Source: Spirochaetia bacterium
GTDB taxonomy: Bacteria; Spirochaetota; Spirochaetia; JAFGXN01
Direction of reading: 5' to 3'
Length of the DNA: 64,000 nt
Assembly: GCA_034120015.1 (NCBI GenBank)
Contig: JAXEIF010000007.1
Coordinates: forward strand, 78,988-142,987
Made by a program: the position numbers and the translations under genes. Positions 1-64,000 of this stretch are shown one piece after another. Under the pieces are notes generated by a model that searched no databases, was not told where the DNA came from, and saw nothing but the letters and a program-made list of their open reading frames with translations. The number at the start of each line of letters is the position of its first letter. Position 1 is the stretch's first letter.

Positions 1-310
1 TCTGGGTTTCCATGCCCCACTTAAAAATTTCTTCGTAAGAGACCGATTCCGCCGGAGAATCCGCCGTTTCGGCTGAGGTCGGCAAAGGTGGCGAAACCGG
101 ATTTTCTGAAGCCGCTTCCGCTTTTGTGTTATCACCGGCCGGCTGCGTTTGATCCGAAACGGAAGCATCCCGCTCCGACGCCGGTGAAAGTTCTGCAGGA
201 ACAGACGACTGCTGCGTCGGGAGTGTCGTTTCGTTATCGGCGGCGGTCAAAGAATGAAAACACAGCGCCGTCATCACTGCTCCGAAAAAAAAGACAGGTC
301 TCTTAATCAC
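1..310 (-). CDS. Secreted low-complexity protein, N-terminal part only (runs off the left edge)
   Basis: This minus-strand reading frame is open to position 1 and is absent from the ORF track because it has no stop in the window. A GTG at 310..308 gives (M)IKRPVFFFGAVMTALCFHSLTAADNE, which is signal-peptide-like, followed by a Pro/Ser/Glu/Ala-rich region. The GTG overlaps the murJ stop by 8 nt. An ATG at the MTALCF position is an alternative start. Confidence 0.4.
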   Translation of the reverse strand, partial: MIKRPVFFFGAVMTALCFHSLTAADNETTLPTQQSSVPAELSPASERDASVSDQTQPAGDNTKAEAASENPVSPPLPTSAETADSPAESVSYEEIFKWGMETQ

Positions 311-1862
311 GCGATTTTCTCCTTCTTTTCAGAATATCGGTCAGAATTTCGATCTTAAAGAGATAAAACGAGAAGAAAAGAATCAGAACCGCTCCGATGC
401 CGACAAGAGCTGCTGTTGCAAAATTCATCAGAGAAAAGCCTTCTTTCCAATACGACAGAAATCCGACAGCAACAAGATAGGCAGTAAAAGGGATCATCGC
501 CAGCGTTCCTTTCCCGGCTTCTTTCAGAAAGCCCATAAAACCGATATGGTGAAGTTCACGCTTAACCAGATAAAGCTGAATAAAAAAGGCAACGGCAAAG
601 GAAACCGAATTGGCCAGTGCCAGACCGGAAACCCGTAAAGCCGTTTCTTTCAGCCAAAGCGAACAGCCGATATCGATTAAAACAAGCACAATCGAGACCG
701 CAACCGGAACAAAAAATTTCTGCCGTGAATAAAAAAAGCGCTGCAAAAACGTAAATCCGGCGCTGAAAAAAAGCCCGAAACTGTAATAAGAAAGAACCCG
801 AGCCGTCAGGATCGAATCGGTCAGCGTAAATTTCCCGTGCTGCAATGTGACAGCCACCATCTGCGGTCCGAAAAGAATCAGGATGAGTGACGACGGAATC
901 AGAAGAATATAAAGGAAAGTCAATCCGTAATTGACACTCCGGCGCAATCCTTCCGTATCGTTTTCGACCGCTTCGCGGCTCATTTTGGGAAACAGAACCG
1001 TCGACAGCGATGCTCCGAAAATTCCCTGAGGCAGTTGCCAGAAAATAATCGAATTTTTGAGTGCCGATACCGATCCGTCATCCAGTCCCGATGCGAATTT
1101 ATTGGCGATCAGCTGATTGACAAAAAAAATACACGAAGCAAAGAGCACCGGAACCCAACGGCGCAGAATGGTTCGGAAATAAGGATCCCGAAAATGAAAA
1201 TCGGGAGTCATCCGATACCCTTTTTTGTAAAAAACCGGCAGCTGAATCAGAATTTGTGCCACACCGCCGGAAAGAACGCCGAGCGCCATCGAAAAGATAT
1301 CCCATTTTTTATGAAAAGCCAAAACCGAAATAATAACACAAACGGAAAAAACAATCGGAGCCAGTGCCGGTGTCAGAAAATGCCGGCGCGAATTGAGAGT
1401 CGCCATAATCACGGCGGAAATGCTGACAAAAAGAATATAGTGAATGAAAAACTGAAAGAGCGAAGCGGCCAGTTCGATCCGATCGGGATCTTCGTACTCG
1501 GAAAGAAAGAGAATCACTTCCCGTTTGAAAATAACAGCCAAAACGCACAGTGGAATCAGAATCAAAAACTGAAAAGTCAGCAAAGTCCTTACCAGCCGTT
1601 TGTCACTGCCGTTTTTGTCGGCAATCGACTGCGACAGTGTCGGGATAAAGGCCGAAGAGAGAGCGCCTTCCGCCATCAGTTTCCGCAAATTGTTGGGAAT
1701 ATCAAAAACAAAATTAAAGACATCGGCTTTTCCTGTGGCTCCGAAAAGATGACTGATCAGAGCCACTTTAACAAATCCGAGCATCCTCGAAAAGAGTGTC
1801 GCCACCATGACGACCAGAGCCGAAAGCGATGTGCTTCTCTGTTTATCCTGTTCCTTTGTCAT
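303..1862 (-). CDS. murJ: Lipid II flippase MurJ (MviN family)
   Basis: I trimmed ORF 303..2126 to the ATG at 1862. MTKEQDKQRSTSLSALVVMVATLFSRMLGFVKVALISHLFGATGKADVFNF is the canonical MurJ N-terminus, and this ATG overlaps the tgt stop (ATGA). The product is a polytopic membrane protein of about 520 aa. Confidence 0.9.
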   Translation of the reverse strand: MTKEQDKQRSTSLSALVVMVATLFSRMLGFVKVALISHLFGATGKADVFNFVFDIPNNLRKLMAEGALSSAFIPTLSQSIADKNGSDKRLVRTLLTFQFLILIPLCVLAVIFKREVILFLSEYEDPDRIELAASLFQFFIHYILFVSISAVIMATLNSRRHFLTPALAPIVFSVCVIISVLAFHKKWDIFSMALGVLSGGVAQILIQLPVFYKKGYRMTPDFHFRDPYFRTILRRWVPVLFASCIFFVNQLIANKFASGLDDGSVSALKNSIIFWQLPQGIFGASLSTVLFPKMSREAVENDTEGLRRSVNYGLTFLYILLIPSSLILILFGPQMVAVTLQHGKFTLTDSILTARVLSYYSFGLFFSAGFTFLQRFFYSRQKFFVPVAVSIVLVLIDIGCSLWLKETALRVSGLALANSVSFAVAFFIQLYLVKRELHHIGFMGFLKEAGKGTLAMIPFTAYLVAVGFLSYWKEGFSLMNFATAALVGIGAVLILFFSFYLFKIEILTDILKRRRKSRD

Positions 1863-2992
1863 CCGTTTCCTCCCGTAAAACGCTGCAGGTACCCGTTTTT
1901 GAACTCCGTAAAACGGTTTTCGCGAATCGAAAGACGAATACGATCCATTAAACGGTAAAAATAAGTCAGATTGTGTTCGGTAATCAGCATCGGAGCCAGG
2001 ATTTCTCCCGCTTTCACAAGGTGGCGCAGATAGCCGCGGCTGTAGGTGCGGCACGCCGTACACGGGCAGCCTTCCTGCAACGGCCGCCTGTCCGTCGCAT
2101 ACTTTTCTTTTTTCAATGCTATCCAACCGTCATCCGTCGCCGCCGTTCCGTTTCGGGCAACCCTCGTCGGCAAAACACAGTCGAACATATCGATTCCGTC
2201 GGCAACTGCCTCAAACAGATAATCGGGAGATCCGATGCCCATTACGTAGCGCGGTTTATCTTCCGGCAGGAATTCGGCCGTATAACTTAAAAAATCGGCA
2301 AATTCGTTTTTTTCCTCACCGACCGAAAGGCCGCCGATAGCGATTCCCGGAAAATCGATTTCGTTGATCTGCTCCGCGCACATCCGCCGCAGATTTTTGT
2401 AGAAATTGCCCTGAATGATGCCGAAGAGATGGCCGGCGTAGCCGGCTTCCCGTTTTTCGAGCCATTGTTTTTTGGCGCGGACAGCCCATTCCGCGGTGAT
2501 ATAAGCCGCTTCTTTGGCTTTCTTCTCTGAAATTCCTTTTTCACTGCACACATCCAGAACCATCTGAATATCGGAATTCAGGATGGTCTGAAAATCGACC
2601 ACCGACTCGGGCGTCAGATTATGATAACTGCCGTCAATATGACTTCGAAAACGGACTCCTTCGTGCCGGATTTTCCGAAAAGGCGCCAATGAAAAGACCT
2701 GAAAACCGCCGCTGTCGGTCAAAATATTGTGCTGCCAGCTGTCGAACTCATGCAGCGATCCGTAAGCCGCCATGACATCGGCACCCGGCCGCAAATATAA
2801 GTGATAAGTGTTGGAAAGCATCAGCCGGTATCCGATCGTTTCCAAATCACTGTGTTTTAAGGCCTTAATGGCACCGGCTGTGCCGACCGGCATAAAAACC
2901 GGTGTTTCGACAGATCCGTGCGGTAAGTGCAAAAGTCCCAAACGCGCACGGCTGTTCGGATCCCGATATGTACATTCAAATAAAAGCTTCAT
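1859..2992 (-). CDS. tgt: Queuine tRNA-ribosyltransferase
   Basis: Diagnostic motifs are ARLGLLHLPHGSVETPVFMPVGT, TDSGGFQVFSL and the CxCxxC zinc site (CPCTAC). I set the start at the MKLLFECTY ATG (2992), which overlaps the upstream stop (ATGA). The 20-codon extension in the ORF track lacks support. Confidence 0.95.
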   Translation of the reverse strand: MKLLFECTYRDPNSRARLGLLHLPHGSVETPVFMPVGTAGAIKALKHSDLETIGYRLMLSNTYHLYLRPGADVMAAYGSLHEFDSWQHNILTDSGGFQVFSLAPFRKIRHEGVRFRSHIDGSYHNLTPESVVDFQTILNSDIQMVLDVCSEKGISEKKAKEAAYITAEWAVRAKKQWLEKREAGYAGHLFGIIQGNFYKNLRRMCAEQINEIDFPGIAIGGLSVGEEKNEFADFLSYTAEFLPEDKPRYVMGIGSPDYLFEAVADGIDMFDCVLPTRVARNGTAATDDGWIALKKEKYATDRRPLQEGCPCTACRTYSRGYLRHLVKAGEILAPMLITEHNLTYFYRLMDRIRLSIRENRFTEFKNGYLQRFTGGNG

Positions 2993-4083
2993 GTTCTGGC
3001 TCTCCTGAATAAAATCCGTCCGATGATCAAAAAAGTAAAAAACGGAAGCCATGAGCCGACAAACGGAGGCAAAAGTCGTCCGCTGGCAAATAGTTCCGTA
3101 ATCATCTGATAAACATAATAAACAACGGCAATGATGATACTCATAAGCAGGCTGTAAAGCAAAATATTTTTGTTAAACCGACTGCCCAATGCACAGGAGA
3201 TCAGAGCAACAATGAATGTCGTAAAAGTAAACGAAAATCGTTTGTAAAATTCGATCAGTGCATCCCGGTATTTTTTGGCAACGTTGGCCTCTTTTAACTC
3301 CCCGAGCCAATCTATTGCTTCGAGTAGCCGTAATTCCGTAATATCTTTTGTCACTTCCCGGAAGAATTTCGGCGGTTTGTTGTATTTTTCCGATCCGAGA
3401 GTATCCCGATAGCTTTCCGTAATTTTTTTTGTCTCCGGATGGACATCAAATAAACGGACTTCTCTGAAATCCCAGAAATGACCGTTCCATTCTCCTTCGC
3501 GTGCGTCGATTCGGGACAGCAAATCTCCGTCGGAAGAAAGCTGAATTAATGTAACATCATTTAAGACCTGATTTGCATCACGATAGGAACCGGCATAATA
3601 AATAATATTTTTATCGATATCGAAAACGGCTGCCCTCTGTTTGTCTCCGTCGGATGAAGAAGTGTAATACATGACTTCGTTGTAAACATTATTTTTCATT
3701 CTCAGAGTATCGATAACAACAAGCTCCTCAAAAAGGAAATTAAAAATACTGCCGCAAAACCCGAAGAGCAAAAGAGGAAGCACAAATTTATGAAGCGGAA
3801 CCCCCGAAGAAAAAACCGCCACCAATTCGTTATTGGCATAAAAAGAACCCAAAGTATACGAAACCGCAAACAGAACCGCGATCGGCACCGAATAATGAAT
3901 GCATTTGGGAACATAAAGAACCGTTATATAAAAAATTTTGCCGAACGGAATGTCGCTGACAATATACGAATACAGATGGGAAAAAATATCGACAAAAACA
4001 ATGATAAATACAAACAGCAGCAACGCAACGGAAAAAACTTTGAGAAACTGCATAAACAGCATTTTATGTAATGTCCGCATCAT
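2989..4083 (-). CDS. LptF/LptG-family LPS export permease (YjgP/YjgQ)
   Basis: The 364-aa product has three N-terminal TM segments, a soluble beta-jellyroll-like middle and three C-terminal TM segments, which is typical YjgP/YjgQ topology. It is paired with a second family member immediately upstream. Confidence 0.8.
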   Translation of the reverse strand: MMRTLHKMLFMQFLKVFSVALLLFVFIIVFVDIFSHLYSYIVSDIPFGKIFYITVLYVPKCIHYSVPIAVLFAVSYTLGSFYANNELVAVFSSGVPLHKFVLPLLLFGFCGSIFNFLFEELVVIDTLRMKNNVYNEVMYYTSSSDGDKQRAAVFDIDKNIIYYAGSYRDANQVLNDVTLIQLSSDGDLLSRIDAREGEWNGHFWDFREVRLFDVHPETKKITESYRDTLGSEKYNKPPKFFREVTKDITELRLLEAIDWLGELKEANVAKKYRDALIEFYKRFSFTFTTFIVALISCALGSRFNKNILLYSLLMSIIIAVVYYVYQMITELFASGRLLPPFVGSWLPFFTFLIIGRILFRRART

Positions 4084-4084
4084 A

Positions 4085-5380
4085 TCACTGCCTCATCCTG
4101 ATAGAGTAAATAATAATTCCGGCTATCCCGACAATCACATTCGGAAACCACATAATCAGTACGGCAGGAAAATCGGAAGTATACCCGATAATTTTGGCCA
4201 TCATAATCAAAACCCAGTAGACAAAAGCAAAAATACTGCCCAACCCCAAACCGACAGCCTTATCGCTTCTTTTTGAAAAAAGTCCCAAAGGAAAAGCCAG
4301 AAGAATCAGGGCAATACACCCGGTCGGTAAAACAAACTTGTAATGATATTCGGTCTCCAGCCGGGAAAGACTCTTATTGCTGATTTTTCTGTTTTTCTGT
4401 ATGAGATAGTTCTCATAATCACCGGCCAGTGAATTGATGTCCGACTGCTTATATTGTCTCATATAAAGCGAGGATTCAAACATCTCATCATATCGGCATC
4501 TCAACTGGTATAAATCCGAGGCCACCCGCTCTTTCTGACGGATGCGGTTATTTTTCAGCCGGTCTTTTTCTTCCCGAATCATCTCACGTACCTGACTGCT
4601 CGTCATTGTCGACGGATCGGAAGAAGAAAAAACCGTGCTGGCATAATCTTTCAGCAGGATATTGTAATCGGCCTCCCGCGCCGTCGTATAGTTATACGAA
4701 TTGCGCCGGTTTTTGTCGACCGACAGCATGAAGGGGCTCCTCATATTCAGGTGCATAACCCCTTCCAGCTGTTCGTTTTGCCGGAATGTGACATCTTTGG
4801 AAACAATCACCCGCCGATTGGCATCTGGATCACGATCGACGATAATGAGATTTTTTATCAAATTTTCCTGAATATCGCCGGTAATGATAATTTTTCCCTG
4901 AATCGGGTCGGAAACGTCGTACGGTTCGAAAATGACCGAAGCGTTCGACAACGCAACCTGATTGAGAAGCGAATACCGTTTTTCCATGCCGAGCGGAAGA
5001 AAATAGTCGTTCATTACGAACGAAATCAAAGTCAGAATCACCGCTGCAAAGCTGAACGGGACAAAAATGTTACTGTAACGGATTCCGCTGGCCCGCATGG
5101 CCAGCATTTCGTTGTCGGAATGGAAGCGACCGACAGCCATCAGACAGCTGACCATTGTGGACAAAGGAAACGTATAGGAAAGAACATAAGGAAGCGAATA
5201 AAGTAAAAAGGTAAAGACAGTCGAAACAGGGACGTCCTTTTTCTGCATTCTTAACGCAATGACAAGAAGCTCGTTGACCAAAAACAGCGCGAAAAAAATA
5301 AAGAAGGCTACCATAAAGGAAAGAACAAATTCCCGAAACAGGTAGCCGTAAATCGTCCAGTACCGTCTTTGTCTTTTCAC
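4085..5380 (-). CDS. LptF/LptG-family LPS export permease (YjgP/YjgQ)
   Basis: The 431-aa product has the same TM3-periplasmic-TM3 layout as its neighbour, and the N-terminus YLFREFVLSFMVAFFIFFALFLVNE is typical of the family. I cannot tell F from G by eye. Confidence 0.8.
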   Translation of the reverse strand: MKRQRRYWTIYGYLFREFVLSFMVAFFIFFALFLVNELLVIALRMQKKDVPVSTVFTFLLYSLPYVLSYTFPLSTMVSCLMAVGRFHSDNEMLAMRASGIRYSNIFVPFSFAAVILTLISFVMNDYFLPLGMEKRYSLLNQVALSNASVIFEPYDVSDPIQGKIIITGDIQENLIKNLIIVDRDPDANRRVIVSKDVTFRQNEQLEGVMHLNMRSPFMLSVDKNRRNSYNYTTAREADYNILLKDYASTVFSSSDPSTMTSSQVREMIREEKDRLKNNRIRQKERVASDLYQLRCRYDEMFESSLYMRQYKQSDINSLAGDYENYLIQKNRKISNKSLSRLETEYHYKFVLPTGCIALILLAFPLGLFSKRSDKAVGLGLGSIFAFVYWVLIMMAKIIGYTSDFPAVLIMWFPNVIVGIAGIIIYSIRMRQ

Positions 5381-5383
5381 CGG

Positions 5384-5821
5384 CTAAACTCCCGTCGAAC
5401 CGAAGCCGCCCTCACCGCGCCCGGTAGCCTCCAAACGGTCGACGGCAATCCATTCCGCCTGCACGACCGGAGCGATCACAAGCTGCGCGATCCGGTCGCC
5501 GGGGAAAACCGTTACCGGGTCTTTCCCCAGATTAACGGCGATAACCTTGATTTCACCGCGGTAATCGGCATCAATGGTTCCGGGGGTGTTGACCAGCGAT
5601 AAACCGTGACGAATGGCCAGTCCCGACCGGGGACGCACCTGCGCTTCAAACCCTTCCGGGATTTGAAGATACAATCCGGTCGGTATCAGACACCGTTCCA
5701 GACTCTGCAGCCGAACCGGTTCGTCGATGTCCGCAAACAGATCCGCCCCCGAAGCCAGGGACGAACCGTAAACCGGTTTGCGGTTTTCTTTAAAAACTGC
5801 CTTGATTGGAACCTTTTTCAT
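5384..5821 (-). CDS. dut: dUTP diphosphatase
   Basis: All dUTPase motifs are present: SGADLFA, RSGLAIRHGL, NTPGTIDADYRGEI, GDRIAQLV and RGEGGFGSTG. The start overlaps the pnp stop (ATGA). Confidence 0.95.
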   Translation of the reverse strand: MKKVPIKAVFKENRKPVYGSSLASGADLFADIDEPVRLQSLERCLIPTGLYLQIPEGFEAQVRPRSGLAIRHGLSLVNTPGTIDADYRGEIKVIAVNLGKDPVTVFPGDRIAQLVIAPVVQAEWIAVDRLEATGRGEGGFGSTGV

Positions 5822-7911
5822 TCCGATTTCTGATCCCGAACGGCATCGATATAAGACAGATTAATCCGTCCCAGTTTATCGACTTCCAGAACTTTGACGG
5901 GAATGACCTGTCCTTCTTTCAGAACATCGGTCACCTTCTCGACGCGATGATCGGCCAGCTTGGAAATATGAACCAGACCTTCTTTTCCCGGAACAAATTC
6001 GACAAAGGCGCCGAAATCCATGATTTTTTTAACGACACCCTGAAAGAGCGTTCCCGGCTTCGGATCGGTTGCGATAGCTTCGATCATTTTCATTGCCTTC
6101 TCGGCCGATTCCTGATCTTTGCCGTAAATCTGAACGGTTCCGTCCTCTTCGATCACGATTTGAGCTCCGGTTTTTTCCGTCAGAGCCTTCACCGTTTTTC
6201 CGCCACTGCCGATAACGGCACCGACTTTGTCCGGATTGATGCGAATCGAAACAATTTTCGGTGCAAAGCGGCTGACTTCGGCTCTCGGAGAGCTCAAAGT
6301 CTGATTCATAATACTGAGGATATGAAGACGTCCCTGTTTGGCCTGCTCCAGTGCGGTTTTCATCAGTTCGGGAGCCACCCGTTTGATTTTGATATCCATC
6401 TGGAATGCCGTGATTCCTTCGGCGGTACCGGTGACTTTAAAATCCATATCGCCCAGATGATCTTCGTCCCCCAAAATATCGCTCAAAACAATTGCTTTGT
6501 CTCCGTCGGAAATCAGCCCCATTGCAATACCGGCAACCGGTTTTTTAATAGGCACTCCGGCATCCAAAAGACTCAGTGTTCCGGAACAGACTGTCGCCAT
6601 CGACGAAGAACCGTTCGATTCCAGAATCTCGGAAACAACACGAATTGTGTAGGGAAACTCTTTCGAATCGGGGATCATCGATTCAAGTGCCCGAAGCGCC
6701 AGATGACCGTGTCCGATTTCGCGGCGACCGGTTGTCAGTCGACCCGTTTCGCCGACACTGTACGGAGGAAAATTATAGTGAAGCATAAAATGCTCGTACG
6801 ATTTGTCTCCGTCGATATCGTCGACCAGTTTTCCGTCATCCGTTGTTCCCAACGTGACGACACCCAAACTCTGTGTTTCACCGCGGGTGAAGAGCGCACT
6901 GCCGTGAGTCCGTTCCAGGACACCGACTTCGCAGGTAATCGGACGAATTTCATCTGCCTTCCGTCCGTCGATACGAATTCCGTTGTTCAGGACGGAAAGC
7001 CGGACCACTTCCCGTTCGATTTCGTCGCAAAGTGCATTCAGAAGATTGATTTCTTCCTGAGGAGTTTCTTCATTCGTAAATTGTGCAAAGATCGATTCGC
7101 GGACTTTGGCTTTTGCTTCATGACGTTCCAATTTATTTTTAACAAAGGAAGCTTTCGCATAAAGCGGCTCGGCAAAAGAACGGACGGCCGATTCGTTTTC
7201 GTAACGGAGATCGGTACCTGCCAACGGCAGTTTGGCTTTACCGACACGGGCGGCAAAATCGCGAATCTGGCGGCAGACATCGGCAATCACGACATGCGCT
7301 TTCTCGATTGCCGTCAGCATCACCTCTTCGCTCACTTCTTTCGCACCGCCTTCGACCATTGTAATTCCTTCTTCGGTTCCGGCAACAACAATATCCATCT
7401 GCCCGCTTTTAATTTCATCGAAAGTCGGGTTGATGATGTATTCGCCGTTCACATAAGCCACGCGGACACCGGCAATCGGTCCGTCAAAAGGAATATCGGA
7501 AATCGTCACCGCTGCCGATGCGGCAATCATCGCCACCATGTCCGGCGGATTAATCTGGTCCGTCGAAACAACGGTCGGTACAACCTGAATCTCGCGGCCG
7601 AATTTCTTGGAAAAAAGCGGGCGCATCGGACGGTCAATCAGACGGGAAACCAGAATTTCCTTATCTTTCGGACGTCCCTCTCTTTTGAGAAAGCCGCCGG
7701 GAATTTTTCCCGCCGCATAATAGCGTTCGTTATACTCCACCTGAAGCGGCACAAAGTCCAGCCCCGGTGTCGGCTGTGAACTGCAGCAGACAGTCGCCAA
7801 AACGGCACTGCCGCCGTATGTCACAAAAGCGGATCCGTTTGCCTGTTTGGCCATACGGCCTGTTTCCAGAACCAGATCCTGCTTCCCGATTTTGATCGTT
7901 AATCTTTCCAT
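5818..7911 (-). CDS. pnp: Polyribonucleotide nucleotidyltransferase (PNPase)
   Basis: The 697-aa product has two RNase PH domains followed by KH (GKVGAVIGSGGKTVKAL) and S1 (GVVKKIMDFGAFVEF) domains. It sits downstream of rpsO as in most bacteria. Confidence 0.97.
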   Translation of the reverse strand: MERLTIKIGKQDLVLETGRMAKQANGSAFVTYGGSAVLATVCCSSQPTPGLDFVPLQVEYNERYYAAGKIPGGFLKREGRPKDKEILVSRLIDRPMRPLFSKKFGREIQVVPTVVSTDQINPPDMVAMIAASAAVTISDIPFDGPIAGVRVAYVNGEYIINPTFDEIKSGQMDIVVAGTEEGITMVEGGAKEVSEEVMLTAIEKAHVVIADVCRQIRDFAARVGKAKLPLAGTDLRYENESAVRSFAEPLYAKASFVKNKLERHEAKAKVRESIFAQFTNEETPQEEINLLNALCDEIEREVVRLSVLNNGIRIDGRKADEIRPITCEVGVLERTHGSALFTRGETQSLGVVTLGTTDDGKLVDDIDGDKSYEHFMLHYNFPPYSVGETGRLTTGRREIGHGHLALRALESMIPDSKEFPYTIRVVSEILESNGSSSMATVCSGTLSLLDAGVPIKKPVAGIAMGLISDGDKAIVLSDILGDEDHLGDMDFKVTGTAEGITAFQMDIKIKRVAPELMKTALEQAKQGRLHILSIMNQTLSSPRAEVSRFAPKIVSIRINPDKVGAVIGSGGKTVKALTEKTGAQIVIEEDGTVQIYGKDQESAEKAMKMIEAIATDPKPGTLFQGVVKKIMDFGAFVEFVPGKEGLVHISKLADHRVEKVTDVLKEGQVIPVKVLEVDKLGRINLSYIDAVRDQKSE

Positions 7912-7929
7912 AAAAATACCTTCTTTAGA

Positions 7930-8199
7930 TTATTTTCTTAATTCGAGTTTCGCAATCAGTTCACGGTAACCGTTCAGATTGATTCTTTTGTAGTAGCGCA
8001 GCAGACGGCGGCGTTTTCCGACCAACTGCAACAGTCCGCGGCGGGAATTGTGATCTTTCGGATTGAGCTTGAAGTGCTCGGTCAGATCTCTGATGCGCTC
8101 GGTCATCAGAGCAATCTGAACTTCCGTGGATCCGGTGTTTTTCGTGTCACCACCGAATTTTGCGATAATGTCCTGTTTCTGATCTTTTGTCAATGCCAT
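7930..8199 (-). CDS. rpsO: 30S ribosomal protein S15
   Basis: The 89-aa product contains [49 protein letters not shown], a canonical S15 sequence. Confidence 0.97.
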
Positions 8200-8202
8200 G
8201 TT

Positions 8203-8940
8203 TTACTCCTTATATTTCGACAAAATAATTATTTCGATTGGCTTTTTCACCAATATCTCCCGATTCAATCGGATAAAGGCTCCTTTCACCTTTACCGTCG
8301 CTTTTTCGCCGTCAATCAGCGCATTGTAAACGCCGTCGGCCAAAACCGTCAGCCCGCACCGACGCCGAATTCCCCGTTTTTTGCCCGTTAACCGCATCGG
8401 CAGCCGGTAAGGCCGAACCAAAACCTCCGCGGCTGCTTCCGGCTTGCCGGATTCCAAAAAACGGCGTATATCGCTCGCCGAAACTTTATGTTCCGCTCCA
8501 CCGGTCAGCATCACCGCCTGCACCGCTGTTTGGGGCAACATTCGCTCCAAATCGACCACCGAAGCCGACCGGCCACTTCCGCAACGGAAATCGGCACCGA
8601 CCGTCAGCCGTTCAATCCGGTAAGCGTCCGCCAGCTTCCGGAAAAACCGGTCGGCCGAAAGAGCGGCAAACCGTGTATTAAAATCGATCACGACCGCTTC
8701 GTCGAATCCGGCTGCTTCCAAATCGGCCAGCCGCATCCGAAACGGATAAACCGGTTTGCCTTTTCCCGGCGGCATTACCCGGAAGGTGACGGCGACCCGA
8801 ACGGCATCCCCCGACTCGGCAAAGGCAGCGGCCGCAAGCGTCTGATGTCCGCGGTGAAACGCATCAAAAACTCCGATAACCACGGTTGCCGGCACCGGAC
8901 TCGATACCGGCTTCAGCCGATTCCACTTTGTAATCTTCAT
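8203..8940 (-). CDS. ribF: FAD synthetase (FMN adenylyltransferase) with a shortened, degenerate riboflavin-kinase-like tail
   Basis: The N-terminal nucleotidyltransferase motif VVIGVFDAFHRGHQTL is present. At 245 aa it is shorter than typical bifunctional RibF proteins. It follows truB as in many bacteria. Confidence 0.75.
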   Translation of the reverse strand: MKITKWNRLKPVSSPVPATVVIGVFDAFHRGHQTLAAAAFAESGDAVRVAVTFRVMPPGKGKPVYPFRMRLADLEAAGFDEAVVIDFNTRFAALSADRFFRKLADAYRIERLTVGADFRCGSGRSASVVDLERMLPQTAVQAVMLTGGAEHKVSASDIRRFLESGKPEAAAEVLVRPYRLPMRLTGKKRGIRRRCGLTVLADGVYNALIDGEKATVKVKGAFIRLNREILVKKPIEIIILSKYKE

Positions 8941-9806
8941 TCTTCCGCCAGCACAAACCGGTACCGAAGAACGCCCGTTACGGTTTTCTCAACCATCCCG
9001 GCAAAACGATCCCGATAAAACACAGCCCAAATGCCGGATTCGAAATCATCTGCGAACCATTTTGGGGTAATCGGTTTCCCGTTAAAAAAATCGGCCGCAA
9101 ATTCTTCTTTTAACCGGCAAACCGGAAATCCCGCTCCGGAGATCAACGCCGAATCAGACAAACCCTCCCGACCCTCTTCACTCAATTCATCGACTGTCAC
9201 CGCATCGGAAAGCGAAAAACCGCCGACCGACAGCCGTTCCAGCTTTGTCACGTATGCGCGACTGCCGCAGGCGCGGCCCAAATCACGGGCCAGAGATCGG
9301 ATATAGGTTCCTTTCGAACAGTGTATTTCAACTTCCAAAAACGGAGAGCGGTAATCTATAATCTTCCAATCAAAGACTTCGATTTCACGCGAAGGCATTT
9401 CGATTTCGCACCCTTTCAGGGCCAGATGATACGCCCGCTGTCCGTCAATGTGAACGGCGGAATAGTGAGGAGGCTTCTGTGAAATTTTACCGCAAAAAGA
9501 AGGAAGAACGGACTCAATTTCGGAAAGAGAGGGAATCCCGGATTCGGCAATAACACGACCTTCCGGATCCAAAGTATCTGTTTCTTTTCCGAACTCAAAA
9601 ACAGCCCGATAAACTTTGTCAAAATCCGTAAAATATTCAACAAGCCTCGTATACCGACCTGTTAAAATCAAAAGCAACCCGGAAGCAAACTGATCCAGCG
9701 TTCCGGCGTGCCCGGCTTTTTTTATATTCAGTTTTCTACGAACACGAGCCACCGTCTGAAAAGAAGTGACTCCACTCTTTTTATTTATCAGAAACAGGCG
9801 ATTCAA
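8937..9806 (-). CDS. truB: tRNA pseudouridine-55 synthase
   Basis: The N-terminus reads INKKSGVTSFQTVARVRRKLNIKKAGHAGTLDQFASGLLLILTG and includes the catalytic Asp motif (GTLD). Confidence 0.93.
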   Translation of the reverse strand: MNRLFLINKKSGVTSFQTVARVRRKLNIKKAGHAGTLDQFASGLLLILTGRYTRLVEYFTDFDKVYRAVFEFGKETDTLDPEGRVIAESGIPSLSEIESVLPSFCGKISQKPPHYSAVHIDGQRAYHLALKGCEIEMPSREIEVFDWKIIDYRSPFLEVEIHCSKGTYIRSLARDLGRACGSRAYVTKLERLSVGGFSLSDAVTVDELSEEGREGLSDSALISGAGFPVCRLKEEFAADFFNGKPITPKWFADDFESGIWAVFYRDRFAGMVEKTVTGVLRYRFVLAEE

Positions 9807-10149
9807 TCAATAGTTCCTCGATTTTTTTATTGATAAGATAACCCTCTTCCAGCGAAGAATCCGCTACGAAAGTCAGCACGGGAGTATTGCGTAACCGCAT
9901 TTTCTGAGCCAATTCTCTTTGAATAATTCCCTTTGCCGAATTCAGTCCGGCAACGCTCTTTTTTGCTTTTTGCTGTCCATCAAAACAGCTGATACCGATT
10001 TTCGCATACGCAAAATCGGAAGAGACTTTTACATAAGTGACGGTCGCAAACGGGGAAATCCTGTGATCCTTCAGTTTGCCGGAAACCAGAAGCGATCCGA
10101 CAATTTCCGTGATCAGAGATTCCACCCGTTCGGGTCTGCGTCCGCTCAT
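9781..10149 (-). CDS. rbfA: Ribosome-binding factor A
   Basis: The 122-aa product has a KH-like RbfA pattern (RVESLITEIVGSLL, DHRISPFATVTYVKVSSDFAYAKI) and lies between infB and truB. Confidence 0.9.
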   Translation of the reverse strand: MSGRRPERVESLITEIVGSLLVSGKLKDHRISPFATVTYVKVSSDFAYAKIGISCFDGQQKAKKSVAGLNSAKGIIQRELAQKMRLRNTPVLTFVADSSLEEGYLINKKIEELLIESPVSDK

Positions 10150-12764
10150 GCCTTTTTCCCTTTTTCATCGGACGGTTTGAGCCGTCGCTTGACTTCGACC
10201 ATTTCGTACGCTTCGATTAAGTCGCCGACCTGAATGTCCTGGCAGTTTTCGATGCCGAGACCGCAGTCGAATCCCTCTTTCATCTCTTTGACATCGTCTT
10301 TAAAATGTTTGAGAGATGCGATTTTGCCGGAATAAATCTCGACGTTGTCACGGAACAGACGAACACGACCGTTTCTCTTCACCAATCCGGAAGTCACGTG
10401 ACAGCCGGCAATGATACCGATTTTCGGAACACGAAAAGTTTCACGAACTTCGAGCGTACCCAAAACTTTCTCTTCGTATTCGGGACTCAGCATACCTTCG
10501 AGAGCCAGTTCGATATCTTCCACAACATCGTAAATGATGCTGTATTTGCGGATTTCGACTTTTTTCTCTTCGGCAATGGCCGCCGCTTTCGGAATCGGAC
10601 GGACGTGGAAACCGATGATAATCGCGTTGGAAGCCATCGCCAGGTTGACGTCGTTTTCGACAATCGCCCCGACTCCGGTATGAATAACGTGAAGGCGGAT
10701 TTCGTCGTTGCTCAGTTTTTCCAAAGCGGCCTGAATGGCTTCAACCGATCCCTGAACATCTCCCTTGATGATGACTTTCAGTTCGGGGAGATTTCCCTCT
10801 TTGTATGTACTGTAAAGATTATCGAGAGTAATCTTCTTAAGATTTTTCGACTCGATGGCCTTTTCCAGTTCCTGACGTTTCTGGGCGATGTTCTTGGCCT
10901 CTTTTTCGCTTTCGGTCACGGTAAAGGGAACCCCCGCATCGGGAATGCCGTCGAATCCGATAATTTCGACCGGTGTCGCCGGAGTTGCTTCTTTGATTTT
11001 TTTACCCGTATCGTTAAACATGGCCCGGACTTTTCCGGAGTAAACGCCCGCTACAAACGGATCTCCTGTGTGAAGAACCCCCTGTTGGATAATAACAGTC
11101 GAAATAATACCGCGGCCGTTGTCGACACGGGTTTCCAGAACAGTTCCTTCGGCACGACAGTCACGTCCGGCCTTCAATTCGAGCACTTCAGAAAGAAGAA
11201 GAATATTTTCAAGCAGGTTGTCGATTCCGGTTTTCTTCAATGCGGAAATTTCGCAAAAGATCGTATCTCCGCCCCAATCTTCAGGAACCAGTCCGTGCTC
11301 GGAAAGCTGCTGCTTGACCCGATCGGGATTGGCATCGGCCAAATCCATTTTGTTCACCGCCACAATAATAGGAACGCCCGCATCTTTGGCATGGTTAATC
11401 GCTTCAATTGTCTGCGGCATGACACCGTCGTTGGCGGCAACCACCAAAACAACGATATCGGTAATCTGAGCACCGCGGGCACGCATCAGCGTGAAAGCTT
11501 CATGGCCCGGCGTATCGAGAAAAACGATTTCCTGATTGCCCTGCACCGTCACTTTGTAAGCACCGATGTGCTGCGTAATACCACCCGACTCGGTTTCGAT
11601 TTTGTTCGATTCGCGAATGACGTCCAACAGACGCGTTTTTCCGTGGTCGACATGTCCCATAACGGTCACAATCGGAGGACGTTTTTCCATTTCCGATTCG
11701 TCGATAACCTGCGACTCTATAACCGTTTCGTCATACAAAGAAACGACATTGACCTTACAGCCGAATTCATCGGCCAAAATCGAAGCCGTATCCGCATCCA
11801 GCTGATCGTTGATGGTACACATCATGCCCATCGACATCAGTTTAGCAATCAGATCGGATGCTTTCAGATTCATTTTTTTTGCCAGTTCGGAAACCGTAAT
11901 GGCATCCAAAATATTAATTTCTTTCGGCACCGAATTGGTTTTCGCACTTTCCTTTTTGGCTTTCAGACTGAAAAGGATTTCTTCCTGTTCGCGTCTTTCT
12001 TCTTCTTTATTTTTTCCCTTCGTGTAAAATTTCTTAACCTTTTTTTGCGGCAGTGCGGCCGGTCCGGCGCCTCCCGAAGAACGGGGACCGAAAGAATTCC
12101 CTCCGAAGGTTTTTCCGTTGTTTCCGGACCGGTTCGCGGCACCGGAAGAAAATCCGGGACGCCCGCCTGCGGGACGATCTCCGAAACGGCCGTTTCCGGC
12201 AGCCCCGCCGGTACGGTTAAATCCGCTCTGACCGCCGAATCGTCCGCCGTTTTCACCCGAACGAAAATACCCGGGACGATCCTGACCGTTACTGCCGAAA
12301 CGGGAACCGGAATCGAAACGGCCCGATCCGCGGTTGGTGAAACCGGAACGTCCGTCACCGTTCCGATCGCGGTTACCTCCGTTACGGGAAGGCCCGAAAC
12401 CGAAATAGTCGGGATTGGTTTTGGGACGCACGAATGTACCGGTACCGGCAGAAGTATCTGTCGGTTTACGGGTAACAGTCGCAGTTTTGACAACGGGAGT
12501 CGCTTCTTTCGGAGTTTCGACAGCCGGAGCAGCATCGGGTGCACCCGGTGCGGACGATGTCTCCGCGGACACGGCAGCCGCGACTGCGGACGCTTCGGAA
12601 GCCGCCGCCGTTTCCGCCGTTTCGGTCACGGAACCGGACTCTTTTTTTGCCGAAACCTTCACCTTAACGATCTTTTTTTTGACGACGACCGAAGCCACTG
12701 CCGGCTTTTCTTCATTCGAGACACTTTTAACCAGTAACGTTTTCTTTTTGCTTTCTTCTTCCAT
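10146..12764 (-). CDS. infB: Translation initiation factor IF-2
   Basis: GTPase motifs are [16 protein letters not shown] and NKMD. The C-terminal IF2 domains are present, and the N-terminus is long and low-complexity. Confidence 0.97.
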
Positions 12765-12776
12765 ACAGATCTCTGA

Positions 12777-14258
12777 TTATTCTTCCTCTTCTTCGTATTC
12801 GAAACTCAATCCGACACCGCAATTCGGACAGGATGTCATGTCTGCGGTAATTTCGTGTCCGCATTCGGGACACTCGTAAACTTCGACTTCTTCGACAACT
12901 TCACTCTCATCTGCCGACTGCGTATTCTCTGCGTCTCCGATCGGGGCAACTGCCTCTTCGTTTTCGACAATATCGACCGATTCGGAAAGAATACGGTCAA
13001 TCATCTCCCAATCGGCACCGGACAGTTCCGTAATTTCGGCCTTTGCCTCACTGCCGAGATTGAGCAGTTCCTCGATTTTTTCGATTCCGTGTGCCGCCAG
13101 AATATCGGCAATGCGGGCCGGAATTTCGGAGAGTTCTCTGATATTCTGAATTTCATCAGCCTGATTAAAAAGACTTTCGACGGCCTGTCTGAGTTCGGGC
13201 GAACGTTCCATTTCGGCAAACTGTTCTTCCGTTTTCACATCAATATTCCAATCGACCAGCCGGTTTGCCAACCGGACGTTTTGCCCCTGCTTTCCGATTG
13301 CAAGAGAAAGCTGCGATTCTTTAACAATTGCCAGAGCGGTTTTGGACTGATCATCCAAAATATAAACAGCTTCGGGCGAAGCGGGAGAAAGCGCATTGGC
13401 AATATATTTCTTCGGATCGGAATCATAGCGGACCACATCAATCCGTTCTCCCTCAAGCTCACTGATAATTCCCTGAATTCTGACGCCTTTCAGTCCGACG
13501 CAGGAACCGACAGGGTCAATGTCGCTGCGACGGGAGTAAACAGCCATTTTGGTTCGAAATCCGGCATCGCGAACAATGTTTTTGATTTCGATACTGCCGT
13601 CTGTCAGTTCCGGAATTTCGTTCTCGAAAAGTCTCTGAACAAATTCCGAATGAGTCCGCGAAAGCGTAATCGAAACATGCGGACCGTTTTTGGATACTTC
13701 GTAAACATAACATTTTAAACGATCGTTCAGTTTGTAAGTTTCCCGGGGTGACTGAAATTTTTTGGGAAGAACTCCCTCAACACGTCCCAAATCGACAAAA
13801 ATATTTCCGTTTTTCTCACGCTGATAATAACCGATAATCAGCTGTCCTTCTTTCTGCTTAAATTCGGAATAAAGTGAGTCTTTCTGAATATCACGAATCA
13901 GCTGCTTCATTTTCTGCTGTGCGGCCTGAACGGCTGAATAATCGAAATCTTTCAGGGGATCGACCTCGATGAAAAGCGTATCACCGATTTCGCTTTCCGG
14001 TTCCAGCTTCTTGGCATCATCCAATTCGATTTCTTTTACTTCCTCGTAAACATCTTCGACGACTTCTTTACGGGAATAGAGCGTCGGCACCCACCCGTCC
14101 GGCTCTTCGTTAAAACGAACCTCGGCATTATCGATTGTACCGTAATTCTTTTTATAAGCTGTCAGCAGAACCTCTTCGGTGACCTTTTTAATCAAATCTT
14201 CCGAAATTCCCATTTCTTTCGCCAAATCGCGAAGAACTTCTCCGAACTTTTGAGACAT
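12777..14258 (-). CDS. nusA: Transcription termination/antitermination factor NusA, with a C-terminal zinc-ribbon and acidic tail
   Basis: The protein has an N-terminal domain, an S1 domain and two KH domains (GSCVGLKGVRIQGI, AIGKQGQNVRLANRL), then a helix-hairpin-helix-like region. It ends in YECPECGHEITADMTSCPNCG...EYEEEEE. Confidence 0.95.
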   Translation of the reverse strand: MSQKFGEVLRDLAKEMGISEDLIKKVTEEVLLTAYKKNYGTIDNAEVRFNEEPDGWVPTLYSRKEVVEDVYEEVKEIELDDAKKLEPESEIGDTLFIEVDPLKDFDYSAVQAAQQKMKQLIRDIQKDSLYSEFKQKEGQLIIGYYQREKNGNIFVDLGRVEGVLPKKFQSPRETYKLNDRLKCYVYEVSKNGPHVSITLSRTHSEFVQRLFENEIPELTDGSIEIKNIVRDAGFRTKMAVYSRRSDIDPVGSCVGLKGVRIQGIISELEGERIDVVRYDSDPKKYIANALSPASPEAVYILDDQSKTALAIVKESQLSLAIGKQGQNVRLANRLVDWNIDVKTEEQFAEMERSPELRQAVESLFNQADEIQNIRELSEIPARIADILAAHGIEKIEELLNLGSEAKAEITELSGADWEMIDRILSESVDIVENEEAVAPIGDAENTQSADESEVVEEVEVYECPECGHEITADMTSCPNCGVGLSFEYEEEEE

Positions 14259-14267
14259 TTCTTACTC

Positions 14268-14696
14268 CTATCCGTTTAGTTTCGCCTTTATAATATTATC
14301 GACGGGAACCGCTCTCTCTTCTCCGGTTTCCGTTTGAAAAACCGCGGTACGGTTATCGGAACGTACAATTATTCCCGAAAGGTAATCGGCCGCTCCTTTT
14401 TCCAGCCAACGGACCCGACGCCCCGCAAATAATGACAATTCGTCTTCATATTTCAGCGTCCGGTCCAGTCCCGGGGAGGAAATTTCCAATCCGATATTTT
14501 TTTTATACAGCGTCTGCAATTTCAGGAACAACGTCTGATGCAGCAATGCACAGTCCTCTGTCGAAATACCGCCCGGTCTGTCTATGACAATCGAAAAATC
14601 GACAACGTTCCCGTTTTTTCGCATAGAAGCTTCGATTAAATGCAAATGAAGTGCTTCACATACCGGCTGAATAACGGAATCGATTTCCCGATTCAT
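14268..14696 (-). CDS. rimP: Ribosome maturation factor RimP
   Basis: The product matches RimP in length and pattern (IQPVCEALHLHLIEASMRK...VIDRPGGISTEDCALL). I prefer the start at the MNREID ATG (14696), because the first ATG of the ORF (14729) sits inside the U-tract of the glyA terminator. The start is uncertain. Confidence 0.85.
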   Translation of the reverse strand: MNREIDSVIQPVCEALHLHLIEASMRKNGNVVDFSIVIDRPGGISTEDCALLHQTLFLKLQTLYKKNIGLEISSPGLDRTLKYEDELSLFAGRRVRWLEKGAADYLSGIIVRSDNRTAVFQTETGEERAVPVDNIIKAKLNG

Positions 14697-14726
14697 CACT
14701 CTTTTTTCCAAAATTACCTCACGATA

Positions 14727-14761
14727 CAAAAAAAGAAGTCGAAAAAAACGACTTCTTTTTT
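14727..14761 (-). terminator. Intrinsic terminator after glyA, immediately upstream of rimP
   Basis: The stem is GAAGTCG (14735-14741) paired with CGACTTC (14749-14755), with a 7-nt loop. It is flanked by an A-run and a T-run, so it reads as hairpin plus U-tract on either strand. It lies 42 nt downstream of the glyA stop. Confidence 0.7.
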
Positions 14762-14802
14762 CAAAGATCCTGTTATTTTTTTACCACAAATCGGGAAAAC
14801 AG

Positions 14803-16311
14803 TCAACAGCAAAAACGTTTTTTTAATGCATCGACATCCAATTCGGGGTAAACCGGGAAACGGTCCAGCAACGCCTTTACACGTTTACGGGCCTCGGCAA
14901 CAACTTCAGGTGCTACCGTATATTTGGATTTGCTCAATGTTCCGGCTTTCTCACCCGAAGTGATTTCGGCCGGTTTTGTTCGGGAAAGCACAAAATCAAA
15001 AATGGAAGCAATTTCCTTCATTTCCGGCTCTCCCATCCCCAATGTGGTAACGGCTGCGGTACCGATGCGCAGACCGCTCGTATACCAGGGACCGTTCGGG
15101 TCAAACGGCAATGCATTGCGGTTTAAAGTAATTCCGCATTCACGCACCACGCTTTCCGCCTGACGGCCGTTCAATCCGTAACCGGTCACATCAATCAGGA
15201 AAAGGTGATTATCGGTTCCGCCTGTTGCCACTTTCATACCCAAATCGATACAGGCTTTTGCCATAGAGCGGCAGTTCCCGACGATATTCGCCGCATACTG
15301 TTTATAGGCAGCGCCGTTCGCTTCCGTAAATGCAATGGCTTTTGCAGCCATCACATGAGGTAACGGACCGCCGATAACAAGCGGACAGCCTTTATCGACC
15401 GATTCGGCAAACTCTTTTTTACACAAAATCAAACCGCCGCGGGGACCGCGTAATGTCTTATGCGTTGTTGTTGTCACCACATCCGCATAAGTAACCGGAT
15501 TATATTCTCCGGTCAGAACACCTCCCGCAACAAGACCCGCAAAGTGAGCCATATCAACCATGAAAACAGCTCCCGCTTTTTCGGCAATTTCTTTCATACG
15601 TTTGAAATTAATCAGACGGGGATAAGCCGAATATCCGGCCAAAAGAATCAGCGGTTTGATTTCCATCGCCTGTTTTTCGATAGCATCGTAATCGAGCAGT
15701 CCGGTTTCTTTATCAACCGTATAAGAATACGATTCGAACATCTGAGCCGAAACATTGGACCGGTATCCGTGCGTCAAATGTCCTCCGGAATAATAATCCA
15801 ACCCCATAAGGCGCTGATTGCCGCATTTTTCACGTATTTTATTAAAATCAGCCTGTGTCAGTTTGGAAGGATTCATTTCGCCGAATTCTTCCAGCATCGG
15901 CATTTGAATTTTTTCGTTTAGAATAGCCCAATATGCACAAAGGTTGGCATCCGCACCGCTGTGAGGCTGAACATAGGCATGCTCGGCTCCGAAAAGCTTA
16001 CAGGCCTGCTCTGCGGCATAAGCTTCGATATCGTCAACGTTATCGCATCCCGCATAAAATCGGTGATACGGAATTCCCTCGGAATATTTATCGGTCAGAA
16101 GATTTCCCATCGCCAGTTGGGTTGAAAGCGACGAAAAATTCTCGCTGGCAATCAGTTTCAGATAGGATCTTTGCGATTCCAGTTCTTTTACGATTGACGA
16201 AGCTACATTGGGAGCCACTTCGGCCACCTTTTCCAAAGATGCCCAGTAAGCAATCATTCCTTCGGATACATTTTCGGCACCTTTTTCTTTAATGTAATCC
16301 AAAACCGACAT
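14803..16311 (-). CDS. glyA: Serine hydroxymethyltransferase (long, about 500-aa form)
   Basis: The PLP-lysine region TTTTHKTLRGPRGG is present, along with LIASENF and GHLTHG. I set the start at MSVLDY (16311), which is preceded by AGGAGG. The 20 upstream codons in the ORF track contain a terminator hairpin. Confidence 0.93.
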   Translation of the reverse strand: MSVLDYIKEKGAENVSEGMIAYWASLEKVAEVAPNVASSIVKELESQRSYLKLIASENFSSLSTQLAMGNLLTDKYSEGIPYHRFYAGCDNVDDIEAYAAEQACKLFGAEHAYVQPHSGADANLCAYWAILNEKIQMPMLEEFGEMNPSKLTQADFNKIREKCGNQRLMGLDYYSGGHLTHGYRSNVSAQMFESYSYTVDKETGLLDYDAIEKQAMEIKPLILLAGYSAYPRLINFKRMKEIAEKAGAVFMVDMAHFAGLVAGGVLTGEYNPVTYADVVTTTTHKTLRGPRGGLILCKKEFAESVDKGCPLVIGGPLPHVMAAKAIAFTEANGAAYKQYAANIVGNCRSMAKACIDLGMKVATGGTDNHLFLIDVTGYGLNGRQAESVVRECGITLNRNALPFDPNGPWYTSGLRIGTAAVTTLGMGEPEMKEIASIFDFVLSRTKPAEITSGEKAGTLSKSKYTVAPEVVAEARKRVKALLDRFPVYPELDVDALKKRFCC

Positions 16312-16328
16312 ATTCACTCTCCTCCTGC

Positions 16329-16359
16329 AAAAAAAGAAAAGAAGAGGCCGGAGCCTCTT
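16329..16359 (-). terminator. Terminator-like hairpin plus U-tract directly 5' of the glyA ribosome-binding site
   Basis: On the minus strand, AAGAGGC-TCCG-GCCTCTT is followed by CTTTTCTTTTTTT. The U-tract ends 2 nt before the glyA AGGAGG (16326-16321), 17 nt from the ATG at 16311. Confidence 0.6.
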
Positions 16360-16478
16360 GATTATCAGCACCCGTTACCGGGAGAACATAGGAGGATATA
16401 AAAATAATTTTTCATAAGCACCTCCGTATACTATGCTTTAACATAAAAAAAGGTTGATGACAAGAGCTTACAGGGAAT

Positions 16479-17204
16479 TTAACAAAAATCTTTTTTACCT
16501 TCGTCGGAAATCGAATCCAAAGCTTTTTTGTCGAATACATATCCGGCTTTATAAATATTCGTAATAAAAGGATATGAGTCGTATTGAGCCAGCTTAAGTC
16601 TGATTCTTTTTATATGCACTCCGACTGTCGAAATATCTCCGAAAACTTCCCCCCACACCTGTGAATATATGTACTTGGAACTGAGCTGTTTGCCTGCATT
16701 TTTCAGAAGCACCTGCAAAACATCGAATTCTTTGTCTGCCATCCGAATTTTCTGCTGATGATATTCCAAATAACGGCCCTTTTCATGAAAGACAAAACCG
16801 TGAAAAAAAATCTGTCCTTCTTCGATATCACTCCGGTAATGCGAAATACGCCTGAAAAGAGCTTTTATCCATTCAAGAAAAAGTGACGGCGAAATTTTCC
16901 AAGGCAAAAGTGTATCGGCTCCCGCCCGCAATGCTTCTGCCGCCCCGTTTTCGTCCAAATCGGAAATCAGCAGCGCAATCTGTACTGTCGATATTTTTCT
17001 GATTGTTGCCACAAACTGGGCAGTATTGACCGTATCCGCTTCATTTTGAAGCAAAATCAATGACGGAGGATCATTTCTGACAGAATTCAATACGTCTCCC
17101 GGATTGGAAAAGCAGCGAACCGAAAATCCGGCTCCCCATAAACATTTAAACAGCTGCTGCCTATTTTCCGAATCGGGGGCAACAAACAGAACAGAATTAT
17201 GCAT
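16479..17204 (-). CDS. OmpR/PhoB-family DNA-binding regulator with an atypical (Asp-less) receiver domain
   Basis: The C-terminal winged helix is clear (ADKEFDVLQVLLKNAGKQLSSKYIYSQVWG...VGVHIKRIRLKL...KAGYVFD). The N-terminal receiver fold has Gln at the end of beta-3 (SLILLQ) where the phospho-acceptor Asp should be. Confidence 0.8.
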   Translation of the reverse strand: MHNSVLFVAPDSENRQQLFKCLWGAGFSVRCFSNPGDVLNSVRNDPPSLILLQNEADTVNTAQFVATIRKISTVQIALLISDLDENGAAEALRAGADTLLPWKISPSLFLEWIKALFRRISHYRSDIEEGQIFFHGFVFHEKGRYLEYHQQKIRMADKEFDVLQVLLKNAGKQLSSKYIYSQVWGEVFGDISTVGVHIKRIRLKLAQYDSYPFITNIYKAGYVFDKKALDSISDEGKKDFC

Positions 17205-17212
17205 AGCCGCTC

Positions 17213-17500
17213 CTACAAAATCATTTCCGCATCGGAGACAAACATTTTTAATCCTTCCCCGGGAAAATTGGATTTCAGAATGCGAAAAGAATCACGCAAA
17301 GATGCCAGGCGGTCATCTTCGCAGTAAATGACAAGAATGAAATTTTCCTGCGGCCAGACGGCATCCCCCCATTTCTCCCCTTCCGTTCCGACACCGTGAA
17401 CATTTTCGATTTTGGTGTATGCGGTAATCTGCAGATCTGAAAAAATGTCTTCAAAATCTTCGTAAATCGAATTATTGCAGATAATTTCAATTCGCTTCAT
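17213..17500 (-). CDS. Small P-II-like (GlnB-fold) protein
   Basis: The 95-aa product has a beta-alpha-beta-beta-alpha-beta pattern: MKRIEIICNN, a helix, AYTKIENVHGVG, FILVIYCEDD, a helix, then LKMFVSDAEMI. This resembles P-II/DUF3240-type proteins. The start overlaps the RND stop by 14 nt. The family call is tentative. Confidence 0.5.
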   Translation of the reverse strand: MKRIEIICNNSIYEDFEDIFSDLQITAYTKIENVHGVGTEGEKWGDAVWPQENFILVIYCEDDRLASLRDSFRILKSNFPGEGLKMFVSDAEMIL

Positions 17501-20500
17501 TGTTCAGCTCCTTTCTTTTCATCATGGCCAGCTTCCGGTTAGCCAACTCGCGTTCGCGTTTGGCTCTGACCCGCTCCTGCTTTTTCTCATATCGTGATTT
17601 ATTAAAGATATAATACAGACAGGGAACAAGAAACAGAGTCATAACCGTATTTGTTGTCATTCCGCCCAAAATCGTCAATCCGATAGGCTGAATCAGAGTC
17701 GAACCTTCTCCTTCCATGACCGCCAAAGGCAGCATTCCCAAAACGGTTGTCAGAGCACTCATCAAAACCGGTCTCAAACGGTTTCCGCCCGCTTCGACAC
17801 AGGCTTCATACATAGGCATTCCTCTGCTGACAAGAAGATTGGTATAATCGACCAGAACAATTCCGGCATTGACCACCATTCCGATCAGCATAACGACTCC
17901 GATCAGGGAAAAAGTTGTAATCGATTCACCGGAAATAAGGTAAACCGCCACAACACCGATAACCATGGTGAACATCGTAATAAAAATAATGAACGGATTC
18001 AGGAAATCTTCGAACTGACTGGCCATAACGCCGAATACCAGAGCAAGAGCAATAATCATAATTGCCAGCAGCTTGCTTCCGATATTCTGCAAATCCTCGT
18101 AGTCTCCTTCGAAAGAAATAATCACGTCATCATCGGCAATCAGATAACGGTCGAGAACCGCATTAATCTCTGCCGTAATTTCGGAAAGAGATGTATTGTC
18201 CGACATATCGGCCTGCACATGAATAACCCGTATCTGATTCTCTCTGGTAATCGTCACCGGTCCTTCCGTGACTTTGACTGTCGCAAAACTGGATACCGGA
18301 ATTTTCCGCCCCATATTGTTACTGACGGTAATCGTTTCCAAATCGACAAGATTGGCCCGATCCTCTTCTCTGAACATCAGATGAATTTCAAATTCATCTC
18401 CTCCCGGCCGGTAATAACCGCACTGAATCCCGTCAACAGCCGCCAGTACTTCCTTACCGGCACTGCTCATATCGACACCGAGCGAATAAGCTTTCTGACG
18501 GTTGATAACCAGTTCGGCCTGCGGAAGACCGTCTTTCATATCGATATCCGGTTCCAATGCATCGGGCACATGCTCCTTCAGCAGATCGATGATTTCCAGA
18601 CCGATTTTTTTCCCTTTGTCGAGATCATCGGTTTTGATAACAATATCGATATCATGCGATGCGCCTCCCATCGAACGTGTCGTAAACGTAAAAACCGCAT
18701 CCGGAAATTTATAGAAATGGGGACGCATAATTTCTTTAATATCATCGGTGGTTGTTGTTCTTTTATCATATTCGGGAAGTGTAAACTGAATCGTTCCGAT
18801 ATTGGAATCGGCCGCCGACAAACCGTTACTGGAACCGGCTGTATAGATAATGTTTTTTGTTCCCGTAATTTCTTTTTCGACAATCAGACGCAAAGCCTCC
18901 AGGTTTTCCATCGTGGTCTCGACACGTGTTCCTTCCGGCAGCGTCATTTCCAATGTAATGGAGTCATCGGAGCTCGGGGGCATAAAATCGAAACCGAGAT
19001 ACGGAATCACCATCACGGATGCCATGAAAAGAAGAAAGGTAATTCCGACCACCACCCATCGGTGATCGAGACAACGCCGTAACAGATTCCGATATCCGGA
19101 ATCCATTTTATCAAGACCGGCCGCAAACCAGTTATCAACCTTGGCAAGCCACTGCGTTTTAATCGGCTTTTGGGAACGGGGCGTCAGCTGTAAATAGGCA
19201 CTGCTGAGAACGGGAACCAGGGTAATCGAAACAAAAAGCGATGACATAAGCGCTATAATAATCGTAAAGGCCAAATCGCCCGTCAGAATTCCCAAAAATT
19301 CCAAATCATCCCGAAACATCAGAACCGGAAGGAAGACGCAGACCGTTGTCAGTGTCGAACCGGTAATCGCCGCAACCATTTCCGTTGTTCCGAGAATTGC
19401 CGCCGTTTTATGTTTCGCGCCCTTTTCTCTGTAAGAAAAAATATTTTCCAGAACAACAATCGACGAGTCGACAATCATTCCCAATCCGAGAACGAGACCG
19501 GCCATTGTCAGCATATTCAGCGTCAGTCCGGCAAAATACATACATGTCAGGGTAATTAAAAGCGAAACAGGTATCGACAGACCGATAATCAGAGTACTCT
19601 TAATAACCCTCAAAAAGACAAACAGAACGATCATGGCCAGTGCCATACCCGAAAACAAATTCGAAATAACCTGATCGATTGACGACCTGATCATTGTGGT
19701 TGTATCGTACAGAACGCCCAATCTGACTCCGGCCGGAAGATCCCGATTGATCTGCTCCACACGTGCCAAAACGGCATCGGCAACCGCCACACTGTTTCCC
19801 CCGCTCTGTTTCCGGACGGCAATATACATCGAACGCTGTCCGTCGATCGAAACAATTTGCGATACATCTTCCTGTCCGAGTTTGACTTCGGCCATATCGG
19901 AGAGACGCACCATATTTCCTGTGGATGTAACGGAGACAACCGTCTCGGAAATTTCTTCGAGAGAAGAATACTGACCGCCTGTTTTCACCAGGTACTGTTT
20001 TTTCCCGTCATCGATTTCACCGCCGGAAGTATCCAGGTTTTGGGAATAGATTTTATTGAAAAGCCCGTTCGAATTACCGGTTAATGTCAGACCGAATGCG
20101 TCCAGACGATTCTGATCGACCTCGATACGGACAATCGGCTCCGTCAAACCGGAAATATTGGCCATCGAAACGCCGGGAATCTGCTCCAGACGGGGAACAA
20201 CAACATTGTCGGCCAGCTGATACATATCAATCTCATTCTTATTTCCTGTCAGCGACAGATACAGAATCGGGCGCATGGAAGGATCGTATTTAAGCAGCTG
20301 AGGACTGTCTGCCTCATCCGGTAAAAACGAAGAAACAAATTCGATTTTGTCACGCGCATCAGCCGCCGCTTCGGTTAAATCCTCACCCCATTTAAATTCC
20401 AAAGTAATCATACTCTGATCTTTTTCGGATGTGGATGTTATTTTTTCGACATTGGTGACATTCGATAAATTTTCTTCGAGAATCTGTGTAACATTCTGTT

Positions 20501-20675
20501 CGACCTGTTCGGGGCCGGCTCCGTCATATTGGGTAAAGACAACCAAAATAGGCGGATCGATTTCGGGAAACAGGTCGATATCCAAATCGGACGAAACATA
20601 AGCGCCGATACCCAGAATCAGCAAAAAAACAACAAGAACCGTTACCGGTTTATTGACCACCGTTTTCGCAATCAT
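17487..20675 (-). CDS. RND efflux transporter, inner-membrane permease (AcrB/AcrD/AcrF superfamily)
   Basis: The 1062-aa product has 12-TM RND topology with two large periplasmic loops. The TM4 motif GLGMIVDSSIVVLENIF is present. Confidence 0.93.
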   Translation of the reverse strand: MIAKTVVNKPVTVLVVFLLILGIGAYVSSDLDIDLFPEIDPPILVVFTQYDGAGPEQVEQNVTQILEENLSNVTNVEKITSTSEKDQSMITLEFKWGEDLTEAAADARDKIEFVSSFLPDEADSPQLLKYDPSMRPILYLSLTGNKNEIDMYQLADNVVVPRLEQIPGVSMANISGLTEPIVRIEVDQNRLDAFGLTLTGNSNGLFNKIYSQNLDTSGGEIDDGKKQYLVKTGGQYSSLEEISETVVSVTSTGNMVRLSDMAEVKLGQEDVSQIVSIDGQRSMYIAVRKQSGGNSVAVADAVLARVEQINRDLPAGVRLGVLYDTTTMIRSSIDQVISNLFSGMALAMIVLFVFLRVIKSTLIIGLSIPVSLLITLTCMYFAGLTLNMLTMAGLVLGLGMIVDSSIVVLENIFSYREKGAKHKTAAILGTTEMVAAITGSTLTTVCVFLPVLMFRDDLEFLGILTGDLAFTIIIALMSSLFVSITLVPVLSSAYLQLTPRSQKPIKTQWLAKVDNWFAAGLDKMDSGYRNLLRRCLDHRWVVVGITFLLFMASVMVIPYLGFDFMPPSSDDSITLEMTLPEGTRVETTMENLEALRLIVEKEITGTKNIIYTAGSSNGLSAADSNIGTIQFTLPEYDKRTTTTDDIKEIMRPHFYKFPDAVFTFTTRSMGGASHDIDIVIKTDDLDKGKKIGLEIIDLLKEHVPDALEPDIDMKDGLPQAELVINRQKAYSLGVDMSSAGKEVLAAVDGIQCGYYRPGGDEFEIHLMFREEDRANLVDLETITVSNNMGRKIPVSSFATVKVTEGPVTITRENQIRVIHVQADMSDNTSLSEITAEINAVLDRYLIADDDVIISFEGDYEDLQNIGSKLLAIMIIALALVFGVMASQFEDFLNPFIIFITMFTMVIGVVAVYLISGESITTFSLIGVVMLIGMVVNAGIVLVDYTNLLVSRGMPMYEACVEAGGNRLRPVLMSALTTVLGMLPLAVMEGEGSTLIQPIGLTILGGMTTNTVMTLFLVPCLYYIFNKSRYEKKQERVRAKRERELANRKLAMMKRKELNNEAN

Positions 20676-21697
20676 AATGCCTGCCCCGCATTTTCTCCGT
20701 CCTGATCCTTTTCGTCAGTCGGCTGTTCGGTACTGTCGGCGGCATTGACGATTCTGACCAAAGAATCATCATCCAGCTGGGTCTGACCTTCAATAACAAC
20801 CTCGTCATCGACATTCAGACCGCTGACAATTTCCACATAGCCGTCGATTCTGATACCTTCTTCCACAATCCGACGTTCGACTTTTTTCTGCATAATTTTA
20901 GCCGGAACACCGGGTGTCTTCGATTCACTGATATAATCGGGATTATCGATTTCGACTTCCTCATCGGAAACGACAAAAACAAAATTTTCATTAAACCGGG
21001 TAACAACCGTATCAACGGGAAGTGTGATAACATTGTTTTTATAATCCGTAAACAGCTTTACGGTTCCGAACATTCCCGGTTTAAAACCCTTTATTGAAGA
21101 CGTAAATTCAAGCCAGATATCCATCGTGCGGCTTTCCGTATCCAATACCGGACTGATTTCGGCAATACGGGCGACAAACACCTTTCCGGGGAAGGCTTCC
21201 AGAAGGATTTCCGCTTTCTGATTCATAAAAATTTTGGTTACATACCGCTCCGGAGTACTGGTGAGAACGCGCAGCTGCGTCAAATCGCCGATCCGGTAAA
21301 TCGGTGTCGCGCTGTTGATTGTTGTGCCGATTTGTCCGTTTCGAAAAGTAATATAACCGGAAATCGGTGCCACAACCGGACTCAGATTATAAACCGTACC
21401 CGGAGTCGACGGATCGACATAAGCGATAATCTGATTGCGGCGGACATAATCTCCGACATCGACCAGCAGCTGACGAATGCGTCCGTATGAAACATCGGCG
21501 TAAGCATCAACATTGACTTTGGTGATAATCTCTCCGGAAAGCTTAATATAATCCTGAATTTCACCTGTCACGGCGGGAGCCGTTTTCACCGCAAAAATCT
21601 GGACGCCGGAGGCCGCATTGGTGTCGTTTTTTTTACATTCGGCAAAAACGAAAAGGACAGCTGCAAAAATAACCGAAACCGACAAATACTTCTTCAT
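20672..21697 (-). CDS. RND periplasmic adaptor (membrane fusion protein, HlyD family), lipoprotein
   Basis: The 341-aa product has a signal peptide ending VFAEC, followed by lipoyl-like and beta-barrel segments typical of MFPs. It has 4-nt overlaps with both neighbours. Confidence 0.88.
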   Translation of the reverse strand: MKKYLSVSVIFAAVLFVFAECKKNDTNAASGVQIFAVKTAPAVTGEIQDYIKLSGEIITKVNVDAYADVSYGRIRQLLVDVGDYVRRNQIIAYVDPSTPGTVYNLSPVVAPISGYITFRNGQIGTTINSATPIYRIGDLTQLRVLTSTPERYVTKIFMNQKAEILLEAFPGKVFVARIAEISPVLDTESRTMDIWLEFTSSIKGFKPGMFGTVKLFTDYKNNVITLPVDTVVTRFNENFVFVVSDEEVEIDNPDYISESKTPGVPAKIMQKKVERRIVEEGIRIDGYVEIVSGLNVDDEVVIEGQTQLDDDSLVRIVNAADSTEQPTDEKDQDGENAGQAL

Positions 21698-23121
21698 TCT
21701 TCAATCTCCTTAACCGTATTATTGTTATTATTGATTTCACGCAAACTGCGGTTCAATGCATATTCCAAATCGGCCAGGGCTTTGGCCAAAGTCACTTTTC
21801 CGCTGACCAGATTCAGTTTGGCCTGGTTCAGCTGATTTTCGACATTTTCAAAATCCAAAATCTCGACGGTTCCCAACCGGTACCCGTCGGAATAACGATT
21901 GTAAACCGTTTGCGCGAGATTGACAGAAGATTGGTAAACCTCCAGCTGCTCTCTCGCATTTTCGATACTCATGACAATCGATTTTATTTCCAAATCGGCA
22001 AACCGGATTGCGTTTTCCAAAGAGACCTGCATACTGTCGATGGAATCCTGAATCTCGGCCGCCTTTGTATAAGTCGACGTCCCCGGAATCAAAGTATCGA
22101 TCGGAATCGACAAACCGAACGTAATGCTGCCGGAATCGAGCCAGTCTTTATACTGTGCATTTTTTTCGGAATCGGACACATCGGAACCGAAAATACCGAT
22201 TCGGGGAAGATATCCGGCCGAGACGGAAACAGTCGGCGACATAGCCGCTGCCATCGTTGATTTTTTGGAAGATTTTAAAAGATCGATATTGGCACGAATG
22301 GATTGAATATCATAGCGGTCATTCAGATATTCATTCGCTAATTGAGCGGCATCCAATTCGATTTGCAGATTGTCCGCATCGTCCAGAACCCGGCTGTCCA
22401 AAGCAACCGTATCTTCGAGATTCAGCCCCAAATTAATCTTAAACTGCATAACCGCGGTATCGTAGTTGTTTTGTGCCTGAAGTAACTGAGGCCGGACATT
22501 TTCCATCGAAACCTGCGCCTGAAGCAAATCGACATCGGGAACCAGACCGCTGTTGTAATTCCGCTGAGCCTGAAGATACCGTTTTTCGGCCAACTGCAGA
22601 CTTTCGCGTAAAAGCTGAACGTTTTCCTCGAGGTAGACCAAATCAAAATAAGCCTGTTTGATGCTTTTGGACAGCGAAGATCTGGCATCTTCGTAAGAAA
22701 TCAAACCGGCAGTATAATCATTCCTGACCGTTTCGATTGCTGTAAAAAAAGCACCGTTTAACGCGAATGTTCCGTTAAGCTGAAACGTGGCACTCCAATC
22801 CGGGTAAACAGACGACGGTATCGGTGAGGTTCCTCCCGTGCTGCTTCCGGATGAAAACATTTTTTTATAGGTCTCGCCCGGATTCAGATTCGATCGGCTG
22901 ACGGAAACACCTGCGGATAAAGACGGCATTAACTGATTATAAACCTGTTTTTTGTTTCTCAGCTTTGTCTGCAAAGAAATCTCCGAGGTCTTCAGCTCCA
23001 GGTTATTTTTCAACGCAATTTCGACTGCTTCTTCCAATGATAAATCGTAGTTTTCGGCAAAAACCGCTGTCGAAAAAAGAAGCAAAACAGAGATAAGTGC
23101 AATTCTGTTTTTCATTTTCAC
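21694..23121 (-). CDS. TolC-family outer-membrane efflux channel
   Basis: The 475-aa product has a signal peptide (STAVFA/EN), then LSLEEAVEIALKNNLELK and a duplicated coiled-coil/beta pattern typical of outer-membrane factors. Confidence 0.9.
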   Translation of the reverse strand: MKMKNRIALISVLLLFSTAVFAENYDLSLEEAVEIALKNNLELKTSEISLQTKLRNKKQVYNQLMPSLSAGVSVSRSNLNPGETYKKMFSSGSSTGGTSPIPSSVYPDWSATFQLNGTFALNGAFFTAIETVRNDYTAGLISYEDARSSLSKSIKQAYFDLVYLEENVQLLRESLQLAEKRYLQAQRNYNSGLVPDVDLLQAQVSMENVRPQLLQAQNNYDTAVMQFKINLGLNLEDTVALDSRVLDDADNLQIELDAAQLANEYLNDRYDIQSIRANIDLLKSSKKSTMAAAMSPTVSVSAGYLPRIGIFGSDVSDSEKNAQYKDWLDSGSITFGLSIPIDTLIPGTSTYTKAAEIQDSIDSMQVSLENAIRFADLEIKSIVMSIENAREQLEVYQSSVNLAQTVYNRYSDGYRLGTVEILDFENVENQLNQAKLNLVSGKVTLAKALADLEYALNRSLREINNNNNTVKEIEE

Positions 23122-23140
23122 TCCTTTATTTTATATTATC

Positions 23141-23157
23141 TGTTAACTAAGTTAACA
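23141..23157. promoter_or_regulatory. 7-3-7 perfect palindrome TGTTAAC-TAA-GTTAACA, candidate MarR operator upstream of tolC
   Basis: I read the palindrome directly from the sequence. It lies 20 bp upstream of the tolC ATG, in the 81-bp marR-tolC spacer. Confidence 0.5.
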
Positions 23158-23202
23158 ATTAATTTTTTATTAAGAACAATTTCCCGCTGTAAAAGTTACA
23201 CT

Positions 23203-23661
23203 TCATTTTGTATTTAATTCTGCGGAAAAAAAATCATAGAACAGGTTCAGTAACTGAGTAAATTCAACCACTTTTTCCATTCCTATGGAATCCGCAAACC
23301 GTGAAAAAAAATTATAATGATAATCTTTCGCCTCGGTCAAAGTTTTTTCTCCTTTATCCGTAAGATAAAGCGCCACTTTACGGGCATCGGAATCTTCCGT
23401 TTCCCGACGTAAAAACCCATGCCTTTCCAGAAACTGGATTGTCGGTGTCACAGCCGCCCGTGAAATCAGCAATACGGAAGAGAGATCGGAAGCAAAAACT
23501 TTCCCGTTTTTACTCCGTAATTCGCCTATCAGAAAAATCAATGCCACTTCGGAATGTTTAAGACCGTTGATTTTCCCGTTAATATGACGGGGAAAACCTT
23601 TCATTTTCTCGAGTGATTTCAGGAATTCGATTAAAACATCTCTGGATACATGTTCATCCAT
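23203..23661 (-). CDS. MarR-family transcriptional regulator
   Basis: The 152-aa product has a winged-helix core (SEVALIFLIGEL...ASDLSSVLLISRAAVTPTIQFLERHGFLRRETEDSDARKVALYLTDKG). Confidence 0.9.
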   Translation of the reverse strand: MDEHVSRDVLIEFLKSLEKMKGFPRHINGKINGLKHSEVALIFLIGELRSKNGKVFASDLSSVLLISRAAVTPTIQFLERHGFLRRETEDSDARKVALYLTDKGEKTLTEAKDYHYNFFSRFADSIGMEKVVEFTQLLNLFYDFFSAELNTK

Positions 23662-23682
23662 AAACTGTGTGCCTTCAAAAAA

Positions 23683-23699
23683 TGTTAACTTACTTTACA
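23683..23699. promoter_or_regulatory. Second, imperfect copy of the operator-like site (TGTTAAC-TTA-CTTTACA) in the marR 5' region
   Basis: It matches the 23141-23157 palindrome at 14 of 17 positions. It lies between the predicted marR -10 element and the marR ATG. Confidence 0.4.
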
Positions 23700-23702
23700 A
23701 TC

Positions 23703-23732
23703 AGTATAGTCATAATAACGTAAATCGGTCAA
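23703..23732 (-). promoter_or_regulatory. Candidate sigma70-type promoter of marR (and the efflux operon)
   Basis: The minus strand reads TTGACC, an 18-nt spacer, then TATACT. It lies about 40 nt upstream of the marR ATG. Confidence 0.45.
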
Positions 23733-23789
23733 TAAATTCAAAAGAAATTTTTTCAAAAAATTAAAATCAGATTTCCGAGGAAAAACGAA

Positions 23790-23818
23790 TTGATTTTTTC
23801 ACGGCAAGCATATATAGT
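23790..23818 (+). promoter_or_regulatory. Candidate sigma70-type promoter of rtpR
   Basis: TTGATT (23790-23795), a 17-nt spacer, then TATAGT (23813-23818). This leaves a leader of only about 50 nt before the GGGAGG RBS and the ATG at 23876. Confidence 0.5.
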
Positions 23819-23862
23819 GTTTCAAGCTTTAAATGCAAACAATAATACACTATAAAAAGCGC
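23805..23862 (+). promoter_or_regulatory. Two NrdR-box-like 16-mers (possible NrdR operator pair)
   Basis: Box 1 is caagCATATATAGTGT (23805-23820), which overlaps the -10 element. Box 2 is ACACTATAaaaagcgc (23847-23862). Against the published consensus acaCwAtATaTwGtgt, box 1 matches 12/16 (perfect right half) and box 2 matches 12/16 (perfect left half). Their centres are 42 bp apart. Confidence 0.4.
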
Positions 23863-23875
23863 ATGGGAGGAAATT

Positions 23876-25846
23876 ATGAGAACATTTAAACTGGATGATA
23901 AATTTATTGCGGCATACAGAGATAAGACTGTCGCCTGGGGGCCTCTCGGCGAATTTGTTTATCTGAGAACTTACTCCAGACGAATCGAAGAAGAAAACAG
24001 AAACGAAAAATGGTACGAAACGGTCCGCCGTGTAGTGGAAGGTGTATTCAGCATTCAGCAGGATCACTGCGGAAAACTGAAATTACCGTGGAAACCCCAC
24101 AAAGCACAAAAATCGGCACAAATCATGTATGATAAAATCTTTAATTTCAAATTTCTTCCTCCAGGACGCGGACTGTGGATGATGGGAACCGATTTTATTA
24201 TCGAAAAAGGATCGGCAGCCCTCAACAACTGCGGATTTGTGAGTACCGTCGATATCGAAACACGGGGATCCCTTGCTTTTACCTGGACAATGGATGCGCT
24301 GATGCTCGGTGTCGGTATCGGGTTTGATACGAAAGGTGCCGGCAAATGCACCATTCGGGAACCGAGAGCCGCCGACGGACTGTCGTTTACCGTTCCGGAT
24401 ACACGCGAAGGATGGGTGGAGGCTCTTCGCCTGACTCTGGACGCCTATTTTCTCGGACAGAAAATGCCGGAATTCGATTTTTCGCAAATTCGTCCGTACG
24501 GAGCTCCGATTCGGGGATTCGGAGGGGTGGCTTCGGGGCCCGATCCGCTGATCCGCCTGATTGCTTCCGTAAAAAAACTTCTTGATTCGAGAATCAGTCA
24601 TGAACTGACATCTACCGATATTGTCGACTTAATGAATATGATCGGCGTCTGTGTTGTTGCGGGAAATGTCAGAAGATCGGCGGAAATTGCCATCGGGCCT
24701 CATGACGACCAGGATTATGTCACCATGAAAGATTACACACTGTATCCGGAAGAAATGAAAACCCACCGCTGGGCCAGCAACAACTCCGTTTTTGCCGAAA
24801 TCGGAAAAACCGATTACGAAAAAATAGCCCAATCCATTGCCCTGAACGGAGAACCCGGAATCGTATGGCTTTCAAACATCCGAAAATACGGACGGCTGAA
24901 AGACACAACCTACAATGCCGATAAACTGGCAATGGGAGTCAATCCGTGTGGCGAACAGACACTGGAATCGATGGAGCTCTGCTGTCTCGTCGAGACCTTT
25001 CCTTCTCTCCACAAGGATTACGAAGAGTACAGAGAAACGCTCAAGTCGGCTTATTTATATGCCAAATCGGTCACTCTGTTGCCGACCCACTGGGAAGAAA
25101 CCAACGCCATTCTGATGAAAAACAGACGAATCGGAACCAGTCAGTCGGGCATCATCGATGCTTTCGTCCGCCACGGACGCCGGGAAATGCTTCAGTGGTG
25201 CGACAAAGGATACACTTACCTGAGAGAACTGGACGACATTTATTCGGACTGGCTCTGTATTCCTAAGTCGATTAAAATTACCAGCGTCAAACCCTCGGGA
25301 AGTGTCAGTCTGCTGCCCGGTGTTTCTCCCGGTATTCACTACCCCCATTCGGAATATTACATCAGACGGGTTCGTATTGCCAGCAACTCGCCTCTTGTCG
25401 AAGCACTGCGCAAAGCCGGATATAAAATCGAATACTCGATTTACGGATCCTCCGAAGAGGAAAAGAAAAAAACATCCGTTATCGAATTCCCGGTACACGA
25501 AAAGTTCTTCGACCGCAAAAAAGCCGATGTTTCGATTTGGGAACAGGTGAAAAACTGCGTCGACTACCAGTACTACTGGGCCGACAATAATGTTTCGATT
25601 ACAGTAACATTCAGGGAAAACGAAAAGAAAGATATAGCCCGCGTTCTCTCCGCGTTCGAAGAAAGTCTGAAAGCCATCAGCATGCTGCCACTGACGGAAA
25701 ACGGCTATCAGCAAATGCCGTACGAAGAAATTACGAAAGAAATCTACGAAGAAAGAATCAAAAATCTGAAACCGGTCGATTTTTCGTTTGTTACGACAAC
25801 ACCCGAAGGCGAGAAATTCTGTGACGGCGAAAGCTGTTCACTGTAG
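23876..25846 (+). CDS. rtpR: Adenosylcobalamin-dependent ribonucleoside-triphosphate reductase (class II, monomeric RTPR type)
   Basis: The product is collinear with my recollection of Lactobacillus leichmannii RTPR. Shared segments are WGPLGEFVYLRTYSRR...WYETVRRVVEG, VPDTREGWVEA, IRPYGAPIRGFGGVASGPDPLI, VVAGNVRRSAEIA, HRWASNNSV, NGEPGIVW and NPCGEQTLESMELCCLVETFP, plus a C-terminal Cys pair (CDGESC). Confidence 0.92.
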   Translation: MRTFKLDDKFIAAYRDKTVAWGPLGEFVYLRTYSRRIEEENRNEKWYETVRRVVEGVFSIQQDHCGKLKLPWKPHKAQKSAQIMYDKIFNFKFLPPGRGLWMMGTDFIIEKGSAALNNCGFVSTVDIETRGSLAFTWTMDALMLGVGIGFDTKGAGKCTIREPRAADGLSFTVPDTREGWVEALRLTLDAYFLGQKMPEFDFSQIRPYGAPIRGFGGVASGPDPLIRLIASVKKLLDSRISHELTSTDIVDLMNMIGVCVVAGNVRRSAEIAIGPHDDQDYVTMKDYTLYPEEMKTHRWASNNSVFAEIGKTDYEKIAQSIALNGEPGIVWLSNIRKYGRLKDTTYNADKLAMGVNPCGEQTLESMELCCLVETFPSLHKDYEEYRETLKSAYLYAKSVTLLPTHWEETNAILMKNRRIGTSQSGIIDAFVRHGRREMLQWCDKGYTYLRELDDIYSDWLCIPKSIKITSVKPSGSVSLLPGVSPGIHYPHSEYYIRRVRIASNSPLVEALRKAGYKIEYSIYGSSEEEKKKTSVIEFPVHEKFFDRKKADVSIWEQVKNCVDYQYYWADNNVSITVTFRENEKKDIARVLSAFEESLKAISMLPLTENGYQQMPYEEITKEIYEERIKNLKPVDFSFVTTTPEGEKFCDGESCSL

Positions 25847-25866
25847 CACATAAAGAAACCTTCATT

Positions 25867-25895
25867 CCGAAACACGATGTTCCATCGTGTTTCGG
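25867..25895. terminator. Bidirectional terminator hairpin between convergent rtpR and the YD-repeat gene
   Basis: A perfect 13-bp stem pairs CCGAAACACGATG with CATCGTGTTTCGG around a 3-nt loop. The U-tracts are weak on both sides. Confidence 0.6.
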
Positions 25896-26846
25896 TTATC
25901 GTCGGTAGGAAATATCTCTTTTTTCAATCTGATAAACTTCAATACGTTTACTGTTTTCACTGAACCGGTATGTCACTTTCCGAATCCAGTTGCCTTTCGC
26001 ATCGTATGACAGCCGGATAATGGATGAGAGCCGATTTCCGCTGTCGCTGAGCAGTTCTGCCGTACAAATACCGTTTTCGTAATGATATACTTTACGACTC
26101 AGACGGATACCGTCGACCATCCGAATTTCTTCGGCAATTTTTCCGTCGTCCGTATAAGAAGTCATTATTTTTTCCGTCTTTCCGGAATCAATGATTTCGC
26201 GTACCGATTCCCGACCGTCCGCATCGTATTCATACTTTTCCGACAGCTTTTTTATTTCTTTTCCGGCATATATGACTGTATTACGAACCGACACAGCGCC
26301 GTTACCGTTATATGTCAAAGTCTCGACAGAACGCTCCTTTCCCGTTGAAGCCTTACGTGTCACTTTTTTTACCGGATTTTTCTCTGTATCATAGATATAT
26401 TCAACCGTATCGGAAACTTTTGAAGACTTCTGCGGATAAGTAATCTCTTCCCTGACGATTTTTCCGTTCTCTCCGTAACGGAAAACTTTTCTGAACATTT
26501 CACGGGCATCGCGTCCGTAAATAGCAAACATCAGTCTCTGACCGGTACGGCTATACGAAAAAATGTTTTCTACAGTCACTTCGTCACTCGACAAATCCTT
26601 AAACCGGATAAAAGAACAAAAACCGTTTTCATTAAACTTAAGGTATTCTTCCGAGTAATAAAGCGTATCCGAAAAATTTTCCAGGTCCTTACCCGGTTTT
26701 CCGGTCTGATGAGTCAGCGATTCCACTTTTCCTCTTAATCCGAAGTTCGTCCAATCGTTGCTGTAAACGTCGGTAACTTCGTACTCCGACGCTTCCGCAA
26801 ACAGTACGCAAATAAACAAAAATAATCCCAAAAAACTTTTTCGCAT
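25896..26846 (-). CDS. Small secreted protein made of YD/RHS-like beta-hairpin repeats
   Basis: The signal peptide is MRKSFLGLFLFICVLFAEA. It is followed by at least 7 repeats of the Y-x-Y-D-x-x-G type, including KYEYDADGRESV, LSYDAKGNWIRKV, SYTDDGKIAEE, TLTYNGNGAVSV and VFRYGENGKIV. Confidence 0.6.
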   Translation of the reverse strand: MRKSFLGLFLFICVLFAEASEYEVTDVYSNDWTNFGLRGKVESLTHQTGKPGKDLENFSDTLYYSEEYLKFNENGFCSFIRFKDLSSDEVTVENIFSYSRTGQRLMFAIYGRDAREMFRKVFRYGENGKIVREEITYPQKSSKVSDTVEYIYDTEKNPVKKVTRKASTGKERSVETLTYNGNGAVSVRNTVIYAGKEIKKLSEKYEYDADGRESVREIIDSGKTEKIMTSYTDDGKIAEEIRMVDGIRLSRKVYHYENGICTAELLSDSGNRLSSIIRLSYDAKGNWIRKVTYRFSENSKRIEVYQIEKRDISYRR

Positions 26847-28296
26847 TCCGGCTCCTTGTCTTTTTATACAATAATTCTATGAAATCGTAAACTGCTTCCC
26901 TGTTTTTTTCTTTTCCGCCGAATAGCGGAACAAAGGATATTTCATGCGATGAAGAGAAAGGCAGACCGAAAAGAAAGCGTCTGAATTCGGTCGGATTCAA
27001 AACTCTCGCCAGAAACCGGTAACGGGAAAAGAAACATCCGGTAAAAAAATAAGAAACAACCGCTTTATTACACACATCACACCCGGAACAGCTTTCGCAA
27101 CGATGATTCAGCCGTTCGGTTAAAAATTCGCGACGACACGAGCGGCCTTCCGCATATTCCAAAACAGAACGGTAACGCTGCCTCAAAAGCGGATGTGAAA
27201 TTCTTTTTTCTTTATTCCGATCCTCCCGGGAATAAAGCAGATAAGCACGGGCCGGCAAACGATCCCGGCCGCCTCTTCCCGATTCCTGCAAATAAGCCTC
27301 GATTGTCGGAGGCGGATCAAAATGAATCACCGTCCGGATATTCTGCTTATCAACCCCCAATCCGTACGCACAGGTTGCCGTCAAAATACCGTCATTCGAA
27401 TCGAAAAACCATTTCTCGCAATCCTTTTTTTCCTCTTTTGTCAACCCGGCATGATAAAAGGCTACCTGCGTATCGGGAAGAGATTCACGCAAAAAAACAG
27501 CCAAGTCCCTTACCCGTTTTCTGCTGGACGCAAACACAATCAGCGGTTTTTCCGCCTGCCGGATTAATTCAAGCAATGCCGCACGCTTACAGTCTGTTCT
27601 GATTACCGAATAATGAATATTAACGCGATCCGGATCACCGTAGATCAAATTAACCTGAGAATCCCCGAAAATTAACGGTTTCATATCAGCCATGATTTCT
27701 TCGGACGCGGTTGCCGTAAATGCTGTTAAAATATCATACGACAGTTTCTCCAAAACCGGACGCAACTGCAAATAAGCGGAACGAAAAGTCTTTCCCCATT
27801 CGGAAACCGTATGCGCCTCATCAACAACAACATGAGCAAATCGAATTTCGGAAAGAGCGTCGGAGACGGACGGTAACCGCAGCGTTTCGGGATTCGATAT
27901 CAGATAGCGTATTTTTCCGTGTTTCAGCCCCGAAAAAACAGATTTCCGTTCTTCTTCAGTCTGTCCTCCGCGTAAAACAGCACATGTCAAACCGGTGTCA
28001 AGAATCCGGCGTTCCTGATCACTCATCAGTGAAAGAAGAGGAAAAATCATCAGAACAGGTTCGGAAATCATGACCGCAGGAAGCATAAAGCAGAGACTTT
28101 TCCCCGCACCGGTCGGTAAAATGACAATCTGATTTCGAATCACCTCCGACTTTCCTTCTTCTCCGTAAAATCCGCCGGCGCAAAGAACATTATGAATCAC
28201 CAGTCTCTGATACGGATAGACGTAACGGATCCGAAAAAAGCGAAGAGCCGCCTCGTTGATCTCGTCTCGAAATTCACTTTCTTTTGGGTATTCCAT
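26689..28296 (-). CDS. recQ: RecQ-family ATP-dependent DNA helicase (short form, no HRDC seen)
   Basis: Motifs present are YPYQ, PTGAGKSLCFMLPA, DEAH (VVVDEAHTVSEWG), the helicase C-terminal motifs and QESGRGGRD, plus a Cys cluster (CRREF...CESCSGCDVC). The last 158 nt overlap the next gene in another frame. Confidence 0.85.
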   Translation of the reverse strand: MEYPKESEFRDEINEAALRFFRIRYVYPYQRLVIHNVLCAGGFYGEEGKSEVIRNQIVILPTGAGKSLCFMLPAVMISEPVLMIFPLLSLMSDQERRILDTGLTCAVLRGGQTEEERKSVFSGLKHGKIRYLISNPETLRLPSVSDALSEIRFAHVVVDEAHTVSEWGKTFRSAYLQLRPVLEKLSYDILTAFTATASEEIMADMKPLIFGDSQVNLIYGDPDRVNIHYSVIRTDCKRAALLELIRQAEKPLIVFASSRKRVRDLAVFLRESLPDTQVAFYHAGLTKEEKKDCEKWFFDSNDGILTATCAYGLGVDKQNIRTVIHFDPPPTIEAYLQESGRGGRDRLPARAYLLYSREDRNKEKRISHPLLRQRYRSVLEYAEGRSCRREFLTERLNHRCESCSGCDVCNKAVVSYFFTGCFFSRYRFLARVLNPTEFRRFLFGLPFSSSHEISFVPLFGGKEKNREAVYDFIELLYKKTRSRNAKKFFGIIFVYLRTVCGSVGVRSYRRLQQRLDELRIKRKSGIADSSDRKTG

Positions 28297-28366
28297 ATAA
28301 AATATTAATGTGTAATTTTGTTTTTTTCTCTTTCACCATTAACGTTTTTTTGATAAAATCAGCAAT

Positions 28367-29914
28367 ATGAGCAGAGATAACAACAAAAAAAGAGTGGTGA
28401 TTTTCGGAGCCAGCGGCAGTATGGGACTGGCCTGCCTGCACCATATCAGCCGGGATACAATTCATCTGATACTTCTTTTGAGACCCTCCCGTAAAAACTT
28501 TAAACTGGCCAGACAGATGGGAATCAGACATCCATCGGCAAAAAACACATTCGATTCCGCCGAAAATCTCGAAATCCGCTGGGGATCGATTACCGATTAC
28601 CGATGCGTCAAAGAGTGCGTGGAAAAAGGTGATCTGATTTTTAATATGGCAGCGATTATTCCTCCGCGTATATTCAAAAGTTTTCGGAAAATGGACGAAA
28701 CCAATCTCGGCGGTGTTCTGAACATCATTCGTGCTATCAGAGAAACCGGCGGCAGCGAGACCAAACGCTTCATCAACACCTCCAGTGTGGCAGTCTACGG
28801 CGACCGGCTACCCCCTTACCATATCATCAAAGTCGGAGATCCGGCTTATCCGAGTCCGCTTGATTTTTACGGTCTGACAAAAATGAAAGCCGAACGCGCA
28901 CTGATTGAATCGGGCCTTAAATACTGGGCAATCATCCGACAAACTTTCATCGCGCTTCCCGATGTCTTTACCCTTTTGGCGCCTCTGATGTTTCACCAGC
29001 CTCTGAACCAGCTGATTGAAGGAACATATAAAGATGACGCCGGTATCGGTGCCGCACGACTGATTGACGCCCCCGATTCATTTTACCGGCAAATATATAA
29101 TTTCGGAAACGGTCCGAAATTTCGTGTCAGCTATATCGAATTTCTGGAACGAATGTTCGGACTGATCGGTGTCGATTTGACAAAAGCGATGAACAGAAGA
29201 TGGTTTACACAGCGCAATTTTCATTGCGGCTATTTTGCCGACTGGGAAATCCTGAATCGGTACACGAATCACGCGCAAACCTCTTTCGATGACTATATCC
29301 GCATAGTTGACAAACGGATTCCTCCTGTCTACCGGTTGGCCAAATTTGTTCCGCCGGTTTTTATGAGAATGTTTCTCCGTTTTTACGCGGAACCGATGAA
29401 ATGGATTTGCAAAAAGAAAAAATTTCCGTATCACCATGCGGCTTATTATTTTGAAAATGCGAAAGAATGGAAAGATCTTCCCGACTGGTCTCAACCGATT
29501 GAAAAACCTGCTTTTGAAGAAGGAAAAAAAGTGGATACGGGTTTTCAAATCAGATTCGATAAGAATTACACACTTGAAGATCTGAAGAAAGCGGCCGAAT
29601 ACCGCGGAGGCCGTCTTGTCTCCGAATCCTTTAACGGCATGCATGTCATGCACTCCTGGTATTGCGGACACTGCGGACAAACATTCCGGGCCACGCCGAT
29701 GCTGATTCTTCACGGAGGACAATGGTGCCCCTGTACCGTTCCCGGGAACTGGACATATAAACAGCAGGCAGAACGGGATAAAGTTATTGCGCAACTTTAT
29801 TACGCACAACACGGAAAAACGGAACCGCAACCGGTTTACGAACGGGAAAAAAGTTTAAAAGAATGGGGATTCCCGGTGCACGAAGAAATCACGGTCACCG
29901 GCGACAAAAAATAA
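28367..29914 (+). CDS. NAD(P)-dependent epimerase/dehydratase-family (extended SDR) protein fused to a C-terminal Cys-rich module
   Basis: The Rossmann motif VVIFGASGSMG is present, and the SDR active-site Y-x-x-x-K is in YGLTKMK. A C-terminal region of about 150 aa contains GGRLVSE...WYCGHCGQTF...GGQWCPC. Confidence 0.75.
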   Translation: MSRDNNKKRVVIFGASGSMGLACLHHISRDTIHLILLLRPSRKNFKLARQMGIRHPSAKNTFDSAENLEIRWGSITDYRCVKECVEKGDLIFNMAAIIPPRIFKSFRKMDETNLGGVLNIIRAIRETGGSETKRFINTSSVAVYGDRLPPYHIIKVGDPAYPSPLDFYGLTKMKAERALIESGLKYWAIIRQTFIALPDVFTLLAPLMFHQPLNQLIEGTYKDDAGIGAARLIDAPDSFYRQIYNFGNGPKFRVSYIEFLERMFGLIGVDLTKAMNRRWFTQRNFHCGYFADWEILNRYTNHAQTSFDDYIRIVDKRIPPVYRLAKFVPPVFMRMFLRFYAEPMKWICKKKKFPYHHAAYYFENAKEWKDLPDWSQPIEKPAFEEGKKVDTGFQIRFDKNYTLEDLKKAAEYRGGRLVSESFNGMHVMHSWYCGHCGQTFRATPMLILHGGQWCPCTVPGNWTYKQQAERDKVIAQLYYAQHGKTEPQPVYEREKSLKEWGFPVHEEITVTGDKK

Positions 29915-30004
29915 GGAAATTAAAGAAGAAAGCAAAACGAAAAGCCGCCCGAACATACGTTCAACCCTCCGAACAAACGTTCGAACGGCTGATTTCAACC
30001 TTTT

Positions 30005-31114
30005 TCAGACATTAAATTTAAAGAAAACAATATCTCCGTCCCGAACGATATATTCCCGGCCCTCTGTACGAAGTTTGCCGGCCTGTCTGACAGCAGCCTC
30101 ACTTCCGTATTGAAACAAATCATCGCAGGTGTAAATATCGGCCTTGATAAATCCCCGTTCAAAGTCGGAATGAATCACTCCGGCGGCCTGCGGCGCTTTG
30201 TACCCCTCTTTAAACGTCCATGCCCTTACTTCTTTCGGACCGGCCGTAAAAAACGTCCGTAACCCCAATAACGCATAACTCTTTTGAATCAGACGGTCCA
30301 ATCCTGATTCCGTCAATCCGGCAGCATCCAAAAATTCAGCACGTTCCTCGGGGGTATCGAGTGCCGCAATTTCCGATTCCAATTTCCCGCAAATAACGAC
30401 ATAATCGGCATTTTCGGCTGCCGCGATTTCAGCTGTCTTCTTTACGTAATCATTTTCGGAAGAAAGTCCCGCCTCATCAACATTGCAGACGTAGAGAACT
30501 TTTTTCGCTGTTATCAGATGCAGATCACGAATCAAATCAACCTCGTCTTCGGTTAAAGGAACCGACCGGACAGGGGCTCCGTTTTCCAGTGCCGGTCTCA
30601 GCTTTTCAAGTACAGCCTGCTGTGCCTCGGCAATCTTTCCGGCCTCCGTTCCTTTTGCTTTCGCCACACGGATATTTTTTTCGTATCTTTTTTCGACCGT
30701 ATCCAAATCAGCCAATGCCAGTTCAAGATTGATTATTTCAATATCGTTTCGGGGATCGATTTTATTTTCGACATGAATAATGTCATTGTTATCAAAACAA
30801 CGGACAACATGAAGAATCACTCCCGTTTCCCGAATATTGGCCAGAAATTTATTCCCCAACCCTTCTCCCCGCGACGCACCTCTCACCAAACCGGCAATAT
30901 CAACAAATTCGCAGACAGCAGGAACAACTTTTTCGGTCGGAATTCTTTTTGTAATTTCTTCCAACCTGCGATCGGGAACATTGACAATGCCCACATTCGG
31001 ATCGATCGTACAAAACGGATAATTGGCCGCTTCCGCAGGTGCGCTTGTCAGGGCCTGAAACAGCGTTGATTTTCCGACATTAGGCAGACCGACGATTCCG
31101 CAATTTAAACTCAT
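30005..31114 (-). CDS. ychF: Ribosome-binding ATPase YchF
   Basis: The product begins GIVGLPNVGKSTLFQALT, carries a TGS-like C-terminus (GFIKADIY...REGREYIVRDGDIVFFKFN) and is 369 aa long. Confidence 0.95.
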   Translation of the reverse strand: MSLNCGIVGLPNVGKSTLFQALTSAPAEAANYPFCTIDPNVGIVNVPDRRLEEITKRIPTEKVVPAVCEFVDIAGLVRGASRGEGLGNKFLANIRETGVILHVVRCFDNNDIIHVENKIDPRNDIEIINLELALADLDTVEKRYEKNIRVAKAKGTEAGKIAEAQQAVLEKLRPALENGAPVRSVPLTEDEVDLIRDLHLITAKKVLYVCNVDEAGLSSENDYVKKTAEIAAAENADYVVICGKLESEIAALDTPEERAEFLDAAGLTESGLDRLIQKSYALLGLRTFFTAGPKEVRAWTFKEGYKAPQAAGVIHSDFERGFIKADIYTCDDLFQYGSEAAVRQAGKLRTEGREYIVRDGDIVFFKFNV

Positions 31115-31137
31115 TTTGATTTCCTCTGTATTCCCTT

Positions 31138-33303
31138 TTACTGATAGATTCTTTCTTCGATTCGGCTTCGATTCGGGTGTCCGGGATTAATCTCCAAAAC
31201 TCTGCGATAGCAGTTTGCAGCTTCTTCCGTACGCCCTGTTTTGAAATAGAGATTGCCCAAATCGTTGTAAGCCTCGGCATTTCGCGGCTCCTGCTCCGTC
31301 ACCCGACGGAGCAGTTCTTCGGCTTCGGATGTTTTTCCGGTTTCCATGTAAGACAAAGCAAGCTGATAGCATACAGTCATGTCATCGGGTTTCAGTGCCT
31401 GAGCCCGACCGTAAGCCGAGACGGCATCGGCTGCCTTTTTCTGATGATAGTAGACATTTCCCAGATTATTCCATGCTTCAAAATTGGAGGCATTAATCGA
31501 AACCGCTTTTTTCAATACCGATTCAGCCTCGCTGTAACGTCCCAGACGATCATAAAGAGCTCCCGAATTAATCAGAGCATCTTCATATCCGGGATCGGCC
31601 TCCAATGCTTTTTTGTACATGTCAACAGCATCATCTTCCTTTCCCGATTTTTCCGAAACCTGAGCCAGTGTAAACAGATAAACAGGATTTCCGGGATCGG
31701 CTTCTACCGCGGATCGTGCATAAGGCATAGCTTCGTCGGCTTTTCCCTGTTCGACAAAAACACGTGCCAGATTATGCTGCGTTTTCGGACTGTTATCGGC
31801 CGAGAGACTGTTTTGAAACCATCTTTCGGCGTCACTGTAATTTTCCTCATTAAAATAAAGCAGACCGGCTTTTGCCGCCACATCCGCTTTCTGGCGCGGA
31901 ATCGAAAGATAGCGGTATCCGTTTTTATAAGATTCGATTGCCTGCGCTGTTTTACCCTGTTTTTCCTGTGCCGTACCCAATGCGGAATAAGCCGCCCCGT
32001 TTTGCGAATCGACGGCAATAGCCTTTGTCAAAATTGTTTCGGCACGATCTGCCTGTCCCGCATTCAGATAGGCAATTCCGGCGTTATATCCGGCCTTTCC
32101 CAATCGGGGATCGGCATCCAAAGCCGCGGAAAAAGTATCACCTGCTTTTTCGAATTTCTTTTGCCGGTAATATAAAATTCCGAGACTCATTAAATACTGT
32201 GCATTATCGGGAGCAATGCTGAGCGACATTTCATATGATCGGATAGCGGGATCAATCTTTCCTTCATAATCATAAATTTCTCCCTGAATCCCGTATGCAT
32301 GTGCATCTTCTTTATTTAAGGTGACAGCCTTTTGAGTTTTTCCGATTGCCGTCTGCCGGTTAAGATCATTTTTTCTGTCCTTTTCCCAATAAGCACGGGC
32401 TCCCAACGTATACGCCTCCGCCAAATCGGGATTCATAGCGGATACCTCATCAAACGTATCCGCTGCCTGTGCATACTGACGGGCTTCCAGCTGCTTTCGT
32501 CCTTCCGCCATCAGCAAAGCAACCTTTTCCGCTTTGGCCTTCTCATCCTGCTGGCGTTTCAGTTCGGCCTGCCGTGCCGCTTCGGCTTCCGCCTCCGCTT
32601 TGGCCTTTTCTTCCTGCTGCCGCTTCAGTTCGGAATTCCTTTTTTCGGCGGCGGCTTCGTTCATCGCCGTCTGATCAGACAAACCGATGCGGCGGACCCA
32701 TTCATCCCGTGCCTGCAAAACCGCCTCCCGATTTCTCTCGGCTTTTTCTTCATCGGTCAGATTGTAAATCTCCGATTGGGCCCGGGATTTTTCGCGGTCG
32801 GAAATTGCATCCAACTGATAACGAAGCATCTGTTCGCGCCAGGAAGCACTTCTCTGAGCGGCATTCCGTTTTTCCCTATTTTGTTCTTCCCGTTTGCGGG
32901 CTGCAGCGGCTGCCTCCTGTCGGCGTTTTTCTTCCGCTCTGCGCGCCGCTTCGGCTTCCGCCTCCGCTCTGGCTTTCTCTTCCTGCAGGCGTTTCAGTTC
33001 GGCCTGACGGGCCGCTTCTTCGGCTGCCAATTTCTCGGCTTCAACCCTGCGCGCTTCCTCCTCCTCACGCAACCGGGATTCGCGTGCTGCCTTCTCCAGA
33101 TCGGAAAGAATTTCCTCATCGGAAGAACGGGAATATCTCTCTTCGGATAAAACCGTTTCTTTTTCCGAATCGATTCTGTCTTCGGCACTTCGGCCGAGCG
33201 TCATCGTTAAAATCAAAATCAAAAGAATCACAACCGCCGCACCGATGCCGATTCCGATACTCTTCAATAAAGTTTTCCTGTCAAATTCTCTTCTCATTTT
33301 CAT
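31138..33303 (-). CDS. Membrane-anchored coiled-coil plus TPR-repeat protein
   Basis: One N-terminal TM segment (IGIGIGAAVVILLILILTM) is followed by about 200 aa of charged Ala/Glu/Lys/Arg coiled coil, then at least 10 TPR-like 34-mers (A-x-x-x-Y-x-x-A-L-x-x-x-P). Confidence 0.8.
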   Translation of the reverse strand: MKMRREFDRKTLLKSIGIGIGAAVVILLILILTMTLGRSAEDRIDSEKETVLSEERYSRSSDEEILSDLEKAARESRLREEEEARRVEAEKLAAEEAARQAELKRLQEEKARAEAEAEAARRAEEKRRQEAAAAARKREEQNREKRNAAQRSASWREQMLRYQLDAISDREKSRAQSEIYNLTDEEKAERNREAVLQARDEWVRRIGLSDQTAMNEAAAEKRNSELKRQQEEKAKAEAEAEAARQAELKRQQDEKAKAEKVALLMAEGRKQLEARQYAQAADTFDEVSAMNPDLAEAYTLGARAYWEKDRKNDLNRQTAIGKTQKAVTLNKEDAHAYGIQGEIYDYEGKIDPAIRSYEMSLSIAPDNAQYLMSLGILYYRQKKFEKAGDTFSAALDADPRLGKAGYNAGIAYLNAGQADRAETILTKAIAVDSQNGAAYSALGTAQEKQGKTAQAIESYKNGYRYLSIPRQKADVAAKAGLLYFNEENYSDAERWFQNSLSADNSPKTQHNLARVFVEQGKADEAMPYARSAVEADPGNPVYLFTLAQVSEKSGKEDDAVDMYKKALEADPGYEDALINSGALYDRLGRYSEAESVLKKAVSINASNFEAWNNLGNVYYHQKKAADAVSAYGRAQALKPDDMTVCYQLALSYMETGKTSEAEELLRRVTEQEPRNAEAYNDLGNLYFKTGRTEEAANCYRRVLEINPGHPNRSRIEERIYQ

Positions 33304-33995
33304 TACTCCACAATATCTAAATTAAACAGATAATCTTCCAATCCCGTATTGTCAACCTGAAGATTGCGGGAACGATCCGAATCGGACAATTCTCCGGCTG
33401 CCTGATCTCTCATCTCAGCCAGACGGCGTTCCTGCTCCCGTCGACGCTCTTCGGCCAGCCGCACCTGTTCTGCCTGCAACCGCTCCTCCTCGGTCAATAA
33501 AGCAATCATTCTCTCAATACCGATTTTCTGCGGATGCGCGGGATTCAGCTGTAAAACCTGACGGTAATCGTTTGCCGCTTCACTGTATTTTCCCGACTTC
33601 AGAAAGGAATTTCCTCTGTTCAGATAAGCCTGATAAAATAATCCGTCGGTTTCGATAACCTGATTGTAATAATTGATTGCCTCATCCCATTTTCCGAGCG
33701 CAAAAAGATTATTGGCCAAATTAAAGGTTATTTCTTTTTGATTTCCCAAACGGTAATATGCCTGTTTCAGTAAGTCGACGGCTTGCGCATACAGTCCCTG
33801 TTTTTCATATACAGAAGCCAAAATAAGATACCACTCGGCTTTAAAGCCGTCGGTTGCCTCGCAGCTTTTCAGAACGGAGACCGCCTCCTGATATTGTCCG
33901 TCTTTCAGCAAAGTCACCGCATCGGAAAGCGGATCTCCGAATAGTATCGAAGCCGTCGACAAAAGCATCAGTATAGACAATAAACCCCGTTTCAT
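33303..33995 (-). CDS. Secreted TPR-repeat protein
   Basis: A signal peptide is followed by 4-5 TPR units and a charged C-terminus. Its stop overlaps the next start by 1 nt (TAATG). Confidence 0.75.
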   Translation of the reverse strand: MKRGLLSILMLLSTASILFGDPLSDAVTLLKDGQYQEAVSVLKSCEATDGFKAEWYLILASVYEKQGLYAQAVDLLKQAYYRLGNQKEITFNLANNLFALGKWDEAINYYNQVIETDGLFYQAYLNRGNSFLKSGKYSEAANDYRQVLQLNPAHPQKIGIERMIALLTEEERLQAEQVRLAEERRREQERRLAEMRDQAAGELSDSDRSRNLQVDNTGLEDYLFNLDIVE

Positions 33996-34687
33996 TCCGT
34001 CAACCTCTCGTAAACACGATAATAAGGACCGGTCAATACACCGTATCCCTCTTCGGACTCAAAGTGGTATAAATACAATTTATTGTTTGTTTCGGAACGT
34101 AAATCATTAACTCTCGGGAAATTATCGACAGTCAGGGGTTCGTCGGGAACAAATCTGAAATCGAGAAAACGGTCGGATGAATTAAAATAAAGAAATTTCT
34201 CATTCTCTCCCCGATTTACGACCGATGCCGTTTTATCGCTGATTGAAAGCTCCGGAAAAACAAATTTTGACAAATCGATACCGGGAATATTGATTTGAAT
34301 CTCTTTTTCATCGCGGTCACCGGCCTGATCCGAGGCAATAACACGGTATTTTCCGCGCGGAAAAGCGCTTCCGTCAGGCATCTGAATCGAACTGCTTCCG
34401 ACCCAACGACTCCCTTTCCGATCGGTTTTTTCCCAATTGAGTGCATCAAGTTTCCAAAAAAGTTCCTGCTTATCGTTTAACAGATAAATTGCTTCAAGAT
34501 CATCATCGCCGTCGTCATCCTGTACAATGAGAAAAAGAGAAAGAATTTCTTCGGACTGCAGAGTCCGCAAATTTTTGAAAACTGTGATCTGAACAAATGT
34601 ATCCGCAATTTCGGGAGGAGCACCTTCGCAACCTGCAAACAGAAAAAAAGATAACAACAACGGTAAAACCAAATTCTTTTTTCTCAT
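33992..34687 (-). CDS. Lipoprotein of unknown function
   Basis: The N-terminus MRKKNLVLPLLLSFFLFAGCEG is a signal peptide with a lipobox. I recognise no family. It has 4-nt overlaps with both neighbours. Confidence 0.6.
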   Translation of the reverse strand: MRKKNLVLPLLLSFFLFAGCEGAPPEIADTFVQITVFKNLRTLQSEEILSLFLIVQDDDGDDDLEAIYLLNDKQELFWKLDALNWEKTDRKGSRWVGSSSIQMPDGSAFPRGKYRVIASDQAGDRDEKEIQINIPGIDLSKFVFPELSISDKTASVVNRGENEKFLYFNSSDRFLDFRFVPDEPLTVDNFPRVNDLRSETNNKLYLYHFESEEGYGVLTGPYYRVYERLTE

Positions 34688-35859
34688 AACGCCTTTCCTT
34701 CGGCCTCAGATTTTGCCCGAACCGGATTCGAATACTGGAGTAAGATTTTTTTATACACTTCCGGATCGCAGTTTCCGTACAGCATGTCGAATTCCGTCTC
34801 ATCCTCATCGGTGTACATCGGTGAAAATCTGTCGGTATAATACATTCTGTCGTAGGACAGATAGTGAAACGGTCCCGGCACCAGATGAGAATGAATAAAA
34901 CGGTCAATTTCCGCCGCAGCCGCTTCGGCATTTTTACCGAACGGCATAAAATCAATCGGCGTTCCGACATGAATATGCACCTCTCCTTTATATCCGGCCA
35001 GTCCCCGCATAATATGATCCAAATCTTCGTTTTTGGATTTACGGTAATTTCCTTCTTTTTCCTCGTAAACCAATGTTTTTGCCATCAGAATAACAGCGGG
35101 ATCACGTTCGTAGGAAACCGACACCGGAACAATTTTGCAGAAATTCAAATATTCCGCCAACGAATATCCCGATTCACGCTGCGATAAATAAAACATTTTG
35201 AGCACAGCAGGATTTGTCAGATGAGAAGCATCTTTCGAACGTCCCTGACGTTGTGCAATCCAAAGACTTCTGTTTTCATCCATCAGCTTTCGGATGTATG
35301 CCGATAATTTCATATACTCTTCGTATTGAGCCCTCATATCAAGTCCGCGGTAAACGATACAACCGCGATTGCATCTTATAAGGGTTTCCACCAGTTTATT
35401 GACAAGCAGATTACTGCCGAATGCAATTTCGGTGGCAGGAAGTCCGTTTTCTATCATGCCTGCTTCGAAAAATGCGGCATCACAAACAATATCCCGATGA
35501 TTGCTCATAAAAATATACCGACCGGCCGGATCGAGATTTTCAAAACCCGAACAGCGAAACGATGATACGGTACGTTTAAGAATTTCCCGAATAACCAGAT
35601 CGTAAATAATTTTTTTCTGAAAATCGGCAATACCTGTTACGGATCGCAAAACTCCCGCCAGCTTTTGAGCCGCTTTACGGCGGACAAAAGACTGTATAAA
35701 AGGATGTCTGTCGGATAAAAAATATGAAGATACCGTCTCCAAAAAAATTCTGTCATCGGCCAGTTTTTTCAGAGCCGAAACCGCCTCTTCATCGGTATAA
35801 GAACGGATATCATCGAAATTAAAGACAGGTTTGGGATGCGCCTTACTGAATAAATGCAT
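34684..35859 (-). CDS. Phospholipid/glycerol acyltransferase (PlsC-superfamily)
   Basis: The acyltransferase block MSNHRDIVCDAAF is present, along with downstream EIAFGSNLL and IAQRQGRSKD motifs. I set the start at the MHLFSK ATG (35859), because the upstream ATG at 35907 would overlap the preceding gene by 41 nt. The start is uncertain. Confidence 0.7.
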   Translation of the reverse strand: MHLFSKAHPKPVFNFDDIRSYTDEEAVSALKKLADDRIFLETVSSYFLSDRHPFIQSFVRRKAAQKLAGVLRSVTGIADFQKKIIYDLVIREILKRTVSSFRCSGFENLDPAGRYIFMSNHRDIVCDAAFFEAGMIENGLPATEIAFGSNLLVNKLVETLIRCNRGCIVYRGLDMRAQYEEYMKLSAYIRKLMDENRSLWIAQRQGRSKDASHLTNPAVLKMFYLSQRESGYSLAEYLNFCKIVPVSVSYERDPAVILMAKTLVYEEKEGNYRKSKNEDLDHIMRGLAGYKGEVHIHVGTPIDFMPFGKNAEAAAAEIDRFIHSHLVPGPFHYLSYDRMYYTDRFSPMYTDEDETEFDMLYGNCDPEVYKKILLQYSNPVRAKSEAEGKAL

Positions 35860-35866
35860 CTTCTGA

Positions 35867-36847
35867 TCAAACTCCGGACAAAAATTTGATATACTGATGA
35901 CGTTCATAAAGTTGCGGATTTGCGGATGATTCCTGAGCCATCAGACCGCAGAAATCGGATATTGTCCGAAACTCTTTTCGGGTCATCCAATCGGTAATGT
36001 CGTTGCAAAAGCGGGTCACGACTTCGGGACCGTTTTTCAGCAATACCGAACACAACTGAACGGTTCGAGCACCGGCCAAAATCATTTTAACGGTTTCGGC
36101 AAAAGTATGAATACCGGTTGTCGCCGAAAAATCGACATTCAGTTCTTTTGACATCAATGCAATCCATCGCAAACTCTGCAAATATTCATTCGAAGACGAC
36201 AGAGCATCGGCTGATGTCAGTGTCATCCGTTCGATATCAAAATCGATATTATAATAACGATTGAATAAAACAAGCCCCTTAATACCGGTTTCGGAAGCTT
36301 CCTTAAGAAAATGTGCCATTCCCGTAAAATAACTTCCCAGCTTAACGGAAACAGGTATTGAAACGGTCCGGGCAATTTTGGACAAAATACGTAAATACTG
36401 TGTTTCGATATCGGATGAAGTATCCTTTGCATCGGCCGGCATGACAAAAAGATTCAGTTCCAAGGCATCGGCACCGAGATTTTCGAGTCTTTTGGCATAA
36501 TCATACCAGTTACCGTTTCTCAGACAGTTGAGGCTCGCAATCACGGGAACAGTCAGTTCTTTTTTGGCCGACTCAAGCAACGTCAGGTAATCGTCCAGAA
36601 TGCGGTTTTTCGTATAACCGGAAAAATATAAATCGGCATCGGCAAAACTGCCGGTGTTGAGATTGGCAGTCGAAACAGCGGTTTCCTCTTCTATCTGTTC
36701 TTCAAAAACCGACTTCAGAACAACGGCTCCGATACCGGCTGCCTCCAATTCCTTCATACGAGCGACATCCGCCGTCAGAGGCGACGATGCGGAAATCAAA
36801 GGACTGTTGAGATTCAGTCCCAAATAAGAGCATGATAACTGACTCAT
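35867..36847 (-). CDS. Dihydroorotate dehydrogenase-like TIM-barrel flavoprotein
   Basis: The N-terminus reads YLGLNLNSPLISASSPLTADVARMKELEAAGIGAVVLKSVF and the rest has a class-1 DHOD-like beta/alpha pattern. I cannot confirm the true substrate. Confidence 0.7.
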   Translation of the reverse strand: MSQLSCSYLGLNLNSPLISASSPLTADVARMKELEAAGIGAVVLKSVFEEQIEEETAVSTANLNTGSFADADLYFSGYTKNRILDDYLTLLESAKKELTVPVIASLNCLRNGNWYDYAKRLENLGADALELNLFVMPADAKDTSSDIETQYLRILSKIARTVSIPVSVKLGSYFTGMAHFLKEASETGIKGLVLFNRYYNIDFDIERMTLTSADALSSSNEYLQSLRWIALMSKELNVDFSATTGIHTFAETVKMILAGARTVQLCSVLLKNGPEVVTRFCNDITDWMTRKEFRTISDFCGLMAQESSANPQLYERHQYIKFLSGV

Positions 36848-36914
36848 ATCCTCCCCCTTCTTATTATGATAGAAAGAAGAAAAATAGTCAACTCTCTTTT
36901 TTCCCCGGAAACCA

Positions 36915-36941
36915 ATAAAAAATCCCGCCGAAGCGGGATTT
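36915..36941 (-). terminator. Intrinsic terminator of rpsU
   Basis: On the minus strand, AAAATCCCGC-TTCG-GCGGGATTTTTT starts immediately after the rpsU stop codon. Confidence 0.75.
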
Positions 36942-37151
36942 TCAGTAGGCTTTGCCCTGCTGGCTTTTTCGCAGTTTTTTCAGTTTTTTACGCTGAAGCT
37001 GCTTGTTTTTTCTGTTTTTGATTGTAGAGGGCTTTTCGTAGTATTCGCGTTTTTTCCATTCACGCAAAATGCCTTCTTTTTCGACAACTTTCTTAAAACG
37101 TTTGATCGCTTTCTCGACAGGTTCGTTGTCTTCAACTTTAATATAAGCCAT
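36942..37151 (-). CDS. rpsU: 30S ribosomal protein S21
   Basis: The 69-aa product [42 protein letters not shown] is canonical S21. Confidence 0.95.
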
Positions 37152-37194
37152 ATTCTTTAATCACCACCTTCCCTCTACCGGGCTCGAATAATTT

Positions 37195-37223
37195 CTTTTA
37201 TCAGTTTTCAGAAAAAATGTCAA
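37195..37223 (-). promoter_or_regulatory. Candidate rpsU promoter
   Basis: The minus strand reads TTGACA (37223-37218), a 17-nt spacer, then TAAAAG preceded by TGA, which is extended -10-like. The -35 element starts 3 nt after the zupT stop. Confidence 0.45.
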
Positions 37224-37226
37224 CTG

Positions 37227-38054
37227 TTATCCGAAAAGCAAAAGACTCAATGCCATCACTATCATTCCTGCGACCAGTCCGTAAATCGAATAATGGTGTT
37301 TCCCGTACTTTTCCGCCGTGGGCAGCAGCTCGTCGATGGAAATATAAACCATAATTCCCGCAACGGCCGCAAAAACGACACCGAAAACGGTCGAAACAGC
37401 CGACAGCTGCATGGCAAAAAGGTAGAGCAGACCGAAGCCGATCAATCCTCCGACAGGTTCAGCCAATCCCGACAGCATGGAAAGACCGAAAGCCCGACGC
37501 CGGTTTTTTGTTGCATAATAGACAGGCACCGCAACGGCAATACCTTCGGGAATGTTGTGGATGGCAATCGCCGCAGCAATGGAAAAACCCAACCGCGGAT
37601 CGTGGACGGCACTCATAAATGTCGCCAAACCTTCGGGAAAATTGTGAATCCCGATTGCCAGCGCCGACATCAGTCCCATCCGCAGCAGTTTCCGTTGCGC
37701 CCCGGAATCGGCCTCTTTCACCGGGTCGGAAAAATCCTTCAACTCGTGCGGATTGTCCGCTTCGGGAATCAGTGTATCAATCAGCATAATCAGAGCAATA
37801 CCGGCAAAAAACGACACGACCGTCACCCAAGACGACGTTCCCGCCGAAAAACTTTCTTCGAGCGCCTCTTTCGCTTTCGGAAAGATTTCGATCATCGAGA
37901 CGTAAATCATCACCCCGGCCGAAAAACCGAGCGAAACGGACAAAAACGCAGGGCGCAGCTTTCGGGAAAAGAAAACCGTCGCACCGCCGATACCGGTCGC
38001 CGCCCCAGCTATAAGTGTCAGCAAAAAGGGAATTCCGACAGAAGATATATTCAT
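37227..38054 (-). CDS. zupT: ZIP-family zinc transporter ZupT
   Basis: The product has 8 TM segments and duplicated metal-site motifs, GIHNFPEGLATF and AIHNIPEGIAVA. Confidence 0.9.
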   Translation of the reverse strand: MNISSVGIPFLLTLIAGAATGIGGATVFFSRKLRPAFLSVSLGFSAGVMIYVSMIEIFPKAKEALEESFSAGTSSWVTVVSFFAGIALIMLIDTLIPEADNPHELKDFSDPVKEADSGAQRKLLRMGLMSALAIGIHNFPEGLATFMSAVHDPRLGFSIAAAIAIHNIPEGIAVAVPVYYATKNRRRAFGLSMLSGLAEPVGGLIGFGLLYLFAMQLSAVSTVFGVVFAAVAGIMVYISIDELLPTAEKYGKHHYSIYGLVAGMIVMALSLLLFG

Positions 38055-38098
38055 AAATCGACCTCCGATATCCTTATTTTAATCCGTATTTTTATTTT

Positions 38099-39780
38099 TT
38101 AAAAGAGGAACCGCACCTTTTTCAAAAAAACAGTCACCGTTTCGTTATAAATACCCGGCTTCTGCAATGATCCGCCGTCGGGAAACGAAATCTCGTAATC
38201 GGAAAGCCGAATACCGAGACGCTCTTTCCGAAAAACGGGGATAAATATTTTCGGGATACGGTTACAGCCGGCAAACACAACCAAAATCCGCTCTTTTGCG
38301 TCGGAAACGCAGATTGCTGTCAAAATATCGTCATTCCCGGTTTCCGTAAATTGCTCTTTGCACGCATAGAAATAATAATCGACAGTTTTGATACCGACCG
38401 CATCCCGCAATTTGCACACCATTGGCGGATCGCAAACATCGCCGTCGGTTTTCCACAGCGCGCGACGTCATTCCGAAAATCATTCCCTGCCACGGATTCC
38501 CGCCGTTCTGAAGTATTACACCTCCGACTCCGAACGGGATTCCCGAAAACTCGACCGCAAAACGAACGGGAGACATGAGATCGTAACGAAACGATTCTCC
38601 GAACCCAATACGGTCGAAATACGGGAAATACTCAGTATAATGTAACGCGAGACCTCGCAAAAATCCCGTGTTGGTGTGCAAATCCAAAAGAACGCCCGGA
38701 TTGATACTCTCCATGACCCGTTTCATCCGCTTGACGACGGAGCGATCGAAAGCAACGTCATCCAGATAAAAGTCGTCCAAATCGTCATTTTTCGTCAGAC
38801 AACGCAAACTTTCGATGTAAAATAACCACTTTACCGCGGCCGGCACTGTACCGGTTTTTCGGCGGTGAGGGAGGATAAAGATTCACAAGCGGATCGGAAT
38901 AATCGTCTCCTTTCGGCTCGCAGTAGAGCCCCATTCGGCGGATCCCCACTCAGAAGCTGTCACGGGGAAATCCCCACCGGTAAATTTTTAAACAGGGTAT
39001 CTTAACGGCATTTCCGTGGAGCCCCATAACCATTTCGGGAAATTCCTTTTTCATTTCGTATTGCAAAGTTACGGAAGCATCGGCAAGAAAATCAGATTTG
39101 TGAGCCACACAGTATTCCATATACCCGTCGGCTTCAAGCATACCGCAGCCGCTGACCCGAATCGACTCGGGATAGCCGTTTTCACCGATAACAATGCGGC
39201 GGTTTAATATCATTAACACAATCTTTCTCTTCTTTTTCCTCAACCGCGACAGAGGTAAAAGGCTTAATCATGACAGAATCGTCCGAACCGGGTGTCGAAT
39301 TGAGCCGGCACAGACGCGACATCCGCAATAAATCGCTGTTACCCCGATCCGCAAAAACAGAATCCGTAATTTCCAACGAAACGGGCACGCATCTCTCCGG
39401 AAACCCGTTGACCGAAACCGTCATTTCTCCCCGGCAAACTCCGGCCGCGATTGTTTACGGGACATCGATCCCGATCCAAAACGATTTGATTTCCTGCCTT
39501 ACGACATCAACCCGCTTTTAAAAATAGCGGATGCGGGAATCGACGCCTTCGGTATTGAAACAGGTAAAAGCTGACGCCGGTAAAATTCGGGAACCGTTTC
39601 GAAAATCGGAAAAGCGAAAGCAAATATTGTCCGATCCTTTTTACCGCCGTAAAGAACCGTCTGAAATGTAAAATATTCGTTTTTATCGGCCTTCTTCGAA
39701 AACGAAGCCGAAACCGATCCGTCTATCCACTTAAACAGAAAACTGCTTCTTCATCCGAACCGGATTTCCCCTTTATTCAC
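38099..39780 (-). pseudogene. Decayed gene for a cytoplasmic glycoside-hydrolase-like protein (family tentative)
   Basis: An AAGGAG RBS and a GTG start at 39780 are intact. The reading frame is then broken by in-frame TGA codons at 39753..39751 and 38952..38950. There are also at least four frame changes, because the fragments 39182..39424, 38950..39243, 38331..38846 and 38099..38422 read collinearly in different frames. Concatenated, the peptide reads sensibly (...GLYCEPKGDDYSDPLVNLY...DDFYLDDVAFDRSVVKRMKRVMESINPGVLLDLHTNTGF...FDRIGFGESFRYDLMSPVRFAVEFSGIPFGVGGVILQNGGNPWQGMIFGMTSR...). Confidence 0.6.
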
Positions 39781-39811
39781 AGCAGTCTCCTTAAAGAGAC
39801 CCGTCTTAAAC

Positions 39812-39838
39812 CCGAAGCCGTCCGTCGGGCGGCTTCGG
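39812..39838 (-). terminator. Hairpin terminator at the 3' end of the lipoprotein operon
   Basis: A 9-bp GC-rich stem pairs CCGAAGCCG with CGGCTTCGG around a 9-nt loop, 6 nt after the stop of the 1197-aa gene. The U-tract is weak (GTTTAAG). Confidence 0.5.
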
Positions 39839-39844
39839 ACAATA

Positions 39845-42800
39845 TCATTGTGATTCAAAAGCAGGCTGACGTTCATAACCGACTGCTTCGAAAACAAAAT
39901 CGTCAGCCAACATGGCACAATGCTCTTCGTATCTTCCTGATGATGATTTTGACAATCTTTTTCTCAAGAGCAACCCCCATGTCTGGGTCACGGGATCAGA
40001 CAGATTCGCCGGAACAATTACTTTATCCAATTCAACACGAGTCCATGATCCCCTGTATGGCGTAACTGCTTTTTCTCCGAATTCCGCTCCGTTTTTTCGA
40101 TAAAGAAGTGAGGCGTTCCCTGCCTGCTGAGCCGGGCCTCTGTGTTCGAAAAAAATCCATCCTGATGCCTGGTAATGAATTCCCTTGTGAACAGTGATGT
40201 CCTGATACACATCGGCCTCAATACCGCCAATTTTATAGTTCGTTGTTTTTCCAAACGATGATACCGTATAGTGGTTATAGCCACGGGCGAAATATAGCGA
40301 AAATAATCCGCTGTGAGGAGTCGGCACCTGTAAAGCTTGCGAAGAACCGTTTGACCACGATTTTGCCGATGCCAGAATCACGGCTCCGGGATTCCGCCCG
40401 GGTGACATATTGTTCCCTGTATTTATCCATGCTGAACTCGAAGTATTTCCCCATGCATTGGCATCATAATGTCCTCTCAGAGCGAAATTACTCACAGCTC
40501 CATTTACCGGTGATGAAGAATCGTCCAAAATGCGAATATGACTTCCTGAAAGAGCGGTATTATAGGCACCTATATTTGTTTGTGCAGCTGAATCACCGGT
40601 ATTCACTTTGGTGTTCATCACGGTCCATCCCGTTACAGTATAAAAAATTCCGGTCGGTGTGCTTTCATTATTATATTTTTTCGCATAAGTGGCAATGACA
40701 TCGGTTTCTGCAGTCTCAAATCCAGGATTTTGCAACAGATTCCCGTAATAAGATTCTCCGGGAGGCTGAATATTTATCGCTATAAATTTTTCATCCGAAG
40801 TATTGCCGGCGCTGTCCGAAACCGTAAAGCGGATTTTCTGACGACCGGCTTTATACGTATTGGCTGTCGTTTTTATGTTTATTGTCAAACCGTTGGCCAC
40901 CGTATCTCCTGACAAATCGGAAACGGAAACCTGCTCCCCGTTTACATTTTGTGCGACAAGAATATTTCTCAATGCATCACTGTTTTGATTGGAAGCCCAC
41001 TCCACATTGTAACCGGTATCGATAAAAGCAGAAGGAACGGTTACCTCAGGTTTCGCTGTATCGATAATTTGAATGGTTCTTATATCGTCCGATTCTGCCA
41101 TATTTCCGAGACGATCTGATATTTTGTATTTCAGAGTATATGTACCTGTTTTTCGCCCGTTACACATTCCTGATGAACCCCATATCAGTTGTACCTCTCC
41201 GGAATCCTCAACTCCCGCACCTGAATCTGTTACGGAAATGCCCGCATCATTATAAGTCCCAGTATTGCAGTTAACCTCCTGTGATACCGTCAAATTTCCG
41301 TTCAAAGTAATAACGGGCGGAGTCTGATCCACATACACGGAAGCACTGCCGTAAGAAAGAGATTCGCGGTTAAAACGATCAATCGACCAGACTTTAACAA
41401 TGTATTCTCCGTCACCGGAGGAAGCAACAGTACCGGTATTGAGCTGCGTAGTTGTCTGCTGAAGAAGCGGCGTAGGATTTCCCGATTGAAAAATTTCATA
41501 CCTGTACGATCCCGCATCGGAAACGGTTTCCCATTCCCAGTATAACGATGCAGACTTTGTGTAAATATTGTTATTCGAAGGATTCATCACGCAATCAATG
41601 GTCGAGGATATCTGAGGAACCGGAGGAACAGTCGGAGTGACATCTACAACAAAAGGATAATGAGAAGTGGCGGAGTTCCCCTCTGTATCATATTCGGTCA
41701 CTTCAAGTGTATATTCGCCATCCGATAAATTGAAAGCGCAGAGATATTCCGCTCCTGTATTCGATTGCGATAAAATTTCGTTTTCTCCCTGAAGAAGGCG
41801 AATGTCGAAACGACCGGATCCCGATGATCCTTCCGCCGTCGTAAATGTCCAAAACGGAGTTTGAACTGTCGAATAATTTTTCCCGTCGCCGATATCGACG
41901 AAATCCTTCATGGATACAACAGGAGGAAGAATAGGAAGTATATTACTGGCAACAGCCGATACTTTTACTTTTATTTCGGATCCGGGATTTCCGCCGGAAT
42001 TGCTGACAATCGTTAAAACCGTCTCTACGTTTCTTTCCGTTGAAGATAAAAATGTGAAAACGAGAGAAATATCCGATCCTTTACTGAGCGATTGACCGAC
42101 AAGCGCACCGGCATCAACGGAGATTCCGTCCTGAGTCAAATCATTCAATGATTCCACTATCACAGGAACCGATCCCAGGTTGGAAAAAGTAACAGTTCTG
42201 TCGACAGCCTCATTCAATATTACATTCGGAAAAGACAGCGTATAATCGATTCCTGCCTCTGATGAAACAGAAACACCGGCGCCACTTAACACCAGTGTCG
42301 GCGTATCGATATTCAAAACTATTCCTGACAAAAGCAAACGAAAAATACGGTTATCGGGATCAGCCGAATTGGTCGCCAAGGTCATTGTCGACTCCGAAAC
42401 ACCCTCGGCGTCGGGAGAAAACCGAATCGGTAAATTAAAGGCCGCGTTTCCCGATAAAGACAAAGCAGATTCATCAACAGCAAAAACTTGAGGATTGCTT
42501 AATGCAATTTTGGAAATTTCCAGTCGTCCCGTTGATTCGTTGCGTAAATTCAAAACAATTTCCGATTTACTGCCGATTGTAGTCAGAGGAAAAGAAAGAG
42601 ACGATCCGTTTGAAAGAAGCATCCCGTCTTTATAGACAGAAAGAATCGGCGCCTCGCTCACAATACCGTGTCCGTTTAAAAAAACAGTTTCGGTTTTCCC
42701 GGATCCCATATCAAAAATCAGCTGAGCAGCTTCCAACGATTTGGAAGCCGAAGGAATAAAATAAACTTTATACTCCTTAATCTCATTCAATTCAAGCCGT

Positions 42801-43438
42801 TCGTTAAGAAGTTGATATACAAAAGCCCCCTGCGATTCAATTCTGAGATCCTGAGATCCCGTAAAATAAATTCTGGGCACTGATAATGATGACGCTGAAG
42901 CATTGGCAACACGAATCGTATACGTAGCCGAAGATCCTTTAAAAACCGACCCGAAATCAATCGTCCGATTAACAGGATTGATAATTCTCAAACCGGAAGA
43001 AATAAAATTTTCCGAGGCCGTTTTGGTTAATTTTATTACAATTTTTTTCGTATAAATCCGGACACTCGGTTCATACGAATATGTAAGTGTTATATCAACG
43101 CTTTTTTCAACCGGAGCGCCGACATACCTCACAAACAAGGAAACATTTGATTTTCCCGACGGTATTGCATAAGGGAAATTAATACCGGATTTAAAATCGG
43201 AATCAGTCGAAAAAACAATATTTCTGTCATTACACGTAATACCTCTCACGACAGCCGATAATTTATTATGAATATTACTGATCCCCAAAACACCGGCGTC
43301 CGTTTCATCGGACGAGAGAGTAATTCCCGCATCGGGAATATTTTTTTGATTATATGATAAAATCAAAGACTCCGATAAATCTTTTTCCGTACAACCAATG
43401 GCTAAAATCAGTATTATCAAACCAAATGCTTTTCTCAT
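39845..43438 (-). CDS. Giant surface lipoprotein G (1197 aa): beta-sandwich repeats, FN3-like and Ig-like modules, C-terminal jelly-roll domain
   Basis: The lipobox is LILAIGC, and an AGGAGG RBS precedes the start. There are about five modules of the DFG-x-V...F-x-I-x-N type (for example IDFGSVFKGSSATYTIRVANASASSL), which resemble ASH/choice-of-anchor-D folds. Two W-x-W/FN3-like modules follow (LYWEWETVSDAGSYRYEIF), then a DUF5011-like Ig module (PPVITLNGN...YNDAGISVTD...GTYTLKYKISDRLGN). The last 294 aa run from NPGFE to DDFVFE. Confidence 0.9.
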   Translation of the reverse strand: MRKAFGLIILILAIGCTEKDLSESLILSYNQKNIPDAGITLSSDETDAGVLGISNIHNKLSAVVRGITCNDRNIVFSTDSDFKSGINFPYAIPSGKSNVSLFVRYVGAPVEKSVDITLTYSYEPSVRIYTKKIVIKLTKTASENFISSGLRIINPVNRTIDFGSVFKGSSATYTIRVANASASSLSVPRIYFTGSQDLRIESQGAFVYQLLNERLELNEIKEYKVYFIPSASKSLEAAQLIFDMGSGKTETVFLNGHGIVSEAPILSVYKDGMLLSNGSSLSFPLTTIGSKSEIVLNLRNESTGRLEISKIALSNPQVFAVDESALSLSGNAAFNLPIRFSPDAEGVSESTMTLATNSADPDNRIFRLLLSGIVLNIDTPTLVLSGAGVSVSSEAGIDYTLSFPNVILNEAVDRTVTFSNLGSVPVIVESLNDLTQDGISVDAGALVGQSLSKGSDISLVFTFLSSTERNVETVLTIVSNSGGNPGSEIKVKVSAVASNILPILPPVVSMKDFVDIGDGKNYSTVQTPFWTFTTAEGSSGSGRFDIRLLQGENEILSQSNTGAEYLCAFNLSDGEYTLEVTEYDTEGNSATSHYPFVVDVTPTVPPVPQISSTIDCVMNPSNNNIYTKSASLYWEWETVSDAGSYRYEIFQSGNPTPLLQQTTTQLNTGTVASSGDGEYIVKVWSIDRFNRESLSYGSASVYVDQTPPVITLNGNLTVSQEVNCNTGTYNDAGISVTDSGAGVEDSGEVQLIWGSSGMCNGRKTGTYTLKYKISDRLGNMAESDDIRTIQIIDTAKPEVTVPSAFIDTGYNVEWASNQNSDALRNILVAQNVNGEQVSVSDLSGDTVANGLTINIKTTANTYKAGRQKIRFTVSDSAGNTSDEKFIAINIQPPGESYYGNLLQNPGFETAETDVIATYAKKYNNESTPTGIFYTVTGWTVMNTKVNTGDSAAQTNIGAYNTALSGSHIRILDDSSSPVNGAVSNFALRGHYDANAWGNTSSSAWINTGNNMSPGRNPGAVILASAKSWSNGSSQALQVPTPHSGLFSLYFARGYNHYTVSSFGKTTNYKIGGIEADVYQDITVHKGIHYQASGWIFFEHRGPAQQAGNASLLYRKNGAEFGEKAVTPYRGSWTRVELDKVIVPANLSDPVTQTWGLLLRKRLSKSSSGRYEEHCAMLADDFVFEAVGYERQPAFESQ

Positions 43439-43455
43439 CTCTTTCCTCCTTACTC

Positions 43456-46400
43456 TTATTTCATATACTCCAGTCTGAAGTTATCGACCAAAACCGCATG
43501 CCAGCTGTCGGTGACCCCCTGATTATCGATATAGATTCCCAGAGAAACGGCCCCTCCTGCCGGAGCAACAAACTCGAGGGAAAGAGTCTGCCAATCATTA
43601 TTAATTGACGAACCGTTATTTTGTGTGATAGCATTGGTATGATTTGTCACATATGATTCAAAATTTCGAGGACAAAAACCGTCTCCGGATGTTTCAACCA
43701 ACGGGGTTTTCATTGTTGCATTATGAACCTGCAACTGAACTCTGTTCGGATACCAACTGTTCGCATGCGGAGAATAATTTCGAACCTGTACTGTTGCTCT
43801 ATATTTTTGCCCTTCTATAACCGGCACTTTCTGATATAACGCCGAAAGCGCACCGACAGTGTCTGTTGTAGCGTTTGCCGTATGTACGAATTGATTCAAA
43901 TCACAAAATTTAACATAAGCATTACCGGATATCTGATCAGGCCCCCCCATTTCATCGGTAACTTTATCACTTGTCGGTTTCCCTTTTATAACTCGAATAT
44001 AAGGCTCTCGACTGGATGACTGAATATCCATCGCTTCAAGAAGCGGTTTATCACTGTTGTATGTGATACTCAAATCCCACTCGTATGAAGAAGAAAATGT
44101 TTTGTTGATACGGACACGCGGAATAGTTCGAACCAGCCAATCGGAATAAGGATTCGTTTCAAAACTCGGATTCTTTATTCCAATTGAAGGATAGACTGTT
44201 AAATTCTGTGTTAAAGAAACGGACTCATCGCTTCCGTCAGATTTTCGAAATAATGCAGTCACCGTAAACGGTTTATTTTCCCGTTGAGAAGCATCCTGTT
44301 CATAGGGAATGATCAGGGACGCTCGGCGGGAAGAAGAAGATGGTAAATCCACAAAATCCGTTCCTTCCACCGTATATTGAAACTGTATCTGCGGATAATC
44401 GCTTCCCAACCACTGGGACATAAACTCTCCGCTTCTCGAAGGAAGAATGGATGTCTTTTTTAAATCAAGACCGATTCCTTCTGATAAAATCGGAAAATCG
44501 ACTGAGTTATAATCATTCTTTCCTGTAATCTCAATTTGTGCCGAAGCGAGATTCAAAACAGCGAACTGGCGTTCCACCGTCACGGAATTCTCCAAAAGAT
44601 CCGTAACATGATAAGTTGCTTTATAAACACCCTCCGTAAAAGAAGAAATAAGATCATAATTGACTGTACAACGTAAATCTCCGTTAGAAAAATTATTATC
44701 CGTGTACTCAATTCCCGGATCGAAATCTTCGATTCGCAATTGGGAATTATACAATACAGGCATAATAACAATCGGAGTTGCCGCGCTCTCATGCTGTTTC
44801 TTCAACGTCACTTTCGGAGCCATTGTATCAATCAAAAGAAAACTTTGGGCAATTTCCCCTTCCCGACCATATGCATCAACAGAGCGGACTTCGAAAACAT
44901 ATTCGCCGGAAGAAAGCGCAATGTTTCCTCGGGAAAAAGTATTTGAAGACTGGCTAATCCAGGCAACTCCATCGGATCCTGCCGTAGCCGAATACAGTCG
45001 ACACAGATAAGAGACAACAGCATCCGAATCCGACGTCCATGTCCAAACAGGTTTACTGCTGGAAGAAAGAATCTTTCCCTTTAATGTTTCCGTAGCCCCG
45101 TTCTCCGGATAAATCGAATGCGGAGAAGATATGGTTATTGTCGGCGGAGCCGGCTGTTCACGGGAAACAATCAGATTAAGCCGGGCAGGATCCGAAGAAT
45201 GATCCGAGGAATCTTTTTCCGTGACAATCAGCTGATATGTCCCTGACGGAAGAGCGGATCCGTCTTCTGCCTGCAAGTCCAACACAACAGACGAATCATC
45301 TCCCTTGTCAATCACTGATTTATACAAGATATTCCACGCCTGGTTTACAAACTGATGAACTTCATATTCAAACTTACCGACTCCCGAGGATCCCAGCGGA
45401 GTCGAAATAACAAAACGGGGATCTCCCGTTTCTTCTCCGAAAAAAGCGGGGCCGCTCACAACGGGTATCAAAAGATCTTTCGAATCATGACAAGAACCGG
45501 ATAGATAAAAAGTAAATGTTTCCGCACTGCTGTCATTAGATGAAATGAATATTTTTGCATCATACTGCCCTTTGTCCTTCCCCAAAACATCGAATACTGC
45601 GTGAATCTCCAACTCGTTTCCGCTTTCCAAAACTTTTTCAGAGATTTCTCCTTCTTTAACCGAAAAAGCTTCTCCTTCCGTATTCTCGCAAACAACGGAA
45701 TATATCCTTAATGCTGCCGTTCCAGTACTTTTCAGAAGAATCGGAAGTTCGACGCTTTCATCCTCGGGAGTAAGTTGCGGAAACGAAATCCGTTCTCCGT
45801 CTGAAAGTTTTGATCCGTCGAAAAGCACCTGAAGTCGCGGCATATTATTCTGAAGTACGGAACCGATCAAAGTCAAATTTAAATTAGGTTGATCTACGGA
45901 ATTTGATCGAATCGACAATTGATTCGAAACATTACCAATTCTCATCGGATGAAAATAAATTTTAAAATCGAAAGACGCACCGGCATTCAGAAGAACAGGA
46001 AGAGAATATGTATCGGCAAATTGAAAATCCGGAACTCCGGACGGAATTTCCAGACCGGAAATGCGCAGGGGATTTGCCCCCTTATTGGTTATCCTGAATG
46101 TTTCCGGGGTTCCCTGCTGATTAATTGCAACATCCGCAAAACGATAAGTAGTGCCGTTCGTGTACGTTTCTCCACCGGCTGATAAAACAAGAAGCGGATC
46201 GTTTGAAACAATCGGTGCTCCTTCCGCATTGAAAGAAAAAGCCCCTGTTGTTGTTGTAACCGTCACCGGTTTTACAATAAGACCCGAAGGAAGTAAGTCG
46301 TGAGAACGAAATTCAATCGGTATTTTAATCTGCGAACCGGGAGTAACCGAAACCGGAAGTTTCATAGAAGTATCCAGATAATAAGGATCGGCCGAAGTAA

Positions 46401-46965
46401 TACCGGTAATCGTTACCGCCTCCGAGGTGATATTTGAAAAAGAAATTTGCTTCACTGTCGACACACCCCGAATTACTTCTCCAAAACGCAATGTTGTTAT
46501 ATTACCCGTGAAAATCAATCCACTGTTTCCTATCCCCTGTGCCAATGAACTGATTTTGGCTTTTACCGGAAACGAAATAACCGCAGCAGGCGTTTTTCCG
46601 TCAGCTGCTGCAAAAGAACAGGTCACGGTACAGGAAAGTTCGCCGACAGATGACGGCAGATACTGCAGTACAAAAGAAAATTTTTCTCCCGGTTTCATTG
46701 AAAACGGGAACGCGATATCATTCAGCCCGACTGATTTGATTTTAAAGTCAACGGAAGAGGATTTTATCGAACTGACAATCACCGTCTGTCCCGAAGGGTT
46801 TGTCAAATTCAAAGCAATCATCTTTTTGTCAGCCGTAAACTCGGAAAAATCGATTCCGTCTTCGGAGAGTACCGCATTTCGGTACTCGAAAGAGAGCGTC
46901 GGCTGTTCACTCGGACATGAAACAATAAGAAATACAACAGATAAAATCAAAAGCAACTTTTTCAT
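43456..46965 (-). CDS. Giant surface lipoprotein F (about 1169 aa), paralogue of G
   Basis: I moved the start to the ATG at 46965 (MKKLLLILSVVFLIVSC), because the TTG at 46980 lies inside the GAGGAGG RBS. The module order matches G: beta-sandwich repeats such as LRFGEVIRGVSTVKQISFSNITSEAV, then VWTWTSDSDAVVSYLCRLY, then a C-terminal 238-aa domain running from NPSFE to VDNFRLEY. Confidence 0.9.
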   Translation of the reverse strand: MKKLLLILSVVFLIVSCPSEQPTLSFEYRNAVLSEDGIDFSEFTADKKMIALNLTNPSGQTVIVSSIKSSSVDFKIKSVGLNDIAFPFSMKPGEKFSFVLQYLPSSVGELSCTVTCSFAAADGKTPAAVISFPVKAKISSLAQGIGNSGLIFTGNITTLRFGEVIRGVSTVKQISFSNITSEAVTITGITSADPYYLDTSMKLPVSVTPGSQIKIPIEFRSHDLLPSGLIVKPVTVTTTTGAFSFNAEGAPIVSNDPLLVLSAGGETYTNGTTYRFADVAINQQGTPETFRITNKGANPLRISGLEIPSGVPDFQFADTYSLPVLLNAGASFDFKIYFHPMRIGNVSNQLSIRSNSVDQPNLNLTLIGSVLQNNMPRLQVLFDGSKLSDGERISFPQLTPEDESVELPILLKSTGTAALRIYSVVCENTEGEAFSVKEGEISEKVLESGNELEIHAVFDVLGKDKGQYDAKIFISSNDSSAETFTFYLSGSCHDSKDLLIPVVSGPAFFGEETGDPRFVISTPLGSSGVGKFEYEVHQFVNQAWNILYKSVIDKGDDSSVVLDLQAEDGSALPSGTYQLIVTEKDSSDHSSDPARLNLIVSREQPAPPTITISSPHSIYPENGATETLKGKILSSSSKPVWTWTSDSDAVVSYLCRLYSATAGSDGVAWISQSSNTFSRGNIALSSGEYVFEVRSVDAYGREGEIAQSFLLIDTMAPKVTLKKQHESAATPIVIMPVLYNSQLRIEDFDPGIEYTDNNFSNGDLRCTVNYDLISSFTEGVYKATYHVTDLLENSVTVERQFAVLNLASAQIEITGKNDYNSVDFPILSEGIGLDLKKTSILPSRSGEFMSQWLGSDYPQIQFQYTVEGTDFVDLPSSSSRRASLIIPYEQDASQRENKPFTVTALFRKSDGSDESVSLTQNLTVYPSIGIKNPSFETNPYSDWLVRTIPRVRINKTFSSSYEWDLSITYNSDKPLLEAMDIQSSSREPYIRVIKGKPTSDKVTDEMGGPDQISGNAYVKFCDLNQFVHTANATTDTVGALSALYQKVPVIEGQKYRATVQVRNYSPHANSWYPNRVQLQVHNATMKTPLVETSGDGFCPRNFESYVTNHTNAITQNNGSSINNDWQTLSLEFVAPAGGAVSLGIYIDNQGVTDSWHAVLVDNFRLEYMK

Positions 46966-46976
46966 GCACCGCCTCC

Positions 46977-49187
46977 TCAATATTTTACCGGAATAATCCG
47001 GACATTATCTATCCAGGTTCCCGTACCGTTCCGATCGGCTCCGTTTCCGATATCAGTTTTACCAAATCGCAAATCGATATATCCGTCCTGTGTCGGCGTA
47101 AACTCCAGTTCGATGAGATTCCATGTTCCCTCTCTGTTCATCGATCGCGTCGAAACATAGCGGGAAACCTGCGTTCCGTTATTCACATTCTGAACCGATC
47201 CGTCTGCTTTGTATGTTTTTCCCGTCAGCCTCAGAGAAGGAGAGAAATCGGATCGGGAAACAAAAAATTCGACATCCTGAGAAGAAGCATGAATCTGATA
47301 CATAAAGTCAACATTCAGCTTGTACGTAACATCGGCGTAAACAAATATTTTCTTTTGCATAATTGCTCCGACCGTACGCGTATAATAATGAGCCATGCTG
47401 ATCGGTATCGAAGTATTCGGGATGTATTCTTCTTCAGCCGTTCTGATTACACCGCATAGGAACGCGGAGCTGTACCCGACAGATCCTTTCGATGAGGCTT
47501 CGGCAAAATTGGCAGAAGCGAATCGCTCACTGTATGCAAAAGGACCGACACCGTTGTATACTTCGCCCCATTGGGAATAAGTTCCCGCAACTTTAAACGC
47601 ACGGACATTTTCGAACTGCCATCCGACGATTTGATTTGTATCCTTATCCAATTCACCGATTGCAGGCGCATAATCCTCAAAACTGTAATTTTGAACAACG
47701 GGCTCCGGAGGCGGAAGAATTCTGACGATTCGGGTAAATCTGTATGAACGGTTTCCTGCCGTATCTTCACCGTAATAAACTGTTTCGTAGGTTCCCGGAA
47801 TTCTCGTATTAATCTGTTCGATCTCTGTTTTCTGTATTATTAAAACATCCTGAGCGGCCGATTCATCGACGGCAATCACATTGGAAATAATCAGATTTTT
47901 CGGCGAATCATAAGGCAATTCCTGAACCTCGGTCAAATCGGAAGTTAAAACCACGTCTTCCCAGACAGTCTCCGTTTTTTTATCGGTTTCTCCTTCCTCG
48001 GGATCGGATTCACTTTTTCTCGGTACAGTCACAGTCAGGACAGGCGGTGTCACATCATATACTTCAATAAAACGATGCGCTGTTGAACTGTTGCCGGAAT
48101 CATCCGTTGCCGTATAAACAATTTTATACAATCCGATATCTTTGAGTATATTTTTTAAATCCTCATCCGAAACAATTTTTTCAAAAGTAGGGTTCGATGT
48201 GCTGTCGATTTTGTAAACGGAAACAAATTTGCGAACTTCGGAAGTTTCATCTTCGGCATTAAAATCGTACAAAAGTCCAGACGTATCGCCAAATTCCTTT
48301 GTTTTGTCAGCGGGAAATGTTTCGTAGGGCTCCTTCGTAAGGGTTATTACAGGAGGAACAGCGTCATCAACTATAATAATATACCGGGTTGTACTGACTG
48401 TCGTCTCTCCAACAGTCAGTGTATAAGAAACCGCTTGCGGATTAAAATTGACAGCATCGTATTTAACACCGGAATAGTCCGGAGATACATAGGAAGAAAC
48501 ATCCCCGTATTCTCTGCAATAAGCTCTCCATCCCGGTTCGACCATCATGATGCCGCTCAAATACTGGTTCTCGGATTTTGCCTGTCCGACTCGAAGCGGA
48601 TTTTGTTCACTTCTTCCGTCTCCGTCCAAAATAATAACCGGCTCTTCGGGAATCACAACCTGAACCGTTCGAACCGCAGTATGCAAAATTCCCAAAGAAT
48701 CCGTAAACGAGTATTTAATGGTATAATTGCCGGGAACATCATTTTTAAAATTAGACTCGACTTTAACGGAAGAAAGGCAATCGCTACCGTCGGTGTCGAC
48801 AGCTTCGATTCCGGGATCATCAAATGTCTCGAGAAGTCTGATTCTAACAACACTTTCTCCTTTCATTGACAGCGTCCCCGTGTCGGATACAACATTGACA
48901 ACCCGAAATGCTTCCGCTGTTCCGCCGTTTCTCGAAGCAACAGAATATGCGATTGAATATGAACCGGGAGTAGACAAATCTATACCGGTTCTGTCTACGC
49001 AAACACGCGAAGAAATATCGCCATCAATTGAACTGTTAGCAATATATCCCGGTTCAATGTATACACCTCCGACTTTTACATAAATGACCGGAGCACCCTG
49101 TAGAGAAATCACAACATAATCTTCAACTGTGTCCGCACACCCGACAAGAATGAGTATAACTGTCAGAATAGTCGTCAATCTGTTCAT
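46977..49187 (-). CDS. Surface lipoprotein E (736 aa): three or more DUF5011/HYR-like Ig modules plus a C-terminal jelly-roll domain
   Basis: The lipobox is LILVGC. Ig-like modules match the pattern P-x-I-x-L-x-G...Y-x-(D/E)-P-G...D-x-x-D-G...G-x-Y-x-I-x-Y. Examples are GAPVIYVKVGGVYIEPGYIANSSIDGDI...PGSYSIAYSV and FDDPGIEAVDTDGSD...PGNYTIKYSFTDSLG. The last 237 aa run from NYSFE to WIDNVRI. The start overlaps the D stop (ATGA). Confidence 0.9.
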   Translation of the reverse strand: MNRLTTILTVILILVGCADTVEDYVVISLQGAPVIYVKVGGVYIEPGYIANSSIDGDISSRVCVDRTGIDLSTPGSYSIAYSVASRNGGTAEAFRVVNVVSDTGTLSMKGESVVRIRLLETFDDPGIEAVDTDGSDCLSSVKVESNFKNDVPGNYTIKYSFTDSLGILHTAVRTVQVVIPEEPVIILDGDGRSEQNPLRVGQAKSENQYLSGIMMVEPGWRAYCREYGDVSSYVSPDYSGVKYDAVNFNPQAVSYTLTVGETTVSTTRYIIIVDDAVPPVITLTKEPYETFPADKTKEFGDTSGLLYDFNAEDETSEVRKFVSVYKIDSTSNPTFEKIVSDEDLKNILKDIGLYKIVYTATDDSGNSSTAHRFIEVYDVTPPVLTVTVPRKSESDPEEGETDKKTETVWEDVVLTSDLTEVQELPYDSPKNLIISNVIAVDESAAQDVLIIQKTEIEQINTRIPGTYETVYYGEDTAGNRSYRFTRIVRILPPPEPVVQNYSFEDYAPAIGELDKDTNQIVGWQFENVRAFKVAGTYSQWGEVYNGVGPFAYSERFASANFAEASSKGSVGYSSAFLCGVIRTAEEEYIPNTSIPISMAHYYTRTVGAIMQKKIFVYADVTYKLNVDFMYQIHASSQDVEFFVSRSDFSPSLRLTGKTYKADGSVQNVNNGTQVSRYVSTRSMNREGTWNLIELEFTPTQDGYIDLRFGKTDIGNGADRNGTGTWIDNVRIIPVKY

Positions 49188-49591
49188 TTTTTACCTCCCG
49201 ATTTACCGGTTCGAAAATAAAGAGTATTCAGTTCTTCCCCTATAAATGTCAGAGTAAAATTTTCTACCACATAGCTGATTGTTACGGGAATCACATTTTT
49301 ATTCTCAGAAATAAAGCGTATTCGGGGAACTGCCGTTGAATCATGAGTATAACGAATCCTCACTTCGTAATGTCCTTTATCCCTGTCAATCACAGATTGC
49401 CCTCCCGAATCTTTTATGATACGGGTCCATATATACGTCCCGTCTTCTTTTAAAACGAGTTCTTCCCGGACAAATGAATCACGGCCGTTCATTTGTTCCG
49501 TATACCACTCCCCGACAATATCGGTCTTTTGCTCCTGAAAACAGGACCACAAACACAAAACCGTCAAAACAGAAATTAAAATTTGTTTCAT
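49184..49591 (-). CDS. Small lipocalin-like lipoprotein D (135 aa)
   Basis: The lipobox is CLWSC. KTDIVGEWYTEQ...REELVLKEDGTY resembles the G-x-W start of bacterial lipocalin-like domains. It is a paralogue of the 148-aa protein at 54126..54572. Confidence 0.8.
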   Translation of the reverse strand: MKQILISVLTVLCLWSCFQEQKTDIVGEWYTEQMNGRDSFVREELVLKEDGTYIWTRIIKDSGGQSVIDRDKGHYEVRIRYTHDSTAVPRIRFISENKNVIPVTISYVVENFTLTFIGEELNTLYFRTGKSGGKK

Positions 49592-49605
49592 CGTTTTTTC
49601 CTCAT

Positions 49606-52476
49606 TTACTTCTGATAGCCGTAATACATTTCCGGATACCGTTCCTTCGCGAAATCGGAATTAACGGGAATCGGACGATATTTCAAATTAATCCGCGTAA
49701 AACACATCGCATTGGTATCACCCTCAAACGGAAACAGTTCACCGCCGGCATCAAAAGCTTCTCTTCCGAGCGCCAATCCGTTTTTCAAAAGATTCTGCTT
49801 TCCGACATTTGTCGATTCATAATATGGAATCAGCTGATCGGGTTTTAGGGAGAAATTTCCGACTCCGTTATACGTAAGACTGACCGATCCGTTATTATCC
49901 CACAATCCCCACTGATAGTTATAGTCCCGGACTCCGATCTGCATTTTGCAGCTGCCGTTATACATCGGCGTTGTAAAAGAAAACTCAAATGTAACCGACT
50001 GTCGTTTATTACTGTCCAGTCCGGCTGTCAATGCAATTTCTTTATCGGTTTTAATTGAAAAACCTTTCCAGTCGGAATATCCGTTCTGGATTCCTCCCCG
50101 TCCCGTGCCCGAAAGTCCGTTCACCTGAACAGTCAGATAAGCCGCCGCTTTCCCTTTTGAGTTTTCTCCGTAAACTTTTTGATCGGCTCCCATCAGATAA
50201 GAAATTGTCTTCGTCCATGCGTAACGAGGTATCATAATAATCGAAAGACGGTTAAGTGCCGTGTCCTTCATCCAATTTGCCAAATGTCCGAATTCCAAAT
50301 CGGTCAACGCAGGCCAGCCAACAGCCTGCTTATGCTGAGGACTCCATTCCGGATCTCCTTTTCTTTCGATCGAAACATGATATTCGATTTTGACCGCCCG
50401 TTCCATATCAAACTCTTTCTGCCGCTTGATATCTTTCCATGCTTCGGTATCCCACGCAGAATAATCCCAAATATGACGCCGGTATCCGTCCGAAGAAGAG
50501 GAATCGGGAATCGGTTTTCCGTCACGAAAATCATGCATCGGATCATTAAAAACAAATTCTTTCGTTGACGTATTAAAATATTTATTTAAATCAAAAGTCT
50601 CGATCGCTTCGATATGAGGTTGTCCCTTTTTCTCGAATGACACACCACCAATCGATTTACGGGGTTCGGCTAGCGGATAAACTCCCGTCTCATCACCATA
50701 ACGGCAAACCCTTTTTAATGTAAAATTCAGACGGGAAAGATTTTTTATTTCGGCATCGGAAATATTAATTTTTCCCGTTACACGAACCGATCCGCGGTTA
50801 TTTTTATCTCCCTGAGTAGCCGAAACCGACAAGATTTCCGGTACGGGGATTGTATAATCACTGTTCGGAGCTGAAAAACCGCACCACCCGACCTGACTGT
50901 TCCCCAATTCCGGTTCTGTCATTAACGACTCGAGCGTCGGACCGTTTTCATATAACAGTTCCGATTTGAGTTCTTCGGGAAGAACGAATGTCCAATCTGT
51001 TCCGAAAATCGAATGATCGGCAGGAAGCATATCTACACCGTTGAAAGAAGCAACAGGCACAACTCTGTAAAACATCTCGTCCTGTTCCAAATTGGCGCCG
51101 GATTCTTTATCCAGCCAGAGTGTGACATCTTTTTCCGTTTTGCAGGCAAATTCCCAATCTTTTGGTGCGATCGCTCCTCCGGAAACCGCTCCCGGAGGAT
51201 TGACAGGACCATAGCGGAAAATATAATAAGATGATGCTCCGGATACAGGATTCCATTGTACCTTAAATCCTTCACGGCTGACAAATACAGAAATAGATTC
51301 ATTATTAAAATTACGAATACCATATCCGAAAGAAGTCTTCCTTTGTGCATCTGTATCAAAAGCGCTCGAACGTCCGATACCGATTGTGTTTTTTGCGGCG
51401 ACTCTGTAGTAGAAGGAAGAACCGTTTCCGACAGCAGGATCACTGTCATAATAAGTCACCGTTCCTCTTGTCAGATCATTAATAAGAAAATCTTTGATAT
51501 TCGGAATTTCCGTTCCGACCGTATTCCCTGCAGCCAGATCATCTTCCGTAATCCGATAAAGCAAATACGAATCACAATTAACAGTATTCCATGTTATTCG
51601 TATCTTATCTTGAATCAATCCTTTCGTCACATTTAAAACAACAGGTTGGGCAGGTACTCCGACGGCCAACAACGCTCCCCGCGCAGCATAAGAAGGACGA
51701 CTGCGCGTATTCGTATCTTTATGTGCATAAAGACGATAAAAATAATCATACTGAGGAATCAGATCTCCGCCGTCCGAAGTCGAAAAATCACGGTAAACAA
51801 ACTGAGAAGTTATCTCATCAAACGACGATTCGATGATCGGATTTCCGATTCGGGAATAGGCCTTATCACTGAGCGGTGCTTCTCCTCCGGTTTCCACGCG
51901 CGCCCGTTCAATCGTATAATATAAAGCTCCGTCAACAGGATTCCATCTCAGCTCAACATAATCGGATCGGTCACGCAGGGATGCGGAAAAATATGAGGGG
52001 CCTTTAACCAAATATCCCTGTGCGGCCACACTGAGATCACCGGCAAGATTATGCGCATCGGAATAAGCTCTGATACGATAATAATAGATCATCTCCGGAT
52101 CAAGACCGTCCGAGTCCAAATACTGAGTATAATGATTCGAATACAAAGGCGAACTGTTTAAGAGTATATAATTGACATTATCAACGGAGCGGTAAATAAA
52201 ATACAATGCAACTTTATTTCCATAAACAACAGGTTTCCAGGTAATTTCGATCCTGTCTTCATAACTTCCTTTCGATGCGATAACACCTATGGGAGACGGA
52301 ATCTGCGATGATATCGTCAACTCCAAATCATTTTCAATAGTATAAGGCGATTCCGATTCTTCCAATTCCGGAGCCGACACCGTATTGTAATTTAAATTTT
52401 TTCCTGTCAGACTATTCTGTACACATGAAAACAGTAACGAAAAAGTAAATAACAATATAATAATTAATCGTTTCAC
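49606..52476 (-). CDS. Surface lipoprotein C (956 aa): four or more FN3-like modules plus a roughly 400-aa orphan C-terminal region
   Basis: The start is a GTG at 52476, preceded by AGGAGG. The lipobox is LLFSC. FN3-like signatures are IEITWKPVVYGNKVALYFIYR, VELRWNPVDGALYYTIER, IRITWNTVNCDSYLLYR and FKVQWNPVSGASSYYIFR. I recognise no family for the C-terminal half. Confidence 0.88.
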   Translation of the reverse strand: MKRLIIILLFTFSLLFSCVQNSLTGKNLNYNTVSAPELEESESPYTIENDLELTISSQIPSPIGVIASKGSYEDRIEITWKPVVYGNKVALYFIYRSVDNVNYILLNSSPLYSNHYTQYLDSDGLDPEMIYYYRIRAYSDAHNLAGDLSVAAQGYLVKGPSYFSASLRDRSDYVELRWNPVDGALYYTIERARVETGGEAPLSDKAYSRIGNPIIESSFDEITSQFVYRDFSTSDGGDLIPQYDYFYRLYAHKDTNTRSRPSYAARGALLAVGVPAQPVVLNVTKGLIQDKIRITWNTVNCDSYLLYRITEDDLAAGNTVGTEIPNIKDFLINDLTRGTVTYYDSDPAVGNGSSFYYRVAAKNTIGIGRSSAFDTDAQRKTSFGYGIRNFNNESISVFVSREGFKVQWNPVSGASSYYIFRYGPVNPPGAVSGGAIAPKDWEFACKTEKDVTLWLDKESGANLEQDEMFYRVVPVASFNGVDMLPADHSIFGTDWTFVLPEELKSELLYENGPTLESLMTEPELGNSQVGWCGFSAPNSDYTIPVPEILSVSATQGDKNNRGSVRVTGKINISDAEIKNLSRLNFTLKRVCRYGDETGVYPLAEPRKSIGGVSFEKKGQPHIEAIETFDLNKYFNTSTKEFVFNDPMHDFRDGKPIPDSSSSDGYRRHIWDYSAWDTEAWKDIKRQKEFDMERAVKIEYHVSIERKGDPEWSPQHKQAVGWPALTDLEFGHLANWMKDTALNRLSIIMIPRYAWTKTISYLMGADQKVYGENSKGKAAAYLTVQVNGLSGTGRGGIQNGYSDWKGFSIKTDKEIALTAGLDSNKRQSVTFEFSFTTPMYNGSCKMQIGVRDYNYQWGLWDNNGSVSLTYNGVGNFSLKPDQLIPYYESTNVGKQNLLKNGLALGREAFDAGGELFPFEGDTNAMCFTRINLKYRPIPVNSDFAKERYPEMYYGYQK

Positions 52477-52485
52477 AACTTCCTC

Positions 52486-54123
52486 CTATTTGGTTATTAT
52501 GACAGAAACTTTGTTACTGAGACGTGATGTTGTATTGTCACTTGCCGCATATTCTACTCTGTAATCGATAAAATCCTGCTCCAGAACAGTCTTTGAATCT
52601 ATAACGGAGACGGAACCGTTTTTTACCGGAAGCGGATCGGCATTAACAAGTCCGTATTGAATATCCTGAGCTGTACGTCTGAAAACATTCACAAACTGTC
52701 GTCCAATCGGTATACCCGTAACAGTAATTGTCACGGAGTCTCCGTTTAATACGGCACCGAGAATCGGGTCAGCCGCCATTTGAGGACCTTTCGAATCCGT
52801 AACATACCCGCCAAACAGACCGGTTTCGGGTGTTTCATAACGACGTACCGTATCATCATGCGCATAAACAGCCTTTACTTTAAAATAAACCGGCTTTTTC
52901 CATTTATACTGATACCAGCTTTCTGTCGATCCAGGTTTTTTCATTTCGACGCGGTATTTAAACGTTACGATGCCTTGCTCATTCGTTCGTGAATAAAAAA
53001 GACTATCCGCATGCTCGCTAAATCCGTCCGGAGGATTTGCTTTTCTGTTGACTTCGGAAATTTCCGTCAAAAGTTCCAATCCATGTTCCGATGAATCGAT
53101 ATAATTAAAACCGGGTCGAAAAATCACATTATATAAATCCTTAAAATTCGGATTGCCCGGCTCCATTAAAGCCGAAAACTTCCAACCGGCAGGTGAATAT
53201 TCCGGAAAAGGGAAAACTCCCGAACCGAGAAGCTCCGTGTCGTGCCCCAATTCAAATTCTCTTTGGGCGTTTCGAAGTTTGGAATTAATTTTCCATGTCA
53301 GCTCCAAAATCGAAGTTTCATTTGTAAGAGTAAAACCATCGGACGGAAGCCCGACAACTTCAAGATCGTAAGGAGCGGGAAGGATGTACCCGATATTCAC
53401 TGATGAAAACTCGGAACGGGCTCCATATCTGTCGAAAGCAACAACTCCGTAATCATAAATAACGCCGTCTTCGGCTGTCAAATCTTTATAGACAATCATA
53501 GGAACCGTATTGTCATAAGGAATAAAACAGTCATCGATACATTGCCATTCTTCATCCGAAGCCGCATTCGTTTTACGGTAAATTTCGTAGCGAAAAGCAT
53601 CCGCCGCCGGAGTCCATGAGAATTCAATGTTTCTTGAGGTTCCCCTCGTCAAAGAAAAAGAATTCATTGTTCCCGTAAACACCGACTCTTTCCTGACCGT
53701 TATATCCGATATAACAGAAAAAGCACTCTCGATTCCCGATTCGGAAACGGAAGTCAATTTAACATAGCGATGGAATTCAGACGCTTGTCCCGAAAATGAA
53801 AAAGGAGGGAGTACATACAGATTGTCTGCAATCGGTTTCGGATTCATTTTTAAGAAAGATCCTTCCTGTTCCTCCGAGAAATAAATGTTATAGCCGGAGG
53901 CATAAGGATTGATTTCCCAAAAAAGCGTCACCAAATGATCGGCACCATCAATTTCGATATAATAATCGATACTTGTCGGCGGAAGAATTTGCTTCCCGGA
54001 AAAAATCGAATCCAATACGGAATCCTTATTCAAATCATTTGTCAGCACATACTTTGACGGATTCAGCAAATCACATGACGTAAAAAGCAAGAATAGAGAA
54101 AGAATGTATATTCTGTTTCGCAT
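52486..54123 (-). CDS. Surface lipoprotein B (545 aa) with FN3-like modules
   Basis: The lipobox is LLFTSC, and an AGGAGG RBS lies inside the end of gene A. FN3-like signatures are VTLFWEINPYASGYNIYF, IEFSWTPAADAFRYEIYR and LELTWKINS. Confidence 0.88.
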   Translation of the reverse strand: MRNRIYILSLFLLFTSCDLLNPSKYVLTNDLNKDSVLDSIFSGKQILPPTSIDYYIEIDGADHLVTLFWEINPYASGYNIYFSEEQEGSFLKMNPKPIADNLYVLPPFSFSGQASEFHRYVKLTSVSESGIESAFSVISDITVRKESVFTGTMNSFSLTRGTSRNIEFSWTPAADAFRYEIYRKTNAASDEEWQCIDDCFIPYDNTVPMIVYKDLTAEDGVIYDYGVVAFDRYGARSEFSSVNIGYILPAPYDLEVVGLPSDGFTLTNETSILELTWKINSKLRNAQREFELGHDTELLGSGVFPFPEYSPAGWKFSALMEPGNPNFKDLYNVIFRPGFNYIDSSEHGLELLTEISEVNRKANPPDGFSEHADSLFYSRTNEQGIVTFKYRVEMKKPGSTESWYQYKWKKPVYFKVKAVYAHDDTVRRYETPETGLFGGYVTDSKGPQMAADPILGAVLNGDSVTITVTGIPIGRQFVNVFRRTAQDIQYGLVNADPLPVKNGSVSVIDSKTVLEQDFIDYRVEYAASDNTTSRLSNKVSVIITK

Positions 54124-54125
54124 CT

Positions 54126-54572
54126 TTATTTGTCCTCCTTTTTCAAATAAACCGCAGTCGTATCACCGTTCCCGACATCGACAAGCGACAGATTCTCTCC
54201 GAACTGAGTTAAAATAAAATTACGGACAACAGGTGTAATCAATTCATCGGAAGGAATAAAAGCAACGGTAAAATCGCTTTTTGAAACCTGAAGAGAACCC
54301 GAAAATGAAAGATTCTTATCGGGCTTTCCGTCGGTAAAATAATTCCAGGTAAACTTTCCCGGAATAATCGTTTTATCAACCTTCCCTTCCGCATTTTTAA
54401 ACTTCCCGCTACTGAGTTCGATTGTCAGCTCTTCTCTTATATTCTCGTTGCGGGCAGAGACGGAATAACGAATCCATGTTCCCGTTATATCCGTCTTATT
54501 TGAAAAATCGACTGCACATGAAAGTGCAACAAACAGTAATGACAAAAAGAAAACCCGTTTAAACTCAAACAT
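54126..54572 (-). CDS. Small lipocalin-like lipoprotein A (148 aa), first gene of the operon
   Basis: The lipobox is FVALSC. KTDITGTWIRYS...REELTIELSSGKF aligns with protein D. The RBS is AAGGAGAGG. Confidence 0.8.
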   Translation of the reverse strand: MFEFKRVFFLSLLFVALSCAVDFSNKTDITGTWIRYSVSARNENIREELTIELSSGKFKNAEGKVDKTIIPGKFTWNYFTDGKPDKNLSFSGSLQVSKSDFTVAFIPSDELITPVVRNFILTQFGENLSLVDVGNGDTTAVYLKKEDK

Positions 54573-54594
54573 AACCTCTCCTTTTACTTTTTAT

Positions 54595-54623
54595 AATTAT
54601 CACTGAGAAAATTAAAAAATCAA
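54595..54623 (-). promoter_or_regulatory. Candidate sigma70-type promoter of the lipoprotein operon
   Basis: The minus strand reads TTGATT (54623-54618), a 17-nt spacer, then ATAATT (54600-54595). A TG lies 1 nt upstream of the -10 element, giving an extended -10 look. The spacer is AT-rich, and the element lies about 25 nt upstream of the gene A ATG. Confidence 0.5.
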
Positions 54624-54666
54624 TATTTTAACTAAAAGTTATTGAAAATAAAGAAAAAGGTTGTAA

Positions 54667-55734
54667 CTATTGTCGATATTCTGAGAGAATTTTAAACGAT
54701 TTTAAACATGACGCACTGCATGGAATTTCCGATAAATTGTCGAAAAAAACATCATCGGACAGAGAATCATCACCCGGATAATCCAGGCGATAGACATTTG
54801 CCGTCCGAATGATTTTATATCGAGTAACCGTATGCGTTGTTACCGACTGCCCCAGAAACCGGGCGAACGGTTTCCATTCGGGAATCTCTTCTGTCGGAAA
54901 ATCCCGCATTCCCTTTCGCCATCTCTGGGAATCGGAAGGAGGCGGAAGATAAACTCTGCCATCGGGAAGCATATATATGTAGACCGATTCTTCAACAGTT
55001 TCGATTGGAACCCTGCGCCTCCGCTGCGGATAAAGACTCTGTGTACCGCGAAAAAAAGCAAGACAACGCGGAGAAAGCGGACAGCTGCCGCAATCGGGCG
55101 CCGACGGCCGGCAAATCAAAGCCCCCAGTTCCATCAGAGCCTGATTGATAACAGACGGGCTCAACCCGCAACGGGAAGTTATTTCGACAGCATATCGGGA
55201 AAGACGCCACAGATGTTCCTTAAAACCGTTTCCCCGCGTCACACACCGAAACCGACTCCACACACGTTCGATATTTCCGTCCAAAATGGCTTCCGGCTGA
55301 TTAAAAGCGATTGACAGAATGGCGCCTGCCGTATACGGACCGACTCCGGGTAAGGCCTCCCAACCGGAACGGGTATGCGGAAATCCGTTTTCGGACAGAA
55401 TTTTCGCCGAACGGTATAAGTTTTTTGCCCTTGAATAATAACCGAGTCCGGACCAGAGAGTCAGAACCTCATCCGGTGACGCCGAGGCTAAAGAAGAAAC
55501 ATCGGGAAAACGATTTATGAACCGGTTAAAATACGGAATCACTGCCGCAACAACAGTTTGCTGAAGCATAATTTCCGAAATCCAAACCCGGTAAGGAGTC
55601 GGGTCGGAACGCCAAGGCAGAATACGAGCCGTTTCGGAAAACCAACGGTTTAAATCACAAAGCAAAACAGCAAAAGATGGTTTTGCCTCTGCCGTTCCGG
55701 GTAAAAAAGAAAGATTTGACTGTTGTGAACTCAT
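54667..55734 (-). CDS. mutY: A/G-specific adenine DNA glycosylase
   Basis: Motifs present are WRSDPTPYRVWISEIMLQQT, the helix-hairpin-helix GLGYYSRAKNL, LPGVGPYTAGAI and the 4Fe-4S cluster ligands CRPSAPDCGSCPLSPRC. A NUDIX-like C-terminal domain follows. Confidence 0.92.
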   Translation of the reverse strand: MSSQQSNLSFLPGTAEAKPSFAVLLCDLNRWFSETARILPWRSDPTPYRVWISEIMLQQTVVAAVIPYFNRFINRFPDVSSLASASPDEVLTLWSGLGYYSRAKNLYRSAKILSENGFPHTRSGWEALPGVGPYTAGAILSIAFNQPEAILDGNIERVWSRFRCVTRGNGFKEHLWRLSRYAVEITSRCGLSPSVINQALMELGALICRPSAPDCGSCPLSPRCLAFFRGTQSLYPQRRRRVPIETVEESVYIYMLPDGRVYLPPPSDSQRWRKGMRDFPTEEIPEWKPFARFLGQSVTTHTVTRYKIIRTANVYRLDYPGDDSLSDDVFFDNLSEIPCSASCLKSFKILSEYRQ

Positions 55735-56753
55735 AAAAACAGCGTCGCATCACCGTAAGAAAAAAAACGGTAATGTTTTTCAATCGCATGACGGTAACAT
55801 AAGCGGACAGCCTCCGTTCCCGCAAACGCAGAAACAAGCAGAATCAGACTGGAATCGGGAGTGTGAAAATTGGTGAAAAGTTTATCGACGACATGAAACC
55901 GGTAGCCGGGATAGATAAAAATATCGGTTTTTCCGTAACCGCTTCGCACCGATTCGCCGTTCCAGGCCGATTCGAGCGTACGCACCGAAGTTGTTCCGAC
56001 GGCAGTGACCGGACGGCCTTCCCTTTTTGCCCGGTTGACGGCCTCGGCTGTTTCGGGCGAGACTTCGTAATCTTCGGTATGCATTTTGTGGTCTTCGATA
56101 TTTTCGACAGTTACCGGAAGAAAGGTGCCGAGCCCCACGTGAAGTGTGACAAAAGCAGTATCGATTCCCTTCTCCTTCAATTCCGCAAGAATTTCGGGAG
56201 TGAAATGGAGGCCCGCCGTCGGTGCAGCCGCCGATCCTGTCTTGTCGAAATCGGCATAAACAGTCTGATACCGGTCGCTGTCGGTTTCGACCGCTTTGCG
56301 TTTGATGTAGGGCGGAAGCGGAATGAGGCCGTTGCGCTCGAAAAACTCTTCCCGAACCGGAAAGGAAAATTCCAACACGCGCGTACGGTCGAATTCTTTC
56401 GAAATCACCGCCTCGCTGCCGTCGGGGAAGCGGTAACGTTTTCCGACCACCTGTTTTTTCAGTTTCGAGGCGACCGCCTCCCAATGAAAATCGTCGAAGC
56501 GGCGCAGAAAGAGGAATTCGACACGGGCGCCGGTTTCCGATTCGGCATAAACCCGTGCCTTGCGCACACGGGAATTATTAAAAACCAACAGGGTATCGGA
56601 CGGCAGAAAACAGGAAAGCTGCGAAACGGTGGTATCGGTCATACTGCCGTCGGCCCGATTATAAACCAACAGCCGCGACGCACCGCGTTTTTCCGTCGGC
56701 CTCTGTGCAATGAGTTCTTTCGGTAAATCAAAATAAAAGCTGTCCGTTCTCAT
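55731..56753 (-). CDS. queA: S-adenosylmethionine:tRNA ribosyltransferase-isomerase
   Basis: The N-terminus reads FYFDLPKELIAQRPTEKRGASRLLV, and PLPPYIKR and AAPTAGLHFT are also present. Confidence 0.95.
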   Translation of the reverse strand: MRTDSFYFDLPKELIAQRPTEKRGASRLLVYNRADGSMTDTTVSQLSCFLPSDTLLVFNNSRVRKARVYAESETGARVEFLFLRRFDDFHWEAVASKLKKQVVGKRYRFPDGSEAVISKEFDRTRVLEFSFPVREEFFERNGLIPLPPYIKRKAVETDSDRYQTVYADFDKTGSAAAPTAGLHFTPEILAELKEKGIDTAFVTLHVGLGTFLPVTVENIEDHKMHTEDYEVSPETAEAVNRAKREGRPVTAVGTTSVRTLESAWNGESVRSGYGKTDIFIYPGYRFHVVDKLFTNFHTPDSSLILLVSAFAGTEAVRLCYRHAIEKHYRFFSYGDATLFL

Positions 56754-57780
56754 CGTTTTTTTTTCCTATCTGCGGCGCATATCCCAGATGACGGTATCCG
56801 GCATCCGTAACGGTACGTCCGCGCGGTGTCCGCTGCAGAAAACCTTTCCGAATCAGAAAGGGCTCGTAAAAATCTTCCAAAGATTCGACCGGCTCGCCGA
56901 TATGAATCGAGAGCGTCTCCGCACCGACCGGACCTCCGTTGTAAACCGAAATAATGGTTTCCAAAATCTTGCGGTCCTGACGCCCGAGTCCCTGTCCGTC
57001 GATCTTCAACCGTTCAAGTGCTGTTTTGAGAATAGCGGGAGTAATCACACCGTTTCCTTCCACTTCGGCAAAATCGCGAATTCGTTTAAGAAGGCGGTTT
57101 GCAATACGGGGTGTTCCGCGGGAACAGGCTGCCAGCATTCCGACGGCCGGTTTTTCGATATCGATGTCCAAAATAGAAGAAGTCCGCAGAATCACCTTCT
57201 GTAAATCTTTTTCGTCATACAGCGGGATCGACAAATCGATGCCGAAACGACTGTAGAGCGGCGAGGAAACCGAACCGGCTTTTGTCGTTGCACCGATCAA
57301 TGTAAACGGCGCCACGGGCACCCGAATCGATCGGGCAGCCGCCCCCTGTCCGATCACCCAGTCGATTTCGAAATCCTCCATGGCAATATAGAGCATCTCT
57401 TCGATCGCCGGTTTCAGCCGGTGAATTTCGTCAATAAAAAAGACCGATCCCGGCTCGAGCGCCGTCAGCATTCCTGCCAAATCTTTCGGCTTGTCGAGAA
57501 CGGGCGCGCTGGTCATTTTCATTTCCGCTCCCATTTCGTTGGCGACGATATTGGCAAGTGTCGTCTTGCCTAATCCGGGAGGACCCGAAAGAAAGAGATG
57601 ATCGAGCGGTTCTTCCCGACGACGGGCCGCTTCGATATAAATTTTCAGATTTTCTTTAAGCTCGTCCTGTCCCTGGAAATCCTTCAAAAAGAGAGGACGA
57701 ATTCCCGATTCGTTTCGATCCTGAATTTCACTGAACTGACTGTCGTAAATTTCCCGTTCTTCCATCGCCGGCTCCGTCAA
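56728..57780 (-). CDS. ruvB: Holliday junction branch-migration ATPase RuvB
   Basis: The Walker A motif GPPGLGKTTLA and the Walker B motif FIDEIHRL are present. RGTPRIANRLLKRIRDF and the C-terminal winged helix complete the match. Confidence 0.96.
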   Translation of the reverse strand: MTEPAMEEREIYDSQFSEIQDRNESGIRPLFLKDFQGQDELKENLKIYIEAARRREEPLDHLFLSGPPGLGKTTLANIVANEMGAEMKMTSAPVLDKPKDLAGMLTALEPGSVFFIDEIHRLKPAIEEMLYIAMEDFEIDWVIGQGAAARSIRVPVAPFTLIGATTKAGSVSSPLYSRFGIDLSIPLYDEKDLQKVILRTSSILDIDIEKPAVGMLAACSRGTPRIANRLLKRIRDFAEVEGNGVITPAILKTALERLKIDGQGLGRQDRKILETIISVYNGGPVGAETLSIHIGEPVESLEDFYEPFLIRKGFLQRTPRGRTVTDAGYRHLGYAPQIGKKNDENGQLLF

Positions 57781-58367
57781 AAACTGCTGAGGCGGACAAT
57801 GGCCTCACGGAAAAGTTTCTGTTCGAAATCGTCGGATGCGGGATTCAGCTCTGCGGCCAGTTCGGAGACGACCGTTTCGGCCTGTTTGACGGCGAAGCCC
57901 ATGTCCGCCAGCGCCCGCACCAGATCGGCGTAAGGGGAAAGTGCCGCGGTTGGGGACTCTTTCACTTCCGCGGTCAGTTTGCCGCGCAACGCGAGGATAA
58001 TCTTTGCCGCCTTTTTGGGTCCGAGTCCCGGTATCGACGACAGGGCACCGACATCCTCTTTCTCGATCAGAGAGGCCAGTTCCGCCGGTGGTGCCGCACC
58101 GAGAACCGAAACAGCCTGTTTCGGCCCGACACCGTCGACTTTCAGCAACTGGAGAAAGAGATCGCGCTGCCGAACGGATTCAAACCCGAAAAGACGCATT
58201 CCGTCTTCCTTATGATGCAGATAGGTGTAAATTTTCACGAGCGCACCGGCTTCGACTTTGGCTGTCAAAACTGTCGGAACCGTTAAATCGTATTCGATGC
58301 CGTTAAGCTGGAGCCAGAGAGACTGTCCTTCGGCATAGGTGACAGTTCCCGTTAAACTGTTATACAC
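57777..58367 (-). CDS. ruvA: Holliday junction DNA-binding protein RuvA
   Basis: The N-terminus MYNSLTGTV forms an OB fold. A double helix-hairpin-helix (LLKVDGVGPKQAVSVL, IPGLGPKKAAKII) and a C-terminal domain III follow. Confidence 0.9.
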   Translation of the reverse strand: MYNSLTGTVTYAEGQSLWLQLNGIEYDLTVPTVLTAKVEAGALVKIYTYLHHKEDGMRLFGFESVRQRDLFLQLLKVDGVGPKQAVSVLGAAPPAELASLIEKEDVGALSSIPGLGPKKAAKIILALRGKLTAEVKESPTAALSPYADLVRALADMGFAVKQAETVVSELAAELNPASDDFEQKLFREAIVRLSSF

Positions 58368-58857
58368 GATTCTTCACCTTTTCCTGAAAAGAAGAAAAAC
58401 GGCTGCCGGCTATAGCGGCAGCCAAAGCGTCGGCCGCATGGTCGGGCCGCGGATTCTCTTTCAAATTCAAAAGTCTGCGCACCATAATCTGAACCGCCTC
58501 TTTTTCCGCACGACCGTCTCCCGTTACCGACTGCTTTATCTGAATCGGTGTCAGCTCGCAAACGGGAATTCTTTTGCGGGCCGTTTCGGCCAAAATGACT
58601 CCGCAAGTTTCCGCAACAGGAATGGCACTTGTCCGGTTTTTGGCAAAAAAAAGCTTTTCCATACCGGCCGCATCGGGTGAAAAGCGCGTCAAAAGATCCG
58701 CTACCGCATCACCGATTGTCATCAACCGTTCCGCAGTCGGGCGGGATGCGGATGTTTCGATGACCCCGTATTCACGCAACCGGAAGCGTCCGGACGCATC
58801 TTCAATCACGCCCCATCCCGTATGCGCCAATCCGGGGTCGAACCCGATTAAAATCAC
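58360..58857 (-). CDS. ruvC: Crossover junction endodeoxyribonuclease RuvC
   Basis: MILIGFDPGLAHTGWGVIE contains the catalytic Asp. The DHAADALAAAI motif is also present. Confidence 0.93.
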   Translation of the reverse strand: MILIGFDPGLAHTGWGVIEDASGRFRLREYGVIETSASRPTAERLMTIGDAVADLLTRFSPDAAGMEKLFFAKNRTSAIPVAETCGVILAETARKRIPVCELTPIQIKQSVTGDGRAEKEAVQIMVRRLLNLKENPRPDHAADALAAAIAGSRFSSFQEKVKNRV

Positions 58858-59594
58858 TAAATATCCCCTTCGAAATCGTCGGGAATCTCCAGGTTGTTAA
58901 AAACCGACTGAACATCGTCCAAATCTTCCAGTTTTTCAATCAGCCGCAACGCTTTCGCCGTTCCTTCCGAATCGAGCGTCACACGCGTAATCGGCTCCAT
59001 TTTCACCTCGGCCTCTTCGGGAGTAAAGCCCGCTTCCGACAGAGCATTGCTGACCGCTTCGAAATCGGCCGGGTCGGTAATGACTTCGACGTAGTCGTCA
59101 TCCTGAATTACATCCTCGGCACCGGCATCTCCGGCAATTTCGAAAACTTTATCGAAATCGGGAGTCTGAATCGAAATAATTCCTTTTCTCTGAAACAAAT
59201 AGGAACTGCTGCCGGCTGTTCCCAAAGAACCGCCGTTCTTGCTCAACGTGGAGCGGACATCGGCAGCCGTACGGTTTTTGTTATCCGTCAGCGTTTCGAT
59301 AATCAGCGCAACTCCGCCGGGAACGTATCCTTCGTAAGTCAGCTGGGTATAAACGACACCGTCGTTTTCTCCGGAAGCCTTTTTAATAGCCCGATCGATA
59401 TTGTCTTTCGGCATATTGGCGGCACGCGCTTTAATGATTGCGGCGCGCAGTGCGGCATTGGATTCTTCCGCAGGTCCGCCCTGTTTGACGGCCACCATAA
59501 TTTCTTTACCGATTTTTGTAAAAATCTTACCGCGTTTGGCGTCGGCGGCTCCCTTTTTGTGTTTGATTGTCGACCATTTGCTGTGTCCTGACAT
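58857..59594 (-). CDS. yebC: YebC/PmpR-family protein
   Basis: The N-terminus reads MSGHSKWSTIKHKKGAADAKRGKIFTKIGKEI, which is canonical for the family. It sits upstream of ruvCAB as in many bacteria. Confidence 0.93.
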   Translation of the reverse strand: MSGHSKWSTIKHKKGAADAKRGKIFTKIGKEIMVAVKQGGPAEESNAALRAAIIKARAANMPKDNIDRAIKKASGENDGVVYTQLTYEGYVPGGVALIIETLTDNKNRTAADVRSTLSKNGGSLGTAGSSSYLFQRKGIISIQTPDFDKVFEIAGDAGAEDVIQDDDYVEVITDPADFEAVSNALSEAGFTPEEAEVKMEPITRVTLDSEGTAKALRLIEKLEDLDDVQSVFNNLEIPDDFEGDI

Positions 59595-59611
59595 AAAATC
59601 TCCTTAGAAAG

Positions 59612-59640
59612 AGTTTAGCATAAAAAATGGATTCTTTCAA
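59612..59640 (-). promoter_or_regulatory. Candidate promoter for yebC-ruvCAB
   Basis: The minus strand reads TTGAAA (59640-59635), a 17-nt spacer, then TAAACT (59617-59612). It abuts the GH2 stop codon. Confidence 0.35.
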
Positions 59641-62226
59641 CTATTCGAACGCAGTCTGCTGCTTCCCGACTTTGTCCAAATCGGCCTCGGATTTGATGCC
59701 CGCACCGGAAAATGCCGGTCTGAATTCGTTTTCGAACATCCCTTTATCGGTAAACGGGAATTCGGGCGCCTGAGAACTGATAGTCACCGAAACAGGTTCC
59801 GGCATATAAATCCCCGGAAAATGAGGTTCCGCCGTTACGGTGACGGTCCCCGCCTCCGTTGTGGAGCGAACCAAGGCAACCGCTTCGCCCCAACGCAACG
59901 GAGCGGGATTGGCACCGACGGAACCGTCGTCAATCAACTGACCAGGACCTTCGACGCGGAATCTCACATAACCGGAGGACAACCGTTTCACCGTTCCGTC
60001 TTTATCCGTCAGATAAGCAACGACGGGAACAAAATCACCGCCGTCGGCTCGCAGGGGAATTCCCATATCATCGACTTTCAACATCAGTTTTTCGGCTCTG
60101 TACGCCGGCCGGATTTCGGTTTCGGCGACTTTCGTCCCGTTCACCCAACCTTCGGCTTTCATGGTCACCCGACCATACAAACCGTCCCGGGTCAATTCTT
60201 TCAACGCCATAAAATCAAATGCATTTTTGAAACAGACAGGCGGATGCGGCATTCCGATTCCGTCGGACTTGCATTTCAATGTCCCGACCGGTTTCTCTAA
60301 AAACGACAGTTTCACCTCATCACAATTGGAAACCACCCAAACATCTTTTCCGGAGAACGGCGTCATTTCATGAAGAATCTTCACAAACGGTTTTTCGCTG
60401 TTTTGTGCCTTAAACATGTAAAACGAATATTTCGGCTGCCGGAAGGCATCAAAAATACCGCCGTAAAACGGATCAGGATGATAACCGCGGTTGTGGTCGA
60501 ACGTATGCCAGAGGGCTCCTCCAATAAACTGCGGCGGGTTCAAAAAGAGCGTGTTGAAAGCCGTGTACTCGTAATCGGGGATCGAGTAATGCTTCATCTG
60601 TACCAGCTGGGGAGATTCGCCCCACTCCCGGAAAACCCGGCTCGGAGAATTATGACTTGTCCAGTCGTCGACATTATCACCCCACTCACGGTTAAAAATC
60701 GGCTGTTCTTCTTTTTTATAGGCCTCCCGAATCATCTCATCCGTTAAATTCTTTGTTTTGTAAAATCGGTTATTGTACGGGTGTTCGTAACAAACATCGA
60801 AACCGGAACTGCCGATTGCCGTTTTGTCGGCGACCGTGTAACATCCCGAAAAAGGGTATTCTTCGTGAACGACTTTGTGCGCTTTTTTGGCAAAAGAAAG
60901 CGGATAAAATGTCTCGTTCAAAACCGGTTCCCACATAAAAACGGACGGACGGTTGCGGTCTCTTCGGATCATGGCCCGAATATCGTTGACAACCTTCTTT
61001 CCGAAAGAGAGTTTCGGATTCCAGAATTGCCAGCCGGGTGTCGGGACGATTACAAACAATCCGAGTTCGTCGCAGGCATCCATAAAGGCAGGATCCATCG
61101 GATAGTGAGCCGCACGAACGATCTCCATTCCCGCATTTTTCATTTTGAGAGCGTCCCGATACTGTCCGGAATTGGGCAGAGCATTGCCGACATAAGCATA
61201 GTCCTGGTGCCGGTTTCCTCCGATTAATTTTCCGGGATACGGTTTTCCGTTGAGAATCAAGCCTTCTTTTGCCGTTATTTCGACGCGTCGAATTCCGCAG
61301 CGAATTTCGACTTTATCGACGACGGTATTACCGTCGGATACGGTGATTTGCATCAGTTCCAAATGGGGATAACGCGGCGACCACAGTTTCGGATTTTCGA
61401 TACGAAACTCCGTCCGAAATGTTTTTTTTGACTGCGGAAGAAGCGACAACGAACCGGAGCGGGTCAAACCGCAAAAATCTACGGTCAACACGGCTTCCGT
61501 TTTCGTTTTTTCATGGTTTGCAACCTCAACCGAAACAATCGCCATACAACCGTTTTGATCCCAACGGTCAAATGCGACAAACACACCGCCACCGGCAACT
61601 TCACCTGATGAAACCGCGTCCGTAATATGAAGTGAAGGCAGACAAATCAGATAAACATCGCGGTAAATACCGCCGAAATAGGAAAAATCGAGAGTCGACT
61701 GCTTTTTCCCGGGAGGATACGACGCATCGTCGCGGTTATCGGCTTTAACGGCCAGAAGAGCCTTTTCTCCGGGTGTCACATTATCGGAAATATCAATCCA
61801 AACAGGCAAATAGCCGCCCTCGTAATCGGCTATTTTTTTCCCGTTAAGATAATATTCGCTTTTTCCCATCACTCCTTCGAAATAAAGATAGTAACGTCTG
61901 CATCCGTCGACGGTGGGAACGGTAAACGACTTGCGGTACCACGCCTCTTCCTGCAGATTGACGCCGCCGCTTCCCTGTAACGGAACCAGATTCAACGTAT
62001 GAGGAAGATTGACGGGCTGCCAGTCGCTGTCGTCGTACGATACACTCGCGGCACCCGACGGATTTCCGTGAGAAAAACGCCACCCCGGGTTCATCGAAAA
62101 AACTTTCCGGGGAGAATCCCCGGGGACGAAGAACCCGGCAACAGACGAATCGGCATAAAGCCCCGAAACCGCTGTCGTCAGGACTGCGATCCAAACTGAA
62201 AACAGAAAAAAGATACGTTTTGTCAT
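59641..62226 (-). CDS. Secreted glycoside hydrolase family 2 enzyme (beta-galactosidase/beta-glucuronidase-like)
   Basis: A signal peptide is present (FSVWIAVLTTAVSGLYA). The GH2 N-terminal sugar-binding pattern is WRFSHGNP...YDDSDWQPVNLPHT. The TIM-barrel block is GNRHQDYAYVGNA...VRAAHYP...CDELGLFV. WEPVLNET carries the acid/base Glu. Confidence 0.85.
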   Translation of the reverse strand: MTKRIFFLFSVWIAVLTTAVSGLYADSSVAGFFVPGDSPRKVFSMNPGWRFSHGNPSGAASVSYDDSDWQPVNLPHTLNLVPLQGSGGVNLQEEAWYRKSFTVPTVDGCRRYYLYFEGVMGKSEYYLNGKKIADYEGGYLPVWIDISDNVTPGEKALLAVKADNRDDASYPPGKKQSTLDFSYFGGIYRDVYLICLPSLHITDAVSSGEVAGGGVFVAFDRWDQNGCMAIVSVEVANHEKTKTEAVLTVDFCGLTRSGSLSLLPQSKKTFRTEFRIENPKLWSPRYPHLELMQITVSDGNTVVDKVEIRCGIRRVEITAKEGLILNGKPYPGKLIGGNRHQDYAYVGNALPNSGQYRDALKMKNAGMEIVRAAHYPMDPAFMDACDELGLFVIVPTPGWQFWNPKLSFGKKVVNDIRAMIRRDRNRPSVFMWEPVLNETFYPLSFAKKAHKVVHEEYPFSGCYTVADKTAIGSSGFDVCYEHPYNNRFYKTKNLTDEMIREAYKKEEQPIFNREWGDNVDDWTSHNSPSRVFREWGESPQLVQMKHYSIPDYEYTAFNTLFLNPPQFIGGALWHTFDHNRGYHPDPFYGGIFDAFRQPKYSFYMFKAQNSEKPFVKILHEMTPFSGKDVWVVSNCDEVKLSFLEKPVGTLKCKSDGIGMPHPPVCFKNAFDFMALKELTRDGLYGRVTMKAEGWVNGTKVAETEIRPAYRAEKLMLKVDDMGIPLRADGGDFVPVVAYLTDKDGTVKRLSSGYVRFRVEGPGQLIDDGSVGANPAPLRWGEAVALVRSTTEAGTVTVTAEPHFPGIYMPEPVSVTISSQAPEFPFTDKGMFENEFRPAFSGAGIKSEADLDKVGKQQTAFE

Positions 62227-62247
62227 TTTTACCTCCGCATATTTCCC

Positions 62248-64000
62248 TTACCGCCCCGCAAGTTCCCGCTGAATGCGTTCAACCTCGGAGACGATCTCCA
62301 ACGGTGAATGATTATAAATATCCAAACTTTTTAACGAAGTCAAAGCAATTTCTTCGGGGGTAAAAAGATTTTTCTGAACAGGGACATCTTCTCCGTCTCC
62401 GCCATGCAATTCGGCATTTTTCTGTAATTCCTCCAGAATTTCTCCCGCACGAAGAACCACCGATGAAGGTAACCCCGCCAAACGGGCTACATGAATTCCG
62501 TACGAGCTGCCGCACGGGCCTTCTTTGACTTTTTTCAGGAAAGTAATTTCACCGCCGTTATCCGAAATCTGAAGAGAAAAATTTTTCATCGCAGGCGATT
62601 CGAGACGTGTCAGTTCGTGGAAATGGGTCGCAAAAACGGTTTTTATACGGCGAACCAGCAAATTCTCGCAAACGGCCTGCGCAATCGACAGTCCGTCGAC
62701 AGTCGCCGTTCCTCGCCCGATTTCGTCCATAATAATCAGACTGCGATCTCCGGCTCCGCGTAAAATATTGGCTGTCTCGTTCATTTCTACCAGAAAAGTC
62801 GACTCTCCGCGTGCCAGATGATCCGATGCACCGACACGACAGAAGATTTTATCGACCATACCGATTCGGGCAGAAGATGCAGGAACAAAACTGCCTGTCT
62901 GTGCCAACAGGACAATCAAGGCTGTCTGACGCAGATAGGTCGATTTACCGGCCATATTCGGCCCCGTAATCATTGCAAACGAAATTGTTTCGTTATCAAG
63001 ATGAAAATCGTTTGGCACAAAAGCTCCCGGAGGCAGCGCTTTCTCGACAACGGGATGACGTCCGTTCCGAATATCGATAACGGTACTGTCATCGACAGCG
63101 GGACAGACATAATTTCGCAACACCGCCGTATACCCCAAACTCTGAAAGGCATCCCAATCGGCAATCGAATCGGCAATACCGAACAGGTTATCACAGCGGT
63201 CGGCTACACGAACGCAGACTTCCCGAAACAAATCCTTTTCGAGGATCGATACCTGTTCTTCGGCACTGCGGATTTCCGATTCCAGTTTCATCAGCCGATC
63301 CGTTGTATAACGCTCCGCATTGGTCAGCGTTTGCCTGCGGATAAAATGAGAAGGCACCTTATCCTGATGACTTTTGGTCACTTCGAGGAAATAGCCGACC
63401 ACATTGTTCTCCCGAATCCGTAAATTGGGAATCTTCGACAGCTCTTTTTCTTCATCAAGATAACGACTCAAATATTCCTGTGCATGGTTTTTTAAAGAAC
63501 GCAAACGATCCAGTTCGGAAGAAAATCCGTCCCGAATCCAGCCGTCGTCAATATCCGCTCCCGGATCCTCTTCAACGGCTCTGTCAATCAAATCGGCTGT
63601 TTCCCCGGCGGTCTGCTTCAGTTCTTTCGAAACAACGAACAGCGCTTCGGTATCCCGATCGGTCAGCAGTTCGGCAAGAGAAAGAAAATTCATGAGCGAG
63701 ACTTTAACGGCAACCAGATCGCGTGCGACCGCTTTTCCCATTACGATACGCGAAACAAGTCTTTCCAGATCATAACAGCCGCGCAGCAGCTCCCGGAATG
63801 TTTCCGTCACATCCGGATGGGAAACAAAAAAAGCGACCCGGTTCAACCGCGAACGGATAGCTGTCAAATCTTTTAACGGATTGAGCACCCAACGGTGCAG
63901 ACGACGCTGTCCGGCAACCGATCGGGTATGATTCAATACGGAAAAAAGCGTAAAAGACTGTCCTCCGTCACGGGTGTTGACCGTCAGCTCCAAATTACGA
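62248..64000 (-). CDS. mutS: DNA mismatch repair protein MutS (C-terminal roughly 580 aa; the N-terminus lies beyond the right edge)
   Basis: The frame is open to position 64000. The Walker A motif ITGPNMAGKST, DEIGRGT, STFLVEM and the ATHFHEL block are all present. Confidence 0.95.
   Translation of the reverse strand, partial: RNLELTVNTRDGGQSFTLFSVLNHTRSVAGQRRLHRWVLNPLKDLTAIRSRLNRVAFFVSHPDVTETFRELLRGCYDLERLVSRIVMGKAVARDLVAVKVSLMNFLSLAELLTDRDTEALFVVSKELKQTAGETADLIDRAVEEDPGADIDDGWIRDGFSSELDRLRSLKNHAQEYLSRYLDEEKELSKIPNLRIRENNVVGYFLEVTKSHQDKVPSHFIRRQTLTNAERYTTDRLMKLESEIRSAEEQVSILEKDLFREVCVRVADRCDNLFGIADSIADWDAFQSLGYTAVLRNYVCPAVDDSTVIDIRNGRHPVVEKALPPGAFVPNDFHLDNETISFAMITGPNMAGKSTYLRQTALIVLLAQTGSFVPASSARIGMVDKIFCRVGASDHLARGESTFLVEMNETANILRGAGDRSLIIMDEIGRGTATVDGLSIAQAVCENLLVRRIKTVFATHFHELTRLESPAMKNFSLQISDNGGEITFLKKVKEGPCGSSYGIHVARLAGLPSSVVLRAGEILEELQKNAELHGGDGEDVPVQKNLFTPEEIALTSLKSLDIYNHSPLEIVSEVERIQRELAGR

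Follow-up and report, generated by a model that had tools for sequence, protein, structure and literature searches.

What do seven closely packed lipoprotein genes do for an uncultured spirochaete, and do all seven belong to one unit? The genes, G1 to G7, lie on the minus strand of the window (the whole stretch of DNA analysed, 64,000 nt), in surroundings of housekeeping genes (ruvABC, queA, mutY, zupT and rpsU). The features discussed below are the following:

54596–54623, minus strand: promoter-like site TTGATT-16-GATAAT (9/12), within the 94 nt that separate mutY from G1
54126–54572, minus strand: G1 (module position A), small lipoprotein of 148 aa, Cys19
52486–54123, minus strand: G2 (position B), lipoprotein of 545 aa, Cys17, with an FN3-like array in its N-terminal half
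49606–52476, minus strand: G3 (position C), lipoprotein of 956 aa, Cys18, GTG start, the module's most conserved gene
51037–52299, minus strand: G3 stalk (residues ~60–480), four tandem FN3-like domains
49609–50859, minus strand: G3 orphan C-terminal head domain (residues ~540–956)
49184–49591, minus strand: G4 (position D), small lipoprotein of 135 aa, Cys17, paralogue of G1
46977–49187, minus strand: G5 (position E), lipoprotein of 736 aa, Cys17, with PF16403/DUF5011 repeats and a C-terminal head
46980–47699, minus strand: G5 head (residues ~497–736), no family assigned
43456–46965, minus strand: G6, accessory lipoprotein of 1169 aa, Cys17, with choice-of-anchor-D/HYDIN-type Ig domains
43459–44244, minus strand: distinct C-terminal head of G6
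39845–43438, minus strand: G7, accessory lipoprotein of 1197 aa, Cys16, with choice-of-anchor-D, Big_13 and PF16403 domains
39848–40747, minus strand: distinct C-terminal head of G7
39811–39839, minus strand: GC-rich hairpin, 6 nt past the G7 stop codon
38331–39424, minus strand: remnants of a GH123 gene between G7 and zupT, on the same strand, no functional component of the module

A preliminary description of this DNA had reported seven consecutive lipoprotein genes with gaps of −4 to +17 nt and about 4,900 codons, and the open reading frames, lipobox cysteines and Shine-Dalgarno sites bear it out. The genes total 4,886 codons, and the successive gaps are 2, 9, 14, −4, 11 and 17 nt, the stop of G4 overlapping the start of G5 by 4 nt. 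The length of G6 is counted from the ATG that carries a ribosome-binding site; starting at a TTG 15 nt upstream, the protein would have 1174 aa. The strong AGGAGG-type site ascribed to every gene was present as GGAGG before six of the seven, but G4 has a weaker GAGGA. Since the gaps are so short and a ribosome-binding site precedes every gene, the sequence indicates coupled expression of G1–G7. The signals at the two ends are less clear than had been proposed. The promoter-like site upstream of G1 exists and is the sole such site within an intergenic gap, but it is neither the only nor the best match: several minus-strand matches within genes outscore it, and a scan of 38–56 kb gave 40 consensus matches versus 31.4 ± 5.6 in shuffled sequences. 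A hairpin does follow G7 (12 pairs, one of them G-U; −20.2 kcal/mol; z = −1.6), but only 3 U come after it and it was not called in the terminator scan.

All seven N-termini consist of a basic and a hydrophobic segment with a lipobox Cys at residue 16–19 (FVALSC, LFTSC, LLFSC, CLWSC, ILVGC, LIVSC and LAIGC, from G1 to G7). This Cys is invariant among homologues down to ~25% identity and almost invariant in 36 relatives of G3.

Searches of all seven proteins in Pfam, NCBIfam and PADLOC revealed no enzyme, transporter or regulator, in agreement with the preliminary description, and the profile matches were limited to Ig-like, FN3-like and choice-of-anchor-D domains. SusC/D, T9SS sorting domains, pilin/usher families and subtilisin were absent, and neither profile libraries nor literature searches placed the proteins in a named system, whether PUL, fimbrial, T9SS or dentilisin-like, as had also been stated. 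G1 has no match in Pfam, NCBIfam or the PDB, and G4 no significant match in the PDB; the two families are homologous (hhalign probability 96%, E 2.5e-9), and C19, G31 and W33 are invariant in the G1 family alignment (A4). In Pfam G2 gave only a faint match to GH85_C (FN3-like), and its residues 1–281 align to the FN3 array of G3 in several registers (hhalign 97%, E 4e-11); the proteins at position B of relatives range from 507 to 1703 aa. G5 matches PF16403 in three stretches (123 bits, cut-off 27). G6 and G7 are paralogues (23% identity across 768 alignment columns). The former scores 74.3 bits with NF012200 (cut-off 45) and 55 bits with PF22544, the latter 52.6 bits with NF012200, 39.6 bits with Big_13 and 28.1 bits with PF16403 (cut-off 27). 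The jelly-roll or CBM-like heads that had been assumed in G5, G6 and G7 found no backing in Pfam or PDB sequence profiles, and no carbohydrate-binding module was detectable by these profiles in any head. The G5 head gave no match in either, and its pattern N-x-[GS]-F-E ... GW ... D-[DN]-[VI] is broadly retained in the E proteins of other loci; for the G7 head, no PDB match and no relation to the G5 or G6 heads was detected.

The FN3-like modules of the preliminary description stay below the Pfam threshold in sequence (21.1 vs 25 bits), but in G3 they are supported at the level of predicted structure. The AF2 model of G3 (mean pLDDT 88) shows a low-confidence tether (residues 19–42), four FN3-like domains delimited by secondary structure and pLDDT, and the head. 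In Foldseek the predicted stalk resembles four-FN3 fragments of LAR (FN1-4, E 7e-14) and fibronectin (FN7-10, E 3.6e-12). The head of ~420 aa is predicted to comprise a beta-sandwich, a helical insert, a second beta-sandwich and an ordered tail. It has no Pfam match and no PDB sequence-profile match at E<=10; 44 clusters of relatives were found among 1.84 billion representatives. It is the best-conserved segment of the locus, and G3 is 83–85% identical to its orthologues versus 63–77% for the neighbouring genes (close relative L005). Across 36 sequences Y672, E678, K681, R685 and Y699 are invariant, and D645, W670, D676, W680, N742, Y800, D802, W803 and N930 nearly so. The same head also occurs on lipobox-bearing proteins of ~600 aa whose N-terminus is PKD-like, and on others of ~1650 aa with Big_13/Y_Y_Y repeats. 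The occurrence of one head on differing stalks suggests that function resides in the head and that the repeats serve as spacers.

An orphan head with such conserved residues makes it unsafe to assert that the cluster contains no enzyme, as had been done from the lack of a catalytic motif. The G3 head might be a new enzyme, such as an endo-acting glycanase or glycopeptidase, with the other proteins as its substrate-binding partners; its conservation, the invariant Glu, Lys, Arg and Tyr, the near-invariant Asp residues (D645, D676, D802) and several Trp would fit this, as would the lack of Pfam or PDB relatives and the need of the nearby exo-glycosidases described below for an endo-acting partner. 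However, the predicted fold is mostly beta-sandwich with a short helical insert and offers no recognisable hydrolase scaffold, none of the 36 sequences' invariant positions is His, Cys or Ser, and the conserved charged residues share a single helix, where their role could be merely structural. We therefore regard a catalytic module as unlikely.

According to our comparison of loci, the evolutionary unit is the G1–G5 core, not all seven genes. This core encodes, in order, a small lipoprotein, two FN3 lipoproteins, the second of which ends in the orphan domain, then another small lipoprotein and a lipoprotein with PF16403; a minimal set of three genes equivalent to G1–G3 is also found by itself. 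The order A-B-C-D-E is retained in at least five genomic contexts at 25–45% identity, and paralogous as well as orthologous loci preserve the gene arrangement and the lipobox at identities as low as 25–30%. Conserved order and paralogous copies typically mark cooperating proteins and substrate-specific loci. Since order and lipobox persist across divergent loci, G1–G5 are supported as a dedicated, functionally linked lipoprotein set, and the multi-component set of the preliminary description thus stands in this reduced form, with G6–G7 as accessories. That unrelated lipoprotein genes are merely adjacent, as the promoter-like matches inside the cluster might hint, is extremely improbable: the conserved synteny already contradicts chance, and the tight spacing and the internal paralogies (G1/G4, the G2/G3 stalks, G6/G7) speak against it as well.

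The module is very rare. Two to three paralogous, divergent copies per genome occur in four uncultured Spirochaetales MAGs, and it is also present on a few metagenome contigs; a pattern scan found it in 4 of 185,579 species-representative genomes, and a metagenome search returned one locus among 241 million records. Spirochaete lipoproteins are often periplasmic, and sequence alone gives no localisation. The proteins could accordingly form a periplasm-facing complex, anchored in either the inner membrane or the periplasmic leaflet of the outer membrane, that serves envelope architecture, as many treponemal lipoproteins do; the setting among housekeeping genes and the lack of an export, transport or regulatory partner at the locus are consistent with this. 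We consider it improbable nonetheless, since such rarity ill suits a basic envelope function, as do divergent paralogous copies and a horizontally exchanged accessory part, and stalks of hundreds of residues would be hard to accommodate in the periplasm.

This accessory part is the G6–G7 cassette, which was shown to be exchanged horizontally. It has been swapped between related species at 98–100% nucleotide identity, the allele of the window is distinct (73–79% identity to all others), and G6 is confined to window-type loci and L002. Exchange between species and a distinct allele are typical of exposed, selected surface proteins, and they would suit a surface layer, a shield of the outer membrane or adhesins for host proteins, particles or cells, with no nutrient role. 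Spirochaete adhesins are usually built as lipid-anchored arrays of Ig-like and FN3 domains, weak, sub-threshold matches to OmpL47-type (Leptospira) and LapB-repeat models were obtained for G5 and G7, and CBM, transporter and enzyme are all absent from the profile results. However, the core, and G3 especially, diverges no faster than the flanking mutY (83% vs 79% identity, window vs L005), which speaks against the core being under strong diversifying selection, and the recurring glycosidase neighbours would be left unexplained. We consider an adhesin or coat rather unlikely.

These neighbours include a GH95 lipoprotein encoded 18 nt downstream of the module on the same strand (L021/L022), a divergent GH20, bearing a signal peptide and perhaps a lipobox, beside five type-II loci, and a GH109-like gene two genes upstream in L002. 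The recurrence of GH20 may reflect one inherited neighbourhood. In the window, the GH123 (beta-N-acetylgalactosaminidase family) remnants directly after G7 form three ORF fragments colinear on PF19543 (positions 288–350, 429–494 and 725–852; E 1.9e-9, 3e-3 and 7e-49); relatives have the locus, with zupT directly after G7 and no such remnants. GH95, GH20, GH109 and GH123 all act on terminal sugars of host glycans. The link holds in only ~4 of ~10 independent contexts: no glycosidase adjoins the locus in close relatives of the window, the type III loci, L009, L018, L019 or L023. Among the roles first envisaged (adhesin, glycan capture or coat), which are partly supported overall, glycan capture thus gains some support.

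The closest known systems resemble the locus in architecture. Like the SusE/SusF-type surface glycan-binding proteins (SGBPs) of Bacteroidota PULs, the proteins have an N-terminal lipid anchor, a tandem Ig/FN3-like stalk and a distal C-terminal head, and in both cases a locus encodes several proteins of this build, a genome carries several paralogous loci that have diverged, and lipoprotein glycoside hydrolases are encoded nearby (here only in some relatives). However, they come from a different phylum and share no sequence similarity, no CBM can be recognised in their heads, glycosidases accompany the loci inconsistently, and no SusC-like TonB-dependent transporter, SusD or sensor/regulator lies in or adjoining the loci examined. 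The Leptospira Lig, OmpL47 and choice-of-anchor-D proteins are likewise spirochaete lipoproteins of bacterial Ig-like repeats; G6 and G7 exceed the NCBIfam choice-of-anchor-D cut-off, whereas the OmpL47-type likeness of G5 and G7 is weak and far under the cut-offs (25 vs 40 bits; 16 vs 250 bits). These known proteins are single-gene adhesins, the Big_2 repeats of Lig do not occur in G1–G7, and none of them belongs to a conserved five-gene module or has the G3 head. The dentilisin locus prcB-prcA-prtP of Treponema denticola is also an operon of spirochaete lipoproteins. Its products join in one outer-membrane surface complex. Dentilisin is, however, centred on a subtilisin-family protease, whereas G1–G7 show no homology to it and include no Peptidase_S8 or other protease family.

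Overall, we tentatively favour a SusC/D-independent, lipid-anchored assembly that captures host-type glycans, a reading that falls somewhat short of probable. The lack of a detectable CBM and the inconsistent glycosidase neighbours weigh against glycan capture, and the absence of a transporter or regulator at the locus weighs against nutrient uptake. We infer a physical complex, surface exposure, a glycan ligand and an adaptor role of G1 and G4. In the assembly proposed, G1–G5 would be co-inherited envelope proteins, with G6 and G7 as add-on members, at a locus that provides no dedicated outer-membrane transporter. Each large protein would run from an acylated N-terminal Cys through a short flexible tether and a rigid FN3/Ig-like stalk to a globular C-terminal head specific to its family. 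The small paralogues may act as membrane-proximal partners or adaptors, one serving the G2–G3 pair and the other G5 (plus G6 and G7). At the cell surface, the stalks would hold the heads off the membrane and the heads would bind glycans or glycoconjugates of host type, which the G3 head may additionally cleave. In related genomes, the captured substrate would then be presented to the lipoprotein exo-glycosidases encoded beside the modules.

The seven packed lipoprotein genes (G1-G7, window 39845-54572) reported in the preliminary description are real, as the ORF calls, the lipobox found in seven of seven products and the conservation of its cysteine indicate. They are listed here in order from G1.

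Lipoprotein genes of the cluster (window positions)
54126-54572, minus strand: G1, 148 aa
52486-54123, minus strand: G2, 545 aa
49606-52476, minus strand: G3, 956 aa, GTG start
49184-49591, minus strand: G4, 135 aa
46977-49187, minus strand: G5, 736 aa
43456-46965, minus strand: G6, 1169 aa
39845-43438, minus strand: G7, 1197 aa

Each product has a basic n-region (1-3 basic residues), a hydrophobic h-region and, according to a sequence rule, a lipobox Cys at residue 16-19. This Cys is invariant or nearly so in all family alignments made, down to about 25% identity, and is the strongest sequence-level evidence that the products are bacterial lipoproteins, predicted to be substrates of signal peptidase II. 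The gene mutY lies 94 nt upstream of the cluster on the same strand and zupT 1.8 kb downstream; elsewhere the window carries ordinary genes of the core chromosome (MurJ, Tgt, LptF/G, PNPase, IF-2, NusA, an RND efflux operon, ruvABC, queA, and mutS). Neither tRNA genes (tRNA scan) nor Rfam families at gathering score were found in the 64-kb window. With a G+C content of 0.41-0.445 (window 40000-54000), the cluster lies below the upstream flank (0.48-0.53 at 56-64 kb) and slightly below the 36-40 kb flank (0.47). The presence of LptF and LptG homologues (2989-5380) makes it probable that an LPS-like lipid is exported to the outer membrane in this spirochaete.

The tight spacing of G1-G7 argues for their co-transcription, the signs of which are all indirect: gaps between -4 and 17 nt (2, 9, 14, -4, 11, and 17 nt from G1 to G7), an upstream RBS for every gene (GGAGG at six of the seven, GAGGA at G4), and one sizeable upstream gap. 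Of the single promoter and single terminator proposed earlier, both elements are present, namely TTGATT-16-GATAAT at 54623-54596, upstream of G1, and a stable hairpin (-20.2 kcal/mol) with just three U after G7; the claim that each is unique does not hold. Within 38-56 kb, 40 consensus promoter matches were observed vs 31.4 +/- 5.6 in shuffles, matches within the cluster were at chance level, several minus-strand consensus sites inside genes outscored the site upstream of G1, and the hairpin was not called by the terminator scan. The sole perfect TTGACA-16-TATAAT on either strand of the 64 kb is located at 51200-51227, on the plus strand, antisense in G3, where it overlaps the conserved FN3 motif SYYIFRYGPV. 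Among relatives, it reads TTGACG-16-CATAAT in loci L006 and L026 and is lost in the close relative L005; because of this partial retention, the match has probably arisen incidentally from the coding sequence.

Profile searches bore out the Ig-like modules. PF16403 (DUF5011, Bact_surface_Ig-like) matched three stretches of G5 with 123.4 bits against a gathering threshold of 27, passed in G7 (28.1 bits) and failed in G6 (14.4 bits), while the choice-of-anchor D family NF012200 scored 74.3 bits in G6 and 52.6 bits in G7 against a cut-off of 45, with no match in G1-G5 (NCBIfam). HYDIN-type Ig domains were found in G6 and G7, and Big_13 in G7 (Pfam/NCBIfam). No significant match to Pfam or NCBIfam was obtained for G1, G2, and G4. 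None of the seven proteins was recognised by Pfam, NCBIfam, and PADLOC as an enzyme, a transporter, a regulator or a defence protein or as bearing a T9SS sorting domain, and the anti-phage models of PADLOC gave 0 matches for all seven. The proposed jelly-roll heads (the family-specific C-terminal parts) of G5, G6, and G7, as in CBM4/9/22, gained no support from profiles: Pfam at E<=10 gave nothing relevant for the three, and PDB sequence profiles at E<=10 gave 0 matches for G5 and G7. Nor is it supported that these heads are three copies of one jelly-roll, since no relationship among them was detected by hhalign. The G1 and G4 families had no significant match to PDB sequence profiles, single-sequence PDB searches returned none for G7 and a chance-level match only for G3, and Pfam at E<=10 yielded nothing usable on the heads and small proteins.

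Comparisons within the cluster revealed internal paralogy. The G1 and G4 families are related (hhalign 96%, E 2.5e-9), the repeat array of G3 is matched in several registers by the N-terminal half of G2 (97%, E 4e-11), and between G6 and G7 the identity is 23% over 768 alignment columns. Given this paralogy, the locus reads as two putative sub-units, each headed by a small lipoprotein: G1-G2-G3 and G4-G5(-G6-G7).

The full-length AlphaFold2 model of G3, built from a 36-sequence alignment, is confident (mean pLDDT 88). Its signal helix is followed by a tether modelled with low confidence (residues 19-42), a stalk of four FN3-like sandwiches (residues ~60-480), and C-terminal ~420 residues in which a helical insert (helices 672-684, 726-741, and 751-761) separates a first beta-sandwich from a second (764-877), with an ordered irregular tail at the end. 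Foldseek matched the model to four-FN3 crystal fragments, including LAR FN1-4 and fibronectin FN7-10 (E from 7e-14 to 4e-12). The FN3-like modules ascribed to G3 are thus supported at the level of the predicted structure, but not by the Pfam sequence score, which is sub-threshold (21.1 bits vs a cut-off of 25). FN3 arrays dominate the matches of full-length G3 to the PDB and viral libraries, which carry no information on the head; as the viral matches are FN3 only, identity with a phage tail fibre was rejected.

Neither Pfam nor PDB sequence profiles (E<=10) yielded a match to the G3 head (residues ~540-956). Modelled alone from seven sequences, it gave a poor AlphaFold2 model (pLDDT 56) with meaningless Foldseek matches (TM <= 0.2). 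Judged from its sequence, the head is a new domain family. Residues Y672, E678, K681, R685, and Y699 are invariant and D645, D676, D802, W670, W680, and W803 nearly so; no invariant His, Cys or Ser was found in the head. This pattern would be compatible with a sugar-binding or glycosidase-like site and equally with a structural salt-bridge network, and that the G3 head forms the core of a catalytic module appears improbable to us. The earlier statement that the cluster encodes no enzyme cannot be asserted, because the head has no family assignment.

The G3 family is rare. A word-indexed search of 5.8 billion proteins returned just seven full-length relatives, and an exhaustive HMMER search of 1.84 billion representatives with the head profile gave 44 clusters, 28 of them below 1e-30. 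The head is C-terminal in proteins of ~930, ~600, and ~1650 aa, all with a lipobox, and the N-terminal repeats of these proteins differ (FN3, PKD-like, or Big_13/Y_Y_Y). A pattern scan of 185,579 species-representative genomes revealed at least ten loci, a lower bound given the narrow patterns, all of them confined to four MAGs of uncultured Spirochaetales/Spirochaetaceae, each of which has two or three; 241 million metagenome records contributed one further locus.

All loci with enough flank share an order of genes, in which a small lipoprotein of ~140 aa (A, matching G1) and a repeat lipoprotein of 507-1703 aa (B) precede the G3-type gene (C), usually followed by a second small lipoprotein of ~130-150 aa (D) and a PF16403 lipoprotein of 700-825 aa (E). 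A-B-C stands alone in L019/L020 and L021/L022, and C-E in L023. The modules lie in different contexts (mutY...zupT, as in the window; divergent GH20; Tex/indolepyruvate-oxidoreductase; and others), and because these contexts differ, the gene order is kept by selection and not by common descent of one neighbourhood. G6/G7-type genes are limited to window-type loci and L002. Instead of the seven-gene unit originally envisaged, we therefore recognize a G1-G5 core (at minimum G1-G3) with an exchangeable G6-G7 cassette. The slowest-evolving member is G3, with 83% identity between the window and L005; the remaining six genes reach 63-77% and mutY 79%. In L002 (15130-18558), the G6-type gene is split into an 851-aa lipoprotein and, after 72 nt, a 266-aa ORF that lacks a signal peptide and corresponds to the C-terminal head of G6 (residues 908-1168); the split reflects a frameshift or an assembly error, unless the head is naturally separate.

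Two species groups are ~25% apart in the QueA protein and, in nucleotides, ~25-30% apart in G1-G4 and the genes upstream. L026 and L024 nevertheless share 98-100% nucleotide identity over a tract (~11,500-20,500 in L026) that covers the 3' third of G5 together with G6, G7, zupT, and rpsU, except for patches of 84-94% in G7, and identity drops back to 69% in pyrD. In L007, from a second strain of the distant species, the breakpoint lies ~1.5 kb further downstream, inside G6. These tracts indicate a recent inter-species recombination of a putatively mobile G6-G7 cassette. Assembly chimerism is unlikely, because the same pattern occurs in independent assemblies from different studies and the downstream flank reverts to the host type. 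The G6 and G7 of the window are 73-79% identical to all others and therefore represent a separate allele. Recent exchange of this kind hints at selection acting on part of the locus at the cell surface. Exchange of G6-G7 alleles also speaks for an adhesin or a coat, a reading that we consider unlikely on the whole. A complex of the periplasmic envelope seems hardly probable, as rarity, paralogous multiplication, and horizontal exchange stand against it.

The neighbouring genes provide the sole functional hint for the module, a suggestive one. In L021/L022, a GH95 gene with its own lipobox, whose relatives are annotated as alpha-L-fucosidase, follows the A-B-C trio after 18 nt on the same strand; at five type-II loci, the neighbour is a divergent GH20 gene whose product has a signal peptide and possibly a lipobox; and L002 has a GH109-like gene two genes upstream. 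In the window, colinear GH123 fragments (38331-39424, minus strand; PF19543 positions 288-852) directly follow the G7 hairpin within the 1.8-kb G7-zupT gap, with the N-terminal third and internal parts missing. In L005, L024, and L026, zupT begins ~100 nt after G7 and there is no GH123 remnant; an eighth, GH123 gene was thus rejected, being decayed in the window and absent from relatives. GH95, GH20, GH109, and GH123 enzymes remove terminal sugars typical of host glycans. About six other contexts of the module have no adjacent glycosidase, the five GH20 cases may count as one event, and the metagenome scan gave too few loci for statistics on this adjacency.

Further carbohydrate-related genes were noted. 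A GH2-family glycosidase of 861 aa (59641-62226, minus strand) lies ~5 kb upstream of the cluster, separated from it by mutY, queA, ruvBAC, and yebC; its position is common to L005 and, judging by size, position, and tblastn identity, L006. In the more distant species, represented by L024 (1270-3465) and L007 (4572-6767), the gene of a 731-aa lipoprotein with chitobiase/hexosaminidase C-terminal, Fn3_assoc, and PI-PLC-X domains is inserted a short way upstream of the module, between queA and mutY; it has no counterpart in the window. Four genes upstream of the second module of MAG CAYJGX01, and not adjacent to it, L009 has a sulfatase (2168-3694) whose N-terminus resembles a signal peptide and whose C-terminal domain is of the N-sulphoglucosamine sulphohydrolase type. 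Sulfatases of this kind are another enzyme type acting on host glycans.

The view that the cluster fits no named system held up in the profile and literature searches. A Sus-like PUL is expected to contain glycoside hydrolases, of which the window has the GH123 remnants, some relatives the GH95, GH20 or GH109-like genes and about six other contexts none; a PUL was rejected because the SusC/D pair is absent, no SusC-like TonB-dependent receptor, Plug or SusD being found in the seven proteins, their neighbours, or the gene tables of related loci. T9SS cargo was dismissed since none of the seven has a Por_Secre_tail/TIGR04183-type sorting domain (Pfam, NCBIfam) and the C-termini are heads. There are likewise no pilin or usher families of fimbriae, no Peptidase_S8 or other peptidase family (Pfam, NCBIfam) of a dentilisin-type complex, and no Big_2 match as in leptospiral Lig; OmpL47 models stayed far below their cut-offs (NF047441, 16.3 bits vs 250; NF047446, 25.1 and 22.9 bits vs 40). 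Literature searches for a named spirochaete system matching the module returned nothing relevant.

The design is shared with surface glycan-binding lipoproteins of Bacteroidota, in which an acylated Cys, a tether, a rigid repeat stalk, and a head follow one another and which likewise occur as several proteins per locus and several divergent loci per genome. Unlike the Bacteroidota systems, the spirochaete loci have no SusC/SusD, regulator, or sequence relationship to them. As far as sequence allows, we regard the module as a variant, rare and limited to one lineage, of the surface lipoproteins built from stalk and head, for which we infer both function and localisation. Our preferred, still tentative reading is that the lipoproteins would capture glycans as a lipid-anchored assembly in which G1 and G4 are the membrane-proximal partners. 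It is possible, although doubtful, that G1-G5 represent an unrecognised glycan-harvesting machine free of SusC/SusD and seemingly restricted to spirochaetes, the G3 head being a new fold, and family, for glycan recognition or catalysis.

Sus-type systems explain glycan foraging in Bacteroidota. To our knowledge, surface nutrient acquisition by uncultured host-associated spirochaetes, in which Sus-type systems are lacking, is largely unknown. Should the proteins turn out to be periplasmic or to serve adhesion alone, what remains is a rare lipoprotein family specific to the lineage. The G3 head, as a domain without known relatives, offers a new family for structural and biochemical work, and an all-lipoprotein module that is multiplied within genomes and sometimes accompanied by fucosidase or hexosaminidase genes would be a testable candidate for a nutrient system in these spirochaetes.
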